Counted from the stretch's first letter, positions 1-64,000 are shown. The stretch is DNA of 64,000 bases from Clostridia bacterium (GCA_045123995.1 JBGVKY010000014.1:201860-265859); one strand, 5' to 3'. The notes: generated from the letters alone by a model not told the origin. Made by a program: numbers and translations.

Positions 1-74
1 AAAACAAATAAAAGAAAAAAGATAGAAAAAATGTTGAAAAATCAAAAGGAAAATCATGAAATAAGGGTGTAATT

Positions 75-230
75 ATGGCAGATATAATTTCCTTGATAAT
101 TATTTTTTCGGTAATAGTAGGGGCAGTTTTATATCTTTTAAGAGCTAAAAAAAGAGGAGAAAAATGTATAGGCTGTCCTTATGCGAAACAATGTAAAAAA
201 GAAAATTGCGAAAAAAATAAGACTGCTTGA
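75..230 (+). CDS. FeoB-associated Cys-rich small membrane protein (51 aa, below ORF-track cutoff)
   Basis: ATG at 75-77 and TGA at 228-230. Translation MADIISLIIIFSVIVGAVLYLLRAKKRGEKCIGCPYAKQCKKENCEKNKTA has one N-terminal TM helix, a basic stretch and a CxGC..C..C tail, which is the pattern of this family. A hairpin terminator follows. Confidence 0.6.
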   Translation: MADIISLIIIFSVIVGAVLYLLRAKKRGEKCIGCPYAKQCKKENCEKNKTA

Positions 231-247
231 GCAGTCTTATTTTTTTG
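211..247. terminator. Bidirectional intrinsic terminator between convergent genes
   Basis: Stem ATAAGACTGC (217-226) / GCAGTCTTAT (231-240) with loop TTGA. An A-run lies upstream and a T-run (241-246) downstream. Confidence 0.6.
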
Positions 248-830
248 AATCCTGAGGTTTTTTATTGAACTTTCTTCTGAAGTTTCTGTTATGCGGTTTA
301 AAAGGAATTGGAGCAGGCTTATTTTCTCCATCTGGAGATGCGCTCTTAGCCTGTGCAACCGGTTTTTCTGACGGTTTTGTTTCTTCGGGTCTTTTATGAT
401 TAACAGAAGAATTTCTGTTTCTGTGATGGTTCTGATAATTACCCTTTCCGTTTCTCTGTCCGTTGTGACGGTTATGATTTTTATGAGAGTCATCTGCTGT
501 GCGGGATGAATGTTCGTGATTTCTCTGAGGAGCTTTCTTAATAGGAACATCCACATCGGGAAGAGGGGGGATGGGATCGAATACCGTGGGAATTAAAAAT
601 ATTTCGTCTCCGTCGATAATCTCGCATTCTTCAAAGGTTTTAGAAAGGTCTTCTAATGCTTTGCCGTTATGCATAACCTGAAATGTTTTGGGGTCACTTG
701 AATCTACAATAAACTGAAATCCGATAAGTTTTTCAAGCATTACTCCGACAGGGATATCACTCGTAAGACGGTACTTTAATTTTCTTGTATCGTCCTTTCC
801 GTATATAAATGTGATTGTAAGCTTCTGCAT
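237..830 (-). CDS. Hypothetical protein with an N-terminal ubiquitin-like (YukD/EsaB-like beta-grasp) domain and a His/Asn/Arg/Lys-rich disordered tail
   Basis: Preferred start is the ATG at 830, with a GAAAGGAA RBS 7 nt upstream. The N-terminus MQKLTITFIYGKDDTRKLKYRLTSDIPVGVMLEKL...ECEIIDGDEIFLIP resembles YukD-type beta-grasp proteins. The C-terminal ~110 aa are low complexity (NHEHSS..HKNHNRHNGQRNGKGNYQNHHRNRN). Confidence 0.6.
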   Translation of the reverse strand: MQKLTITFIYGKDDTRKLKYRLTSDIPVGVMLEKLIGFQFIVDSSDPKTFQVMHNGKALEDLSKTFEECEIIDGDEIFLIPTVFDPIPPLPDVDVPIKKAPQRNHEHSSRTADDSHKNHNRHNGQRNGKGNYQNHHRNRNSSVNHKRPEETKPSEKPVAQAKSASPDGENKPAPIPFKPHNRNFRRKFNKKPQDSKK

Positions 831-843
831 AATAAAATTCCTT

Positions 844-1599
844 TCAAAATAAGCACGGAGTGCTTTTCTTTGCAATTTTCAAATTAAAGGGAAAATTCAA
901 TTCCCTTAAGGTATTAAAGGTTGAATTGAACGCTAAATCTTCTGTGTTGTTATGTTCGCTTAAATGGGCGAGAAGGAAGTTTTTGGTTCCGGATAAAAGA
1001 AGTTCTCTGCAAACCTTTGCACAGTCCAAATTAGAAAGATGCCCCTTTTCACTTTTTATTCTTGCTTTAAGAAAATAAGGATAAGGCCCGTTTTTAAGCA
1101 TTTCTTCGTCGTGGTTTGATTCAATTATAACACCTTCTGAGCCCTTAAGATATGAAAACATTTCTTCTGTGACCAATCCTGTATCAGTGAGAATTGATAC
1201 CTTGGAAAAAGACGTTGTAAACGTAAATCCCAGTGAAGAGGGGGTATCGTGAGAAGAAGCAAATGGTGTTACTGAAACATCATTTATGTAAAAAGACTCT
1301 CCTTCTTTTACTGTAATAAATTGTTCTTTTGGGATCAAAATGCATTCTTTTTTTGTTTCCTCAGTTGTATATACGGGAATATCAAATTTCTTAGCCAGGA
1401 TATGAGCTCCCTTAATGTGGTCTGTATGAGGATGGGTGATTAAAAGAGCATCAGGTTGGGAAATTCCCAGTTCTGATAAGCCTTCCATAGCTTTTTTAAG
1501 ACTTATACCGCAATCGGTCATTATAAAAGTATTGCCCGACAAAATGATGCTTGAGTTTCCGCTGCTTCCGCTGGCAATGGTGCCTATCTTAAAGCTCAT
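844..1599 (-). CDS. MBL-fold metallo-hydrolase (YycJ/WalJ-like)
   Basis: HPHTDHIKG (HxHxDH) motif, ~250 aa, and an N-terminus GSSGNSSII typical of YycJ-like proteins. ATGA overlap with the murA stop at 1596-1599. Confidence 0.8.
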   Translation of the reverse strand: MSFKIGTIASGSSGNSSIILSGNTFIMTDCGISLKKAMEGLSELGISQPDALLITHPHTDHIKGAHILAKKFDIPVYTTEETKKECILIPKEQFITVKEGESFYINDVSVTPFASSHDTPSSLGFTFTTSFSKVSILTDTGLVTEEMFSYLKGSEGVIIESNHDEEMLKNGPYPYFLKARIKSEKGHLSNLDCAKVCRELLLSGTKNFLLAHLSEHNNTEDLAFNSTFNTLRELNFPFNLKIAKKSTPCLF

Positions 1600-2852
1600 T
1601 CTTCCACACGTTCAATTTGGGCACCCAAGGAACGGAGTTTACCCTCGAAGTTTTCATATCCTCTGTCTATGAAAGAAAGGTTTGAAACTTCGGTTACGCC
1701 CTCTGCCATGAGTCCTGCAATTACAACAGCGGCACCGCCACGTAAATCAGTAGCTTTGACAGGAGCACCGTAAAGCTTAGGAACAGATTCTATGGTGGCC
1801 ATTTTTCCTGAAGCGTTGATTTTTGCACCCATTCTTATGAGCTCATCTGTATACTGGAAACGGTTGTCCCAAACGCCCTCAACCATAACGCTTACACCCT
1901 GTGCAACAGTTAAAAGTGCAACCATCTGAGGTTGGAGATCAGTGGGAAAGCCTGGATAGGGCATTGTTAAAACGTTGGTGCACTTGAGAGAAGAAGTTCC
2001 TTTGACTCTTATGGAGTCGTCAAATTCGGTTACGGTTGCGCCAACCTCTATAAGCTTTGCGGTAAGTGATTCCATATGCTTTGGAATCACGTTTTTAATA
2101 AGTACATCTCCGCCTGTTGCGGCTGCGGCAATCATAAAGGTTCCTGCTTCAATCTGGTCTGGAATTATCTGATAAGTTCCTCCGTTCATGAAGTTTACGC
2201 CTTTTATTTTAACTCTGTTGGTACCTGCACCTCTTATGTTGGCACCCATGGCATTTAAAAAGTTTGCCATATCAACTATATGGGGCTCTCTTGCAGCATT
2301 TTCAATGACGGTTACGCCCTCTGCCTTGCAGGCAGCCAGCATAATATTTATTGTGGCACCGACACTTACTTTATCAAGATAGATATTTGCGCCTATAAGA
2401 GATTTGGCCTCGGCCTTTATAACCCCTCTGGAATCGTCAATTTGGGCACCCAGCGCAGTAAAGCCTTTTATGTGCTGGTCAATGGGACGGGTGCCGAAAT
2501 TACAGCCCCCGGGCATAGCAATTTCTGCCTTTTTAAATCGGCTTAAAAGTGCACCAATTAAATAGTAAGACCCTCTTATGCGCCTTACCAATTCATAGTC
2601 AGGAACTGCATAGGAGATATTTTCTGCATCAACCGTAATTGTATGTTCATCAGGTCTTTCTATAACTGCACCGAAACATTCAATCATCTCTAAAATAACG
2701 GATACGTCACTGATGGACGGTATATTTTCTATGCGGCATTTTCCGTTAACCAACAATGTACCTGCCAAAATGGCAAGAACGGAATTTTTTGCACCGCTTA
2801 TATTAACTGAACCGGAAAGAGGAGTTCCGCCTTTTATTATAAGTTTTTCCAT
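1596..2852 (-). CDS. murA: UDP-N-acetylglucosamine 1-carboxyvinyltransferase
   Basis: 418 aa, full-length similarity to MurA (MEKLIIKGGTPLSGSVNISGAKNS..., active-site GGCNFGTRPIDQH with Cys retained). Confidence 0.95.
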   Translation of the reverse strand: MEKLIIKGGTPLSGSVNISGAKNSVLAILAGTLLVNGKCRIENIPSISDVSVILEMIECFGAVIERPDEHTITVDAENISYAVPDYELVRRIRGSYYLIGALLSRFKKAEIAMPGGCNFGTRPIDQHIKGFTALGAQIDDSRGVIKAEAKSLIGANIYLDKVSVGATINIMLAACKAEGVTVIENAAREPHIVDMANFLNAMGANIRGAGTNRVKIKGVNFMNGGTYQIIPDQIEAGTFMIAAAATGGDVLIKNVIPKHMESLTAKLIEVGATVTEFDDSIRVKGTSSLKCTNVLTMPYPGFPTDLQPQMVALLTVAQGVSVMVEGVWDNRFQYTDELIRMGAKINASGKMATIESVPKLYGAPVKATDLRGGAAVVIAGLMAEGVTEVSNLSFIDRGYENFEGKLRSLGAQIERVEE

Positions 2853-2948
2853 TTTTAAATCCCCTGTCGATAGTTTTTATAAATTTAACTATATTTATTT
2901 AATTATACTACTAATTAAACAAAAAAGCAATGTTTTTCTAAATAAGTT

Positions 2949-4070
2949 TTATATAAAGAGTATTATGGTCATTGCAATGGTGAGTAAAAACACAAAGGAA
3001 AAGTTAAAAAGTGAAAAAAGACCGATATAACGCCAGGATTTCCCGGGATTATATTTAAGATATTCTCTGAAAGTGATTAAACTTGCGAGGGAAGCAATAA
3101 GTGTTCCTGCACCGCCTATATTTACGCCTAAAAGAAGTTCCTTATAGTTCGCTGTAAACTGTGAAAGTAAAATAGCAGAGGGTACGTTACTTATAAACTG
3201 ACAGGATAAAATTGAAAAGACCAAAGTGTTTTTTGATAAAAGTGAAGAAAAGAAATCCCGAACCAGTGGAATTCTCGCCATATTCCCTGAAAAAATAAAG
3301 AAGAAGAAAAAGGTGAATAAAAGGGGATAATCCACCTTTTTAAGGGCGTCTCTGTCTAAAAACAAAAGGGAAATCAAAATTATCAAAAGGCCCAGTAAGT
3401 AGGGAATTCCCTTAAAAACAATTAAAATAGAAAGGGCAAAAAGCAAAAGATATATGGTTTCTTTCTTCTTGTCCGTTGGGATTTCTTCGTCAGCAATTAA
3501 AAGAGGCTCTTTTTTTATAAAAAGGCAGCAGACTGTAATTAGTATAACTGAAATTATAAAGGGCGGAGCCATGATTTTCACAAATTCAAGTGTGGGAATT
3601 TCAAACTTGGAATAAAGATAAAGATTTTGCGGATTTCCAAAAGGAGTAAGCATTCCTCCTAAGTTTGCGGCAATATTCTGCATGATAAAAGTGAAAGCCA
3701 TGAGCTTTTCTTTCTTTGTACTGGTAAGAATGAGATATCCCAGGGGAAGGAAGGTTATAAGAGCCATGTCATTTGCGATGAACATGGAGCCTATAAATGT
3801 TATGTAAACCAAAGCCAGGATGGCATTTTTGGTATTTTTGAAGGACTTTACAATTTTTTTTGCCAGTATATAGAAAAAGTTTATGTTTTTAAGGGCACAA
3901 ACCACAGAAAGCACGGAAAAAAGACAGGCTAAGGTCTTAAAGTCAAAATATCCAAGATACCCTTTATCCGGCGGTATAATAAGCGTGGTTACTGCCGCCA
4001 GAAAAAGGGCAATAAACATCACGGCATTTTTCATTATGAATTTTTTTATCATGAAGATCAGCTCCGTCAT
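2949..4070 (-). CDS. Polytopic permease, ArsB/NhaD (citrate-transporter-like) superfamily
   Basis: About 11 predicted TM segments and a GNPQNLYL motif typical of this superfamily. The start at 4070 overlaps the upstream stop (TAATG). Alternative ATGs lie at 4052 and 4034. Confidence 0.6.
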   Translation of the reverse strand: MTELIFMIKKFIMKNAVMFIALFLAAVTTLIIPPDKGYLGYFDFKTLACLFSVLSVVCALKNINFFYILAKKIVKSFKNTKNAILALVYITFIGSMFIANDMALITFLPLGYLILTSTKKEKLMAFTFIMQNIAANLGGMLTPFGNPQNLYLYSKFEIPTLEFVKIMAPPFIISVILITVCCLFIKKEPLLIADEEIPTDKKKETIYLLLFALSILIVFKGIPYLLGLLIILISLLFLDRDALKKVDYPLLFTFFFFFIFSGNMARIPLVRDFFSSLLSKNTLVFSILSCQFISNVPSAILLSQFTANYKELLLGVNIGGAGTLIASLASLITFREYLKYNPGKSWRYIGLFSLFNFSFVFLLTIAMTIILFI

Positions 4071-6643
4071 TAAATATCTATATTGATTCTGTTAAAAGCA
4101 TTGTTTTCAGACTTTTCCGCGATTATTTTTCTCATGGAGGAAAGTGAAGATTGGACTTCTTCGAAAAACTCCGTTGCACTCACTCTTATAGCTCCGTGAC
4201 CAAAGATAATAACCTGCTCTAAAAAGTCTCCTGTTGCAACTAAAACTCTGTAATTTTTACTAAGTTCCTTTGAGGTTTTTTCAATGTAGGAATCGGCAGT
4301 TTCCGCCGTTTTTGTATATACCACTTTGATGCCGTTCACATCTTCAATGTCACGGCCCGGCCTTTTAACCTTGTATGCATCGAACACCAAAATTATATTA
4401 TGGCTGTTTAAGGCGTTATAGCTACATACCTTATCTATAAGTAAATCTCTGGCTGCATCTATATTTTTTTCTGCTAAAGCCTTGGTTTCGGGCCAGGAGA
4501 AAATAATGTTATAGCCGTCGATCAAAAGATAGGTGGGAAGAGGCTTATATGGCTTTGAAGCTTGTTTTTTGGTGGGAACGGGAGTGTTTTCTCTTTTTTC
4601 GGCATCAGGCTTTCTTTCTTTGATTTTACCGTAGGTACGTTCGAAAATTTCTAAAAGCTCATCTTCTGAATAATTTTTCTTTTTGGGCGGCTCGGTAATC
4701 AAACAAAGCTCCTCTTTCGGGCTTTCGGGCATGGGAAGATGCATATATTTTGTAACTTCATTCCATTTCGCCGTAAAGCCGCTTCCTCCGGCACAGAAAA
4801 CTGAATCGGGAGTATTTCTTAAATCGCTCTCAGGGTCGTATAGAGAGTTTTCAATAACCTCTTTTGGATTTATACAAAGGTCATAACCCGAGAAAGAAAA
4901 AGAAATATTGCCCTCTCCGTGAGTATAGGAACTTATTTCATCCGGATATTCTGAAATTAAAGAAACCGGAGCTCGTCCTTTTATTATAGAAATTTCCTTT
5001 TCGGTAAGGGGCGAAGAAAAGGATGCACCCATTCTGTCTAAGTCTGATAAGGCACGGCCCACTGATTTAGTGGGAACTTTCAATAAAAAGTCATAGTAGG
5101 GCTCTAAAAGCTGACTTTCTCCCTGCATTAAGCCCTGACGAACGGCACGGTAGGTTGCCTGACGGAAGTCGCCGCCCTCTGTATGCTTTAAGTGGGCTTT
5201 TCCGTTTATAAGGGTTATTTTGACATCAGTTAAGGGAGCTCCTGTGAGGACTCCTCTGTGATTTTTTTCCGCAAGATGGGTAAGTATGAGTCTTTGCCAG
5301 TTTTTAGAAAGTAAATCCTCGGAAATATCCGTGGCAAATAAAAGGCCTGAACCACGGGGTGCTTCTTCAAGTTTTAAGTGAACCTCCGCATAATGGCGTA
5401 AAGGCTCGAAGTGACCGAATCCGTAGGATGTCCCTTTTAAGGTTTCTTTGTATAAAATTTTTCTGCTTTCAAAAGCCACATCTAAAGAAAAACGTTCTGA
5501 TAAAATTCTTTTTAATACTTCAAGCTGGATTTTACCCATAACGCTGACGTCGATTTTTCCTGTATCTTCCGAAAAGGAAACGGATAATTTTGTTTCCTCC
5601 GCTTCAAGTTTACGGAATGAAGATAAGGCATAAGAAAGGTCTGTTCCCTCTTTTAAGGTAACCGTATAAGTGAAAACACTTTCTGATAAAAGGGAGGGAG
5701 GATTTTTTTCAAAACCCAGCCCGATTCCTGCTTCTACGGAAGAAAGTCCGGTAAGAGCCACCACCTGACCGGGGAGGGCTTCTCTTACGGGAGTGAAAGA
5801 ACTGCCGTGATAAATTCTTATCTCGTTGATTTTTTCTTCTCCGTCTTTTCCGGGAAGGGTCTTTTTTACTTCAAGGCTTCCGCCGGTTATCTTGACGTGG
5901 GTAAGTCTCTGACCCTTGTCGTCTTCTGAAATTTTAAAAACTTTTCCGCCGAAGTCCTTGGGGTATATTATCTCTTTTGTTAAATCAAAAAGGGAGGTTA
6001 AAAATTCTTCTACACCATCGCCTTTTAATGCCGAACCAAAAAAGCAGGGAAAGATTTTTCTTTCTTTTATGGCATCTTTTAAGGAATCGGTTTTGATTTT
6101 TCCCGTATCTAAAAATTCCTCCAAAAGCGTTTCTGAATTGGTTGCAACATTTTCAAAAAAAGTCTCGTCAATCACGGAAAAATCTTGACACAGGGGAGAG
6201 AGCTTGTCCTTTATTTCGGTAATTAAAGAAGACTTGCCCTCATTAAAAAGGTCGGTTTTATTTATAAAAATAAAGGTGGGGATTTTATAGTGCGATAAAA
6301 GATTCCATAAAGTAACGGTATGGCTCTGGACGCCCGAGGGAGCGCTTATAAGCAAAACGGCATAATCAAGAACCGAAAGCACACGTTCTGCTTCGGCTGA
6401 AAAATCAACGTGACCGGGAGTGTCCAATAGAGTGATTTCTGTGGTTTCGTTTTTTATTATTGCTTGCTTCGAAAAAATAGTTATTCCGCGGTCTTTTTCT
6501 ATTTCGTTGGTATCTAAATATGCATTTTTGTAATCGACTCTTCCCTTGGTACGAATGGAACCCGAAGTGTAAAGCAAAGCCTCCGACAAGGTGGTTTTTC
6601 CCGAGTCAACGTGAGCTAAAATTCCCAAAACTAATCTTTTCAT
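4070..6643 (-). CDS. Translational GTPase (TetM/EF-G-like, five-domain) fused to a C-terminal YacP/Rae1-like NYN ribonuclease domain
   Basis: G1 AHVDSGKT (aa 10-17), G2 RGITI, G3 DTPGH, G4 NKTD, and colinear TetM-like blocks (GKVFKI, LLEPY). A K/P/E-rich linker spans aa 640-703. It is followed by LLIDGYNIIF..VFDAY..ETADSYIE..VATGD. One uninterrupted 857-codon ORF. Confidence 0.85.
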   Translation of the reverse strand: MKRLVLGILAHVDSGKTTLSEALLYTSGSIRTKGRVDYKNAYLDTNEIEKDRGITIFSKQAIIKNETTEITLLDTPGHVDFSAEAERVLSVLDYAVLLISAPSGVQSHTVTLWNLLSHYKIPTFIFINKTDLFNEGKSSLITEIKDKLSPLCQDFSVIDETFFENVATNSETLLEEFLDTGKIKTDSLKDAIKERKIFPCFFGSALKGDGVEEFLTSLFDLTKEIIYPKDFGGKVFKISEDDKGQRLTHVKITGGSLEVKKTLPGKDGEEKINEIRIYHGSSFTPVREALPGQVVALTGLSSVEAGIGLGFEKNPPSLLSESVFTYTVTLKEGTDLSYALSSFRKLEAEETKLSVSFSEDTGKIDVSVMGKIQLEVLKRILSERFSLDVAFESRKILYKETLKGTSYGFGHFEPLRHYAEVHLKLEEAPRGSGLLFATDISEDLLSKNWQRLILTHLAEKNHRGVLTGAPLTDVKITLINGKAHLKHTEGGDFRQATYRAVRQGLMQGESQLLEPYYDFLLKVPTKSVGRALSDLDRMGASFSSPLTEKEISIIKGRAPVSLISEYPDEISSYTHGEGNISFSFSGYDLCINPKEVIENSLYDPESDLRNTPDSVFCAGGSGFTAKWNEVTKYMHLPMPESPKEELCLITEPPKKKNYSEDELLEIFERTYGKIKERKPDAEKRENTPVPTKKQASKPYKPLPTYLLIDGYNIIFSWPETKALAEKNIDAARDLLIDKVCSYNALNSHNIILVFDAYKVKRPGRDIEDVNGIKVVYTKTAETADSYIEKTSKELSKNYRVLVATGDFLEQVIIFGHGAIRVSATEFFEEVQSSLSSMRKIIAEKSENNAFNRINIDI
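4154..4534 (-). other. NYN (YacP/Rae1-like, PIN-like) nuclease domain portion of the fusion protein
   Basis: aa ~704-830: TYLLIDGYNIIFSWPE...NIILVFDAYKV...KVVYTKTAETADSYIEK...YRVLVATGDFLEQ. Four conserved acidic positions occur in the order expected for YacP-like NYN domains. Confidence 0.7.
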
Positions 6644-7380
6644 AACTTAAGTGTAATTTCTCCTGAATCAAGGATTTCAAATCCGTCTTCTTTTTCTATC
6701 AAAAGGGCACCTGAATCTAAAATTTCTCTGGCAAACCCTCTATATTCGTTATTGTTTTTTATATAAGTTACTTCTCTTCCTAAAACAAGGCTGTTTTCTC
6801 TGTAAGTTTTCATAAAGGATAAGTCAAAAGGCTTTTTCCAAAAGGTGAGAAGTCTTCTGATAAGATCCGAGGCGAGGAGATTTATGTCCACATCTTTGTT
6901 AAGCGAGGAAGCTATATCCTTTAAGGAATCGGGAAAGGATTGAGTGGTTAAATTTATGCCGATACCTATAAGAATAAAAGAAGTTTCTCCTTTTACCGAT
7001 TCGGTTAAAATTCCTGAAATTTTTCTGCCGGAAATATATAGGTCGTTAACCCATTTTATAGAGCATTTTACCCCGGTAAGGCTTAAGATGGAGTCAAAAA
7101 CCGCAACGGAAGAAGCAGTTGTTATATAGATATGGTTTTGCGTCTTATCAGAAAAGGGAAGGGCCAAAGTTAAATAAAGCCCGGTATCTTTAGGGGAGAA
7201 AAAGCTTTTGCCCTGTCTGCCTCGGCCTTCTGTCTGCTCTTTTGAAATTACCAAAAAGGGTGTTTTACTTCCGGCTTTAACTACTTCTTTTGCAAAGGTG
7301 CTGGTGGAGGAAATGGAGTCGAAAAAATAGATATCATTGATTTCGGGAATAAGTGATCTGAGTTTTTCTTCGTCAATCAT
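6640..7380 (-). CDS. birA: Biotin--[acetyl-CoA-carboxylase] ligase (group I, no HTH domain)
   Basis: GRGRQGKSFFSP and KWVNDLY motifs, 246 aa. Overlaps both neighbours (7373-7380 and 6640-6643). Confidence 0.85.
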   Translation of the reverse strand: MIDEEKLRSLIPEINDIYFFDSISSTSTFAKEVVKAGSKTPFLVISKEQTEGRGRQGKSFFSPKDTGLYLTLALPFSDKTQNHIYITTASSVAVFDSILSLTGVKCSIKWVNDLYISGRKISGILTESVKGETSFILIGIGINLTTQSFPDSLKDIASSLNKDVDINLLASDLIRRLLTFWKKPFDLSFMKTYRENSLVLGREVTYIKNNNEYRGFAREILDSGALLIEKEDGFEILDSGEITLKL

Positions 7381-8821
7381 TTTCTCTCCTCCTTTTAAGC
7401 GAGATAAATAAGATTAAAAGTGAAAATAAGATAATAGGTATATCACCCCAGAGAGTATAAAGGGTGGGGGAATCTATAAGAAGTACATTTTCTGTAAGGG
7501 ACCCTTCTTTGCCTGTGTCAAGATGTGATAAGATATTTCCCTTTGTGTCTATAAATGCAGAAATTCCTGTGGAAGCACTTCTCACCACATATTTTCTGTT
7601 TTCTACCGCACGGAATATGCTGTGGCACAAGTGGAGATAGGCACTTCTTCCTTTGGAAAACCATGAGTCATTGGTGGAAATGCAAAGGATATTAGCACCA
7701 TTTTTTGAAGTCTCCCTGGAAAAGTCAGGGAACATGGAATCAAAGCATATAACAGCGCCGATTGAAATGCCATCCTTCGTAAGTGGAACGGATGAATTCC
7801 CCATTGAAAACCCTACATCTTTTAATTCAGGGAAAAACAAATCAAGCAAAGGATAATATTCACCGTAGGGAACTAAATGTCTTTTGTGAAAAACCTGGTC
7901 ATCCCCCGGGATAAGGTATGATGATGTGTATTTTTTATCTTCAGTTTCATCTTCATATAAAGCTCCAAGCAGGGCGACAACTCCATTTTCTTCAGCAGTA
8001 TTTTTCATTTTATCAAAAAAAGGACTTTTATTAAGATAAAGGGGGATGGCGCTTTCTGCAAAAACTATAAGGTCAGCACCCTTTAATTCTTCCGTAGTTT
8101 CTTCAATTATTTTGTTTGGCGGTGTTGTCCATTTCACAAAGGTCCCGTATCCGTTCTGCACACATTTGGCGGTGATTTTTTCACCCTTTTCCGGAGAAAA
8201 ATATAAAAAGGAAGAGAGAAGTATATTAACCAAAAGTAAAGCTACGGGAGAAATCATATATTTTATGTTTTTCTCATGAAAGGACATAGCCAGAGAGGAA
8301 GAAAAATATATTATAATAAAAGAAATAAAGAGCATGCCGAATATTGAAGCAGTCTGTATCAAAAAAGGGAATGAAGCAAGGGGCAGAGAAATTCTACCCC
8401 AGGGATATCCAAGGGGTGTTGCAGGAAGAGAAATTATATATTCATATAAAACCCAAAGGCTTGAAAAAATGAGAGGGGAACTTTTTTTGGCTGCCCTTTT
8501 TTGGAAATATGAATAGACTTTTGCAAATAAACCCGCAAAAAGCCCCTCAGCTAAAATTACGATGCAATAAGCAATCAAAGGAAACAGCTTTCTAAAAAGA
8601 GAACTTTCTGAAAGATGCGAAAGATCGAGGCTTGATAGAAACAAAGAGTTTATAAGGAAAAAAAAGAAACCAAACAAAAAGCCCTTGGCAAAGCACCTCT
8701 TTTCGTTTAGGAGGGAAAGGAAAAATAACGAAGGTGAAATAAAAAGAAAGGGCCATGTATTTTCTGTGATAAATGAAAGGCCTGATAAAAATGCTGAAAC
8801 CAGGCAAAAAACAATGTCCAT
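7373..8821 (-). CDS. lnt: Apolipoprotein N-acyltransferase
   Basis: The N-terminal half is multi-TM and the C-terminal half is a CN-hydrolase domain. The E-K-C triad context is intact (IVFAESAIP, HKRHLVPYGEY, VICFDSMFP). Confidence 0.75.
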   Translation of the reverse strand: MDIVFCLVSAFLSGLSFITENTWPFLFISPSLFFLSLLNEKRCFAKGFLFGFFFFLINSLFLSSLDLSHLSESSLFRKLFPLIAYCIVILAEGLFAGLFAKVYSYFQKRAAKKSSPLIFSSLWVLYEYIISLPATPLGYPWGRISLPLASFPFLIQTASIFGMLFISFIIIYFSSSLAMSFHEKNIKYMISPVALLLVNILLSSFLYFSPEKGEKITAKCVQNGYGTFVKWTTPPNKIIEETTEELKGADLIVFAESAIPLYLNKSPFFDKMKNTAEENGVVALLGALYEDETEDKKYTSSYLIPGDDQVFHKRHLVPYGEYYPLLDLFFPELKDVGFSMGNSSVPLTKDGISIGAVICFDSMFPDFSRETSKNGANILCISTNDSWFSKGRSAYLHLCHSIFRAVENRKYVVRSASTGISAFIDTKGNILSHLDTGKEGSLTENVLLIDSPTLYTLWGDIPIILFSLLILFISLKRRREND

Positions 8822-8892
8822 TTTAAGACCGTCCTTTTTTTAATAACATATAAATTTTATCATATTTTCTTTATTTAAGCAACAAAAAAATC

Positions 8893-8921
8893 TTGATATG
8901 AGCACTTTTTTGTATTATAAT
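8893..8921 (+). promoter_or_regulatory. Sigma-A-type promoter for murT-gatD
   Basis: TTGATA (8893-8898), 17-nt spacer, TATAAT (8916-8921). Confidence 0.4.
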
Positions 8922-8947
8922 TAAATGTATAGTTAAAATAGATTGGT

Positions 8948-10270
8948 GTGGTAAAAATAGATAGGTTTGTTATATATGTATGTAAAGTGATTTCTCTTAT
9001 ATGTACCATTCTGGGCGGAGGAAGTGCTCTTCCCGGTAAAATTGCTCTTAAAATCCGCCCCTCTATACTTAAAAAGGCGGCAGAGGGCTATAAGGTTATT
9101 ATGGTAACAGGTACCAACGGAAAAACTACTACCAGTGCTCTTATAACGGGAACTTTACGTCATGCAGGATTGAGGGTTGTAAGTAACAGTCAGGGTGCAA
9201 ATATGATAGACGGAATAGTTACTTGCTTTATAAAAAATTACAAAAAAGGTGAAGTTGCCGTAATCGAATGTGATGAAGCTTACACGAGGGTTGTAAACCG
9301 CTATATAAAGCCTGAATTTATGGTTATAACAAATGTTTTCAAAGACCAGATGGACCGTTTCGGTGAGGTTTCCTACACATGGGGCAAGATAAAGGACGCA
9401 ATAAAACTCTCTCCTGAAACTACCCTTGTATTCAACGGAGATTTACCTCTTTTCAGGAAAAATGAGTTTCCTAACCCTTCATATTATTTCGGTTTTAATG
9501 AGGGAAAGGCTGATACAGGGGTTAATACCGAACCCGCATACTGCGATGAATGCGGAGAAAAATATAAGTATAATTATATTACCGCCAAAAATCTTGGGGA
9601 CTACTATTGTCCTTCCTGCGGCGCTAAAAGACCTCACTGTGCCTTTAGACTTGACTCAGTAGAAGAAATAAATTCGGAAAGCTCCAGGGTTTTGATAAAC
9701 GGAATTTCTGTTTCCTTATCTGTGGCGGGTATATATAATATATATAACGCTCTGGCTGCTTTTTCCGTAGCTTCCTTAATGGGGATTGATTCTCTTATAA
9801 TCAAACAGGGCATTGAAAGACAACAAAGCTGCTTTGGACGTGATGAAGTGGTTAAAGTGGGCTCTGCCGAGCTTCAGATTTCGCTGGTTAAAAACCCTAC
9901 CGGCTGTGATCTATGCATAGATACAGTTTCTCTCTATAAGGAAAAGTGCAATCTTTTAGTTATCTTAAATGATAACTGGGGAGACGGAAAGGATGTTTCC
10001 TGGGTTTGGGAAGCCTCCTTTGAAAAGCTTTTAACCATGGACTTTGACAAAGTTATAGTCGGCGGAACAAGATATATGGACATGGCGGTAAGGCTTAAAT
10101 ACGCTTCCTTTCCTAAAGAAAAAATGGTGCTTTGTGAAACTGAAGAGGAGATAATAAAGGCTGTAAAAGAATCATGTCACAAGGTGTTTGGTCTTTGCAC
10201 TTATACGGGCATGACATCTTTGAGAAAGACCTTGCACTCTAAGGGATTTATAAAAGATTTGTGGAAATAA
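8948..10270 (+). CDS. murT: Lipid II isoglutaminyl synthase, Mur-ligase subunit
   Basis: GTNGKTTT P-loop, Cys4 ribbon CDECGEKY..CPSCG, and C-terminal DGKDVSWVW (DUF1727-type). GTG start at 8948, and start choice is uncertain. Confidence 0.85.
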   Translation: MVKIDRFVIYVCKVISLICTILGGGSALPGKIALKIRPSILKKAAEGYKVIMVTGTNGKTTTSALITGTLRHAGLRVVSNSQGANMIDGIVTCFIKNYKKGEVAVIECDEAYTRVVNRYIKPEFMVITNVFKDQMDRFGEVSYTWGKIKDAIKLSPETTLVFNGDLPLFRKNEFPNPSYYFGFNEGKADTGVNTEPAYCDECGEKYKYNYITAKNLGDYYCPSCGAKRPHCAFRLDSVEEINSESSRVLINGISVSLSVAGIYNIYNALAAFSVASLMGIDSLIIKQGIERQQSCFGRDEVVKVGSAELQISLVKNPTGCDLCIDTVSLYKEKCNLLVILNDNWGDGKDVSWVWEASFEKLLTMDFDKVIVGGTRYMDMAVRLKYASFPKEKMVLCETEEEIIKAVKESCHKVFGLCTYTGMTSLRKTLHSKGFIKDLWK

Positions 10271-10280
10271 GAGGGATTTT

Positions 10281-10991
10281 ATGGAACTTGAAATAGCATA
10301 TCTTTATCATGACCTTTTAAATACCTACGGGGACGAAGGAAATATAAAGATACTTAAAAAAAGGGCAGAAAGCCGTGGTATAAAGGTTAATACAGAAAGA
10401 ATATCCGTTGGTGACAGCATAAAATCAGCGGACATACTCTTTATCGGCGGAGGCCAGGATAAGGAACAAAAAATTGCCGCAGAGGATCTCATTAAAAATA
10501 AAAAAGACTTCTTGGAAGGCTACTTAAAAGACGGAGGTTCTGGTCTTTTTGTCAGCAGCGGTTTTGAGATAATGGGAGATTATTTCTTTGATGAAGCAGA
10601 AAATAAAATAAAGGGAGCATCAATTCTTCCCATTCATACAGAGTTTGGCGGTGAAAGAAGGACAGGGAATATCTTTGTCAGAAGCTCCCTTGAAACATTA
10701 GTGGGTTTTGAGAATCACGGCGGAAGAATCTATCTTGATGGCGGAGAATCTTTGGGTGAAGTGATTTTGGGATTCGGCAACAACGTAAGAGATAAAACCG
10801 AGGGCTGTGTATATAAAAACTTCTGGGGGACCAATATGCACGGACCGCTTTTATCCAAAAATCCCGCTTTTGCGGACAATATCATAAGAAGTGCCATGAT
10901 AAGAAAATATGGCTCATTTGTTTTAGAGCCGCTTGACGATTCGTTGGAACTTTTGGCAAAGAAGAAAATTACAGAAAGATTTATTAGGTGA
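10281..10991 (+). CDS. gatD: Lipid II isoglutaminyl synthase, glutamine amidotransferase subunit (nucleophile position is Ser, not Cys)
   Basis: CobB/CobQ-like GATase colinear with GatD (FIGGGQDKEQ, VGFENHGGR, GTNMHGPLLSKN), immediately downstream of murT. The expected CGG(Y/F)Q motif reads SSGFE (codons at 10554-10568). Confidence 0.85.
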   Translation: MELEIAYLYHDLLNTYGDEGNIKILKKRAESRGIKVNTERISVGDSIKSADILFIGGGQDKEQKIAAEDLIKNKKDFLEGYLKDGGSGLFVSSGFEIMGDYFFDEAENKIKGASILPIHTEFGGERRTGNIFVRSSLETLVGFENHGGRIYLDGGESLGEVILGFGNNVRDKTEGCVYKNFWGTNMHGPLLSKNPAFADNIIRSAMIRKYGSFVLEPLDDSLELLAKKKITERFIR

Positions 10992-11946
10992 TTAAGGATA
11001 AAAATCTTCTTAGTATAATTTTTACCGAGGCGAAGACGGGAACTCCGAAAATCATTCCAAATACACCGAAAAAGGACGAGCCCAAATAAATGGCGATAAA
11101 GGCAGAAGCAGGGGAAATATCCACGCTTTCGCCTTTTATTTTTGGGGAAATTATGGTGTTTTCCAAAATCTGAGATAATAGTATGCCCAAAAAGGCTAAA
11201 AAGGCGGAAAAGGGAGAGGTTAAATAAGCCGCTGCAACAATAGGTATTCCGCCTAAAAATGGGCCTACTGTTGGTATAAGGCAGAAAATCCCATAAATTA
11301 AAGAAAGTACAATTGCAGAATCAACCTTTAAAATTAAAAGTAAAACAAAAGTGATGGCAGAAAGAAATAAGGAAACCGTAAGCTGACCTATAAAAAAACT
11401 TTTGAAAGTCTGGTCAATTTCTCTTATAGCAGGAATAAGCTTTTCCTTGAGAGGGGTGGGAATAATAGAAGTCAGGGCTTCTTTTAATGAATCAATATCC
11501 CGTAGAAAAAAACAGGAAAGGACAATGGCAAAGGCAGAAGAGATTAAAAAAGAAAAAGTTCCTGATAAAAAAGATGCAATATCCTCTGCTTTTTCGGAAA
11601 GGTAGGAATAAATGTTTTTTTCCGAGAAGGTCAGGGAGGGAAACTTTTCAAATACAGCCGAAGTTAAAGAGGGGAGCTTTTTAATTATATTTTCTATTCC
11701 CGATAAAGTGGAAGGCAGAATGAAATAAATCAAAAGAGACAGAGCACCTATGATTATTACGTAGAATAAAATTGCTGCTAGAATTTCAGGCATTCTTTTA
11801 GATAAGGTTTTTACAAAAGGATTGGCAATATATGTTAAAATCAAGGCCGCTAAAATTGGCGTAAAAACCGTTTTTAATTTATCTCCGTAGAAAAATATTA
11901 AAGCACCCAGTGCTAAAACGAAAGGAAAAATAAAAGATTTTTTCAT
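10984..11946 (-). CDS. AI-2E family transporter (PerM/YtvI-like)
   Basis: 320 aa with ~8 TM segments. The C-terminal GGIPIVAAAY...GVFGMIFGVPVFA pattern is typical of AI-2E/UPF0118. The 3' end overlaps gatD by 8 nt (convergent). Confidence 0.8.
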   Translation of the reverse strand: MKKSFIFPFVLALGALIFFYGDKLKTVFTPILAALILTYIANPFVKTLSKRMPEILAAILFYVIIIGALSLLIYFILPSTLSGIENIIKKLPSLTSAVFEKFPSLTFSEKNIYSYLSEKAEDIASFLSGTFSFLISSAFAIVLSCFFLRDIDSLKEALTSIIPTPLKEKLIPAIREIDQTFKSFFIGQLTVSLFLSAITFVLLLILKVDSAIVLSLIYGIFCLIPTVGPFLGGIPIVAAAYLTSPFSAFLAFLGILLSQILENTIISPKIKGESVDISPASAFIAIYLGSSFFGVFGMIFGVPVFASVKIILRRFLSLIT

Positions 11947-11983
11947 AAAATATCCCCTTTATGTAGCGGGCAAAAGCCCGCTT

Positions 11984-12160
11984 TTAAAACATATCTGCAA
12001 AAGATTCCATGGCAGTACCTATTGCTTTGGCAACATTTCTGCTTTTTTTGCGGATACATCTTTTCTTTTTGCCGGAAATGGGGTCAAGTAAGACAAATGC
12101 AACCATTCCTAAAACTGCACCTGCCGCCATTCCGGTAGAAAATTTAACTGATTTCATCAT
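11984..12160 (-). CDS. Small membrane protein, 58 aa (not in ORF track)
   Basis: AGGAG RBS 6 nt upstream of ATGATG at 12160, with ATGA overlap onto the upstream stop. Translation MMKSVKFSTGMAAGAVLGMVAFVLLDPISGKKKRCIRKKSRNVAKAIGTAMESFADMF has one TM helix and a basic amphipathic tail. TAA at 11984-11986. Confidence 0.5.
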   Translation of the reverse strand: MMKSVKFSTGMAAGAVLGMVAFVLLDPISGKKKRCIRKKSRNVAKAIGTAMESFADMF

Positions 12161-12675
12161 AGTAACTCCTTATGGCTTATGGCTTTCAGGCCTTTTAATC
12201 TGGGTGTAACAGAGGGATTTTCTGCCTTTAATATTCCGTTTTCTTCATTTAACGAGGTAAGGCGTAAAATCTTTCTTCCGTTAATGATATCGTCTGCAAT
12301 ACTTCCGCCGATTAAAAGCTCTGTAAGAGAACCCATTTCCATGTCGAAATATCCGTCTTTAACGGTTCCGATATTAACACTCTTGCTACCAGAAACTGTT
12401 CTTTTCCCAATCATTTCCTTGAAACTTAAAACTTCAGCTTTAGGATTTTTAATAAATTTGGAGCCGGGACCCACAACGGACACTTCGCGGGTTCCAAAAT
12501 AAATTATATCCTTTGGAGAAAACAGTCGGTTTTGGTAAATAAGACTTCTGTTTTTTGCCACGATTCCGAAAATTTCGGTGGAATTTTCTTTTATAAAAAC
12601 ATCTGAAACGACTCCGAGTTTTCTCCCTGAAGGGTACTGAATAACAGGTGTATTTAGAAGCGAATAATAATTCAA
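12157..12675 (-). CDS. PRC-barrel domain protein (YlmC/YmxH-like, two repeats)
   Basis: SGRKLGVVSDVFIKENSTEIFGIV and IGTVKDGYFDMEMGSLTELLI resemble PRC-barrel sporulation proteins. TTG start at 12675, and the start is uncertain. Confidence 0.7.
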   Translation of the reverse strand: MNYYSLLNTPVIQYPSGRKLGVVSDVFIKENSTEIFGIVAKNRSLIYQNRLFSPKDIIYFGTREVSVVGPGSKFIKNPKAEVLSFKEMIGKRTVSGSKSVNIGTVKDGYFDMEMGSLTELLIGGSIADDIINGRKILRLTSLNEENGILKAENPSVTPRLKGLKAISHKELL

Positions 12676-12781
12676 CTTAACGGCACCGTCCTTTTTTTAT
12701 TGCTCAAGTGAGCATTCATATTATGGACGGATTTTTTATGGGGTATACTTGTAAATGAAAGGATAACTTTAAAAAATATGT

Positions 12782-12814
12782 AGGGGACGTAAAAATATGT
12801 TCTTTACATCCCCT
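12782..12814. terminator. Hairpin with terminator character on both strands
   Basis: AGGGGACGTAAA (12782-12793) / TTTACATCCCCT (12803-12814) with a 9-nt loop. The stem has one C.A mismatch on the + strand, which becomes a G.U pair on the - strand. TTTTT follows on + and ACATATTTTTT follows on -. Confidence 0.45.
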
Positions 12815-12815
12815 T
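12803..12815. repeat. Copy 1 of a 13-nt direct repeat TTTACATCCCCTT
   Basis: Identical 13-mer is also found at 13058-13070. This copy forms the 3' arm (+ sense) of the hairpin above. Confidence 0.6.
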
Positions 12816-12843
12816 TTTGGGGGATAGGGAAAAAAGTTTCAGA

Positions 12844-12933
12844 ACGGACAAAGCTGAGCTGACAAAGCCTATATGGCTTTGTCAGGTTACCCGAAGGCGT
12901 ACAAAGGTACGTCGAGAGGCGAAGTTTGTTCGT
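12844..12933. ncRNA. Candidate structured RNA element (three-way junction), strand and function unknown
   Basis: P1 ACGGACAAA (12844-52) / TTTGTTCGT (12925-33). P2 is a perfect 11-bp hairpin CTGACAAAGCC (12859-69) / GGCTTTGTCAG (12875-85) with loop TATAT. P3 is CGTAC (12898-902) / GTACG (12907-11). No credible ORF. Confidence 0.3.
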
Positions 12934-13057
12934 AGCAAAAAGGCTTAAACTCTAAAAAACAAATGAAATGAGCTTTTTAGTTAAAGTCAGGAAGTCTTAA
13001 GTTTTATAGACTACCTTCATCTTGTTTTATTATCTACTTTTTGCATTCTGGACTTTT

Positions 13058-13070
13058 TTTACATCCCCTT
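13058..13070. repeat. Copy 2 of the 13-nt direct repeat TTTACATCCCCTT
   Basis: Identical to 12803-12815. Lies 14 nt downstream of the spoVT stop. Confidence 0.6.
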
Positions 13071-13083
13071 ATAAAAATATTTT

Positions 13084-13626
13084 TTATAATTCCATTTGCT
13101 TTCCTAAAAATCCTGCGGCAGATTCTGCCAATTTTTCATCAACTTCCTTGACTTCTTTTTGTCCGTCGTCAATGAGTATAACAGAGCCGATAGGATCTCC
13201 TTCGGAAATAATGGGCATAACAACTCCGGCAGAATATTTGTCTATGCCGTCTGCGATTTCGCAGCGTTTAATCTGACCGGGCTTTAACACGAAACTGGTA
13301 CGCTCTGAGATTAACTGTTCAAGCTCACGGCTCAATCTCTTTTCTGCCAGCTCCTTTTTGGGAACGCCGTAAACAGCGATTATATTGTCCTTGTCAGTTA
13401 TGCAGACACTTCTGCCTGCGGTCTTACCTAATGTTTCGGCGTAGTCTGCCGCAAAGGCACCAAGCTCTCCTATGGGAGAGTATTTTTTGAAAATCACTTC
13501 ACCTTGTGAATTGGTATAAATTTCCAAAGGGTCGCCCTCGCGTATTTTTAAAGTTCTTCTTATTTCTTTTGGAATAACTACTCTGCCCAAATCGTCAATT
13601 CTTCTTACAATTCCTGTTGCTTTCAT
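13084..13626 (-). CDS. spoVT: Stage V sporulation protein T (AbrB/SpoVT-type regulator)
   Basis: MKATGIVRRIDDLGRVVIPKEIRRTLKIREGDPLEIY is the SpoVT/AbrB swapped-hairpin N-terminus, followed by a GAF-like C-terminal domain. 180 aa. ATG at 13626 with an AGGAG RBS. Confidence 0.9.
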   Translation of the reverse strand: MKATGIVRRIDDLGRVVIPKEIRRTLKIREGDPLEIYTNSQGEVIFKKYSPIGELGAFAADYAETLGKTAGRSVCITDKDNIIAVYGVPKKELAEKRLSRELEQLISERTSFVLKPGQIKRCEIADGIDKYSAGVVMPIISEGDPIGSVILIDDGQKEVKEVDEKLAESAAGFLGKQMEL

Positions 13627-13632
13627 ATATAG

Positions 13633-13685
13633 AAACTCCTTTTCTGCTAATATTACGTTTCTTATTGTTAGCAAAAAAGGAGTTT
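13633..13685 (-). promoter_or_regulatory. Inverted repeat with 18-bp arms enclosing the spoVT Shine-Dalgarno
   Basis: AAACTCCTTTTCTGCTAA (13633-50) pairs with TTAGCAAAAAAGGAGTTT (13668-85) at 17/18 positions, with a 17-nt loop. In the - sense RNA the 3' arm contains the AAGGAG RBS, 6 nt before the ATG. Confidence 0.4.
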
Positions 13686-13718
13686 TTATGTAATTATTTT
13701 CTGGAATATAGTGGTTTT

Positions 13719-16052
13719 TTATTTTAATGTTTTTATATAAGAAAGCATTAAAGTAAGATATTCATCTTCTGCTTTTTTATAGGATATAGATTTGATTTTC
13801 TTTTCGGGATGAGGGTTTTCAAAGGGGAAATCAAATGTGGAGATTGTTTCTCCCAAATCATTTTTTCCAAAGGTTACAGGGTCTAAAGTCCATGTTCCCA
13901 TATAACCCATGTGATGATATAAATGCTCACGTCTGGGAGCTCCGTAGAGGGTTTTGTAGGATAAAATGTTTTTGCCGTACTCTATGGGGAGTTTTACTTT
14001 AGTTCCGTCCTCGTAATGTATTATATAATCTCCCACCATATAGCCTCTCTCCCAAGCTCTTCTCATACGGGGATAAATTGTTGCATGATTGAAAATAATT
14101 CTCTTTGCAAAGTCGTCAATTTTTATTTCTGTATCATCTATAGCGTTGGGGGTTGAAAACTCTTTCAAGTCCTTGGGAATTTCCTTTTCTGTCTTTTCAG
14201 GGAAATAAGTTTTTTCCGCATTAAGGACTTCTACGCCTCTGAGCTTGTCACGCATGACTTTCTGGATGGAGGTAATAAAGCTGTTATAGATAAAACGGTT
14301 ATGCTCATCATAGTCTTCTGTATTTGTGAGCATCTGTGACAAATACATGACATCATAAAATTTTCCATGCAGGGAATAAAGGTCTTCGTTGGTGGCAACC
14401 CAGGTGGAAAGCTGCCCTCCGCACATATCTTCCTTGCCCATTCTTCCTTTAAAGTTTCTGTAATGGGAGGAATATAAGTTACCAACCAAAACATTAAAGC
14501 CTTTACCTAAAACCTCGTCCTCGTTTTCACTTGAGTGATAGAAATACCATCTGAAATCAAGGAAAAGAATGTCTTTCGGTATTTTGTTTATGGCTTCGTT
14601 AGCATAATCTTTGGCGATTTTTACGGGATGAACCATGTCAGACCACATCATAACTTTAAGTCCTCTTTTTGTGATGTAGTCATAAAGTCTGTTTATGTGC
14701 ATGGCCAGAAGGTCGGATAAATCCTTGCCCTTGCACTTTTCGCAAAGACCCATCTGGTAAACTTCGTCATGGCCGATGTGTACATATTCTCTAGGTGATA
14801 CAACTTCCAATATTTCGTCAATCAAATCGAAAATTATTTCATAGCTTTTTTCGTTTGAGGGGCAATAGCTGTGAGGGTACATGGGTGTTTCCTCAAGCGG
14901 ATCAACTTCTGCAATTTCAGGATGAGCGTAGGTTATATACTGAACGTGTGAAAGGCTCTGAATTTCAGGAACAAAGTTAAAGCCCAAGTCTTTTATAAAA
15001 GAAATCAAATCTTTTACATCGTCTTTTTCTAAAAGATGTCCATCTGCTCCCATTTTTGCATGGGGGAAAGGAGGCTGGAGTCCCCTGCGGGCATTTTCGC
15101 AGCCCGTTTCCCAGGCTTCGCTTATTTCAGGATGTTTTGAAAAACGCATACCGCCTGCAAATTCCATTATAATCATATTGTATCTTAAAGGAAGAAGTAC
15201 ATAGCGGAAAAGATTTTTAGCAAAGGTAAAGTTTTCTTTGCTGGGAAGCCCCATATGAAAGCCTCTTATTTTCTGGGACGGTGTATCGTCAAGGTGGAAT
15301 TTACGAAGAGAATTTCCGCAGCCCAGAACTTTTATAACCACATAAGCTCCGCTTAAAAGAGTGAGTCTTTCAGATGCGATTATTCTTATTTCTTCGTCAT
15401 TTGCATAAACCACACATCTTTCGCCTTCGTAATCAGAAGATGTGTTTTTTTCGATAATAAGATTTACGCCGTTTTCATTATTTATTTTGCCCGAAAGCTC
15501 TTCAACTAAAAACTGTTTTGTAAAAAGAGAATCGGCATCATCAGAAGGGGTTATGATTTCATTGATATTAACGAAACCTTCATCGAAGGTTAAATTCTTG
15601 GGATAAGGATAAACCAAAGGCTCATCGGGATTTACTATGCCCCAGAAATTAACGTCTTCTATAGAAAGTGTTTTAAATCCAGGGAATGAATTTGCATTGG
15701 TTAAAGGATAAATTCTCAAGGTAAGTCTATCTGTTTCTTCAGTGACGGGAACTAAAATTTCGTTTTCAATAAGATGGTCGCGGGCCATATTATAAAGGGA
15801 GTATGCACCTACAACCTTATTGTCAATTATGGCTTCTATTTTGCTTATAGAGTCCGGTTCTGCTTTAAGGGATACTGCACCTATAAAGCTTTTTTCTGAA
15901 AGTTCGTAATTTATGTCAAGTACGGAGTCGAAAATGTAATCCCATTTCCATATAGCTTTTTCGTCAATAGTTTCAGAGGGTGGAAAAGGAAGGTTTGTGT
16001 CTATATGGGTATATGTTACCTTTTTGATATTTTCTATAAGTCCGGCTTTCAT
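13719..16052 (-). CDS. Glycoside hydrolase, GH20-like (beta-N-acetylhexosaminidase family)
   Basis: 777 aa. A TIM-barrel region with IRGFHMGLP...NMIIMEF and HIGHDEV matches the GH20 H-x-G-x-D-E catalytic motif. Confidence 0.6.
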   Translation of the reverse strand: MKAGLIENIKKVTYTHIDTNLPFPPSETIDEKAIWKWDYIFDSVLDINYELSEKSFIGAVSLKAEPDSISKIEAIIDNKVVGAYSLYNMARDHLIENEILVPVTEETDRLTLRIYPLTNANSFPGFKTLSIEDVNFWGIVNPDEPLVYPYPKNLTFDEGFVNINEIITPSDDADSLFTKQFLVEELSGKINNENGVNLIIEKNTSSDYEGERCVVYANDEEIRIIASERLTLLSGAYVVIKVLGCGNSLRKFHLDDTPSQKIRGFHMGLPSKENFTFAKNLFRYVLLPLRYNMIIMEFAGGMRFSKHPEISEAWETGCENARRGLQPPFPHAKMGADGHLLEKDDVKDLISFIKDLGFNFVPEIQSLSHVQYITYAHPEIAEVDPLEETPMYPHSYCPSNEKSYEIIFDLIDEILEVVSPREYVHIGHDEVYQMGLCEKCKGKDLSDLLAMHINRLYDYITKRGLKVMMWSDMVHPVKIAKDYANEAINKIPKDILFLDFRWYFYHSSENEDEVLGKGFNVLVGNLYSSHYRNFKGRMGKEDMCGGQLSTWVATNEDLYSLHGKFYDVMYLSQMLTNTEDYDEHNRFIYNSFITSIQKVMRDKLRGVEVLNAEKTYFPEKTEKEIPKDLKEFSTPNAIDDTEIKIDDFAKRIIFNHATIYPRMRRAWERGYMVGDYIIHYEDGTKVKLPIEYGKNILSYKTLYGAPRREHLYHHMGYMGTWTLDPVTFGKNDLGETISTFDFPFENPHPEKKIKSISYKKAEDEYLTLMLSYIKTLK

Positions 16053-16064
16053 AATATAACCTCC

Positions 16065-16937
16065 TTAAAATATTCCTATTACAATTATTGACAATACACC
16101 TAGTATTAGCCCTGCTATCTGTGCTTTTTTATAACGTTCCTTAAAAAACATAATAGATATTATACAGGTTAAAACCATGCTTCCCATGTGATAAATGGGA
16201 AATTGTATAGTGGCGGGCAAACGGCCTGTCAAAACTGTATTCACGAAGTTAAGAAAAGCGATTAAAAGACCGCCCAGTAAAATGACCCTGTAGTGCTTTT
16301 TTAGGGATTCCTTTTCGGGATTTTTTCTGTCAGTAAGCTTGTAAAATATGTAGGAATATACTGATGCAAGAAAAAGTGTAACACTTAAAAAAACCTTGGT
16401 TTCAAAAGTGAAGGGAGAGTACTGGTGGGTTTTCTGGAGTACTGCAGAAATGCCCGATAAAAACATGGCAGAAAAAGCGGTGAGGATCCATTGGTATTGA
16501 ATTTTTCCTGTCTTTTTCGGATTTAATATTAAATAGAGAGAAAAAAGAAGTATTAAAACACCTAAAATCTGAATTAAAGAGATGGGCTCATCCCAGAGAA
16601 AATAGCCGAATACTATGGGAACTAAAAAACCCAAAGAATATATAAAGCTCGTAAGTGAGGCAGAACCTTTTTCCATGGCCTTTATTTCAAGAAGCTGGGA
16701 GGAAACTAATGTGGCTGAAAGAAAAAAGGAGATTGAAAGTGAAAAGGGAGATATGAAAAAACCGTCTTTTTTTTCTGCCAGGGAGAAAATTCCTAAAATC
16801 AATGATGCTATTAAGAATAATAAAGAGTTGATTTTCGCGGATTTTTTTGCGGAGTTGGCACTTTTGGCAATTTCCTTACACAACACAACCTTACCCACAG
16901 AAAAAAGAATTGATAAAACCAGTAATAAATATGACAT
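16065..16937 (-). CDS. EamA/DMT-family transporter
   Basis: About 10 TM segments in two EamA-like halves. ATG at 16937 preferred (AGGGAAG RBS). Confidence 0.7.
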   Translation of the reverse strand: MSYLLLVLSILFSVGKVVLCKEIAKSANSAKKSAKINSLLFLIASLILGIFSLAEKKDGFFISPFSLSISFFLSATLVSSQLLEIKAMEKGSASLTSFIYSLGFLVPIVFGYFLWDEPISLIQILGVLILLFSLYLILNPKKTGKIQYQWILTAFSAMFLSGISAVLQKTHQYSPFTFETKVFLSVTLFLASVYSYIFYKLTDRKNPEKESLKKHYRVILLGGLLIAFLNFVNTVLTGRLPATIQFPIYHMGSMVLTCIISIMFFKERYKKAQIAGLILGVLSIIVIGIF

Positions 16938-17070
16938 TTCAACACTTCCCTGATTGACAAATTTGTTTTTTTTCAGTATAATTGTTAACATAGGTATATC
17001 ACATAAGGGATTTTAATTATATAACACATAAACAAAAAGTATAACAAATCTATTATTTTTTGGGGTTAGT

Positions 17071-17928
17071 ATGGAAAATTCAAATGTTGTTTTTATACGG
17101 AAAAGACTAAAGGGGCAGGATTTCAGTGCCGTTTGCGTGGATTATCAGGTGGGGAAAACAGAGACGTTTGCCCATTGGCACGACGCCTGCGAAATTCTTT
17201 ATGTAAGAAAGGGTGAAGTAAGAGAGTTTTCCAACAATACCTGGAGCAGAGCTGTGCCCGGAATGATGTATTTTGTTCCACCGGGAAAAATTCACTGCTT
17301 CATAACTGAGGATGCCGCAGCAGATAAAATAGTGGTTGGCTTTTCCCAGAACATCGTAAACACCGACGAAAGAGAAAAGGGAGGATTTTTCTTTCCGCTG
17401 GAAATTCAGGTAAACGACAAATACTGTCAGTTTGATATAAGAGACAATGAAAGAATAAAAAGTCTCTTGTGGAGGCTTGTGGAAGCTGAAAGCATGAAAA
17501 GTCCCATGTCAACCTTAATACAGAAAGCATGTGTTTTGGAGATTTACGCTTTTATACTTGATTGCTGGGAGAAAGAAGGCATTTTAGAAAACATAGGAAA
17601 AAATCCCATAACGGAAAGAATACTTTCGCTTTTCTATGAAAATCCTCTGGAGGCTCCAGGTCCTTATGATATGGCGAAAAATCTCAAGATAAGCTACAGC
17701 CATATGAACAGTCTTTTGAAAAAAGAAGTGGGTTTAAGCTATACAGAGATTTTAATGAATACAAAGCTTGAAATGGCAAAAAAGCTAATCTTATCAACAG
17801 ATATGAGTATAACGGATATTGCTTATGCCTCAGGCTTTTGCGACACCAGTTATTTTATAAAAATGTTCAAAAAAAACACAGGGGTTTCCCCGGCAAAATA
17901 CAGACAGAATATAAAAAACAATCCTTGA
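17071..17928 (+). CDS. AraC-family transcriptional regulator (cupin + HTH)
   Basis: The N-terminal cupin-like domain is followed by a C-terminal AraC HTH (ITDIAYASGFCDTSYFIKMFKKNTGVSPAKYR). Confidence 0.85.
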   Translation: MENSNVVFIRKRLKGQDFSAVCVDYQVGKTETFAHWHDACEILYVRKGEVREFSNNTWSRAVPGMMYFVPPGKIHCFITEDAAADKIVVGFSQNIVNTDEREKGGFFFPLEIQVNDKYCQFDIRDNERIKSLLWRLVEAESMKSPMSTLIQKACVLEIYAFILDCWEKEGILENIGKNPITERILSLFYENPLEAPGPYDMAKNLKISYSHMNSLLKKEVGLSYTEILMNTKLEMAKKLILSTDMSITDIAYASGFCDTSYFIKMFKKNTGVSPAKYRQNIKNNP

Positions 17929-17950
17929 CAAAGTCAAGGATTGTTTTTTT
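17921..17950. terminator. Bidirectional intrinsic terminator (AraC regulator / mnmM convergent pair)
   Basis: ATCCTTGAC (17921-29) / GTCAAGGAT (17933-41) with loop AAA. TGTTTTTTT lies downstream and an A-run upstream. Confidence 0.5.
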
Positions 17951-18500
17951 CTATTATTATAAATATAGGAGGACAGCTCTTGCGGTTTAAAAAGGACTGA
18001 AGCATTACTGTATATTTTTTTTGATCTAAGTTTTCGAGGAAGGATAAAAGAGCATCCCTTTCTTCAAAGCCCGTATCTCCTCCATAGTAGGAGCAGACCG
18101 CGACAAACCCAGCATCTTCCAAAATATCCAAGGAGGCTGAAATTGCCTTTATGCTGGTTTCGGCGTGGGAGAAAATACTGTGGTCTCCTCCCGGAAGAAA
18201 TCCTAAGTTGAAAACAACTGCTTTGGCGCTTTTTACATAGTTTTTTATATTTCCGTGACTGTCCAAAATCAAAGAGGCGTTTTTAACATTATTTTCTTCT
18301 AAAAGTTCTTTCGTTGATTTTAAGGCTTCAGGCTGAATATCAAAGGCAAAAACCTTTCCTCCATCTCCTACAAGTGTAGATAAAAGAAGGGTATCTCGGC
18401 CTCTTCCCATAGTGGCATCTATTACTGTATCACCTTTATTTATATGTGTTTTAAGATGCTCATGGCAGAGTTTTAAGGCATTTTTATCATGGTAAGTCAT
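17934..18500 (-). CDS. mnmM: SAM-dependent methyltransferase, YtqB/MnmM family (tRNA mnm5s2U34 methyltransferase)
   Basis: Colinear with B. subtilis YtqB as I recall it: GDTVIDATMGRGRDTLLL, VFAFDIQPEA, VFNLGFLPGGDHSI, PPIFIIIEK. Confidence 0.75.
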   Translation of the reverse strand: MTYHDKNALKLCHEHLKTHINKGDTVIDATMGRGRDTLLLSTLVGDGGKVFAFDIQPEALKSTKELLEENNVKNASLILDSHGNIKNYVKSAKAVVFNLGFLPGGDHSIFSHAETSIKAISASLDILEDAGFVAVCSYYGGDTGFEERDALLSFLENLDQKKYTVMLQSFLNRKSCPPIFIIIEKNNP

Positions 18501-18599
18501 TTAATCACCCGTATTTATATTAACACAAATAATTGGAAAAAGCAATTAAGACTTGTAATAAAAAAAGTTATATGTTATTATATTAAATGAGGTGAAAAA

Positions 18600-19151
18600 A
18601 TGAAAATCATAAAGCATTTCGTTACGATAACCCGCCACCGTCACCAGGTAATTAAAAATTGCATAAAGGCAGGAATTGGTTTTCAGGGACTTTTTCACGA
18701 CCTTTCAAAGTACAGCCCGGCAGAATTTTTTCCGTCGGTCAAACTTTATCAAGGGGACAGAAGTCCTAATGAGAAAGCCAGGGAACTTTACGGCTATTCT
18801 TCTGCCTGGATGCACCACAAAGGAAGAAATAAACATCATTTTGAATACTGGTCGGATATAAATATTAAAACCAGAAGATACGAAAGTGTACCTGTTCCTG
18901 ATAAATATGTAATAGAAATGGTATGTGACAGAATTGCGGCATCCAAAATATATAAAGGGAAGGATTATACTGATTCTTCGGCACTGGAATATTTATTAAA
19001 AAGTCCCGATAAATTTAACATGCACGAAGAAACTTACGAAAAACTGACTTATCTTTTAGGATATCTTAAGGATAACGGCGAAAAGAAGCTTTTTACACTT
19101 CTTAAATCAAAAAAGATAGATATTCCTGAAAGGGAATTAGAAATAAAATAA
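18600..19151 (+). CDS. DUF5662-like protein (His-rich helical protein of unknown function)
   Basis: HFVTITRHRHQV..GLFHDLSKYSPAEF..YQGDRSPNE..SSAWMHHKGRNKHHFEYW matches my recollection of the DUF5662 family signature. Confidence 0.5.
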   Translation: MKIIKHFVTITRHRHQVIKNCIKAGIGFQGLFHDLSKYSPAEFFPSVKLYQGDRSPNEKARELYGYSSAWMHHKGRNKHHFEYWSDINIKTRRYESVPVPDKYVIEMVCDRIAASKIYKGKDYTDSSALEYLLKSPDKFNMHEETYEKLTYLLGYLKDNGEKKLFTLLKSKKIDIPERELEIK

Positions 19152-19177
19152 AGGAAGGCAAAGCCTTCCTTTATTTT
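19145..19177. terminator. Bidirectional intrinsic terminator
   Basis: AAAATAAAGGAAGGC (19145-59) / GCCTTCCTTTATTTT (19163-77) with loop AAA, between convergent genes. Confidence 0.65.
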
Positions 19178-19180
19178 ATT

Positions 19181-20020
19181 TCAGTCCGTTTCTACAGAGC
19201 AGATGGAATCATCTTCTGTTTTGCATGGTTTATCCTGCTGCCTGGGAGGGAAAAATTCGTCCATGGGAAAACTAAGCTCACGGAACATATCGCAGGGACT
19301 TGTGGGAGCTGGAATATCTTCTGCGTGACAGTCGGAATCGGGGATACAGAAGCTTGAAGCAGGGACAGAAATCTGAACTTCTCTTTCAAGTCTTACCAAA
19401 AGGAAGAGACCAAGTGTTACATAAACGCTCTTGCCGCAATCGGGAACAATCAAAGAATTATCGAAAAGTCTATGTACACACTGGGGAAGATGAGTTATAT
19501 CGCATTCGCATCCGGGAAGAACCTGATCTGAAAGAACCAGAGTGTCAAGCACTAAGGGGTCAACCACTTCAGCTACGGCATTTGGCATATTTGTCTTTTT
19601 CCAGGTAGCAATATCGAAGCTGTCTTCCTTGTACTTTGACTGGAAAATTTTAGCTTCACCGGTGGAGCCGAAAAGAACAACTTTCTTTTCATAATAGGCA
19701 AGACCGTCTATGCTTAAAGGTCTTGAAAGACCGGTATAGGCATTTACCTCCACCTTGAAAAAGAATTTTAAGTTAACAGAGTAATATCCTTTATGGAAGG
19801 GTAGTGACTCAACATCTGAAAAAATCCATATGACTTCGGCTTTTTCTGCGGTTATTTTAGTTGCTGAATCAATAATTTCCTGATTTTCGCGGGTAAAATA
19901 AACTCTTAAGTTTTCAATGCATTCTTTTGCTCTGCAGGAATCATAAATCTGAGATGCGTTTATGCAAACGTTTTCGGTGCAGGAACTGCATTCTGCAGCA
20001 GATAAAATCTTATCGTCCAT
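19181..20020 (-). CDS. Cys-rich hypothetical protein (279 aa), no family recognised
   Basis: ATG at 20020 with a GGAGGA RBS. N-terminal CSSCTENVCINASQIYDSCRAKEC cluster and C-terminal CECD..C..C..C..C..C..C residues (17 Cys in total). No signal peptide and no TM segment. Confidence 0.6.
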   Translation of the reverse strand: MDDKILSAAECSSCTENVCINASQIYDSCRAKECIENLRVYFTRENQEIIDSATKITAEKAEVIWIFSDVESLPFHKGYYSVNLKFFFKVEVNAYTGLSRPLSIDGLAYYEKKVVLFGSTGEAKIFQSKYKEDSFDIATWKKTNMPNAVAEVVDPLVLDTLVLSDQVLPGCECDITHLPQCVHRLFDNSLIVPDCGKSVYVTLGLFLLVRLEREVQISVPASSFCIPDSDCHAEDIPAPTSPCDMFRELSFPMDEFFPPRQQDKPCKTEDDSICSVETD

Positions 20021-20106
20021 AAAATCCTCCTTATAAATAAGCCAAAAGGCTCTTTTCAATACATATTATGACAGTTGTGCCAAAATGTGAAAAAATATTG
20101 ATAAAT

Positions 20107-20142
20107 AAAAAAGTCGGTTTCCAAAAGGAAACCGACTTTTTT
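20107..20142 (-). terminator. Intrinsic terminator after the ArsR/SdpR-like regulator
   Basis: AAAAAAGTCGGTTTCC (20107-22) / GGAAACCGACTTTTTT (20127-42) with loop AAAA. A U-run follows on the - strand. Confidence 0.65.
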
Positions 20143-20416
20143 ATTTATTCATCCATATATTTCCGAAAGAATCATAAATCCAGCGCATTATGTCTCTTAT
20201 TGGGATAGAGTTTAATGAATAGATGATTCTTTGTCCCTGACGAGAGTCAGTTACAAGCCCGGAGGCTTTTAACACTGAAAGGTGCCTGCTTACGGAGGGT
20301 TTGGTAATATCAAACTTCTTTGCTATATCACCGGCTGACATGTCGCGGGAACCCAACATTTCTAAAATTCTTCTTCTGACGGGATCAGAAAGTGCCTTGA
20401 AAACTTCATCTTCCAT
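20141..20416 (-). CDS. ArsR-family (SdpR-like) transcriptional regulator with no Cys residues
   Basis: FKALSDPVRRRILEMLGSRDMSAGDIAKKFDITKPSVSRHLSVLKASGLV is an ArsR/SdpR winged HTH. 91 aa, with no metal-ligand cysteines. Confidence 0.85.
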   Translation of the reverse strand: MEDEVFKALSDPVRRRILEMLGSRDMSAGDIAKKFDITKPSVSRHLSVLKASGLVTDSRQGQRIIYSLNSIPIRDIMRWIYDSFGNIWMNK

Positions 20417-20537
20417 ATAAAAACCTCCTTTCTATATTTGATATTTAGCTAAAAATCTAAATATCGAATATAGAAAAAAATCCTTAATTTCAAAAGGATT
20501 TTGTGTATATTTTTACCAAAAATTGAGCATTTTTCTC

Positions 20538-20566
20538 TTGACTTGCATCTTAAAATTTGATATAAT
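20538..20566 (+). promoter_or_regulatory. Consensus sigma-A promoter upstream of rpoB
   Basis: TTGACT (20538-43), 17-nt spacer, TGaTATAAT extended -10 (20558-66). About 120-nt leader to the ATG at 20690. Confidence 0.6.
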
Positions 20567-20689
20567 AATATTCCATGATGTATTATGGTTTATTATGCCC
20601 TTACATTATTATATTAGCATAAAATTTTTTCAAATGCAAGAATTTTTTTAGATTTTTTTAAGCCTTAGGGCTTGGAAAGGAAGGTCAGT

Positions 20690-23600
20690 ATGGCACAGCC
20701 TAAGAAAACCGATGTAAAAGACGAAAAGTTCTTTGCCTCAATCTGCCAGCAGGCTAAAGAAGCAGGCGTTTTATTACATCCGGAAAAAATGGGAAAAAAC
20801 ACCAGACTCAGCTTTTCTAAAATCGATGAAGTGTTGGAAATGCCCAACCTTATTGATGTGCAGAAAAAGTCGTATCAGTGGTTTTTAGAGGAGGGATTAA
20901 AGGAAGTATTTCATGATATATCTCCTATTAAGGACCATAACGGTACTCTCATGCTGGAATTTATCGACTATCATTTAGACGATAAGCCCAAGTATTCCAT
21001 TGAAGAATGCAGAGAGCGTGACACCAACTATGCGGCTTTGTTAAAGGTAAGAGTAAGACTTATCAATTTAGAATCCGGCGAAATCAAGGAACAGGACATC
21101 TTTATGGGTGATTTCCCATTGATGACCGATCAGGGAACATTCATTATAAACGGTGCTGAAAGAGTTATCGTTTCTCAGCTTGTACGTTCTCCCGGCATAT
21201 ATTTTACAAAGGACAGGGATAAGAACGGAAAGCCCTTAATCAGCTCACAGATGATTCCTAACCGCGGTGCTTGGCTTGAATACGAAACAGATTCCAATGA
21301 TGTTTTCTATGTTCGTATTGACAGAACAAGAAAGCTTCCCGTAACTCAGCTTATAAAAGCTTTAGGTATTGATACCGAAGCAGAAATTATGGAAGTATTC
21401 GGTGAAGACGAGAGATTAAGAAGCACTCTGGAAAAGGATCCCACAACATCCAAGAGAGAGGCTATGTTCGAAATTTACAAAAAGCTTCGTCCCGGCGAAC
21501 CTCCCACGGATGACAGTGCCCAGACCCTTATAAACAATTTATTCTTTGATCCCAAGAGATATGACCTTGCTAAGGTTGGTCGTTACAAATATAATAAGAA
21601 GCTTTCCATGATAGGAAGAATTTCAGGTCATACAGCGGCAGAGGATATAATTGATCCTGATACAGGTGAAATCATCGTTGAGGCAGGCAAGGTGATTTCC
21701 AAGGAAGATGCTAAAAATATCGACTATGCAGGTGTAAACGTTGTCATGGTTTATCCCGGCAGCAAGGCGGTAGAGGCAGGAGCATCTCCCATAAAGGTAT
21801 TCTCCAATGACATGGTTCATGCAGAGAAGTATCTTGAATTTGATCCTAAAGAATGCGGTATTACCGAAAAGGTAGTCCGTGAAGTACTGATGGATATACT
21901 CGAAAACAATAAGACTGAAGAAGAGATTAAAGAAGCTTTGACTCTCCGTAAGGATGAGCTTATTCCCAAGCACGTTACAATCAACGATATCTTTTCTTCC
22001 ATTAACTATGCAACAAATCTCATAAGCGAAATCGGAAAAGACGACGATATCGACCACTTAGGAAACAGAAGACTTCGTTGCGTTGGCGAACTTTTGCAGA
22101 ATCAGTTCCGCATGGGTCTTGCAAGAATGGAAAGAGGCGTTCGTGAAAGAATGTCCATTCAGGAGCTTGACTCCGCAACTCCCCAGAGTCTGGTTAATAT
22201 CCGTCCTGTTGTTGCAACAATAAAGGAATTCTTCGGTTCATCTCAGCTTTCTCAGTTCATGGACCAGAATAACCCCTTGTCTGAACTTACTCATAAGAGA
22301 AGACTTTCAGCTCTTGGTCCTGGCGGTCTTTCCAGAGACAGAGCGGGCTTCCAGGTTCGAGACGTTCACTATACACACTACGGCAGAATGTGTCCCATTG
22401 AAACCCCTGAAGGTCCCAACATCGGTCTTATTAACTCTCTTTCCATATATGCAAGAGTAAATGAGTATGGTTTCATTGAAGCTCCTTACCGTAAGGTTAT
22501 AAAGGGTGAAGGCATAATTACCGATGAAATCGAATATATGACCGCAGACACAGAAGACGAATATATCGTTGCTCAGGCAAACGAGCCTATTGATGAGAAC
22601 AACAAGTTTGTTGACAAGAAGGTTGCGGCACGTTACCGTGACCAGATTATGGAAATCGAAGCTGCAAAGATTGACTACATGGACGTATCGCCCAAACAGC
22701 TTATCTCTGTTGCTACTGCCATGATTCCCTTCCTTGAAAACGACGACGCTAACCGTGCACTCATGGGTTCAAACATGCAGCGTCAGGCAGTTCCGCTTCT
22801 CCGTACAGATTCTCCTATTGTAGGAACAGGTATGGAATATAAGGCAGCCCGTGACGCAGGTGTTGTTCAGCTTGCTAAAAATGATGGTGTTGTAGAAAAA
22901 GTTTCTGCAGACTATATCGGTATCCGTACAGAAAACGGAGAACTTGAAGAGCATAAGCTTGTTAAGTTTACACGTTCCAACCAGGGAACATGCTTTAACC
23001 AGAAGCCCATTGTAAACTGCGGCGACAAGGTTAAAAAAGGCGATGTTATCTGCGACGGTCCTGCAATCAGCCAGGGCGAGCTTGCACTGGGTAGAAATAT
23101 GTTAATCGGATTTATGACCTGGGAAGGTTATAACTACGAGGATGCAGTATTACTCAATGAAAGACTTGTAAGAGAAGATATATATACAACAATTCACATT
23201 GAAGAATATGAATCAGAGGCGAGAGATACAAAACTCGGCCCTGAAGAAATCACATATGATATTCCCAATGTGGGTGAAGATGCTCTTAAATATCTTGATG
23301 AAAGAGGTATTATAAGAGTTGGAGCCGAGGTAAGAGCAGGGGATATCTTAGTAGGTAAGGTTACTCCCAAGGGAGAGACAGAGCTTACTCCCGAAGAGAG
23401 ACTTCTCCGTGCAATTTTCGGCGAAAAGTCAAGAGAAGTAAGAGATACATCGCTCCGTGTACCTCACGGTGAGTGCGGTATTATCGTTGACGTTAAGGTA
23501 TTCACCAGAGAAAACGGCGACGAAATGCCTCCCGGAGTTAATAAACTTGTAAGATGCTACATTGCTCAGAAGAGAAAAATCTCCGTGGGCGATAAGATGG

Positions 23601-24517
23601 CAGGACGTCACGGTAATAAGGGTGTCGTTTCAAGAATTCTTCCTGAAGAAGATATGCCTTACCTTGCAGACGGTACTCCCTTAGAGATTGTATTAAATCC
23701 CTTGGGCGTTCCTTCTCGAATGAACATCGGTCAGGTGCTTGAAGTACATCTTGGTATGGCTGCAAGTAAATTTGGTGTAAAGATTGCAACTCCCGTATTT
23801 GACGGCGCAAGCGAAGAAGATATTACAAAGCTTCTTAAAGAGGCAGGTTGCTCCGAAAACGGAAAGACCACATTGTACGACGGACGTACAGGCCGACCCT
23901 TTGACAACCCTGTTACCGTTGGTTATATCTACTTCCTTAAATTGCTCCACTTGGTTGATGATAAGATGCATGCTCGTTCCACAGGCCCTTATTCTTTGGT
24001 AACTCAGCAGCCTCTGGGTGGTAAAGCTCAGTTCGGCGGACAGAGATTCGGTGAAATGGAAGTTTGGGCTCTTGAAGCATACGGCGCAGCTTATACACTT
24101 CAGGAAATCTTAACAGTTAAGTCTGACGATATTGTAGGACGTGTTAAGACTTACGAATCCATCGTTAAGGGAGAAAATATTCCTAAGCCTGGAATTCCCG
24201 AATCCTTTAAGGTATTGATTAAGGAAATGCAGAGCCTTGGTATGGATATTAAGGTTATGGGCAATAACAATGAAGAAATTGAGCTTAAGGACACAGATGC
24301 CGACGATTACGATGAACCTTCAATGGATACCATGGAAGAATTCAAACGCAACATGGTTGATGACAGAAGAGAAGAGGCAGGTTTCGTTCCCGAAGAAGAT
24401 TCCGAAAGCATTTTCGAAGCTTCCGAGGACGAAGAAGATGATATGTTGTTAGATGAAACTCTTGAGGAATTCGAAGAAAATATTCCTGAAGATGACATCG
24501 AAGAAGATTTTATGTAA
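20690..24517 (+). CDS. rpoB: DNA-directed RNA polymerase subunit beta
   Basis: Full-length RpoB similarity ([40 protein letters not shown], acidic C-terminal tail). ATG at 20690 with a GGAAAGGAAGG RBS. Confidence 0.97.
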
Positions 24518-24535
24518 GAAAGGGGCCGAGATAAA

Positions 24536-27500
24536 ATGGTAGAATTTAACACATTTAATTCAATAAAAATCGGTCTGGCATCGCCGGATAAGATTAGAGA
24601 CTGGTCCCATGGCGAGGTTAAAAAGCCTGAAACCATAAATTACAGAACATTAAAGGCAGAACGTGACGGTTTGTATTGCGAAAGGATTTTTGGCCCCCAG
24701 AAGGACTGGGAATGTGCCTGCGGTAAGTACAAGAGAGTACGTTATAAAGGCATTGTCTGCGACCGATGTGGCGTTGAAGTTACAAAATCTAAAGTTCGCC
24801 GCGAAAGAATGGGTCATATTGAGCTTGCAGCTCCGGTTTCCCACATCTGGTTTTTTAAGGGAATTCCATCAAGAATAGGTCTTTTCCTTGATATATCTCC
24901 CAGAATTCTGGAAAAAGTATTATATTTCGCAGCTTATATGGTTGTGGATCCCGGCAGAACCGAGCTTGAAAAGTATCAGTGCTTAAGCGAAAAAGAGTAT
25001 CACGAAACCAAGGAAAAATACGGTGATGCATTTAAAGCAGGTATGGGTGCTGAAACCATCAAGGAACTTTTAGAGGATATTGATATTGAAGAGCTTTCTG
25101 CACAGCTTCATGAGGAGCTTGAAGATGCTCAGGGACAGAAAAAGGCTCGTATTATAAAGAGACTTGAAGTAATCGAAGCTTTCCGTCAGACAGAAATGGC
25201 TAAGATTATTCCCGGTGTGAGCCTTGGAGGAAGACCCTTGTCTGCTCCCGTTGAAAACCCCGTAACAAACGAGGTTTATCCCTATAATCACGTTTTGACA
25301 TTAGATGAAGTTAACAGCCTTGCAGATGCAGGTATTACAGAGGTAAGTGTATATGTAAATTCACCCTCCTGGATGATTATGACAGTTCTTCCCGTAATTC
25401 CTCCGGAAATCCGTCCCATGATTCAGTTGGACGGCGGAAGATTTGCAACAAGTGACTTAAACGACTTATACAGACGTGTCATTAACAGAAACAACCGTCT
25501 TAAGAGACTTTTAGAACTCCGAGCTCCCGAAATTATTGTAAGAAACGAAAAGAGAATGCTCCAGGAAGCTGTTGACGCACTTATAGACAACGGCAGAAGA
25601 GGAAGACCTGTAACAGGCCCCGGAAACAGAGCACTTAAATCTCTTTCCGATATGCTTAAAGGTAAGCAGGGTCGTTTCAGACAGAACCTTCTTGGTAAGC
25701 GTGTTGACTATTCCGGACGTTCGGTTATCGTTGTTGGTCCCGAACTTAAGATTTATCAGTGCGGTCTTCCCAAGGAAATGGCAATTGAGCTCTTCAAGCC
25801 CTTCGTAATGAAGAATCTTGTAGAACAGGGAATTGCTCACAATATAAAGAGTGCAAAGAGAATGGTAGAGCGTATCAAGCCCGAAGTCTGGGATGTTTTG
25901 GAAGATGTAATAAAAGAACACCCCGTTCTTTTGAACCGTGCTCCCACACTTCATAGATTAGGTATTCAGGCATTTGAACCCATCTTGGTAGAAGGTAGAG
26001 CTATTAAGCTTCATCCTCTGGCTTGTACAGCGTTCAATGCAGACTTCGACGGTGACCAGATGGCAGTACACGTTCCTCTTTCACCCGAAGCTCAGGCAGA
26101 AGCAAGATTCTTGATGCTTTCTGCAAACAACCTCTTAAAGCCTCAGGACGGAAAGCCCGTTACAGTTCCTACTCAGGACATGGTTCTCGGTGCATACTAC
26201 CTTACCATGGAAAGAGAAGATGAACCGGGAGCAGGCAAGTTCTTCGCAAGCCCTACAGAGGCAATGCTTGCTTATGAAAACGGAGATGTTGCTATTCATG
26301 CTCCTATAAAGGTAAAGAGAAGTCTTGAAGTTGAAATACTTGATAAGGCAACAGGAGAGAAGACAGTTCATAAGGCAGAAGGGTTTGCTGATATTACAAT
26401 CGGCAGAATGATATTCAACGGAAAAGTTCCTCAGGACCTCGGTTTCGTAGACAGAAAAGCTCCCGTTATTGATTCTTCAAAATTAAACGAAGAAGAACTG
26501 ACAGGAGAAATTGAAGCAATCTTAAAGGATGCGCTTAAATACGAAATCGTTACCCTTACAGGCAAGAGCGGACTTGGAAAGATAATCAACAAGTGCATTA
26601 AGAAGCATGGCGCAACTCATACAGCAGTTGTACTTGACGACCTTAAATCTATGGGTTATCACTATTCTACAATCGGTTCAATCTCCATCTCTGTTGCAGA
26701 TATGGTTGTTCCCGAGAAGAAGAAAGAATACCTTAAGGAAGCAGAGGCTCAGGTTGATAAGATTGAAATGCTCTTCAAGATGGGTCAGCTTTCCGATGAT
26801 GAACGTTACAGACATGTTATCAAGGCTTGGGAAGAGGCAAACGAAAAGATTACCAAGGCTCTTATGGATAACTTGGATCCCTATAACTCACTATTTATGA
26901 TGGCGGATTCCGGTGCCCGTGGTAGTAAGAATCAGATCAGACAGCTTGCAGGTATGCGTGGTCTTATGGCGGATACTCAGGGTAGAACAGTAGAAATTCC
27001 CATCAGAGCAAACTTCCGTGAAGGTCTTAATATTCTTGAGTATTTCATATCTTCACACGGTGCAAGAAAAGGTCTTACAGATACAGCTCTTAAGACTGCT
27101 GACTCAGGATATCTTACAAGAAGACTTGTTGATGTCAGCCAGGATGTCATAATAAGAGAAGAAGACTGCCATTCCAAGGACGGTATTTTGGTATCTTCCA
27201 TTAAGGACGGCAACGAAATGATAGAATCCATTTCCTCTCGTCTTTCAGGCAGAGTTCCTGTTTATGATATTGTTGATCCCGCTACAGGCGAAGTTCTTGC
27301 TAAAGCAAATGAAATCATAAAAGATGAAGAAGCTGCTATGATTGAAAAGGCAGAAATTTCCGATATTTTAGTTCGTTCAGTTCTTACCTGCCGTGCTAAG
27401 ATTGGTGTATGTGCTAAGTGCTATGGTGAAAACTTAGCTACAAGTGCACCTGTAAATATCGGTGAAGCTGTTGGTATCATTGCCGCTCAGTCCATCGGTG

Positions 27501-28312
27501 AGCCCGGTACTCAGCTTACAATGAGAACCTTCCACTCCGGCGGTGTCGCATCTAACGACATCACACAGGGTCTTCCCAGAATCGAAGAACTTTTTGAAGC
27601 AAGAAAGCCCAAGGGTCTTGCTACGATTACTGAAATTGACGGTACTGTTAAGTTGAACGAAACAAAGCAGAAGAGAGAAGCTATTGTTACAAATAACGAA
27701 ACAGGCGAAGCCGAAACCTATACAATACGTTACGGAGTTGAGCTTAAGGTTAAGGACGGTGACAGCGTAAATGCCGGTGATGCACTTACAAAGGGTCCCG
27801 TTAACCCCGCAGATATACTTCGTATCAAGGGCAAGGATGCGCTTCATCAGTATATGATCCAGGAAGTACAGAGAGTTTACCGTCAGCAGGGTGTTGAAAT
27901 TTCCGACAAGCACGTTGAAGTTATTGTTCGTCAGATGATGAAGAAGGTTCGTGTTGAGGAAGCAGGAGACACCAACTGGCTGGTTGGCTCAATGGTTGAA
28001 AGACTTGATTATATCTTGGCTTGTGAAGACGCTGAAGCAAAGGGAACCAATCCTCCGGTTTGCAAGGATGTATTGCTTGGTATCACCAAGGCTGCACTTG
28101 CAACAGATTCTTTCCTTTCTGCAGCATCATTCCAGGAAACAACCAGAGTTCTTACAGAAGCTGCAATCAAGGGCAAGAGCGATCCCTTATTAGGACTTAA
28201 GGAAAATGTTATCATAGGTAAGCTTATTCCTGCAGGAACAGGCGTAGACATCTATCAGAACATTGAACTTGAACATCCTATTGAAATGAGCGATATAAAC
28301 TATTTTGCTTAA
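24536..28312 (+). CDS. rpoC: DNA-directed RNA polymerase subunit beta-prime
   Basis: Zn ribbon [24 protein letters not shown] catalytic motif, and trigger loop/bridge helix regions. 1258 aa. Confidence 0.97.
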
Positions 28313-28316
28313 AATT

Positions 28317-28348
28317 AAAGGAGACCCGTTGGGTCTCCTTTGTTTTTG
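28317..28348 (+). terminator. Intrinsic terminator after rpoC
   Basis: AAGGAGACCC (28318-27) / GGGTCTCCTT (28331-40) with loop GTT, followed by TGTTTTTG. Confidence 0.7.
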
Positions 28349-28350
28349 TG

Positions 28351-28379
28351 TTGACAAGCTTCTTTTATTTGTGTATGAT
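28351..28379 (+). promoter_or_regulatory. Sigma-A-type promoter for the GerMN lipoprotein gene
   Basis: TTGACA (28351-56), 17-nt spacer, TATGAT (28374-79). Confidence 0.45.
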
Positions 28380-28420
28380 ATTTATATATGATGAATATAT
28401 ATAAATAGGGAGGTGTTTTT

Positions 28421-28900
28421 ATGAAAAAAATATCTTTACTGTTATTTACGTTGATTTTGCTATTGTCTTCATGTGTTAAAAAAGAAAGTATAGAGGTTAG
28501 GTTATATTTTCCGGATGCTGAATTTATGTATCTTGAACCTGAATTGAGAAGTGTTGAAAAAGGTGAAAGCATAGAAAAAAATATAGTAAAAGAGATAATA
28601 AAAGGGCCCCAAAATCCCGAACTTAATAAATCGGTATCAGGTGAAGTTAAGGTTCTTTCAGCAGAAACCAAAGAGGGGATTTGCACGATTGATTTATCCG
28701 GTGAATTTTCAAAGTTCAATACCGGCGGCACAACAAAAGAATCTATGGCAGTTATGTCGATAGTATATTCCCTTTGCTCAATAGAGGGGATAGAGGGAGT
28801 TAAAATAAATATTGACGGCGATTATAATGCGCCTTTCGGCGGTCATTTTACTCTGGAAGAACCTTTTTATCCCTCTACATTTCCTGATATAGTAAAATAA
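28421..28900 (+). CDS. GerMN-domain lipoprotein (GerM-like)
   Basis: Lipobox LLLSSC after MKKISLLLFTLI. The GerMN pattern is RLYFPD..LEPELRSV..IVKEIIKGPQ..TIDLSGEF..SIVYSLCSIEGIEGVKINIDG. Confidence 0.75.
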   Translation: MKKISLLLFTLILLLSSCVKKESIEVRLYFPDAEFMYLEPELRSVEKGESIEKNIVKEIIKGPQNPELNKSVSGEVKVLSAETKEGICTIDLSGEFSKFNTGGTTKESMAVMSIVYSLCSIEGIEGVKINIDGDYNAPFGGHFTLEEPFYPSTFPDIVK

Positions 28901-28937
28901 AAAAGAGACGGAATGCATTGCATTCCGTCTCTTTTAT
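28899..28937. terminator. Bidirectional intrinsic terminator
   Basis: AAAAGAGACGGAATGC (28901-16) / GCATTCCGTCTCTTTT (28920-35) between convergent genes. Confidence 0.65.
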
Positions 28938-28942
28938 GTAAG

Positions 28943-29521
28943 TCAGATTTTTCTTATACTTAAAAGTCTTAAAATAATCGGTGCCAAAATCAAATTAGTT
29001 AAAAGCTCAACTAAGAAATTAAGGCCGGCAAGCCCTAAAAACATATAAGCCGCGGCTGATTCAAATCCCGCTGCAGCACCCCATTGGGAAATTGTTTCAA
29101 AAAAGAAAAGTCTACATCCGATTAAAAATATACCGGTGTTAACAATGGGACAAACTGCAGCAGATAAGAATACTGCAATGGTGCGGTTTGATTTAGCTAA
29201 AAGTTTGTAAAGCAAACCTGAAAGCAAACCTGCCAGAATACCTTTAACCAGAACTGTAATTACAGTTCCTGCCGGGTTCACCGCCAAAAAAGCCCCCGCG
29301 TCACCTGACAAAAGTACGGCCAAACCGAAAACGAAGCCCAGCCAGCCACCGGCAAAGGGACCTGCCATGGCAGAGCCTAAAACAATGGGTATCAAAACCA
29401 GAGAGATAGAGAACATTCCAAACTTTATTGCACTGCCGAAAAGCTGCAGCAGAATTACAATAGCAGTAAGGACTGCACACAAAACCAGGGTTTTGACTGA
29501 AATGGACCTTTTTTTATTCAT
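28943..29521 (-). CDS. ECF transporter S component (substrate unknown)
   Basis: 192 aa, about 6 TM segments, Gly/Ala-rich helices. Size and topology fit ECF S components. No A/T components are adjacent. Confidence 0.65.
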   Translation of the reverse strand: MNKKRSISVKTLVLCAVLTAIVILLQLFGSAIKFGMFSISLVLIPIVLGSAMAGPFAGGWLGFVFGLAVLLSGDAGAFLAVNPAGTVITVLVKGILAGLLSGLLYKLLAKSNRTIAVFLSAAVCPIVNTGIFLIGCRLFFFETISQWGAAAGFESAAAYMFLGLAGLNFLVELLTNLILAPIILRLLSIRKI

Positions 29522-29691
29522 AAATAAAACCTCCTTGGCTGCTGCTCACAAAGGATGCAACGCCTTTTTATTAAAAATTTCAATAAAGAAATTTTTTATG
29601 AGAATCGTCCGTACCGTCCAAGGGTAGGACGATACAATGAAAAATGCGGATAGCATTTTTTCGAAAGGTTAATGTATTTAATAGAACATTT

Positions 29692-29722
29692 AAAATAAAG
29701 AAGCGGTCAACTTCTTTATTTT
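29692..29722 (-). terminator. Intrinsic terminator after the AEC transporter gene
   Basis: AAAATAAAGAAG (29692-703) / CTTCTTTATTTT (29711-22) with loop CGGTCAA. The stem includes the stop codon and a U-run follows on the - strand. Confidence 0.5.
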
Positions 29723-30663
29723 AACAAAAGAGCAGAAACAAATATGATAAGCGGAATTGTAGCTATAGAAAGCAGTGTTGTCACTGCTACGATTTCTGTG
29801 GCATATCCTGCATCATTCCCGTATTTGGTAGAAAAGAGTGCCGCTATCGCCGCTGAGGGACAGGCAGCAGGAATCAGAACCGAAAGGGAAAGAGTAGGAT
29901 TTAATGGATAAAGAATATTTATAATAAGAATCGAAGCTAGGCAAAGGGCAGGTACCAATATAAGCCTTAAAAACGAGGAAGCATAAAGAGTAGGTCTTAA
30001 AAGTGCCGTTTTTATGTTTATACTTGCCAGATAACTTCCCAAAATTATCATTGAAAGGGGAGTGTTAAGCGAAGCCATTCCCGAAACAGCGTCAAGGGCG
30101 AAAGAGGGAAGCTTGATTTTAAAAAGGAACAGTAAAAGAGCAATAACCGAACCCATGACACCGGGATTTGTCAAAAGAGATTTGGGAGCAATTGATTTTT
30201 TACTTTCTGTAAAAACGTAGATTCCGTGTGTCCAGGAAATAATGGTGAACATGGCAAGATAGGCACTGCCGAAAAACACACCGTCGTCACCCAGAACAGA
30301 TTTTAGCAACGGAATACCCATAAATCCGCAGTTTGAGTATATTGAGGTGAAAATGTTCAGTTTGTATCTGCCTGTATCTTCTTTCTTGAAAAGAAAAGTT
30401 GAAAGTACAATAGCTAAAAAATGAAAAAATATCGTAAGGAGTGCAGCTATTCCCAAATCTTTCAATAAAGAAAAATCAAGAAAATCAATTTTATTCTGAT
30501 AAGATTCAATCAAAACGCAGGGGGTTACCAGTATGAGCAATAAAGAGGTCATCTGTTTCACGCCCTCATTATTGATTTTTTTAGATTTTGTAAATATAAA
30601 ACCCAGGCTTATGTAAAGGAAAATAATAAGTACCTGGTATGAAACTTTTATTGCTGCTTCCAT
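29716..30663 (-). CDS. AEC (auxin efflux carrier) family transporter
   Basis: About 10 TM segments with typical AEC N- and C-terminal halves. ATG at 30663 preferred (GGAG RBS, just downstream of the rlmH stop). Confidence 0.8.
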   Translation of the reverse strand: MEAAIKVSYQVLIIFLYISLGFIFTKSKKINNEGVKQMTSLLLILVTPCVLIESYQNKIDFLDFSLLKDLGIAALLTIFFHFLAIVLSTFLFKKEDTGRYKLNIFTSIYSNCGFMGIPLLKSVLGDDGVFFGSAYLAMFTIISWTHGIYVFTESKKSIAPKSLLTNPGVMGSVIALLLFLFKIKLPSFALDAVSGMASLNTPLSMIILGSYLASINIKTALLRPTLYASSFLRLILVPALCLASILIINILYPLNPTLSLSVLIPAACPSAAIAALFSTKYGNDAGYATEIVAVTTLLSIATIPLIIFVSALLLK

Positions 30664-30673
30664 TCTTAACTCC

Positions 30674-31153
30674 TCATTTGTGATAAGTTTCACCGGCTTC
30701 TATTTTAGAAGCTCTGTATAATTGTTCTAAAAAAATAACTCTTGCCATTTCTTTGGTAAAGGTCATTTTTGAAAAGCTTAAAAGAAAATCAGAAGAAGAT
30801 AAAACTTCCCTTGAAAGACCATGGGAACCGCCGATAATAAAATCGACCTCGGAAATCCCGCTATTTCCAAGACTCTTTAATGTATCTGATAATTCCTCGC
30901 TGGAAATCTGTTTTCCTAAAATCGCTAAGGATATGATGTATGCACCTTTGCCCAAGGCTTTTAAAATCTTTTTGCCTTCTTCTGAAAGTGCTTTTTCGAT
31001 TTCCGATGACGAGGGAGCTTCGTGTCTTATTTCTTCAGGAATTTCAAGGATTTCCACCTTGTGAAATCTTTTTAGTCTTTTAAGATATTCTTCTGCGGCA
31101 TCCTTAAAAAAGGTTTCTTTAAGTTTGCCTACACAAATCAGCTTTATTTTCAT
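30674..31153 (-). CDS. rlmH: 23S rRNA (pseudouridine1915-N3)-methyltransferase
   Basis: MKIKLICVGKLKETFFKDAAEEYLKRL...IIGGSHGLS...LSFSKMTFTKEMARVIFLEQLYRA is a SPOUT RlmH signature. 159 aa. Confidence 0.9.
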   Translation of the reverse strand: MKIKLICVGKLKETFFKDAAEEYLKRLKRFHKVEILEIPEEIRHEAPSSSEIEKALSEEGKKILKALGKGAYIISLAILGKQISSEELSDTLKSLGNSGISEVDFIIGGSHGLSREVLSSSDFLLSFSKMTFTKEMARVIFLEQLYRASKIEAGETYHK

Positions 31154-31155
31154 AA

Positions 31156-31638
31156 TTAAATGGCATTTAAGTTGGCAACAATCATTTTGCAACCGTCAGC
31201 GATTACTTCGCGTAGATCAGATAAATCATCCTCTGTTAAAGAAGTATCTTCCGAATCCTCTTCATCATCGTCTGCTGTCTGGATAAAGAAAAGAGTATCG
31301 TAAATTTCCGACAAGGTTTCGTTGTCATCGTCTCCTAAGAAGCTTAAATTCAATGTGAAAGCCAAATCCGAGCATATGTTCCAGAAATTAAGAAGCATGG
31401 AAGCATCAATTTCGTCGCCGTTTCCCAATGCGAAGCTCAAAAGGGAAGAAAGGTCGAAAATCATGGTTTCCTTGATCTTGATACCCTTTGCCGCTGTGAA
31501 TTTATCGAAAACATCTTCATCCCTGAAGCATGCAACATGATCCTGTTCCTTTAAGAAACCTGAATTTATGTCGGAAAACCAAACGCAGAAATAATCTTTT
31601 TCTTCGGTCTCAAAAATAACTTTGCAATATTCTTTCAT
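31156..31638 (-). CDS. Highly acidic hypothetical protein (160 aa)
   Basis: Clean ORF ending 3 nt before rlmH. It has a DDDEEDSEDTSLTEDDLSD tract and no recognised motifs. Confidence 0.5.
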   Translation of the reverse strand: MKEYCKVIFETEEKDYFCVWFSDINSGFLKEQDHVACFRDEDVFDKFTAAKGIKIKETMIFDLSSLLSFALGNGDEIDASMLLNFWNICSDLAFTLNLSFLGDDDNETLSEIYDTLFFIQTADDDEEDSEDTSLTEDDLSDLREVIADGCKMIVANLNAI

Positions 31639-31707
31639 GATATCTACCTCTCTTTTTATATTCTTTAATATATTTTACCACATTTTTTAAAATCTTCAAG
31701 TAAAATA

Positions 31708-31735
31708 TTGAATTTATTTCATTTTATGGTAAAAT
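31708..31735 (+). promoter_or_regulatory. Sigma-A-type promoter for pfk
   Basis: TTGAAT (31708-13), 16-nt spacer, TGgTAAAAT extended -10 (31727-35). Confidence 0.45.
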
Positions 31736-31766
31736 AGTTATGTACTAAATTTTTGGAGGAAAGTCT

Positions 31767-32984
31767 ATGTTAAAAGGAAATATGGTAGTAGGTCAGTCAG
31801 GCGGCCCCACAGTGGCGATAAACTCTTCTCTTGCAGGAGTGATAAAGGGAGCTCTTGACAGCGGATTCGAAGGGAAAATTCTTGGAATGGTCAACGGTAT
31901 AGAGGGGCTTTTGAAAGAAAAATTCACAGACCTCGGGGAAACTTTCAGAAACGAAGAAAATCTTAAAAAGCTTATACATACACCCTCGGCATACCTTGGC
32001 TCCTGCAGATATAAAATGCCCAGGGACGCATCAGGTTATGAAATATATGAGAAAATATTTGAAATATTTGAAAAAAACCATATAAAATACTTTTTCTATA
32101 TAGGCGGAAACGACTCTATGGATACGGTTTATCGCCTGAGCGAATACGCTAAGGAAAAAAACATAGATGTGAAAATCATGGGCGTTCCAAAAACCATTGA
32201 CAATGATTTAGCCGGAACAGACCATTGTCCCGGCTACGGAAGTGCTGCGAAGTTTATAGCGACTGCCATAAAGGAAATGCACAGAGATACAAATGTGTAT
32301 GATTTGGAAAGTGTTTTAATTGTTGAAATCATGGGAAGAAATGCAGGCTGGCTTGCGGCGGCATCAAGCCTTGCAAGGGATAATGATTGTACATCTCCCG
32401 ATCTTATTTATCTTCCAGAAGTTCCTTTTTCTATGGATAATTTCCTTTCGGATGTTAAGGAATGTCTCTTAAAGAAAAAGGTGGTTATAGTAGCTATTTC
32501 TGAGGGAATTAAGGACGAGAACGGAGTATATGTGTGTGAAAGCACGGCCTCCGGTGCAGTTGATAACTTCGGACATAAATACTTAAGCGGTTCGGGGAAG
32601 GTTTTGGAAAATGCAGTAAGAGAAAAGCTTGGGGTGAAGGCAAGAGCTGTTGAACTTAATGTTTTCCAAAGATGTGCTGCCCATATACAGAGCAAAACAG
32701 ATATAGAAGAGGCTTTACTTAACGGTAAGGCGGCATTTATGGCGGCAATGCAAGGCGAAACAGGAAAAATGATGGGCTATGTAAGACGCGGCGATTATGA
32801 AATTTCATTTGAGCCCATGGACATTTCAAAAATTGCAAACGTAGAAAAAACTGTTCCGCGTCAGTGGATAAACGAAAAAGGAAACGACGTTAATGAAGAA
32901 TTTATAAAATATGCAAGACCTCTCATATTAGGAGAGAGCTATCCTTGCTATGAAAACGGAATTCCGTGTCATATAACATTATAA
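31767..32984 (+). CDS. pfp: 6-phosphofructokinase, probably diphosphate (PPi)-dependent type
   Basis: GQSGGPTVAINSSL, IGGNDSMDT and GVPKTIDNDL. Asp at the E. coli G104-equivalent and Lys at the G124-equivalent positions are the classical PPi-specificity residues. Confidence 0.8.
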   Translation: MLKGNMVVGQSGGPTVAINSSLAGVIKGALDSGFEGKILGMVNGIEGLLKEKFTDLGETFRNEENLKKLIHTPSAYLGSCRYKMPRDASGYEIYEKIFEIFEKNHIKYFFYIGGNDSMDTVYRLSEYAKEKNIDVKIMGVPKTIDNDLAGTDHCPGYGSAAKFIATAIKEMHRDTNVYDLESVLIVEIMGRNAGWLAAASSLARDNDCTSPDLIYLPEVPFSMDNFLSDVKECLLKKKVVIVAISEGIKDENGVYVCESTASGAVDNFGHKYLSGSGKVLENAVREKLGVKARAVELNVFQRCAAHIQSKTDIEEALLNGKAAFMAAMQGETGKMMGYVRRGDYEISFEPMDISKIANVEKTVPRQWINEKGNDVNEEFIKYARPLILGESYPCYENGIPCHITL

Positions 32985-32999
32985 TCAAGGAGTGGGAAA

Positions 33000-34541
33000 A
33001 TGAAAAAAGCAAGTACACTTTTAATTGTTGCGGCATTGATTTTAACGATGCTTATGCCCCTTACAGCGGGTGCGGCGGAGGTTTATGTAAGCCATGCGGA
33101 AATAGGAATTGTGGTAAACGGCAGAGGGGTAAACAATTCCCTTAGGAAATACCCTTTTATAGTTTATAACTCCATTACATATTTCCCCATGACCTATAAT
33201 GACTGCGCTTATTTGGGTCTTTCAAACACATGGACTGCTGAGGCGGGAAATATCATCACTAAAGCTGAAGAGATTGACTGCTACGATGATTTTTTAAATC
33301 CCTTGCAAAACGATGAAGATAAAGGTGGTATGGCACAGATTGCCATGACACCCATCAATGTTTTAGGCGAAAGTATTGACAATCTTAAAGAGCAATATCC
33401 TATACTTAATTACAGAAATCTTTTATATTTCCCTCTTACATGGGACTGGGGGCAGAAATTTGGCTGGTCTATAACATTTACTGAAAACAATATTTTGGAA
33501 GTTGCTACGGAAAACTATAAGGACAAGGGTTCGTATTATGTTTTCGATCTTTTTGACGGCAAGGTTTCAAAAGGAAAACTTGCAGCCTATAAGGGAGATT
33601 TTTATGAACTTAACGGAAACTATAAATACTACAGTTTTTCTCCGGATTATACACTGCTTAGAAATGCCGAGGTAAAAGATTTTGTGCAGTTATATAGGCT
33701 TCTTGACGGTGGAGTGGGAGAAAAAGGAACTACCTACATAAGCGTAAAAAAAGAGCTTGCAGATGAGTTTGTTCAAAACGGCTGGTTTACAGGTGACAAA
33801 CTTGATGAAAGAGTTTTGCTTTATATGAAAAATCATACAAAAAGTGAACTTATTGAAGCAATACATGATATTTCTACAAAAGGAACGGACCAGACGTTTT
33901 TGAAGAATGTAAACAATTACTATTTTGGCGGATTTGATAATTATGAATCCTTGGTTAAATCACCTACTGAGGTCTGCACAGTGAGAAAAGACCAGGTTTA
34001 TGCATATACATCACAGGGATGGCAGACAAGCTTTGACTATTTAATGAGCATGGTAATTAAGAAAGAGAAAGCAAAACAGTTTGGTGAAGCAATGAAATAT
34101 ATAGAGTGTGCGGATTACAGCTCTTTCATGGATAATTATGGGATAGATATGCCATATATAGATTGCAGTGGAAATTATGAGAGAATGAAAGATAAATTCT
34201 ATTCTCTGGCACAAAAGCTTTATGGCTCTGGAGCAGACGGTGTGAAGCTTGCTTATACTGCGAAAAGATATGAGACAAGCAATTATGGAATATTCGTAGT
34301 AAAGTTTAAGCCCGGCAATCTTTTGGCAGACTTTACGGTAAGCTATGATCTGGCAACTTTAGACGGAACAATCGTGCAAAGAGGACTTACAGGATACGGA
34401 TCTTCTTACACCATGGAGGGACAACGTTACGATATAGGAGAAGTGTATTTTGATTCCCCCGATGACCAGTTATATAACGTAACAAATGTGAAAGTTACTA
34501 ACGTTACCTTTAGTCAGGATGCAGTATTCGGTGCAGGCTGA
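33000..34541 (+). CDS. Secreted hypothetical protein (513 aa)
   Basis: Signal peptide MKKASTLLIVAALILTMLMPLTAGAAE. The N-terminal ~60 aa after cleavage resemble a copper-amine-oxidase-N-terminal-like stalk domain (VVNGRGV..YPFIVYNSITYFPM..YLGLSNTW). The rest is unrecognised. Confidence 0.6.
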   Translation: MKKASTLLIVAALILTMLMPLTAGAAEVYVSHAEIGIVVNGRGVNNSLRKYPFIVYNSITYFPMTYNDCAYLGLSNTWTAEAGNIITKAEEIDCYDDFLNPLQNDEDKGGMAQIAMTPINVLGESIDNLKEQYPILNYRNLLYFPLTWDWGQKFGWSITFTENNILEVATENYKDKGSYYVFDLFDGKVSKGKLAAYKGDFYELNGNYKYYSFSPDYTLLRNAEVKDFVQLYRLLDGGVGEKGTTYISVKKELADEFVQNGWFTGDKLDERVLLYMKNHTKSELIEAIHDISTKGTDQTFLKNVNNYYFGGFDNYESLVKSPTEVCTVRKDQVYAYTSQGWQTSFDYLMSMVIKKEKAKQFGEAMKYIECADYSSFMDNYGIDMPYIDCSGNYERMKDKFYSLAQKLYGSGADGVKLAYTAKRYETSNYGIFVVKFKPGNLLADFTVSYDLATLDGTIVQRGLTGYGSSYTMEGQRYDIGEVYFDSPDDQLYNVTNVKVTNVTFSQDAVFGAG

Positions 34542-34543
34542 TT

Positions 34544-35488
34544 TTAAGATACATTTAGAATTTTTAATGAAACATCTTTATAATAAGTGTTTAAAATTTC
34601 TCTGTAAGTAAGACCCTCCTTGGCTAACTGATTGGCACCGTGCTGGCTTAAACCCACGCCGTGGCCGAAGCCTTTTACGGTAAAAACTACGCCGTCATCT
34701 TTTATAACAATGGTAAAGGCGGAAGAACGCAGAGAAAAAAGACTGCGGATTTCACTGCCACTAAATAAAACACCGCCTATCTTAAGGTCGGTAACGTAGC
34801 CCGAGGGGGAATAGTTTATATCTCTGATATCTGATACATCCGAAAGTGTCGCATCCTTTGCGGCACTTTTGATTTTTTCGCTCCATTCATCGCGGGAAAC
34901 AAAAACCTCTGTATTAAATTTATCCAAAGACGTCTCCAGAGAACTATCAACGGCTTTCAGATAGGGGACATCGTTGCCCCATACGTTTTTTGCATCCTCG
35001 GTTTTTCCTGCACTCATAGCATGAAACACCGCTAAAATAGGTTCGTCATTAAAGGTCAGGATTTCTCCTTTAGTACTCTCCACAGCGTTTTTTACCTTGA
35101 TTAAATTATCCTCTCCGCCCTCATAGAGAGAGGGGTATATGTAGGCACAGCAACAGGTGGAATTCATACATATATTTGCGTTTTCATGACCGGGAGACGA
35201 TAGCTTTTGGGCGGCGTAGGTTCTTGCGGCAACGCTTTGCGACTTCAAGGCTTCTTCCTCGAAGGAGGCAGGCATTTCTGCAAGTACAACCCCGATAAGA
35301 TAGGACTCTAAAGGGATGGAAAAGACAGAATTATCGTATACATTAAGAACGTTTATTGTAGGCTCTGAATATGAAGAAGAAAGGTCGGTTTTTAATGGGT
35401 CATTTTTTGATATTTCATTGTTTGTGATGCATGGGAAAAGGAACATGGAGCAAAAAAGTAAGGATAATAAAAATGCAGATTGTTTCAT
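34544..35488 (-). CDS. spoIID: Stage II sporulation protein D (lytic transglycosylase)
   Basis: SpoIID/LytB domain: LESYLIGVVLAEMP..EALKSQSVAARTYA..AVFHAMSAGKTE..GFGHGVGLSQHGAN. Confidence 0.85.
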   Translation of the reverse strand: MKQSAFLLSLLFCSMFLFPCITNNEISKNDPLKTDLSSSYSEPTINVLNVYDNSVFSIPLESYLIGVVLAEMPASFEEEALKSQSVAARTYAAQKLSSPGHENANICMNSTCCCAYIYPSLYEGGEDNLIKVKNAVESTKGEILTFNDEPILAVFHAMSAGKTEDAKNVWGNDVPYLKAVDSSLETSLDKFNTEVFVSRDEWSEKIKSAAKDATLSDVSDIRDINYSPSGYVTDLKIGGVLFSGSEIRSLFSLRSSAFTIVIKDDGVVFTVKGFGHGVGLSQHGANQLAKEGLTYREILNTYYKDVSLKILNVS

Positions 35489-35539
35489 CTTAAAAACTCC
35501 TTTCTTTTCCTATTCTATGAAAAACTTGTCCTTAAAATT

Positions 35540-35567
35540 ACTGTATAATAATGCTTTACAAATATGT
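35540..35567 (-). promoter_or_regulatory. Sigma-E-type promoter upstream of spoIID
   Basis: On the - strand: ACATATT (35567-61), 14-nt spacer, ATACAGT (35546-40). This compares with the sigma-E consensus (T)CATATT-14-CATACA-T. It lies ~45 nt upstream of the ATG. Confidence 0.5.
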
Positions 35568-35583
35568 AAGTTTGTGGTAAAAT
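35555..35583 (+). promoter_or_regulatory. Sigma-A-type promoter for the aminotransferase-trpS-tagO operon
   Basis: TTTACA (35555-60), 17-nt spacer, TGgTAAAAT (35575-83). Overlaps the divergent spoIID promoter. Confidence 0.45.
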
Positions 35584-35618
35584 AGGTTGGTATGTACAGA
35601 AAGGAAAGGCGGAATATT

Positions 35619-36800
35619 ATGAAAAGCGATTTCATAGCTGAAAGAGTAAAGCCACTTAAGGCATCTGCTATAAGAGAAATATTTAAAATGGTCGGAAGCA
35701 AAGATATAATTTCCTTTGCGGGCGGAAATCCTTCTGCAGAAATTTTCCCCAAAGAGGAACTTGCTCACCTTGCTTCTTCTATCATAGAAAAAGAGGGACA
35801 CCTTGCACTTCAGTACGGTGTTACAGAGGGATATGCTCCTCTTCGTAACAGGGTTAAGGCAGAAATGACCAAGGAAGGCATTATGCATGATACCGACGAC
35901 TGTCTTATTACAACAGGCGGTCAGCAGGCAATAGACCTTTGTGCAAAAGCTCTTATAAACGAGGGTGACGTAATCGCAGTTGAAGCTCCCAGCTTTATTG
36001 GCGGACTCAATGCGCTTCGTTCCTATGGCGGAGATTTAAGAGGAGTGACAGTAAGAGAAGATGGTATAGATATAGATGAACTTGAAGCACTTCTTAAAAA
36101 AGAAAAGGTAAAGCTTTTATATACAATTCCCACATTCCAGAATCCTACGGGAATTACCATGAGCTTAGATAAGAGAAAGAAGCTTTTGGAATTGGCAGAA
36201 GAATACGATTTTTACATTCTTGAAGATAATCCTTATGGAAAACTTCGTTTTACAGGAGAGGACATTCCGGCTATAAAGACAATGGATAAAAAGGGCAGAG
36301 TCATTTATGCAAGCTCCTATTCAAAGCTTATATCTCCCGGTATGAGAGTGGGCTATGCTGTGGCAAGAGAGGATATTTTCGACAGAATGGTAGTTTGCAA
36401 GCAGGCTAATGACGTTCACACACCCTGCCTTACACAGATGATGGTTGAAAGATTTATTGAAGAAAATGACTTTGATGCACACATTAAAAAGAGCATAGAT
36501 ATGTACAGGGAAAAATCTTCACTCATGATGAAACTTATGGATGAACTTTTTCCGAAGAATATAAAGCATACAGTACCTGAGGGAGGAATTTTCCTCTGGT
36601 GCACCATTGACGGAGACTACGATACCAAGGAAATTATGGCTAAGTGCATAGAGGAAAAGGTGGCATTTGTACCCGGTGCAACAGCCATGGTAGACATTGA
36701 TGAAAAGTGCAATATGTTCAGATTAAATTATTCAACACCTACGTTGGAAGAAATCGACAGAGGTATGAGAATAATGGCTAAGGTGCTTAATAATCTTTGA
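35619..36800 (+). CDS. PLP-dependent aminotransferase, class I/II
   Basis: LKASAIREIF..ISFAGGNP, NPTG, and SSYSKLISPGMRVGY (PLP Lys). ATG at 35619. Confidence 0.8.
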   Translation: MKSDFIAERVKPLKASAIREIFKMVGSKDIISFAGGNPSAEIFPKEELAHLASSIIEKEGHLALQYGVTEGYAPLRNRVKAEMTKEGIMHDTDDCLITTGGQQAIDLCAKALINEGDVIAVEAPSFIGGLNALRSYGGDLRGVTVREDGIDIDELEALLKKEKVKLLYTIPTFQNPTGITMSLDKRKKLLELAEEYDFYILEDNPYGKLRFTGEDIPAIKTMDKKGRVIYASSYSKLISPGMRVGYAVAREDIFDRMVVCKQANDVHTPCLTQMMVERFIEENDFDAHIKKSIDMYREKSSLMMKLMDELFPKNIKHTVPEGGIFLWCTIDGDYDTKEIMAKCIEEKVAFVPGATAMVDIDEKCNMFRLNYSTPTLEEIDRGMRIMAKVLNNL

Positions 36801-36816
36801 TTAAAGGAGACTCGTT

Positions 36817-37812
36817 ATGAGCGAAAATATGAAACAAAGAGTTTTTTCGGGAATTCAGCCATCAGGAGAGCTGGGACTCGGAGGATATATAGGAGCTGTT
36901 AAAAACTGGCTTGCCATGCAGGAGGAGTATGACTGCTGTTTCTGTGTTGTGGATGAGCATTGTATTACCGTAAGACAAGACCCTAAGGAGCTCAGAAACC
37001 GTTGTATGGAATTTCTGGCACTTTATATTGCCTGCGGAATTGACCCCAATAAGAGTCTTATTTATTTCCAGAGCCATGTGCCTCATCATGCACAGCTTGC
37101 CTGGGTGCTTAATTGCTATACCTATATGGGAGAGCTCTCAAGAATGACACAGTTCAAGGATAAATCACAGAAGCATGCAGACAATATAAATGCAGGTCTT
37201 TTCACCTATCCTGTTTTAATGGCGGCAGATATTTTGCTTTATCAGACAGATAAGGTTCCGGTAGGCATTGACCAGAAGCAGCATCTGGAACTGGCACAGA
37301 TAATTGCAAAAAGATTTAACGGGGTTTACGGAGAAGTATTCAAGGTTCCTGAGCCTGTAATTCCTAAGCTTGGAGCAAAAATCATGAGCCTTGCTACACC
37401 TACCAGCAAAATGAGTAAATCAGAGCCTAAGGGAAACATTGCTATTTTGGATTCTCCCGAGGTTATTCTTAAAAAGTTCAAGAGTGCAGTTACTGACTCC
37501 GAAGCTAAAATAGAATACCGTGAGGGAAAAGATGGTGTTAACAATCTTTTGACAATCTATTCCGTTGCAACAGGCGAAAGTATTGAAGATGCAGTTTCAA
37601 GATTTTCCGGCATGGGCTATGGTGATTTCAAAGTGAAAACTGCCGAGGCTGTAATTGAAATGCTTAGACCTGTAAGGGAAAAATACGAAGACCTTGCGAA
37701 AAATAAAGACTATATTGAAAGTGTTTATAAAAACGGTGCCCAGATTGCAGGAAGGGTTGCAGACAGAACACTTTCCAAGGTTTATAAGAAAATAGGCTTT
37801 GTAGCAAGATAG
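36817..37812 (+). CDS. trpS: Tryptophan--tRNA ligase
   Basis: FSGIQPSGELGLGGYIGA, LMAADILLYQTDKVPVGIDQKQHLEL and KMSKS. Colinear with B. subtilis TrpS. Confidence 0.95.
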   Translation: MSENMKQRVFSGIQPSGELGLGGYIGAVKNWLAMQEEYDCCFCVVDEHCITVRQDPKELRNRCMEFLALYIACGIDPNKSLIYFQSHVPHHAQLAWVLNCYTYMGELSRMTQFKDKSQKHADNINAGLFTYPVLMAADILLYQTDKVPVGIDQKQHLELAQIIAKRFNGVYGEVFKVPEPVIPKLGAKIMSLATPTSKMSKSEPKGNIAILDSPEVILKKFKSAVTDSEAKIEYREGKDGVNNLLTIYSVATGESIEDAVSRFSGMGYGDFKVKTAEAVIEMLRPVREKYEDLAKNKDYIESVYKNGAQIAGRVADRTLSKVYKKIGFVAR

Positions 37813-37823
37813 GGGGATAAAAA

Positions 37824-38846
37824 TTGTCAGAAACACTTAAGATTCTGTTATCATTTGCCATATCCTTTGTTATAGCCTTTGCGGTAACTCCCTTAGTAAA
37901 AAAACTGGCTGTTAAAATCGGGGCTATTGATGTTCCTGATGAAGAGAGAAGAGTCCATAAAAAACCTACTCCTTTAATAGGAGGACTTGCAATTTTCTTC
38001 GGTTTTTTGGTATCAACCTTTACGTTTTCAACAATCGATAAGGAGATTGTTGGAATTTTAATGGGTTCGGTTATAATTGTTATACTCGGAATATTTGATG
38101 ATAAATACAACCTGCCTGCGAAGTTTAAGCTTATAGTACAGATAATTGCAGCTTCCATTCCTGTTTTTATGGGGGTAAGGATTGAAAGAATAATACTTCC
38201 TTTTTTGGAAAGCAACGGCTTTGAATTCGGATGGCTTTCTTATCCCTTAACGATTATATGGATTGTAGCTCTTACAAATGCAGTTAATTTAATTGACGGA
38301 CTTGACGGTCTTGCGGCAGGGGTTTCATCTATTGCATCTTTATCTATATTCTGTGTGGCACTGATGCAGGGAGATTTTGTAAGTGCTATATTAACGGCAG
38401 CCTTGGTGGGAGCCTGCTTTGGCTTTTTACCCTATAATTTCAATCCCGCTTCTGTTTTTATGGGAGATACGGGTTCAACATTTTTAGGATTTGTGATGGC
38501 GACGATTTCCGTTATGGGATTATTTAAAATCCATGCTATAATTTCCTTTGCAGTACCTTTTATCGCATTCGGTATTCCGATTTTTGATACAAGCTTTGCA
38601 ATATTCAGAAGAATAAAAGAGGGAAGACCCATTATGTCTCCTGACAGAGGGCATCTTCATCACAGACTTATAGACAGAGGTTTTTCTGTGAAGCAGTCGG
38701 TTTTGATTATTTATGCTATATGTATACTTTTGGGCATAATAGCCTTTATGTCCTTCAAGTCCAAAATCTGGACTTTGATTATTGCCGTTATAGGCATTAT
38801 AGGAGCTCTCATTTTCCGTTATTGGGGAAGAGTAGGGAAAAAATAA
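37824..38846 (+). CDS. tagO: Undecaprenyl-phosphate N-acetylhexosamine-1-phosphate transferase (GT4 MraY/WecA/TagO family)
   Basis: TNAVNLIDGLDGLAAG, FMGDTGSTFLGF and DRGHLHHRL. TTG start at 37824 after a GGGGGA RBS. Confidence 0.85.
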   Translation: MSETLKILLSFAISFVIAFAVTPLVKKLAVKIGAIDVPDEERRVHKKPTPLIGGLAIFFGFLVSTFTFSTIDKEIVGILMGSVIIVILGIFDDKYNLPAKFKLIVQIIAASIPVFMGVRIERIILPFLESNGFEFGWLSYPLTIIWIVALTNAVNLIDGLDGLAAGVSSIASLSIFCVALMQGDFVSAILTAALVGACFGFLPYNFNPASVFMGDTGSTFLGFVMATISVMGLFKIHAIISFAVPFIAFGIPIFDTSFAIFRRIKEGRPIMSPDRGHLHHRLIDRGFSVKQSVLIIYAICILLGIIAFMSFKSKIWTLIIAVIGIIGALIFRYWGRVGKK

Positions 38847-38877
38847 AAATAAGGTTGCGAAAGCAACCTTATTTTTG
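38847..38877 (+). terminator. Intrinsic terminator after tagO
   Basis: AATAAGGTTGC (38848-58) / GCAACCTTATT (38863-73) with loop GAAA, followed by TTTT. Confidence 0.65.
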
Positions 38878-38890
38878 AAAGGAATTAAAA

Positions 38891-39604
38891 ATGGACAAAT
38901 TAGGATTGATGATAACTTTATCCAAGTATATTGTTTTCTTAAGCGGAAAAGGTGTTACGGATGAAGTTCTGGATAAAGAGCCTTCAAAATTTGAAGGAAA
39001 TCCCGGAGAAATACTCACCGGAAGCTATTTTGATAAAGATACAGAAAAGTTTTACGACTTTTACAGAAAAAATATTTTATGTCTTGACCTCATGCCGGGA
39101 AAAGCTCACGAAAAGCTAAAGGAAATGGAAGACAAGGGGAAGCTTAAAGCTATAATAACAAGCAATACTGATTCTCTGCTTGGGATGGCAGGATGTAAAA
39201 ATGTCTTAGAGCTTCACGGAAGCATACATAAAAACTGTTGTATTAAATGTGGCAAAGAATATGATGGAAAATTTATAAGAAAATCAGCGGGTGTTCCTTT
39301 TTGCGATTGCGGAGGGAAAATAAAACCGGGTATTGTTTTATACGATGAAGCTCTGGATGAAAAAGTTGGGAAAGAGGCAATAGAGCATATTTCAAAAGCA
39401 GACCTCTTAATTGTTGCAGGATGCTCGTTAATGTCCTACCCGGCATCAGCTCTTTTAAGATATTTCCACGGACAGTATCTGGCACTTATAAACAAGGAGG
39501 AAACGGCGGTTGACCGTCTGGCGAACTTCGTATCTCACGAAAAAATATCGGATGTAATGGAAAAATTGGAAATTCATACGGAAAAAATAGACAAAAATGA
39601 ATGA
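38891..39604 (+). CDS. Sir2-family NAD-dependent protein deacylase (divergent N-terminal motif)
   Basis: ITSNTDSL (TQNID-like), ELHGS catalytic His, and Zn ribbon CIKCG..CDCGG. The GAGxS motif reads GKGVT and the usual FR reads FE. Confidence 0.7.
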   Translation: MDKLGLMITLSKYIVFLSGKGVTDEVLDKEPSKFEGNPGEILTGSYFDKDTEKFYDFYRKNILCLDLMPGKAHEKLKEMEDKGKLKAIITSNTDSLLGMAGCKNVLELHGSIHKNCCIKCGKEYDGKFIRKSAGVPFCDCGGKIKPGIVLYDEALDEKVGKEAIEHISKADLLIVAGCSLMSYPASALLRYFHGQYLALINKEETAVDRLANFVSHEKISDVMEKLEIHTEKIDKNE

Positions 39605-39636
39605 ATATGCATAAACAAACTGTTAAAATGCATAAA
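39596..39636 (+). promoter_or_regulatory. Candidate tandem ARG boxes (ArgR/AhrC operator)
   Basis: AATGAATGAATATGCATA (39596-613) has 2 mismatches to wnTGAATwwwwATTCAnw. A second half-site containing ATGCATAAA lies exactly 21 bp downstream (39628-36). A third ATGCAAAAT at 39691 overlaps the transcription start region. Confidence 0.45.
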
Positions 39637-39660
39637 ATCGAGAAAATATTCAAAAAAACC

Positions 39661-39689
39661 TTGCATGTTTCCGTGGAAGATGTTATAAT
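39661..39689 (+). promoter_or_regulatory. Sigma-A promoter of argCJBD
   Basis: TTGCAT (39661-66), 17-nt spacer, TGtTATAAT extended -10 (39681-89). Confidence 0.55.
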
Positions 39690-39719
39690 TATGCAAAATG
39701 ATAAGATGCGGTGATATTT

Positions 39720-40658
39720 ATGAACAACAAGATAAAAGTATTTATAGACGGTTCGGCAGGGACAACGGGACTCAGGATTCATGATAGACTCGGTAAAAGA
39801 GAGGATATAACCTTAATAACACTGCCAGAAGAAAAAAGGAAAGATGCCGGTGCAAGGTGCGAAGCTATAAATAAAAGTGATGTTACTTTTCTCTGTCTTC
39901 CTGATGATGCGGCAAGAGAAGCGGTTGCCATGGCTGGGGAAAAGGTGGTAATCATAGATACCTCAACTGCCCACAGAACGGATGAAGCTTTTGCCTACGG
40001 TTTTCCAGAACTTTCAGAAGAACATAGGGAAAAAATAAAAAACTCGAAAAGAATTGCGGTTCCCGGATGTCATGCAGGGGGATTCATAGCTCTCATTTAC
40101 CCGCTTATTGAAGCAGGCTTTCTTAAAAAGGATATAAATCTTACCTGCCACTCCGTAACGGGATATTCCGGTGGCGGAAAAAAGATGATTGCGGAATACG
40201 AAGAGTCTGAAAATCCTTTACTTAAAGCCCCCAGACAGTACGGACTTTCTCAGACGCACAAGCACTTAAAAGAAATGAAAGCTATAACGGGAATTTCTGA
40301 ATTTCCCATATTCTGTCCAATCGTTTCCTCTTTTTATAGCGGAATGGAAGTGACGGTTCCTATTTTTGGAAAAGATCTTCAAAAAGGCGGAATAGAAGAT
40401 ATAAGGAAGTTATATCGGGAAAAATATAATGGTAAAATGGTTTCCTACGAGGAATGTGATGAGGGCGGATTTTTATCTGCTGCGGCATATTCTGGAAAGG
40501 ATTTTATGAGAATTTCTGTTTACGGAAATGATGAGAGAATTATTTTAGTTGCAAGATATGACAATTTAGGAAAGGGAGCATCCGGAGCGGCTATTGAATG
40601 TATGAATATAGCCTTAGGTAAGGAAGATACTTTATCTCTGGATGTATGGGAGGATTAA
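39720..40658 (+). CDS. argC: N-acetyl-gamma-glutamyl-phosphate reductase (short type)
   Basis: KVFIDGSAGTTGLRI, VPGCHAGGFI (active-site Cys) and DNLGKGASGAA. ATG at 39720. Confidence 0.9.
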   Translation: MNNKIKVFIDGSAGTTGLRIHDRLGKREDITLITLPEEKRKDAGARCEAINKSDVTFLCLPDDAAREAVAMAGEKVVIIDTSTAHRTDEAFAYGFPELSEEHREKIKNSKRIAVPGCHAGGFIALIYPLIEAGFLKKDINLTCHSVTGYSGGGKKMIAEYEESENPLLKAPRQYGLSQTHKHLKEMKAITGISEFPIFCPIVSSFYSGMEVTVPIFGKDLQKGGIEDIRKLYREKYNGKMVSYEECDEGGFLSAAAYSGKDFMRISVYGNDERIILVARYDNLGKGASGAAIECMNIALGKEDTLSLDVWED

Positions 40659-40659
40659 A

Positions 40660-41880
40660 ATGAGCGAAATTAAGATAATTGAAGGAAGTGTGTGTGCCCC
40701 CAAAGGCTTTAAAGCATCGGGAGTTCATTGCGGAATAAGAAAGAACAGAACAAAAAAAGATTTAGCTCTTATATTAAGTGAAAAGAGGGCAGCTGCTGCG
40801 GCTGTTTATACAACAAATCTTGTAAAGGGAGCTCCCCTTAAGGTTACCAAAAGCCATCTCGAAGATGGATATGCCATCTGTGCCATATGCAACAGCGGAA
40901 ATGCCAATACCTGTAATGCAGACGGAATTGAAATTGCAGAAAAAACTTGTGAACTTTTGGCAAATGAGCTTAATATTGACAAAAATGACGTAATCGTTGC
41001 ATCCACCGGTGTAATAGGTCAGAAGCTGGATATCAATCCTATTAAAAAGGGTATACCAAGCCTTTGTTCCGCCCTTACGGATAATGCAGAAGATGCAGCA
41101 GAGGGAATTATGACAACGGATACCGTTAAGAAAGAAATTGCAGTAAGCTTTGAAATAGGGGGAGTCACCTGTAAGATGGGCGGAATAGCTAAGGGCTCAG
41201 GTATGATTCATCCCAACATGGCAACCATGCTGGTTTTTATAACTACTGACGTTTCTATAAGTCCTGAAATGCTTAAAAAAGCTTTGTCAGGCGACATAAA
41301 AAACACCTTTAATATGCTTAGTATTGACGGAGATACCTCTACAAATGATATGGTTTCCGTAATGGCTAACGGCATGGCCGGAAATAAAGAAATAACAAAA
41401 GAGGGCGAGGATTTTGACACATTTATGAAAGCCCTTAACACTATAAACGTTCATCTTTGCAGAATGATAGCGGGAGACGGTGAGGGGGCAACAAAGCTTT
41501 TGCAGTGTATTGTAAGCGGAGCAAAAAATGAGGAAATTGCAAAAACCGCTGCTAAAAGTGTGGTTTGTTCATCTCTTACTAAGGCGGCTATGTTCGGAGC
41601 AGATGCCAACTGGGGTAGAGTTCTCTGTGCACTGGGATACAGCGGTGCCGATATTGACGTAGATAAAGTTGATGTTTATTTTTCGTCACCCAAAGGTAAA
41701 ATTTTAGTATGTAAAGACGGAGCGGGCGTAGATTTTTCTGAAGAAAAAGCCAAGGAAATTCTTCTGGAGAAAGAAATTGATATTTTAGTTGACTTAAATG
41801 ACGGATGTGCAGATTCTGTTGCCTGGGGTTGTGACCTTACATATGAATATGTCAAGATAAACGGAGATTACAGAACCTGA
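40660..41880 (+). CDS. argJ: Bifunctional glutamate N-acetyltransferase / amino-acid acetyltransferase
   Basis: GFKASGVHCGI, GMIHPNMATMLVFITTD (autoprocessing ATML site) and WGCDLTYEYVKINGDYRT. ATG at 40660 after a GGGAGGA RBS. Confidence 0.92.
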   Translation: MSEIKIIEGSVCAPKGFKASGVHCGIRKNRTKKDLALILSEKRAAAAAVYTTNLVKGAPLKVTKSHLEDGYAICAICNSGNANTCNADGIEIAEKTCELLANELNIDKNDVIVASTGVIGQKLDINPIKKGIPSLCSALTDNAEDAAEGIMTTDTVKKEIAVSFEIGGVTCKMGGIAKGSGMIHPNMATMLVFITTDVSISPEMLKKALSGDIKNTFNMLSIDGDTSTNDMVSVMANGMAGNKEITKEGEDFDTFMKALNTINVHLCRMIAGDGEGATKLLQCIVSGAKNEEIAKTAAKSVVCSSLTKAAMFGADANWGRVLCALGYSGADIDVDKVDVYFSSPKGKILVCKDGAGVDFSEEKAKEILLEKEIDILVDLNDGCADSVAWGCDLTYEYVKINGDYRT

Positions 41881-41894
41881 TTGGAGGATTAAAA

Positions 41895-42773
41895 ATGGAG
41901 CTTAAAGTTACAAATGCTCAGAGAGCTGAAATATTAACTCAGGCACTTCCTTATATACAACAGTATTACAACAAGATTGTGGTTGTTAAATATGGCGGAA
42001 ACGCCATGATAAATGACGAGCTTAAAGAACAGGTTATGGAAGATATCGTGCTTCTTTCCTTAATTGGAGTAAAGGTCGTTTTAGTTCATGGCGGTGGGCC
42101 TGAAATCAGCGATATGCTGAAAAAGATAGGTAAAGAGTCGGTTTTTGTAGACGGACTCAGAGTAACAGACAAAGAAACCGTTGATGTTGTAGAGATGGTT
42201 CTGGCAGGAAAGATAAATAAAGGCCTTGTAAGCTTAATTGAGCAAAAGGGCGGAAAAGCCATGGGTATATCAGGAATAGACGGACACATGATAGAAGCTA
42301 CAATGAAAGACGAAAAATATGGTTATGTGGGTAGAATAACAAAGGTTAATACGGAGCCGGTTTCTGATCTTCTTGAAAAAGGATATATTCCCATTGTTTC
42401 TACGGTGGGCTGTGACCTTTCAGGAAATACATATAACATAAATGCAGATACAGCGGCAGCCTTTATTGCAGGAGCTCTTAAAGCAGAAAGACTTATTTCC
42501 ATGACAGATATAACAGGAGTTTTAAGGGATAAAAATGACCCCGATTCGGTTATTCACTGCATGGATATAGCTGAGGCTAAAAAGCTCTCAGAGGAAGGTA
42601 TAATCTGCGGAGGAATGATTCCTAAAGTTGAGTGCTGTATAGATGCTATAAACATGGGCGTTGAGCGTGTAACGATTCTGGACGGAAGAGTGCCCCATGC
42701 ACTTTTGGTTGAAACTCTCACCGATGAGGGTGCAGGAACAATGGTTATTAAAGATAAGGGTGAAAATAAATGA
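41895..42773 (+). CDS. argB: Acetylglutamate kinase
   Basis: VVKYGGNAM, VLVHGGGPEI and NINADTAA motifs. Confidence 0.95.
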   Translation: MELKVTNAQRAEILTQALPYIQQYYNKIVVVKYGGNAMINDELKEQVMEDIVLLSLIGVKVVLVHGGGPEISDMLKKIGKESVFVDGLRVTDKETVDVVEMVLAGKINKGLVSLIEQKGGKAMGISGIDGHMIEATMKDEKYGYVGRITKVNTEPVSDLLEKGYIPIVSTVGCDLSGNTYNINADTAAAFIAGALKAERLISMTDITGVLRDKNDPDSVIHCMDIAEAKKLSEEGIICGGMIPKVECCIDAINMGVERVTILDGRVPHALLVETLTDEGAGTMVIKDKGENK

Positions 42774-43924
42774 ATATAAAAGACCTTGACGAAAAATATG
42801 TATCAAATACCTATGCCCGCTTTCCTCTTGCGATAGTAAAGGGAAAAGGAGCCATAGCTATTGATGAAGACGGCAGAGAGTACATTGATTTAGGCAGCGG
42901 AATTGCAGTTAATTCCTTTGGCTATTCTGATGACGAATGGAAAAAGGCGGTAAATGAACAGATAGATAAAATTTCACATACATCAAATCTTTATTATACA
43001 GAGCCCTGCGCGGTTCTTGCAAAAATGCTTTGCGAAAAAACAGGAGCATCAAAAGTATTTTTTGGCAATTCAGGAGCTGAAGCTAATGAATGTGCCATTA
43101 AAATAGCCAGAAAATATAAAGAGGATCAGGGAAAAGGCAATGCCAAGATAGTAACATTAAAAAACAGTTTTCACGGCAGAACCCTGGCTACCTTGGCGGC
43201 AACAGGACAGGAAGTTTTTCATAAATCATTCTTGCCTTTACCGGAAGGCTTTTTGCATATTGAACCCGGTGATTTGGATACAGCCAGAAAGCTTTCTGAA
43301 GAAGAAAATATTGCCGCATTCATGATTGAAATCGTCCAGGGAGAGGGCGGAGTTATGCCCCTTTCTGAGGATTTTGTTAAAGGACTTTCAAAAATTGCCA
43401 AGGAAAAAGATATTCTTTTAATTTGCGACGAAGTTCAGACAGGAAACGGCAGATGCGGAAAAATGTACGCCTATATGAACTACGGGATAGAGCCTGACGT
43501 GGTTACAACCGCAAAGGGTCTTGCAGGCGGTCTTCCGTTAGGAGCCTGCATTATGTTTGAAAAGACAGAAAATGTCCTTAAATCAGGAGATCACGGATCT
43601 ACATTTGGTGGAAATCCCATTGCATCGGCAGGAGCAATTTCCGTGGTTACAAGACTCACCGATGAATTTTTGGAAGAAGTAAAAGAAAAGTCAGATTATA
43701 TATTTAATTCCTTAAGGGAAGCAAAGGGAGTAAAGAGCGTTTCGGGAATGGGACTCATGATAGGAATTGAAACCGAAAAAGAGGCATCGGAGGTTATAGC
43801 ACTTGCAAGGGATAAGGGTGTTCTGGTAATCAAGGCTAAAAATAAAGTAAGGTTATTACCTCCTCTTAACATAAAAATGTCGGAACTTAAAAAGGCGATA
43901 GATATATTAAAAGAGTGTTTTTAA
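42770..43924 (+). CDS. argD: Acetylornithine aminotransferase
   Basis: Class-III aminotransferase: FGNSGAEANE, LICDEVQTGNGRCGK and VTTAKGLAGG (PLP Lys). ATGA overlap with argB. Confidence 0.9.
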   Translation: MNIKDLDEKYVSNTYARFPLAIVKGKGAIAIDEDGREYIDLGSGIAVNSFGYSDDEWKKAVNEQIDKISHTSNLYYTEPCAVLAKMLCEKTGASKVFFGNSGAEANECAIKIARKYKEDQGKGNAKIVTLKNSFHGRTLATLAATGQEVFHKSFLPLPEGFLHIEPGDLDTARKLSEEENIAAFMIEIVQGEGGVMPLSEDFVKGLSKIAKEKDILLICDEVQTGNGRCGKMYAYMNYGIEPDVVTTAKGLAGGLPLGACIMFEKTENVLKSGDHGSTFGGNPIASAGAISVVTRLTDEFLEEVKEKSDYIFNSLREAKGVKSVSGMGLMIGIETEKEASEVIALARDKGVLVIKAKNKVRLLPPLNIKMSELKKAIDILKECF

Positions 43925-43937
43925 CACTCTTTTTTTG
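43909..43937 (+). terminator. Intrinsic terminator after argD
   Basis: AAAAGAGTGTT (43909-19) / AACACTCTTTT (43923-33), followed by TTTG. The stem includes the stop codon. Confidence 0.55.
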
Positions 43938-44024
43938 ATTTTTTTTTGACTTGCTTTTAATATGCTTATATGTTATTATAAAGGAGGAATTAGACAGTAT
44001 TATATTTTAATGGAGGGGATAAAA

Positions 44025-47000
44025 ATGCTTTATAAGAAAAATATAGCAAAAGACCTTTCGAAAGAACTTTTTAAAAACCCTACCGCCGAATACAGAGGAA
44101 CTCCTTTCTGGTCATGGAACTGTGAACTGGACGAAGGCGTTCTGGGAAGACAGATTGATGCTCTTTCTGATATGGGATTCGGCGGTTTTCATATGCATCC
44201 GCGTTCCGGTATGTCCCTTGAATATTTAAGTGATGACTTTATGAACCGCATTAAATTCTGCGTGGATAAGGCAAAAGATAAGAATATGCTGGCATGGCTC
44301 TATGACGAGGACAGATGGCCTTCGGGAGCAGCAGGCGGACTTGTTACAAGAGATAAGAAACTGCGTGCGAAATATATAGTTTTTCATGCACAGGATGCTA
44401 TTAAGGATGATGTTTCAAGAGAAGAAGCAACCCGTGACGGAAAGGTATATTTTGCAGTATGCTATGACGTTATTTTAGATGAAGACGGATGTCTTTTATC
44501 TGCAGAACGAGTAGAAAGAGATGCCGAGCCCAAGGGGCAGAAATGGTATGGATATGTTTATACGGCACCTAATGATGCCTGGTTCAATGATGAGGCTTAT
44601 TTTGATATACTTTACGAAAATGCCGTTTCAAGATTTATAGAAATCACCTATGAAAGATATAAGGAAAAGGTAGGGGAGGAGTTCGATAAGACGATACCAT
44701 CTACTTTTGCGGATGAACCACTTTTAAGAAACAAGACGAACGATAGACTTGAAACTCCCACTTCACTCAATCAGGTTGAACTTATCTGGAGCACCAATCT
44801 TCAGGAAAAGTATAAAGAAATGTACGGTGAAAGCATTTTTGATATTCTTCCTGAGGTATTATGGAATCTTCCCGGAAATAAATATTCAGAAAAACGTCAT
44901 AGATATTATGACTTTCTGGCTAAATGTATAAATGAATCTTATTTTAAAAGATGTCAGAAGTGGTGTGAAGAAAACGGTATTGCATTTACAGGTCATATTA
45001 TGGGAGAACAAAGCTTTGAGCTTCAGACAAGGTGTGAAGCAGATGCTATGAGATCCTACCGTTCATTCGGTATTCCCGGAATTGATATACTCTGTAATGA
45101 TCAGGAAATAACCACGGCAAAACAATGTCAGTCAATAGTACATCAGGAGGGCAAGGAGGCTATGCTTTCGGAACTTTATGGTGTGACTAATTATACCTTC
45201 GATTTTCGAGGTCATAAATATCAGGGAGACTGGCTGGCAGCACTGGGTGTAAGCGTGAGAGTTCCTCACCTATCGTGGGTTTCTATGCAAGGAGAGGCAA
45301 AGAGAGATTATCCTGCTTCTATAAACTATCAGGCGCCCTGGTACAAGGAATATAAATACATAGAAGACCATTTTTCAAGAGTAAATACAGCCTTAACCCG
45401 AGGCAAGGCAGAGGTAAAGGTTGGAGTAATACATCCTATTGAAAGCTACTGGCTACTCCGAGGACCTAAGAGCCAAAGCAAAATCAAGTGCGATAACGCC
45501 GAGAAGAATTTCCAGGATATTGCAAGTTGGCTTTTGGACATTCATGCGGACTTCGATTTTATTTCAGAAAGTCTTATTCCCGAGCAGAGGAATGAAAATC
45601 CCAAAGCGGTAGGACTTATGGAATATAACGTAATTATAGTTCCTGATTGTATAACATTGAGAAGCACAACCATAGAATATCTTGAAAACTTCAAAAAGGC
45701 AGGCGGCACAGTTATCTTTATGGGGTCTTGTCCTACATATGTTGACGCAAGGGAAAGCGACGGCGTAAAGGCTCTTTTTGAAAGCTCTGTAAATATTCCT
45801 TTCTCAAAGCCTGAACTTGCTCTGGTAATGAAAGAATTCAAAACTGTTTCTATAATAAATTCAGTTGGAGTAGAAGACGAGCGTTATATTTATAACATGA
45901 GAATTGATGGGGACAATAAGTGGCTTTTTGTTGCGCACAGATATCCTCACAATCATGAAAAATGGTTCAAAAACACCGTTGGCGGATTTGCTTCCTCAGA
46001 AAAGCTTAAAATTACTGTTGACGGCACGTTTTATCCTGTTTGCTACGATACAATAACAGGTGAAATCAGGTATATTGATTTTATTCACGAAAAAGGAAAA
46101 ACCACCGTTGATTATACCATGTTCTCAAACGGAAGCCTTCTTCTTAAACTTTGTGCAAAGGACGATGAAATCCCTGAAAAAACAGAAGAACAAGGAAAGA
46201 CTTTAGTTAAGACCTATACTATAAAAGACACAGTAAGCTATAAACGTCACGAACCCAATGTACTGCTGCTTGATATGGCAGAACTTGCACTGGATGACGA
46301 AGATTACGACTTAGAAGAAGAAATTCTTAGAGGATATGGAAAGGTGAGAAATAAGTTAGGCTGGCATGCAAGCATAAATCAGCAACCTTGGGTAATTCCC
46401 AACGATCCGCCCTCACACAAGGTTAAAGTCAGGATGAAGATAAACAGTGAAATTGTTGTAAAGGACCCTGTTTTAGCATTGGAAATGGCGAATCAGTGCA
46501 AAATATACCTGAACGGAAAAAAAGTCAAAAATGAAGTAATAGGCTACTATGTTGACGAATCTATCGGCAAAGTAAAGCTTCCTCGTATAAAGAAAGGTGT
46601 AAATGAGCTTGTAGTAATAGTTCCTGTTGCTAAGCGAACAACCATTGAATATTTCTATCTGCTGGGTGAATTCAATGTGAGAGTGGAAGGTGCAAAGACT
46701 ACACTCGTGCCAAAAACAGAAAAAATAGGATTTGGAGATATATCGACTCAGGGACTTCCGTTCTACGGAGGAAACTTGGAGTATACTTTTGATGTGGACA
46801 TGAAGGAAGACGGGGACTTAAATATTCACGCATACAGGTACGAAGGAGCTCTTTTAGACGTAAAGGTAGATGATCTTGAAAATAAGAAAATTGTATTTGA
46901 ACCTTATGATGCGTATATCAAGGACTTAAAGGCGGGTCGACATAAGGTTACAATTACATTGTTTGGCAACAGAAATAATACCTTTGGAGCACTACACTGG

Positions 47001-47126
47001 CACAGTAACTATCGCCGTTGGTTCGGTCCAAATGCATGGCGTACTGCCGGTGACGAGTGGGCTTATGAATATAAATTAGAACCCACAGGAGTGCTTGTAA
47101 GTCCTGTAATCAAGATGTTTAAATAA
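44025..47126 (+). CDS. Large intracellular glycoside hydrolase-like protein (family not assigned)
   Basis: 1033 aa from the ATG at 44025 (GGAGGGGA RBS). N-terminal YRGTPFWSWNCELDE...GFGGFHMHPRSG is a motif I associate with TIM-barrel glycosidases that carry a C-terminal jelly-roll. No signal peptide. Confidence 0.55.
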   Translation: MLYKKNIAKDLSKELFKNPTAEYRGTPFWSWNCELDEGVLGRQIDALSDMGFGGFHMHPRSGMSLEYLSDDFMNRIKFCVDKAKDKNMLAWLYDEDRWPSGAAGGLVTRDKKLRAKYIVFHAQDAIKDDVSREEATRDGKVYFAVCYDVILDEDGCLLSAERVERDAEPKGQKWYGYVYTAPNDAWFNDEAYFDILYENAVSRFIEITYERYKEKVGEEFDKTIPSTFADEPLLRNKTNDRLETPTSLNQVELIWSTNLQEKYKEMYGESIFDILPEVLWNLPGNKYSEKRHRYYDFLAKCINESYFKRCQKWCEENGIAFTGHIMGEQSFELQTRCEADAMRSYRSFGIPGIDILCNDQEITTAKQCQSIVHQEGKEAMLSELYGVTNYTFDFRGHKYQGDWLAALGVSVRVPHLSWVSMQGEAKRDYPASINYQAPWYKEYKYIEDHFSRVNTALTRGKAEVKVGVIHPIESYWLLRGPKSQSKIKCDNAEKNFQDIASWLLDIHADFDFISESLIPEQRNENPKAVGLMEYNVIIVPDCITLRSTTIEYLENFKKAGGTVIFMGSCPTYVDARESDGVKALFESSVNIPFSKPELALVMKEFKTVSIINSVGVEDERYIYNMRIDGDNKWLFVAHRYPHNHEKWFKNTVGGFASSEKLKITVDGTFYPVCYDTITGEIRYIDFIHEKGKTTVDYTMFSNGSLLLKLCAKDDEIPEKTEEQGKTLVKTYTIKDTVSYKRHEPNVLLLDMAELALDDEDYDLEEEILRGYGKVRNKLGWHASINQQPWVIPNDPPSHKVKVRMKINSEIVVKDPVLALEMANQCKIYLNGKKVKNEVIGYYVDESIGKVKLPRIKKGVNELVVIVPVAKRTTIEYFYLLGEFNVRVEGAKTTLVPKTEKIGFGDISTQGLPFYGGNLEYTFDVDMKEDGDLNIHAYRYEGALLDVKVDDLENKKIVFEPYDAYIKDLKAGRHKVTITLFGNRNNTFGALHWHSNYRRWFGPNAWRTAGDEWAYEYKLEPTGVLVSPVIKMFK

Positions 47127-47154
47127 ATTAGATTGACGGCAGAAGGAGAAAGTT

Positions 47155-48306
47155 ATGAAAAAAACAGAAATTTTATTTGCCCTGATTGATTTTGAATTGA
47201 CAGGCAAAAAAATAAATGATGAAACTAAAAACTCAATAAATTCTGCCGTCATTTCAGACTTGACAAAAATCACAAAAGCTCATGATTTATCACATCTTCT
47301 GGCAGATGCTCTTTATAAGTTGGAAATGCTTTCAGGAGACGAGGAAAAAGAACTTAAAAAAGCAAGGAAAGTTGCCTTATACAGAAGTGAATGCATGAAG
47401 AAGGATATTTTAAGTATCTGTGACCTTTTAAACAAGGCGAAAATACCGTTCATTCTCCTTAAAGGAGCTCGTATGCGAAACTATTATCCTTGTGACTGGA
47501 TGAGAACAAGCTGTGACATAGATGCTCTGGTGAAAGAGGAGGAACTTGAAAGAGCCATAGAGGCACTTGAAAAAGGAAATTGGAAAGTAAGCGGAGAAAA
47601 GGCATTTCATGATATATCGCTTTATTCCGAAAACGGCACACATTTAGAATTGCATTTCAGTATAAAAGGTAGCGAAGATTTAAAAGAAAATGTTTCAGAA
47701 AAGATCTGGGAATATTCGGAACGAAAAGAGAAATATGAATATATTCAGATAAAGGAATACTTCATTTTTAATCTTATTTCTCACATGGCAACACATTTTC
47801 TCTATTCTGGGTGCGGCATAAAATATTTTCTCGATATATATCTTTTGAAAAACAAAATTCAAGTTGATGAAGAGGTTTTAAATAAGCTTTTAAAAGAAGC
47901 GGGAATAGAAAATTTTTATAAAAAAATATTGGATTTAATTGACGTTTGGTTTAACGGAAAAGAACATGATGATATAACTAAAGAAATGGAATTATTCATT
48001 TTAACCGGAGGAACTTATGGATCCAAGTCGCACAGAATAAAAAATGCTCAGGTTAAATCAGGCAGTAAATTTATACATATAACTAAGAGAATTTTCATGC
48101 CATATGGAACTCTTAAAAAAAGGTATCCTATTTTGGAAAAACATAAATATCTTACTCCTGTTTTTGAAATTGTAAGATGGGGAGATATGTTTTTTAAGGG
48201 AAAAACAAAAAGAAGACTCCAAGAATTAACTGATATAAAAAATGTAACACGAGAATCGTTTGGGGAAAGGGAAAAAATGCTTAAAGGGATAGGACTTCTG
48301 AAATAA
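47155..48306 (+). CDS. Nucleotidyltransferase-family protein (NTP_transf_5-like)
   Basis: ILLKGARMRNYYPCDWMRTSCDIDALV resembles the PF14907-type uncharacterised nucleotidyltransferases. GAAGGAGA RBS. Confidence 0.6.
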   Translation: MKKTEILFALIDFELTGKKINDETKNSINSAVISDLTKITKAHDLSHLLADALYKLEMLSGDEEKELKKARKVALYRSECMKKDILSICDLLNKAKIPFILLKGARMRNYYPCDWMRTSCDIDALVKEEELERAIEALEKGNWKVSGEKAFHDISLYSENGTHLELHFSIKGSEDLKENVSEKIWEYSERKEKYEYIQIKEYFIFNLISHMATHFLYSGCGIKYFLDIYLLKNKIQVDEEVLNKLLKEAGIENFYKKILDLIDVWFNGKEHDDITKEMELFILTGGTYGSKSHRIKNAQVKSGSKFIHITKRIFMPYGTLKKRYPILEKHKYLTPVFEIVRWGDMFFKGKTKRRLQELTDIKNVTRESFGEREKMLKGIGLLK

Positions 48307-48340
48307 AAAAATACCTTGTCGGAAGACAAGGTATTTTTTT
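48305..48340. terminator. Bidirectional intrinsic terminator
   Basis: AAAAAAATACCTTGTC (48305-20) / GACAAGGTATTTTTTT (48325-40) with loop GGAA, between convergent genes. Confidence 0.7.
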
Positions 48341-49187
48341 ATTTTTCAAATATGGTAACAGCCATTTTTACAAACAGTTCTTTTAATAAGGGCATTTTTG
48401 CAAACGGGGAAAGAAAGCTTCTTAAAGGGACTTCCTTATAGTATACAACCTTAAAAGGAGATTTTTCTTTGATTTTCTTAAATCTTTTAAGAGTCATTTT
48501 ATTTATATAAGAAAAATATTCTTTTCCGTTTTCGTCTTCTGATATTCTGAATCTGATTCGAGCTTCTCCGTCAGGAAGAAGCGATACCAGCTCCTTGTAT
48601 CCTTTAATCAGAGTTTTTTCACTGAAGAAAAGCTGAACCCAGGGAATGCCGATGACATCTGTAAGATGAGCACCCATGGGATGGTAGTAAGGAGGAAAAT
48701 TAACATACAATCTTCCGCCTTTTTTAAGGATGCGGTAAGCTTCTGAAAGAACACCAATGGGATCAGATACATGCTCCATGGCATCATTCATTATAATTAT
48801 ATCAAAAGTTTCGTCGGGAAATTGAGTTTTTGAAGCATCACCGGAAACAAAGGAAAAAATGGAGGATAAGTTAAGATCATCTGCTAAATCCAGAGCTTCT
48901 TTTTCGTAGCTTTCCACGATATCCATGCCGGTTATTCGGGAAGCTCCGCATTTTCCGTAATACATGGTTTTTCCGCAGGCACCACAGCCTATATCAAGAA
49001 CTGATTTGCCCTTAAACATGTGCTCCGGGTTTTCTATAAAAGGAGAGTCTAAATAAAATTTAATGGTATCTTCTCCTTTCTCGTACTGCCATTTTGCATA
49101 GGTTGTAATACCTTCGTTCTGAAGATTAAAGGGATGAACGGGGAGAGGGAATATTTTGTTTATGGCTTTAAGCAGTTTAACGCTCAT
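48339..49187 (-). CDS. Class I SAM-dependent methyltransferase
   Basis: VLDIGCGACGK (motif I), DIIIMNDAMEHV and LKKGGRLYV. 4-nt overlap with the upstream DUF1015 gene. Confidence 0.8.
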   Translation of the reverse strand: MSVKLLKAINKIFPLPVHPFNLQNEGITTYAKWQYEKGEDTIKFYLDSPFIENPEHMFKGKSVLDIGCGACGKTMYYGKCGASRITGMDIVESYEKEALDLADDLNLSSIFSFVSGDASKTQFPDETFDIIIMNDAMEHVSDPIGVLSEAYRILKKGGRLYVNFPPYYHPMGAHLTDVIGIPWVQLFFSEKTLIKGYKELVSLLPDGEARIRFRISEDENGKEYFSYINKMTLKRFKKIKEKSPFKVVYYKEVPLRSFLSPFAKMPLLKELFVKMAVTIFEK

Positions 49188-50377
49188 TTTTTAATTCTCC
49201 TTGCTTCAAGATAAAAGCGTTTTTCTTCGGCATGCCCCATAGAAAAGGTTTTCTTGGGGAGGGGACCGAAAGTATTTACTGTTTCGAAAAGTTCTTCTTT
49301 CTTAAGACATTCGGGGAAGAAAGCAATGTTTCTGTCGCTTCTGCCCATATTTTTTGCGGTTTCTTCGCCGTGAATATAGTCTATGTGGCCACCGTTTTCA
49401 GATGCATACTTTTCTAAAAATTCCGTAATGGCACCCGATGTAATGTGGCAGTCAGAAGAAAACGTAATTTTTCCTTTTTCTTCCTTGGATTCAAAAGGAA
49501 CGGTATAAGAATATTTTCCACGGGTTTTCTTCATTTCATCAAGAAGTCTAGCGGTATCAGCTCCAAAGAATACTCTGTATATAGGTTCGAATACCAATGA
49601 ATCCTCATAGAGGTTTACTATTTCGCAAAGAGCATAGCGCAGGGGATGGTTTATCTTTTCTTCATCGGTTAAATGCACTTTAGCTTCCTCCCAGGTAGCT
49701 TTTGCTCCAGCAAGTGAATGGTTTCCGTCACCAACAGCAATAAGAGGAGTTGAGGGAAGGGATAAAAGCTCGGATAAAACCTTTTCATTATCATTTACAA
49801 GATAGCCCTCTATATGACCTCCATCTTCCATTAAATCGAAGTCATAAAGCTTTTCCATGGTTGAATTTGATTTCAGATTTCCTAAAACCACATCCTTTTT
49901 ATCGTCAATAAGTAAAAGTATGTGGGGGAGCTCCAAAGATGCGTTTCTTCTTATTGTAACTCTGGCGGGAATTCTTTCTGCTACAGTCGCCTCTGTTGCT
50001 CTTATATTGGAGGTACTGTCCTTTGAATAATCATATTCTTCAAGGTCAACTGCACCCATAAGTCCTGAGCGGACAAGTCCCGATTTGAAAGTTCTTTTAA
50101 CGAAAATCAAGGCCTCTTTATATTCCTTGAATACACCGTTTTTAATGTATTTTTCCATAGTGGAATTTATATTTTGGATTTTCTCATCAAAATCTAATGT
50201 ATTAAGATAAGCCTCGGGAAAAATAAGGTTAAAAGTTGATAAGGTTCCATCTGTAAAAGAGGCAACCTTATCCCAGTATTCTTTCTGAGAGGTGTATTGG
50301 TCACAGGCTACAACGCTCCATTTTGTCATATCGCAATCTTTGGGGATTAAAATGTTTGCGGGGTTAAAAATACTCAT
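49184..50377 (-). CDS. DUF1015-family protein
   Basis: 397 aa. The N-terminus FNPANILIP..VVACDQYTS and the central IAVGDGNHSLAGAK are the hallmarks I recall for DUF1015. Confidence 0.7.
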   Translation of the reverse strand: MSIFNPANILIPKDCDMTKWSVVACDQYTSQKEYWDKVASFTDGTLSTFNLIFPEAYLNTLDFDEKIQNINSTMEKYIKNGVFKEYKEALIFVKRTFKSGLVRSGLMGAVDLEEYDYSKDSTSNIRATEATVAERIPARVTIRRNASLELPHILLLIDDKKDVVLGNLKSNSTMEKLYDFDLMEDGGHIEGYLVNDNEKVLSELLSLPSTPLIAVGDGNHSLAGAKATWEEAKVHLTDEEKINHPLRYALCEIVNLYEDSLVFEPIYRVFFGADTARLLDEMKKTRGKYSYTVPFESKEEKGKITFSSDCHITSGAITEFLEKYASENGGHIDYIHGEETAKNMGRSDRNIAFFPECLKKEELFETVNTFGPLPKKTFSMGHAEEKRFYLEARRIKK

Positions 50378-50396
50378 AAAAATGTCCTTTCATAAT

Positions 50397-50813
50397 TTAG
50401 TTTCCGCTTTCTCCTGAAAAAGCCTCGGTAGTAGAATTCTGAGCTCCCTGGGAATCCAGAGGACCATATAAAGTATTATACTTATCAAGCTGACTCTGGA
50501 GCTCTGCTATTTCATCGGTCAGGGTTTTATTCTGAGTTGTAAGGTCATCTAACCTTTTTTGTAATGTGGTTACGGGATCTTCTGTTTTTTCGTTTTCAGA
50601 AAGGTCCTTGAAATTCCCGAAAAGCCATGATCCAAAAGAGAAAATAATATAGAAAATCATGGCAACAACCAAAAGGGAAACAAGATATCTCACGGCTTTG
50701 GAGGGACCTTTTTTTCTGCGTCTTACTCTTCTTGCGGCACGCCTTGCATTATCTCTGGCAGTTGGCATCTTAGAAGCTTCAAAAGATTTTTCATATTCTT
50801 TATTATCAATCAT
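50397..50813 (-). CDS. Membrane-anchored coiled-coil protein (DivIC/FtsB-like topology)
   Basis: ATG at 50813 (GAGAGGA RBS). It has a basic N-terminus RRAARRVRRRKKG, one TM segment (YLVSLLVVAMIFYIIFSF), and then heptad-like LQKRLDDLTTQNKTLTDEIAELQSQLDKY. Confidence 0.5.
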   Translation of the reverse strand: MIDNKEYEKSFEASKMPTARDNARRAARRVRRRKKGPSKAVRYLVSLLVVAMIFYIIFSFGSWLFGNFKDLSENEKTEDPVTTLQKRLDDLTTQNKTLTDEIAELQSQLDKYNTLYGPLDSQGAQNSTTEAFSGESGN

Positions 50814-50827
50814 TTTCAAAATCCTCT

Positions 50828-53800
50828 CTAAAGATAAATAGTTTTATTTAAGTAAAAGGAATAAATTATTTTTTCTGCTACCGGCATTTTGTACCTTTGC
50901 TGGAGGGCTCTGGCATATACTGAAAGCTGTGTTTCGTAACGCTCTTTAAGTTTTTCTTCTGTTACATTATTATCGGTTTTGTAGTCAAGTAAAATGATTT
51001 TATCATTTTCGAAAAAATAGCAGTCGATGATACCCTGAATTAAAACTTCGGCATCGTCATCTTCTCTTTTTGTGATTGATGAAAGATTTTCTTTGAGTGT
51101 GAAAGGAGCTTCTTTGTAGAGCTTTCCTGACTTTCTCATTCTGTCTGCCAGGTCGCTTCTGAGGAAAAAGTCAAGGGAAGATATATCAAGAGCGGAGATT
51201 TCTTTTTCTGTCAGATTCAAGGTTTTGATAGCGTCTTTTCCATTCTTTGAATGAATGTCTAAATGCTCTAAGGCATAATGCATTATACTACCTTTTTGGG
51301 CACTTGTAAATAGCTTCGTTTCATTTAAGAAGGCGGGAATCGGCAAAGAAGGCGAATGGTTATGATAAAGAGCATGTGCATCGTAAATGGCATTTTCCGT
51401 GGAAGAATGCTTTAATTCGCTTACGGAATATTTGTTTTTGACGGATTTTATATTTAAATAGGGGTATTCAAATTCTAGTATTTTTGAAATATCTTCCGTA
51501 CAGGGTAAGGGCTCAGGAATAGCTATTTCCAAAACTTTTTCGTCAGACTCTTCTTGTGCCAAACAGTTTATAACATTTATTCCGATATTTTCGTTGTTAC
51601 CGGAAACCAGTAAAAGCCAGTCCAAATAATTTTTGCGGGAAAGAACGTCTTCAGGATAAATCACGTCATTATTTTCAGGCAGTATGTAATGGTCAAGGTC
51701 CTTTTTTAAGTTTACCGAGCCTATGACCTCTATATGCTCTCTTGCACGGGTGAGTGCAACGTATAAAATACGGAGTTCTTCAGATAAAGTTTCTTCCGTC
51801 ATAGTTTCCTTTATAAGGTCCTTTATTGGAAGAGAAACTTTTTTTCTTATACCCTGACCATATGGATTTGAAAAACCGTCAATTCCTATACCAAGATCTT
51901 TATGAAGAAGCATGGGTTTTGATAAGTCTTTTAAGTTAAAGTCACTTTCTGCTGCACACAGGAAAACAAAGGGGAATTCAAGGCCTTTGCTTTTATGTAT
52001 ACTCATAATTCTGACGGAATTGATAGAATCAGAAAGGGAAGAGGAGGGAGATGTACTTTCTCCTGAAAGGGATATTCTTTCCATATATTGAAGGAAATCA
52101 AACAATCCTCTGAAAGAAGAATCTTCCGCTTTTTTTGCCGCATTTAAGAATAAATCGATATTTTCAAGATGTGCTTCGGCGTGGGACATAGCTCCGACAA
52201 AGGACAAGTAGTTTATATCCCCTAAAAGAAATTCTAAAAAGGCAGAAACACTCAAAAAAGAAGATTCTTTTCTCCAGAGGTTTAGTTTCGCCAGGAAATA
52301 TCTGCATTTTTTCCCCGAATTTTCGTCCTCGGCTGCTTCTTTTATGGCTTCGTAAAGATAACTTTTTTTCTTTAATGCCAAAAGAGCCAGTTCATTTTCA
52401 TCAAAAGAGAAAACGGGGGATCTTAAAACTGCAATTAAATCTATGTCCTGCAGGGGATTGTCTATTATTCTTAAAAAGGAAAGTAACAACTGGATTTCTG
52501 TATATTCAAAGAAAGAGGAATCCGTAACTGAAAAATAGGGGATGTTCTCATTGCTTAAGGCATTTTCAAAAAATATTCCATGAGATTTAGGGGAACGCAG
52601 AAGAACGGCGATGTCCCTGTATTCCAAAGGTCGAAAAGAATCTAAAGCTTTATCGTAAACTTTCACGTTGCTTTTCATCAGTTCTTTTATTTTTTTTGCC
52701 AGAAATTCGCCCTGCATTTTTCTTGATTCCTCAGCCAAAGTGGCCGATGGCATGGCGAGAATATTTAAATTCATGGCAGGGGTTAAGGTGGGCTCTTTAT
52801 AGCTTTCGCTTCCAGGGAGAAGCCTTTCATCTCCCTTATATTCGATTTCGCCTGCTTTTTTTGACATTAAACGGTCAAAAACGGAGTTTACGGCATCTAA
52901 AATTTCCTTTCTGCTTCTGAAATTCTGAGAAAGGGAAATTTTTATATGCTTGTCCTCTTTGGTTTTATTTTCAAAGGGAACAAAGCGTGAAGCTTTTTCG
53001 CCGAAAATCTTTTTAGGATTGGTCATTCTGAATTTATATATGCTCTGCTTCATATCGCCAACCATAAATATATTGGGATTGCCTTTGGTTTCAGAGGAAA
53101 TCATTTGAATTATGGTTTCCTGAATTTCGTTGGTGTCCTGATATTCATCAACGTAAATTTCGTCATATTTATCTCTTATTTCATATGCGATTTCGGAGGG
53201 GGATACGGTTTCGTCGCTGTTTGGGTTGGTTAAAATTTTAATAGTAAGATGTTCAAGGTCGGAAAAGTCCAGTATGTTTTTCTCTTTCTTTTTCTCAAAG
53301 AAGAGTTCCATGGCTTTTTTCGTTACATCTATAAGAGAAGAAACCTGGATTTTCATGCTTTCGGTAAGAGCGTGTGCTTCAGTAAAATTCATGGTAATTA
53401 AAGATTTTACAAAGTCAAAGGTTCTTTTAGCAGCATCTCTCTTATTTTTGGAAGCTTCTTTCAAATAAGGATTTGCATTTTTCCTGGGAACAGGGCAACG
53501 TTCGAAGGAGTAGGAGAGGGAATTATAAAGATTGTCCCAGGAAATATCTTTTTTAAGAACGGACTCTATATAATAAAGATCATGGGAAAAAACCTCACTG
53601 TATTTTTCGAGACCTTCATCTTCGTTTGCTATGCATATGGCTTCCCTAAGATTCTCTTTGGAAAGAATTAAGTAGTCAGTTGCTTTTTTTATAAGAATGT
53701 CAGTATAAAAAGAAAAGGATTCTTCGCTTGACAGAGAATTATACTTATTTTTTGCATCGTTAAGCCATTTTTCGGGAAATGGATCGCTTTCTGCGAATTT

Positions 53801-54325
53801 CCATAAGTCATCTATATAGTCAAGTATTGCACTGTCATTTTTTGCACTGCAAAGAGTATCTACTGTATATGAAAAATTCTCATCTTCATTTTCGTAATAA
53901 AAGTCCAGTGCTTCAGAAAGAGCTTCTGCTCTTAAAATATTTATATCCGTACCCTCGGCAATTTTGAAAGACGGATCTATATCAATGGCATAGAAATAAG
54001 ACCTTAAAAGTTTAAGGCAAAAGCTGTGAATTGTGGATATGTCAGCTGTTTCAACCAAAGCCAATTGTTTTCTTAAATGTCTGTTTTTGGGATTCTGAGA
54101 CACAACCTCGGAGATTTTTTTTGAAATACGTTCGCGCATTTCGGAGGCTGCTGCATTGGTAAAGGTCATAACAAGCATTCTTGAGATATCGGCATTTTCA
54201 TTTGTAATACGGTTTAATATTCTGCCGGTTAAAACCTGGGTTTTACCGCTTCCGGCAGCTGCAGTAACCAGAATATCGCTTACAGGGGATAAAACAGCCT
54301 GCTCCTGCATTTTAGTCCAATTCAT
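50828..54325 (-). CDS. addA: ATP-dependent helicase/nuclease subunit A
   Basis: UvrD-like helicase (AAAGSGKT, VDEYQDTN) with a C-terminal RecB-type nuclease (LLDYKTD). 1165 aa. Confidence 0.92.
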   Translation of the reverse strand: MNWTKMQEQAVLSPVSDILVTAAAGSGKTQVLTGRILNRITNENADISRMLVMTFTNAAASEMRERISKKISEVVSQNPKNRHLRKQLALVETADISTIHSFCLKLLRSYFYAIDIDPSFKIAEGTDINILRAEALSEALDFYYENEDENFSYTVDTLCSAKNDSAILDYIDDLWKFAESDPFPEKWLNDAKNKYNSLSSEESFSFYTDILIKKATDYLILSKENLREAICIANEDEGLEKYSEVFSHDLYYIESVLKKDISWDNLYNSLSYSFERCPVPRKNANPYLKEASKNKRDAAKRTFDFVKSLITMNFTEAHALTESMKIQVSSLIDVTKKAMELFFEKKKEKNILDFSDLEHLTIKILTNPNSDETVSPSEIAYEIRDKYDEIYVDEYQDTNEIQETIIQMISSETKGNPNIFMVGDMKQSIYKFRMTNPKKIFGEKASRFVPFENKTKEDKHIKISLSQNFRSRKEILDAVNSVFDRLMSKKAGEIEYKGDERLLPGSESYKEPTLTPAMNLNILAMPSATLAEESRKMQGEFLAKKIKELMKSNVKVYDKALDSFRPLEYRDIAVLLRSPKSHGIFFENALSNENIPYFSVTDSSFFEYTEIQLLLSFLRIIDNPLQDIDLIAVLRSPVFSFDENELALLALKKKSYLYEAIKEAAEDENSGKKCRYFLAKLNLWRKESSFLSVSAFLEFLLGDINYLSFVGAMSHAEAHLENIDLFLNAAKKAEDSSFRGLFDFLQYMERISLSGESTSPSSSLSDSINSVRIMSIHKSKGLEFPFVFLCAAESDFNLKDLSKPMLLHKDLGIGIDGFSNPYGQGIRKKVSLPIKDLIKETMTEETLSEELRILYVALTRAREHIEVIGSVNLKKDLDHYILPENNDVIYPEDVLSRKNYLDWLLLVSGNNENIGINVINCLAQEESDEKVLEIAIPEPLPCTEDISKILEFEYPYLNIKSVKNKYSVSELKHSSTENAIYDAHALYHNHSPSLPIPAFLNETKLFTSAQKGSIMHYALEHLDIHSKNGKDAIKTLNLTEKEISALDISSLDFFLRSDLADRMRKSGKLYKEAPFTLKENLSSITKREDDDAEVLIQGIIDCYFFENDKIILLDYKTDNNVTEEKLKERYETQLSVYARALQQRYKMPVAEKIIYSFYLNKTIYL

Positions 54326-57300
54326 ATATTTACACCTCCGTCTTCGGTGTTTTCCTCCGCATCACGGGAAAAAGAAGGCCAGGGATTTTTTGAATTCAGC
54401 TTAGGCAGAAAAAGAGGGTCTCCGCCTCCGCAAACAGTTTTATATTCGCAATAATCACAAGACGAATTTTCTGAAGCAAGAGTTTTGGGAGAAACGGAAA
54501 AATCCCCATTTTTCATTTCGGAGTATAACCTTGCTACAGTCTTTTTTACATGGGAAAAAAGCAAATCGAAATTCTCTTTTGTTGCCATTGAATCAGAAAG
54601 GAAGCTTCCGTCTCTTTTTTCTATGGGTAAAAAGTCGGATTTACCTTCTAAATCTTTATCCATTGCGTCTAAAACCTCGGGATCGTCAAGAATCAACCCA
54701 CTCATTTTAAGGGTTTCCGATAAGCTCTTTGAATCAGTTGTAACGGGGTCATCAAGCTTGAAATAGAGCATAGCGGCAGGATTTGAACCTGTGCTTTCGT
54801 TGAGCGCCAGCATATATATGGACATCTGGAGATTAAGACCATGATATACGGAAGAAAGAGAAAAGGTCTTTCCGCCGGATTTATAGTCGGTAATTCTTAT
54901 AAAATCTCCTCTTTTAGTGTGAAGTACATCTGCTCTGTCGATTTTTCCTGTAAGGTAAATGTATCCACTTTCCGTGGGGATTTTTATTTCTGGATAATCC
55001 TTTCCTTTGCCAAAGGTGATTTCGCTTCCCAGAGGCTCGAAAAGTCCGGATTCAAAGTGATTCTTTATTAGAAGGAGCATTTTAAGGGAAAGATTCTGGA
55101 GCCTTTTAAGCTGATATAAGGCTCTTTTTGAGTTTTGCATAAAGAAAGAACTGTTTTCTATAATGTTATCGGTAACTTCCTTTGCTACATCCTTGATTTC
55201 ATCTTCCGTAACCGAGTGCCAGGTTTTGCCATTGTCGTTTATGTACCTGCTCACGGAATCAATATAAGAGTGCAAAATACTTCCTGTATCAGCGGGAGTA
55301 AAGGAAGCGACTGTTCTTTCTTTGGCGTTTAAGATGTATCTCATATAGTACTTAAACGGGCAAGAGGAATAAGCTTCCAGCTTGGAAACCCCGGTGGTTA
55401 TGCCGTTATGAAAAAGTATATCCGTAACTTCTTTGGATAAAGGAGTTGTCTTTTTAAGGAAATTAAAAGAAGCGGGAATGGGCGGAATATAAGAGCGGGG
55501 ATTTTTTATATACCAGTCATAGGCTTTAAGCCAGGAAGAATCAATTTCTTCACCCAGAGCCATTTTATTTAAAGCATCAAGTGTATGAGTAAGTGTCGGT
55601 TCAGGTGCGGACAGTAAGCTTTCGAAAGAAAGCCCGTTAACATCCGTGGATTCTTTTATGAGGGGGAAAATATCTTTTATTTTATTTATAAGGATAGAGG
55701 GATTTATGTTTGTTCCGCTTCGGTCCTTTAAATGATAAGATAAAAATAAAAGCTTTTCGGAAGAAGTGAAACTTGTATAAATGAGACTTTGTTCCTCGAA
55801 GTTAAAATATTCACTTCCCTTGGAAAGTTCAAGGTCGAAATCACTTAAAAGTGCTCTGTCGCTGTCTGTAAGAACTCCTGACTGCTCGGGAATTTTAGGG
55901 AATTCATTCTGATTAAGGCCTAAAATGAAAGTGACCGGGGAAGAAATTCCCTTGGCTCTTGGTGCACTTATAAAGTTTACCGAGTCAAAAGAAGAGGGGA
56001 GAATCTTCATGGTTGTGGCATCAATTCCCTCTTTGAAAACTGAGGAGAATTTCTTAAAAGAAAGGGTGAGGTCTGATGATGACGCAACCAAAGAATCCAT
56101 TGCACCTATAATGGAACCATATACACTTAAAAGTCTTGAGGACTCATCATTTCTTCCGTCATGTTCAAATTTTTCGGAAAGAGATTCGATTTTCTTTTGA
56201 AGAGAAGTTTCTGTAAAAAAGTCATATAAAGCAGAGACGAAGGTTAAAGCACTTATCTTTCCTTTGATCTTTTCCTTTAAGGATATGAAGGGAGGAAGAA
56301 GCTTTTTTCTTATTAAATCTATTTCCGTAAAAAGCTCTAACTCTTTATCTGAGATTTCATAATCGGAATAAAGACTTGTGCGGTAGGTCCATTTTTCGTC
56401 ATTTTCAAAAGCACTGCCCTTTATGCCGGTGGCAATTATGTAGTTTTCAAGTTTATCAGATTCTTCAAAGGTTAAAGGGGAAAAACCACTCTTTATAAAC
56501 CTGAAAAGCGGACCGGGCATAAAGTTTGAGTTTACTGTGTCGAGCAAGGCATTAACATATACACTTAAAGGATGCATTGATGAAGATACGGTATCTGTAT
56601 CTGTGAAAGGAATTCCAAATGACATAAATATAGGAGATAGCACAGAGGAATAGGAAGGAGTATCTCTTACAATCAGTGCTATATCCTTATAGCGGTATTC
56701 TCCGGACATAACCAAAGAAAGGATTTGTCTTGCGGCATATTCTACCTCGGAATGCAAATTTTTTGCAGCGAAAAGAGAAATGGAAGAGACTTCCTTTTCA
56801 TGCTTTTTTGGCTCAAAGGATAAAAGATTTTTTTCCAGGTGTGAAAATTCCGGATTTTCAAAAGAGGAAGAAAGGTGGGTTGATTCCACGGGAATATTTT
56901 CTTCTTTTGCCAACTCCTTGAGTTTTTCGCCTGCTTCCTGGGTAGTTAAAAACTGAAATTCAAAGCTTTTAACATCAGAGAGAAGAGATACTGTAACATT
57001 CTCGCACTGGAGTAAAAGCTCCCTTATAACGGAAAGCTCCAAAGGATTAAATGAGGAAAAACGGTCAATATAGACTTCTTTCCCCTTAAACGGCTTGTCC
57101 TTTTTTAAGATTTCGGTAAGTCGTAAAAGGTCATCATCCCTGTCGGTATAGCCTGAGTTTATAAATTCCTCGTACTTTTCAAATATAAGAGCTAAGTCCT
57201 TGAGTTTAGAAGATAAAATTTTTTTATCTGTTTTGTCCGAAGCTTCAAGTAATTTTTCGGGAGTGATAAAATATCTTTTGAATTCTGAAAAAAGTGATAA

Positions 57301-57642
57301 AAGGTCCTTTGAAAACCCACCTTGGGAAGCCCCTGCTTTGAGAACTGTAAGCTCGTCTTTCAATTTCTGGCAAATTAAAGAAATAGCCATTGTCTTGCCT
57401 GAAGGATCAATGGATTTGGTACCCAAAGGGCCTAAATCGGCAAGGGAATCATAAAGGCGGTTAAAAGAAAAAACCTGAGAGGACGAAAGTCCTGACACAG
57501 AAAGCTTTTCGGAAAGTTTCTTTTCAGCGAAAAGAGTATAGCTTTCGGGCACAATTATAAGGCCGCTGTTTTTGGCGGCCTCAGAAATCACATATTCGCC
57601 TTTTTTACTTTTAGCACGTCCGTATACAAGTTTTAAGGACAA
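54322..57642 (-). CDS. addB: ATP-dependent helicase/nuclease subunit B
   Basis: Colinear with AddB/RexB. It has the C-terminal nuclease ITDYKSGG and Fe-S cysteines (SCPFKYY ... CDYCEYKTVC). TTG start at 57642. The N-terminal Walker A is degenerate (GRAKSKKGE). Confidence 0.9.
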   Translation of the reverse strand: MSLKLVYGRAKSKKGEYVISEAAKNSGLIIVPESYTLFAEKKLSEKLSVSGLSSSQVFSFNRLYDSLADLGPLGTKSIDPSGKTMAISLICQKLKDELTVLKAGASQGGFSKDLLSLFSEFKRYFITPEKLLEASDKTDKKILSSKLKDLALIFEKYEEFINSGYTDRDDDLLRLTEILKKDKPFKGKEVYIDRFSSFNPLELSVIRELLLQCENVTVSLLSDVKSFEFQFLTTQEAGEKLKELAKEENIPVESTHLSSSFENPEFSHLEKNLLSFEPKKHEKEVSSISLFAAKNLHSEVEYAARQILSLVMSGEYRYKDIALIVRDTPSYSSVLSPIFMSFGIPFTDTDTVSSSMHPLSVYVNALLDTVNSNFMPGPLFRFIKSGFSPLTFEESDKLENYIIATGIKGSAFENDEKWTYRTSLYSDYEISDKELELFTEIDLIRKKLLPPFISLKEKIKGKISALTFVSALYDFFTETSLQKKIESLSEKFEHDGRNDESSRLLSVYGSIIGAMDSLVASSSDLTLSFKKFSSVFKEGIDATTMKILPSSFDSVNFISAPRAKGISSPVTFILGLNQNEFPKIPEQSGVLTDSDRALLSDFDLELSKGSEYFNFEEQSLIYTSFTSSEKLLFLSYHLKDRSGTNINPSILINKIKDIFPLIKESTDVNGLSFESLLSAPEPTLTHTLDALNKMALGEEIDSSWLKAYDWYIKNPRSYIPPIPASFNFLKKTTPLSKEVTDILFHNGITTGVSKLEAYSSCPFKYYMRYILNAKERTVASFTPADTGSILHSYIDSVSRYINDNGKTWHSVTEDEIKDVAKEVTDNIIENSSFFMQNSKRALYQLKRLQNLSLKMLLLIKNHFESGLFEPLGSEITFGKGKDYPEIKIPTESGYIYLTGKIDRADVLHTKRGDFIRITDYKSGGKTFSLSSVYHGLNLQMSIYMLALNESTGSNPAAMLYFKLDDPVTTDSKSLSETLKMSGLILDDPEVLDAMDKDLEGKSDFLPIEKRDGSFLSDSMATKENFDLLFSHVKKTVARLYSEMKNGDFSVSPKTLASENSSCDYCEYKTVCGGGDPLFLPKLNSKNPWPSFSRDAEENTEDGGVNI

Positions 57643-57658
57643 GGCTATCTTTCCTTTC

Positions 57659-58144
57659 TCATTTTACTCTTTCGTAAGTACAGTAAGTCCAGCTTAAATC
57701 ATTTTCACATAAGGTTTCGCCCTCTTCGGTAATTCTCCACTCGGGCATATCGTCAAGATTCGGGAAAAATCTGTCCGCATCAAAGGCTTTATGTATTTTT
57801 GTGATATAAGCTTTGTCCACATAGGGAAGAAGGGCTCTGTATATACTTTCTCCCCCGAAAACAAAGGCACGCTCGTATTTTTCCGCTTCTTTTAACGCTT
57901 CGTCAACGCTGTGAACCATAGTAACGTCTTTATCTATTTTTTCATCGGGGAAGCACATAACAATATGAGGTCTTCCAGGAAGAGGATTTCCTCCGGGAAG
58001 AGACTCCAGTGTTTTCTTACCCATAATGAGGGCGTGCCCCCAGGTTATTTCCTTGACTCTTTTCAAATCTCCGGGAATGTGGCATAAAAGGTCGTTGCCC
58101 TTGCCTATACCCCAGTTTTTATCTACTGCAACAATAAGTTCCAT
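57659..58144 (-). CDS. folA: Dihydrofolate reductase
   Basis: IVAVDKNWGIGKGNDLLCHIPGDLKRVKEIT..IMGKKTLESLP and FVFGGESIY. Confidence 0.9.
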   Translation of the reverse strand: MELIVAVDKNWGIGKGNDLLCHIPGDLKRVKEITWGHALIMGKKTLESLPGGNPLPGRPHIVMCFPDEKIDKDVTMVHSVDEALKEAEKYERAFVFGGESIYRALLPYVDKAYITKIHKAFDADRFFPNLDDMPEWRITEEGETLCENDLSWTYCTYERVK

Positions 58145-58155
58145 TTTAATCCTCC

Positions 58156-58989
58156 TTAAACAGCAACAGGCAATTTACCTACTTTTCCGCTGTGCTCATA
58201 ATTTTCCAGAACGAAACTGTCCGGAGTGAAATCGTAGAAGTTTTTAATATCCGGATCAATTATAAGTTTAGGTGCGTCAAACATCGGTCTTTCGATAACC
58301 TCTTTTACGATGGGAACGTGTCTGTCATAAATGTGAGCATCGGCAATAACGTGAACCAGTTCGCCAACTTTAAGACCTGATGATATAGCAAACATATGTA
58401 CCAAAATAGCATACTGAGCCACGTTCCAGTTGTTGGCAACCAGAAAGTCGTTTGAACGCTGATTGAGTATGGCGTTTAATGTGTTACCTGATACATTTAA
58501 GGTAAGGGAATATGCACAAGGATAAAGAGCCATTTCATGAAGTTCCTCGTGGTTGAACATATTTCCTATAATTCTGCGGCTGCCAGGATTGTTTTTGAGT
58601 TCATAGAGCATCATATCGACCTGATCCATTTCGCCTTCTTTATATATACTTTTTTTAGCCAGCTGATAGCCGTATGCTTTTCCTATAGTGCCGTTTTCAT
58701 CAGCCCAGGAATCCCAGATTTTGGAACCCAGCTCCGATATTTTATTGGATTTTTTCTGCCATATCCAGAGAATTTCATCCACAGCCGCCTTGAAGTTTAT
58801 ATAGCGGAGAGTCTGAATGGGGAATTCCTCTGCCAGATTGTATCTGTTTACCATGCCGAATTTTTTGATGGTGTGGGCAGGAGAGGAGTCATCTGCCCAA
58901 CGGGGACGTACGGGTCTGTCGGTGTCCCACACTCCGTTTTCCAAAATATCATGCACGTTTTCTATAAAAAGTAAATCAGCCTTGCTCAT
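58156..58989 (-). CDS. thyA: Thymidylate synthase (B. subtilis ThyA-type)
   Basis: ILWIWQKKSN, NPGSRR, ALYPCAYS (active-site Cys), RSNDF, and C-terminal PVAV. 277 aa. Confidence 0.93.
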   Translation of the reverse strand: MSKADLLFIENVHDILENGVWDTDRPVRPRWADDSSPAHTIKKFGMVNRYNLAEEFPIQTLRYINFKAAVDEILWIWQKKSNKISELGSKIWDSWADENGTIGKAYGYQLAKKSIYKEGEMDQVDMMLYELKNNPGSRRIIGNMFNHEELHEMALYPCAYSLTLNVSGNTLNAILNQRSNDFLVANNWNVAQYAILVHMFAISSGLKVGELVHVIADAHIYDRHVPIVKEVIERPMFDAPKLIIDPDIKNFYDFTPDSFVLENYEHSGKVGKLPVAV

Positions 58990-59139
58990 AAAAAGTTCCT
59001 TTCTTTAATTATATTGTTTATATTATAATATAAAGTGTCGTAAATTGCAATAGTTTATATTGCCGATAAAGACCTAGTATTTTTGACAAAAATAACATAA
59101 AAAAAGGCAATAAAGAGCGATTTTATAGGCATCTTAATA

Positions 59140-59168
59140 TTGATTTTTTGTTTTTTGTGTGTTATAAT
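59140..59168 (+). promoter_or_regulatory. Sigma-A promoter for asd-dapA-dapB
   Basis: TTGATT (59140-45), 17-nt spacer, TGtTATAAT (59160-68). Confidence 0.5.
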
Positions 59169-59208
59169 TATTAAAATAGGCGTATATTTAAAATTCGGAG
59201 GTAGAACT

Positions 59209-60288
59209 ATGAAAAATTATAATATCGGTATTATCGGCGCAACAGGAATGGTTGGACAGAGATTTATAACTCTTTTGCACGATCACCCTTGGTTCAATAT
59301 CAAGGTATTGGCAGCATCAGGTTCCAGTGCGGGGAAAACCTACGAAAAAGCAGTTGAGGGAAGATGGGCGATGAAGGAAGAAATTCCCCCTTCCGTTAAG
59401 AATATAGTTGTTCTTGATGCTCAGAATGATGATAAGAAGATTGCTGAAGCTGTTGACTTCGTTTTCTGCGCAGTAAACATGAAAAAAGATGAAATCAAAG
59501 CATTGGAAGAACATTATGCAAAACTGGAAGTTCCTGTAATTTCCAATAACTCTGCGCATCGTATGACAGGGGATGTTCCAATGATTATCCCTGAGGTTAA
59601 TCCCGATCATCTTGATATAATAGAAGCTCAGAAAAAGAGACTCGGTACCAAGAAAGGATTTATTGCAGTTAAATCCAACTGCTCAATCCAGAGCTATGTT
59701 CCTGCTCTGAACGCCCTTATGAAATACGGCATTAAGGAAGTGGCAGTATCTACATATCAGGCAATTTCCGGTGCGGGAAAAACTTTTGAAAGATGGCCCG
59801 AAATGATAGACAACGTAATTCCCTATATCGGCGGAGAAGAGGAAAAGAGTGAAGTAGAACCTATGAAGGTTTGGGGACATATTGAAGATGATAAAATTGT
59901 TATGGCAGAAACTCCGAAAATTACAGCCCAGTGCATAAGAGTTCCTGTTACAGATGGACATCTTGCAACTGTTTTTGTAAAGTTTGATAAAAAGCCTGCC
60001 AAGGAAGAAATATTAAAAGACTGGGCTACATTCTCAGGTGAACCCCAAAAGCTCAATCTTCCTCATGCCCCCAAGCAATTCTTGCACTACTATGCGGAAG
60101 ATGACAGACCTCAGACAAAAACCGAAAGAGATTTGGAAGGCGGTATGGCAGTAAGCGTAGGAAGACTCAGAGAAGACTCTTTATTTGATTATAAATTTGT
60201 ATCACTTTCCCATAACACTTTAAGAGGTGCGGCAGGTGGCGGAGTTCTTCTGGCGGAACTCCTTGCGGCTAAAGGCTATTTTGACTGA
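59209..60288 (+). CDS. asd: Aspartate-semialdehyde dehydrogenase
   Basis: IGIIGATGMVGQRF, SNCSIQ (active-site Cys) and SHNTLRGAAGG. ATG at 59209 after a GGAGG RBS. Confidence 0.92.
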   Translation: MKNYNIGIIGATGMVGQRFITLLHDHPWFNIKVLAASGSSAGKTYEKAVEGRWAMKEEIPPSVKNIVVLDAQNDDKKIAEAVDFVFCAVNMKKDEIKALEEHYAKLEVPVISNNSAHRMTGDVPMIIPEVNPDHLDIIEAQKKRLGTKKGFIAVKSNCSIQSYVPALNALMKYGIKEVAVSTYQAISGAGKTFERWPEMIDNVIPYIGGEEEKSEVEPMKVWGHIEDDKIVMAETPKITAQCIRVPVTDGHLATVFVKFDKKPAKEEILKDWATFSGEPQKLNLPHAPKQFLHYYAEDDRPQTKTERDLEGGMAVSVGRLREDSLFDYKFVSLSHNTLRGAAGGGVLLAELLAAKGYFD

Positions 60289-60306
60289 TGAAAAGAGGTA
60301 ATTTTA

Positions 60307-61194
60307 ATGAAGCACACGATATTTAAGGGTGCGGCAGCAGCACTTATAACTCCTTTTACAAAGGACGGAAAAATCAATTATGAAGAATTTGGAAGAATAA
60401 TTGATGATCAGATAAATAACAGTACAGATGCTTTGGTTGTTTGCGGAACAACCGGTGAACCATCTACAATGCCTGATGAAGAGCATATTGAGGCTATGCG
60501 TTTTGCGATAGACTACACAAAGAAGAGGGTTCCTGTTATAGCCGGCACCGGAAGCAACGATACAGCTTATTGTGTTGAACTTTCAAAGAAAGCGGAAGAA
60601 ATGGGGGCGGACGCACTTTTGCTTGTAACGCCCTATTACAATAAGTGTACTCAGAAAGGTCTTAAAATTCATTATGAGGAAGTGGCAAAGAAAGTTGATC
60701 TTCCGATGATTTTATATTCCGTTAAATCAAGAACCGGTGTGAATATTGCACCCGAAACTTTAGCGGAGCTTTCCAAGATTGATAACATAGTTGCTGTAAA
60801 GGAAGCAAGCGGCGATATTTCTCAGGTCGCTAAAATTGCATCTTTATGTGGAGATAGACTGGATATATATTCAGGTAATGACGACCAGATTATTCCAATT
60901 CTGGCTCTTGGCGGTATCGGTGTAATTTCCGTTCTTTCCAATGTGGCTCCCAAGTTCACACACGATCTTGTTATGGACTACTTAAACGGAAACCATGAGG
61001 CAGCGCTCAAGGCTCAGCTCAGTGTCCTTGACCTTGTAGATGCTTTGTTCTGTGAAGTGAACCCCATTCCTGTAAAGACTGCTATGAGACTTATGGGATA
61101 CGATGCGGGACCTTTAAGACTTCCTCTTTGCGAAATGGAAGATAAAAACCTTGAAATATTGAAAAAAGCCCTTTTAAACCATAATCTCATATAA
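60307..61194 (+). CDS. dapA: 4-hydroxy-tetrahydrodipicolinate synthase
   Basis: GTTGEPSTM, PYYNK and VAVKEASGD (Schiff-base Lys). Confidence 0.95.
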   Translation: MKHTIFKGAAAALITPFTKDGKINYEEFGRIIDDQINNSTDALVVCGTTGEPSTMPDEEHIEAMRFAIDYTKKRVPVIAGTGSNDTAYCVELSKKAEEMGADALLLVTPYYNKCTQKGLKIHYEEVAKKVDLPMILYSVKSRTGVNIAPETLAELSKIDNIVAVKEASGDISQVAKIASLCGDRLDIYSGNDDQIIPILALGGIGVISVLSNVAPKFTHDLVMDYLNGNHEAALKAQLSVLDLVDALFCEVNPIPVKTAMRLMGYDAGPLRLPLCEMEDKNLEILKKALLNHNLI

Positions 61195-61208
61195 AGGACG
61201 AAACACTT

Positions 61209-61964
61209 ATGATAAAGATTTTATTAAACGGAGCCAACGGCAGAATGGGCACGGAAATTGCCAATCTTACCGAGGGGTCTGAAATCTATGAAATTGCATG
61301 CGGAGTAGATTCCTATACAGAAAAAGAAAGAAATTTTCCTGTATATAAATCTCTTTGGGATTGCAAGGATGAATTTGATGTAATAATCGACTTTTCCAAT
61401 GCATCAGGTCTTGAGGATTTGCTTTCCTATGCGGTTAAAAACAATAAGCCTGTTATAGTTTCTACCACAGGCCACAGCCCCGAGCAGAAAGAGCTTATGA
61501 AAAAAGCATCGGAAGAAATTCCTTTATTTTTCTCAGCCAATATGTCTTTCGGTATCAACCTTTTAATTGACCTGGCTAAAAAGGCTGCGTGTCTGTTGGG
61601 TGATGCTTACGACATCGAAATTGTGGAAAAACACCACAATCAGAAACTTGATGCTCCCAGCGGAACGGCTCTTGCTATTGCTGACGGTATTTCTGATGTA
61701 TCGGAAAACGCCAAGGAATATGTGTATGACCGCCATTCCGTAAGGAAGAAGAGGGATAAGAAAGAAATCGGCATTTCCTCCGTAAGAGGCGGAACTGTTG
61801 TGGGGGAACACGAGGTTCTTTTCTTGGGGCCGGATGAAATTATAGAGATAAAGCATCATGCTGCATCAAGAAGGGTTTTTGCAGAAGGTGCACTTCGTGC
61901 CGCAGCATTCCTTAAAGGAAAAGAAAAGGGAATGTACAGCATGAAAGATATGATTAAAGACTAA
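61209..61964 (+). CDS. dapB: 4-hydroxy-tetrahydrodipicolinate reductase
   Basis: NGANGRMG and EIVEKHHNQKLDAPSGTA signature. Confidence 0.95.
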   Translation: MIKILLNGANGRMGTEIANLTEGSEIYEIACGVDSYTEKERNFPVYKSLWDCKDEFDVIIDFSNASGLEDLLSYAVKNNKPVIVSTTGHSPEQKELMKKASEEIPLFFSANMSFGINLLIDLAKKAACLLGDAYDIEIVEKHHNQKLDAPSGTALAIADGISDVSENAKEYVYDRHSVRKKRDKKEIGISSVRGGTVVGEHEVLFLGPDEIIEIKHHAASRRVFAEGALRAAAFLKGKEKGMYSMKDMIKD

Positions 61965-61976
61965 TAAGTAAAATAT

Positions 61977-62004
61977 AAAAACGGTGCAATGCGCCGTTTT
62001 TTCT
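61977..62004 (+). terminator. Intrinsic terminator after dapB
   Basis: AAAACGGTGC / GCGCCGTTTT (one G.U pair) with loop AAT, followed by TTCTTTTG. Confidence 0.65.
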
Positions 62005-62017
62005 TTTGCGAAAAAAA

Positions 62018-62046
62018 TTGACTTTCCTAAATTTAAATAGTATAAT
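62018..62046 (+). promoter_or_regulatory. Consensus sigma-A promoter for the surface-protein gene
   Basis: TTGACT (62018-23), 17-nt spacer, TATAAT (62041-46). Confidence 0.5.
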
Positions 62047-62092
62047 ATTTATGGTATCATAGGGTAATTGTATAACCGAAAGGAGAATGAAA

Positions 62093-64000
62093 ATGAATAT
62101 CTCCAAAAAAGTAATTGGTGCAGTAGTTGCTTTAATTCTGCTTTTTGGTAATGCCGGGGTTTTCGCGTCGGAAAGCGGAAGTGTTGTTTTTTCTAACGCC
62201 CAGATTATAAAGGGAAAGCAGGAGACGGTAAGGGTTTCGCTGAAAAATTTAGAAAATGTGAGTTCATTCTATCTTTATAATCTTGATTTTAATAGGGACA
62301 ACCTTGAGCTTGCGGACGTAAAACTTCTAGTAGAAGGGGCTTCAGTATCGCACGCAGATAAGGAAACAGGTGAGATAGTTTTTGCTTTCTCTGAAAATAC
62401 AGATTGTCGGGGTGACATTGCGGAATTTACTTTCGTAGGAAAAGGAGAAAAATCCGCTTCTCAAATCAAAGCTGATGTGAAAATTAAATACTGGAACAAT
62501 GAAAGCGAGATTTTTTGTGAGGATATCAATGTTGTTTCGGGACAGATACAAGTGGTTTCTGGATTCCCCTCAAACATGAGATTAGAAGATGCCGAGACAG
62601 AATACAACGGGAAAGCTCAGGGCATTAAAGTTAAAAATCTTTTAAGCGGAGCTAATGTCAGGTACTTAGTTGACGGAGAAGAAAAAGAAGCGGTAAAGGC
62701 AGGGGAATATAAGGTAACCGCAATAGTAACCAAGGATGGCTATGCAGACTGGGAAAGGACGGCAACGCTCAGAATAACCCCTGCACCCCTGGAGATAAAA
62801 GGCCTCAAAGCAAAAGACAAGGTTTATGACGGAACAAAAGATGCTGTGATAGATAAAACCGAAGCTTTATTGGATGGTGTATTTCCTGGCGATGAAGTCT
62901 ATGTTGAATTTCCTTGGACAGGAACTTTTGAAGACGAAAATGCAAAAAGTACAAAAACAAATGTATATGTTGAAAAGCCTGAACTTTCTGGGAAAGACAA
63001 TGCAAATTACTTCCTTGGGGATATAGCGCCTCTTAAAGCAAAAATAACAAAGGCAAGGCAGGAAATAGCAGTTTCTGAAATCCCTGAGAAAATCTACGGA
63101 GACATAGACTTTTATGTGGTTTCAGAAGCTTCGTCAGGCCTTCCTCTTACATATAAAAGTGAAAATGAGCTTGTGGCAAAGATATCCGAAAACGGACTTG
63201 TTGAAATTATCGGGGCAGGAAAGACAAAAATTAAAATCACACAGACAGGAAACAGCAATTATGAGAGCTCAAGCGCAGAGGCTGAATTTGTGGTTTTACC
63301 TAAAACTATAACTTTTACTGACATTGATTTTGAAAATCAAATTCTCGCTCCAACCATCTCTGAAAGCGGAATTTTAAGCGAGGATATGGATGACGTAGCT
63401 TTTGATTTTTCGAGAGTTAAGTCCTTTGTTTCGGAAGATAAGGTGATTTATAATAACTTCTTCTTGAAAGGAGAAAAAGGCGGAAATTACAAAATTTATG
63501 TGCCGGGTGGCTTGATTGAAAAAGAACTGGTTAAGGAAGAGGCGGTCTTTAATTCGCAGGATGATGTAACAGCAACGGTAAAAAAGGCAGCAGGAACAAA
63601 TACTCTGATTTTTGAAGAGGTGACTCTTTCTGAACTTTTTCATGAACCTGAATTTGTTACTCTTGATTTATCGGGTGAGGAAAACGGGACTGTAGACAGT
63701 GTAATACTGCCCGGAGAATTTCTTGAGGACACAGGAAGTAAAGCTTCGTTGGAAATCAAATTAACTGAAAGCTCAGTGGTTTTGGATAAAGCGGCACTTT
63801 CGCATTTATCAGAAAACTTGAATAATGCAAATATCAGTTTAAGCATCAGGGAAGCAGATGACGGAGAACTTGAAGAAGAACAGGTGAATGCCAAAGAAAA
63901 ACTTGACAATGCGAGAGTTTTCCGCCTAACCATAGACGGAGTTTCGGTAGAAGACGGCAGAGTGGATTTTGGTCAGGGAAAAGTAAAAGTTTCTCTTAAT
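62093..64000 (+). CDS. Large secreted/cell-surface protein, 5' part only. It has a cohesin-like N-terminal domain followed by YDG/MBG-type repeats and continues beyond the window.
   Basis: Absent from the ORF track because it has no stop, but the frame is open for 636 codons from the ATG at 62093 (AGGAG RBS) to 64000. Signal peptide MNISKKVIGAVVALILLFGNAGVFA. A cohesin-like segment follows (VVFSNAQIIKGKQETVRVSLKNLENVSSFYLYNLDFNRDNLEL...GEIVFAFSE). It is followed by ITPAPLEIKGLKAKDKVYDGTKDAV...NANYFLG, a YDG-type adhesin repeat. Confidence 0.7.
   Translation, partial: MNISKKVIGAVVALILLFGNAGVFASESGSVVFSNAQIIKGKQETVRVSLKNLENVSSFYLYNLDFNRDNLELADVKLLVEGASVSHADKETGEIVFAFSENTDCRGDIAEFTFVGKGEKSASQIKADVKIKYWNNESEIFCEDINVVSGQIQVVSGFPSNMRLEDAETEYNGKAQGIKVKNLLSGANVRYLVDGEEKEAVKAGEYKVTAIVTKDGYADWERTATLRITPAPLEIKGLKAKDKVYDGTKDAVIDKTEALLDGVFPGDEVYVEFPWTGTFEDENAKSTKTNVYVEKPELSGKDNANYFLGDIAPLKAKITKARQEIAVSEIPEKIYGDIDFYVVSEASSGLPLTYKSENELVAKISENGLVEIIGAGKTKIKITQTGNSNYESSSAEAEFVVLPKTITFTDIDFENQILAPTISESGILSEDMDDVAFDFSRVKSFVSEDKVIYNNFFLKGEKGGNYKIYVPGGLIEKELVKEEAVFNSQDDVTATVKKAAGTNTLIFEEVTLSELFHEPEFVTLDLSGEENGTVDSVILPGEFLEDTGSKASLEIKLTESSVVLDKAALSHLSENLNNANISLSIREADDGELEEEQVNAKEKLDNARVFRLTIDGVSVEDGRVDFGQGKVKVSLN

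Follow-up and report, generated by a model that had tools for sequence, protein, structure and literature searches.

A translational GTPase fused to a Rae1-type NYN nuclease domain in gut Clostridia: architecture, family and genomic context

Rae1 (YacP) of Bacillus subtilis (PF05991; structures 5MQ8 and 5MQ9) stands alone as a protein of about 170 aa, its gene lying in the order cysS-mrnC-rlmB-yacP-sigH. It associates with ribosomes, cuts upstream of those that have stalled and feeds into rescue by tmRNA (PMC12407103). Fusions of Tet/TetM-like proteins to an NYN_YacP domain have been reported from Clostridia in two computational papers, Atkinson 2015 (PMC4342817) and Matelska et al. 2017 (PMC5499597), the former of which suggested a novel resistance mechanism for the fusion. 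An earlier note on the DNA analysed here knew of no experimental description of this architecture; our literature search likewise found no experimental paper on it, but the architecture itself was already in print in 2015 and 2017. This interesting, uncharacterised family joins a ribosome-binding-type GTPase to an RNA-cutting enzyme. We have analysed one copy in a stretch of 64,000 nucleotides from a Clostridia bacterium (GCA_045123995.1, JBGVKY010000014.1:201860-265859), hereafter the window, from whose first letter positions are counted.

Architecture of the fusion protein

The whole gene occupies positions 4070-6643, stop codon included, and encodes an 857-aa trGTPase-NYN fusion in a single ORF with an ATG start, as the earlier note had described. 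The strand, on which that note was silent, is the minus strand, for this gene and for every feature located below. Translation of 4070-6643 on the plus strand is riddled with stops, and the start codon is backed by homologues beginning MKRLVIGILAHVD.

The GTPase motifs and the five-domain layout read earlier were all found by Pfam and motif inspection. The G domain (residues 4-222, positions 5978-6634; GTP_EFTU, 1.6e-48) contains G1 AHVDSGKT, G2 RGITI, G3 DTPGH (including H78) and G4 NKTD, and is followed by domain II (residues 231-305, 5729-5953; EF-G_D2, 2.8e-07) and domain III (residues 320-391, 5471-5686; EFG_III, 1e-06), both above the gathering score, domain IV (residues 397-508, 5120-5455; EFG_IV, 9.1e-17) and domain V (residues 511-590, 4874-5113; EFG_C, 1.7e-15). 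Possessing G1-G4, the switch II catalytic His and domains II-V, the protein falls in the EF-G/EF2 branch of the trGTPase superfamily. Its G-domain motifs do not vary among 37 homologues, and 96-100% of about 280 family sequences contain them. Domain V is succeeded by a small module (residues 591-636, 4736-4873; ...YDPESDLRNTPDSVFCxxGSGFxxKWxEVxxYMHL), in which Y602, D607, N610, S614, V615, F616, C617, G620, W627 and V630 are invariant. The module is modelled by AF2 as a beta-hairpin with short helices (pLDDT about 80), found no match in Pfam or the PDB, and belongs with the GTPase half, of which it forms the C-terminal end, since the same module closes unfused GTPases of the subfamily. The N-terminal 636 residues appear to be a GTPase of a distinct EF-G/Tet-like subfamily, with five domains plus a 45-residue C-terminal module specific to the subfamily, and its activity may be ribosome-dependent.

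The resemblance to EF-G extends to the overall fold of the N-terminal model (Foldseek against EF-G structures, E 1.7e-51), the GTPase motifs and domain IV. Searched alone, domain IV matched T. thermophilus EF-G (3.8e-09) better than TetO (1.3e-04) or TetM (3e-04). Its tip loops carry the family-specific invariants GHxEPLRHYxEVH and H484-x-K486-H487-T488-x-G-G-D-F-R, and H484 aligns with H573 of T. thermophilus EF-G; the tip is highly conserved and retains this His, from which a functional contact with the decoding centre is predicted. The fusion differs from EF-G in its score (244.6 vs 659.4 bits, under the equivalog cut-off of TIGR00484), in the distinct loop I of domain IV (EPLRHY), and in possessing the extra module, the tether and the NYN domain.

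Likeness to Tet(M) and Tet(O), in five-domain architecture and in length, raises the alternative that the fusion acts in tetracycline ribosomal protection, with the RNase as an accessory. [quoted passage not shown] The tet_protect score, however, is 395 bits against a curated cut-off of 775, and the fusion lies far under the cut-offs of all specific Tet models (276/1100 for tet_protect_M_W, 285/900 for Otr(A), 247/1425 for Tet(Q)). The TetO/TetM loop III residues Y506-Y507-S508-P509 align with A483-H484-L485-K486, so that every position differs, and YYSP is missing from the approximately 280 family members; loop III is the functionally most important Tet loop, but Tet(M) tolerates some substitutions in it, so this difference is not decisive alone (PMC4750697). 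Further points against this alternative are that domain IV is nearer to EF-G than to Tet, that a profile of the module did not match the Tet C-terminal extension, the fusion having a different C-terminal module as well as a nuclease, and that the gene, chromosomal and host-like in its GC, lies outside mobile elements or any conserved resistance context, and has a core-gene-like presence across hundreds of species. The fusion is thus probably not a tetracycline-resistance gene, and we regard a ribosomal protection protein with accessory RNase as quite improbable.

The GTPase half is joined to the nuclease by a flexible, disordered, K/E/P/R-rich tether of about 70 residues (637-704, 4532-4735) that varies in sequence and is conserved in length, the distance from the module end to DGYN having a family-wide median of 75 aa (5-95% range, 70-92). 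The K/P/E-rich linker noted earlier at residues 640-703 is therefore real as to composition and flexibility, but it is not plain low-complexity sequence, as a conserved helix motif lies within it (residues 660-674, EDELLEIFERTYGKI; 4622-4666). In this segment (ELLEIFERTYGK) E668, Y671 and G672 are invariant and AF2 predicts a helix at 660-671, with pLDDT below 50 in the tether regions 641-658 and 672-699. Of 221 family sequences, 200 contain the motif, which lies about 33 aa from either end of the tether. The AF2 model (pTM 0.53) showed no confident contact between the two halves.

The C-terminal domain (residues 705-847, 4103-4531) is a Rae1-type endoribonuclease domain of the NYN_YacP family (Pfam, 3.4e-46; PF05991 at residues 706-847, 157.7 bits vs a cut-off of 24.6), as had been recognised from its pattern of acidic residues. 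The C-terminal 140 residues align with B. subtilis Rae1 (5mq8/5mq9, E 9e-26) with all four acidic residues kept, D709 and D806 corresponding to Rae1 D7 and D104, and an AF2 model of residues 586-857 matches 5MQ9 with E 4.6e-12 and a target-normalised TM of 0.75. D709, D755, D784 and D806 are invariant in the 37 homologues, and 97-99% of family sequences contain the NYN acidic motifs. The covalent fusion is thus genuine, and the catalytic residues of both GTPase and nuclease are intact and, judging by their conservation, under purifying selection.

Family and genomic context

The fusion family is widespread in gut Clostridia, and the present copy is an ordinary member. The C-terminal part was matched by 338 clusters (50% identity) at E<=1e-30, and the full architecture occurs in more than 120 clusters at 90% identity. 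In 74 of 80 species-representative genomes, among them members of Oscillospiraceae, Ruminococcus, Intestinimonas, Faecalispora, Congzhengia, Monoglobus and Agathobacter, the gene is one uninterrupted ORF of 836-906 aa with G1, G3 and NYN motifs, and in five of the remaining six it is cut by a contig end. The earlier note had allowed that the halves might be separate genes in close relatives, and a few database entries do resemble separate "module + NYN" proteins, as would be expected of a fusion created by faulty assembly or annotation, or of a pseudogene in decay. These entries proved to be fragments from contig edges or scaffold gaps; the invariant catalytic residues and the same intact single ORF in 74 of 80 independent species genomes refute such a reading, whose probability we consider negligible.

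As the earlier note had anticipated, automated naming is misleading: PGAP calls the Agathobacter rectalis member a [quoted passage not shown] and its Monoglobus counterpart a "translation factor GTPase family protein". The gene may well encode a translation factor.

In the window, the upstream gene is birA (biotin-protein ligase, 6640-7380), whose stop overlaps the fusion start in an ATGA (...gttATGAaaag), and the downstream gene encodes a CitMHS-family permease (2949-4070), whose start overlaps the fusion stop in a TAATG (atatttAATGacgg). Both overlaps, from which translational coupling had been proposed, are real, but the arrangement is not conserved: at 86 related loci the fusion gene never adjoins birA, lnt or murA, and only two of them have a CitMHS gene nearby. 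The coupling is therefore peculiar to the source lineage, and both neighbours are context only, outside the system. The window also contains spoVT and spoIID, and the host is a spore-former. The GC content of the fusion gene is 40.1% vs 38.6% for the window, and the flanks, here and in the related loci, consist of variable housekeeping genes with no recurring neighbour; no mobile elements or defence context were seen around the gene in the window or the related loci. The gene is chromosomal and vertically inherited in Clostridia.

This context bears on a stress- or phage-triggered role, which had been among the candidates. Ribosome-dependent RNases such as RelE act as translation shut-off effectors, and the fusion could analogously be a toxin-like RNase brought to ribosomes; the A. 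rectalis copy does adjoin a BrnT/CopG toxin-antitoxin pair. Against this, no PADLOC family was matched at E<=0.01, no immunity or antitoxin partner recurs and no defence-island context is seen at the 86 loci, of the 80 species genomes checked at least 74 have the gene as one intact ORF, and the "Bacteriophage sp." records are unverified contigs with housekeeping genes. A shut-off effector is accordingly very improbable, and the proposal of a phage-triggered or defence function is not sustained.

A nuclease of ribosome biogenesis or quality control, whose GTPase would dock on new or damaged ribosomes while the NYN domain cuts rRNA, either as a final maturation step or at the start of ribosome decay, agrees with a housekeeping, vertically inherited gene, though we find it unlikely. 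Its parallel would be eukaryotic Nob1: this PIN nuclease cleaves the 18S 3' end, and the GTPase eIF5B stimulates the cleavage within 80S-like particles. Stand-alone yacP neighbours the rRNA-processing gene mrnC (Mini-III) and rlmB, and ribosome turnover matters in spore-formers such as this host. A role of NYN/YacP domains in rRNA/tRNA maturation was proposed by Anantharaman and Aravind, according to their citation in PMC4342817. On the other side, the fusion is linked to rRNA-processing genes at none of the 86 loci, and the strongly conserved domain IV tip better suits mature, mRNA-loaded ribosomes.

Relation to stand-alone Rae1 and to unfused GTPases

The canonical gene order, seen in C. difficile and S. 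aureus, is cysS-mrnC-rlmB-NYN-sigH-rpmG-secE-nusG. In the fusion-bearing M. pectinilyticus and A. rectalis, an NYN gene is found neither next to rlmB nor upstream of rpmG-secE-nusG, and when at least 1.94 Mb of the Monoglobus genome was searched by tblastn with the NYN region, the fusion was the sole match. The fusion therefore probably takes the place of stand-alone Rae1 in fusion-bearing lineages, as judged from the canonical loci of two species with incomplete genome records. None of the canonical yacP neighbours (cysS-mrnC-rlmB-yacP-sigH) adjoins the fusion in the window or at the 86 related loci. The two nucleases thus differ in that Rae1 stands alone, whereas the NYN domain of the fusion is the C-terminus of an 857-aa GTPase, placed after a length-conserved tether, and in their unrelated genomic contexts; for both, the expected substrate is RNA on the ribosome.

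The GTPase half also exists by itself. The product of LSL_RS10690 (644 aa) on plasmid pMP118 of L. salivarius UCC118 is 48% identical to the fusion over 641 aa and shares EPLRHY, GGDFRQA and the terminal DSVFCxHGxG...W...MH module, and a 658-aa GTPase of Subdoligranulum variabile ends with the same module. Both differ from the fusion in stopping a few residues past the module, with neither tether nor NYN domain; they are annotated as Tet family and, as with the fusions, are uncharacterised. The fusion thus combines two proteins that also exist separately. Because the Bacillus and Listeria chromosomes in the plasmid collection encode Rae1 and no module-bearing GTPase, Rae1 generally needs no such partner.

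Proposed mechanism and comparison with known systems

We propose that the fusion serves as Rae1 in this lineage, and that its tethering to a GTPase docking on ribosomes couples mRNA cleavage to translation; we give this proposal about an even chance of being correct. In the order of events that we infer, the GTP-bound GTPase half would dock at the factor-binding site of a ribosome sensed as stalled or paused, with an accessible A-site entrance, and the tether would keep the nuclease within a fixed radius of the docked ribosome. The putative substrate, the mRNA, would be cut at the ribosome periphery, the region where stand-alone Rae1 cuts in B. subtilis; the site would be either the 5' edge of the stalled ribosome or the place where a colliding ribosome meets it. 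The factor would be released by GTP hydrolysis (H78), the cut mRNA would be degraded and the ribosome would be rescued by tmRNA, as for Rae1. The earlier argument placing the action of both halves at the A site depends on a 2017 docking model and is outdated, set against Deves et al. Speaking against the tethered-Rae1 mechanism, the factor-binding site and the 5' edge lie on different 30S faces of one ribosome, and rRNA or tRNA could be the target of the nuclease in place of mRNA. The ability of Rae1 to dispense with a module-bearing GTPase, and a model showing no confident contact between the halves, also count against it.

Endonucleases acting on stalled or collided ribosomes are known in SmrB of E. 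coli and Cue2 of yeast (PMC12407103), whose logic is analogous to that proposed here. Their nuclease has the SMR fold and is unrelated to the NYN domain of the fusion. Analogous logic is also found in Hbs1-Dom34 no-go decay, in which a trGTPase delivers an A-site factor to stalled ribosomes. To our knowledge, in none of these or other known systems is a trGTPase linked covalently to a nuclease.

Fusion gene, family and genomic setting

As the earlier note had read it, the gene at positions 4070-6643 (minus strand) is a single uninterrupted ORF of 857 codons with an ATG start, the plus strand of the same stretch being full of stops, and the two overlaps described for it, a four-base ATGA with birA and a TAATG with the gene of the CitMHS permease, were both confirmed in the sequence. 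Every Pfam domain proposed for checking was recovered above its gathering score, as was EF-G_D2 (residues 231-305), the others being GTP_EFTU (residues 4-222, 1.6e-48), EFG_III (320-391), EFG_IV (397-508), EFG_C (511-590) and NYN_YacP (706-847, 3.4e-46). The quoted motifs, together with H78, D709, D755, D784 and D806, stand at the positions assigned to them. The observation as a whole is confirmed, and the interpretation that accompanied it is partly supported.

The fusion belongs to a large family. In a search of 5.8 billion proteins, over 120 clusters at 90% identity shared the full-length architecture, their identity to the fusion being 54-88%, and residues 591-857 used as query gave 338 matches at E<=1e-30 (representatives at 50% identity), the best 150 of which are full-length proteins of 820-1000 aa or their fragments. 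Scanning one genome per GTDB species yielded at least 579 confirmed relatives. Hosts of the fusion are Clostridia, among them Oscillospiraceae, Ruminococcus (including R. flavefaciens ND2009), Intestinimonas butyriciproducens, Faecalispora jeddahensis, Congzhengia, Ruminiclostridium, Monoglobus pectinilyticus and the lachnospiraceous Agathobacter rectalis. All of the best 80 relatives from the scan cover the segment following domain V (the module), the tether and the NYN domain. A single ORF of 836-906 aa with G1, G3 and NYN motifs is present in 74 of these 80, and the other six loci comprise five cut by contig ends and one that is broken. That the fusion is an artefact, which the earlier note wished to exclude, is thus virtually inconceivable.

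One uncultured Clostridia MAG (locus L035, on a 3136-bp contig) has the NYN part in a short 232-aa ORF away from the contig end, the sole such case in the 80 related loci, which could come from a frameshift, from faulty assembly or from a true split of the gene. Apparent stand-alone proteins consisting of module and NYN domain (database proteins P0128, P0129 and others) were rejected as contig-edge or scaffold-gap fragments; among the loci with homologues, L087 has a stretch of N and IGYDPDAD occurs twice in it, and L088 begins within a conserved PCxNxxEV stretch. Matches of 250-380 aa beginning at the helix motif of the tether were likewise set aside, being mostly pieces of long-linker fusions, or chimeras. 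The 414-aa database protein P0249 carries, behind module, tether and NYN domain, an RNase II/R-like C-terminus that includes an S1 domain (...FTSPIRRYPDLAIHR...); it is either an assembly chimera or another kind of nuclease fusion.

The window is unremarkable chromosomal DNA from a spore-former, with murA, lnt, birA, murT/gatD, spoVT, rpoB, rlmH, pfk, spoIID, trpS, addAB and asd, and the GC content of the fusion gene (40.1%) is set against 38.6% for the window. When the flanking ORFs of the 80 loci were clustered, no operon partner emerged, the largest recurring family being present in just 6 loci. The birA, lnt and murA genes of the window adjoin the fusion in no other related locus. Of two homologues viewed closely, one lies by an SLH protein and an arginine operon and the other by an ABC transporter and an EamA gene. 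No relevant cis-regulatory RNA was found by Rfam ahead of the gene in 21 loci and the window, and no second NYN or trGTPase paralogue is encoded within the window. Carriage by plasmids was rejected, the plasmid matches being mislabelled chromosome fragments, and so was carriage by phages, the two "Bacteriophage sp." matches being unverified contigs with housekeeping genes. The gene behaves like one with a stand-alone, vertically inherited housekeeping function, and a defence or toxin role, for which PADLOC returned no model matching the fusion, appears very improbable.

The PLSDB records in question are NZ_OY725726-743 (Monoglobus), NZ_CP1496xx-CP1497xx (C. difficile single-cell records) and NZ_CP143948 (A. 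rectalis); many such "plasmid" records bear ribosomal-protein operons, rlmB, nusG and secA, and the phage record MT835563 bears housekeeping genes, so that membership of these collections is uninformative on mobility. In A. rectalis a BrnT/CopG toxin-antitoxin pair (locus L089, 4438-4946) lies directly upstream of the fusion gene and divergent from it; the pair was not seen in other loci and its placement is probably coincidental.

Other features of the window deserve mention. A Lnt homologue (LNT_N and CN_hydrolase; 7373-8821, minus strand) is first in the co-directional string lnt-birA-fusion-permease. Typical carriers of Lnt are diderm bacteria and Actinobacteria, and Firmicutes usually lack it; the host here belongs to the low-GC spore-forming Clostridia. 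Divergent from lnt, a MurT (Mur ligase and MurT_C)/GatD-like glutamine amidotransferase pair (8948-10991, plus strand) constitutes a peptidoglycan iso-glutamate amidation system. Four ORFs are without a Pfam match, at 43962-47126 (plus strand, 1054 aa), 33000-34541 (plus strand, 513 aa), 19181-20059 (minus strand, 292 aa) and 237-875 (minus strand, 212 aa), the last having a TTG start and a His/Asn/Arg-rich low-complexity tail and overlapping an ORF at 179-556.

Domain anatomy and unfused relatives

The anatomy of the protein was drawn from an alignment of 37 homologues and an AlphaFold2 prediction (mean pLDDT 77.9). Residues 1-590 form a five-domain GTPase with an EF-G fold (Foldseek E 1.7e-51), in which G1-G4 and the catalytic H78 are invariant, and the tip loops of domain IV (residues 397-508) carry the family-specific invariants G-x-G-H-x-EPLRHY-x-E-x-H and H484-x-K-H-T-x-GGDFR. 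This half is followed by a confidently modelled module (residues 591-636; Y-D-x-x-x-D-x-x-N-x-x-DSVFC-x-x-G-x-G...W..V...MH), a tether predicted to be disordered (residues 637-704, pLDDT below 50) and the NYN domain (residues 705-847). Module and tether together (586-703) gave no significant match in a PDB profile search or a Pfam scan.

The tether had been described as a K/P/E-rich linker (640-703), which is true of the variable flanks, rich in K, E, P and R across the family, but overlooks a conserved helix inside it (residues 660-674, ELLxIFExTYGK, with E668, Y671 and G672 invariant). In 221 family sequences a median of 75 residues (5-95%, 70-92) separates the end of the module from the DGYN motif, and the helix motif lies about 33 residues from either tether end in 200 of them. 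Since length is kept while sequence is free, the tether looks like a spacer for which reach is important.

The nuclease half (residues 705-844) aligns with YacP/Rae1 of Bacillus subtilis (5MQ8/5MQ9; E 9e-26), D709 corresponding to Rae1 D7 and D806 to D104 of its VATSD motif. In the structural comparison proposed in the earlier note, Rae1 was the sole strong match to the AlphaFold2 model of residues 586-857 (E 4.6e-12, TM 0.75 on target). All four acidic residues (D709, D755, D784 and D806) are invariant among the 37 homologues, as are G710, Y711, N712, R732, T782, E788, T804, Q810 and R820, and judging from alignment and model the NYN domain looks catalytically competent.

GTPases of the same subfamily also exist without tether or NYN domain, and they terminate at the conserved DSVFCxHGxG...W...MH module. 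The one on megaplasmid pMP118 of L. salivarius UCC118 (locus L109, 3228-5162) has 644 aa, is 48% identical to the fusion over 641 residues and stops nine residues past the module, and that of Subdoligranulum variabile (locus L110, 3165-5141) has 658 aa and the C-terminus ...DSVFCSHGAGYPVKWNEAPAQMHIQLK. The GTPase half thus has the module as its C-terminal end, and the sequences indicate that the fusion united two autonomous proteins. The L. salivarius gene is annotated as a TetM/TetW/TetO/TetS resistance protein and adjoins an rpsN (S14) paralogue and a "metal homeostasis" peptide.

Affinities of the GTPase half and proposed mechanism

It has been suggested that the fusion confers tetracycline resistance (Atkinson 2015, PMC4342817), i.e. 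that it is a ribosomal protection factor with an accessory RNase. Among solved structures the full-length protein indeed matches TetO (1.2e-67) and TetM (7.4e-66) ahead of EF-G (2.7e-56), and its top NCBIfam model is tet_protect. It scores 395 bits with that model, whose curated cut-off is 775, and it falls below the cut-offs of every specific Tet model and of the EF-G equivalog by wide margins. Domain IV alone is nearer to EF-G (T. thermophilus EF-G 3.8e-09, TetO 1.3e-04, TetM 3e-04), H484 aligning with EF-G H573. In the TetO alignment, loop III (Y506-Y507-S508-P509) corresponds to A483-H484-L485-K486, and YYSP occurs in 0 of about 280 family members. This loop is functionally the most important of Tet(M), but some substitutions in it are tolerated (PMC4750697), so that tetracycline displacement is not decided by sequence alone. 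Altogether, the sequence results argue against true Tet membership, and tetracycline protection seems to us an improbable function.

The earlier note had both halves converging on the ribosomal A site. Rae1 is ribosome-associated, and a 2025 study placed its cleavage sites 12 nt upstream of the codon in the A site of stalled ribosomes (PMC12407103), and with this the case made for that convergence falls. The same study raised the possibility that Rae1 senses collided ribosomes, and structural work on how and where it engages a stalled ribosome is still in progress (PMC12407103). While the parts list, its conservation and its distribution are established, the mechanism that we infer has about an even chance of being correct. 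We postulate a ribosome-docked, tethered nuclease: the GTPase half would occupy the factor-binding site on a stalled ribosome, or on one that has collided with it from behind, the length-conserved tether would keep the nuclease close to the mRNA at the ribosome periphery, the nuclease would cleave the mRNA, and the factor would be recycled through GTP hydrolysis.

A broader, Rosetta-stone reading, which we offer tentatively as a lesser possibility, is that this GTPase subfamily and Rae1 together make up a single bacterial pathway of the no-go-decay type, each being one half of it, in which the GTPase would sense the stalled or collided ribosome and license mRNA cleavage by Rae1. Tether and central helix would then be a molecular ruler placing the cut relative to the ribosome, and the unfused GTPases of lactobacilli and Subdoligranulum would be surveillance factors partnering separate Rae1 proteins.

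If the tethered nuclease we favour is real, gut Clostridia abundant in humans and ruminants (Ruminococcus, Oscillospiraceae, Agathobacter rectalis, Monoglobus) rely on a nuclease coupled to a GTPase to survey mRNA during translation. Being natural and covalent, the tether would also make the family a tool for settling how Rae1-type nucleases engage the ribosome, with both binding sites visible at once. The mislabelling foreseen earlier is real: hundreds of fusion genes and unfused relatives bear the annotation of tetracycline ribosomal protection, which probably inflates resistome counts in gut metagenomes and makes this large family medically adjacent.

The architecture itself already figures in computational papers (Atkinson 2015, PMC4342817; Matelska et al. 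2017, PMC5499597), and its existence alone would be little surprise to a specialist. No experimental study was found in a full-text literature search, as the earlier note had supposed. As far as we found, the family has been described computationally and never characterised, the window gene being a further member, and what goes beyond those papers is the size found for the family, the results that speak against true Tet membership, the module common to the unfused GTPases and the length-conserved tether with its central helix.

Canonical yacP loci in fusion-bearing species

In C. difficile and S. aureus a stand-alone NYN gene occupies the canonical order cysS-mrnC-rlmB-NYN-sigH-rpmG-secE-nusG-rplK. 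This rRNA-processing neighbourhood favours a role of the fusion in rRNA maturation or decay, analogous to Nob1/eIF5B, which we consider unlikely.

In the fusion-bearing M. pectinilyticus no NYN gene follows rlmB, where a metallophosphoesterase and pgeF are found instead, and the gene ahead of rpmG-secE-nusG is unrelated to NYN; in A. rectalis, also fusion-bearing, fliD and not an NYN gene stands ahead of rpmG-secE-nusG. Using the NYN region in tblastn, the fusion alone was matched in Monoglobus records totalling at least 1.94 Mb, and a single place was matched in the 252-kb A. rectalis record. Conversely, complete or large records of Bacillus, Listeria, Paenibacillus and Acetoanaerobium hold a stand-alone NYN gene and no module-bearing GTPase. 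Fusion and stand-alone yacP may thus be either/or, a pattern that, coming from two species with incomplete genomes, is suggestive only. These empty canonical loci are, as far as we found, likewise new relative to the computational papers.

In the window, rpoB-rpoC (20672-28312, plus strand) is without the usual rpmG-secE-nusG-rplKAJL cluster ahead. The stretch upstream of rpoB, where yacP would canonically lie, is occupied by unrelated genes, namely those of a DUF5662 protein, an rRNA methylase and an AraC regulator and an unannotated ORF, a gene order rearranged by comparison with C. difficile, S. aureus, A. rectalis and Monoglobus.
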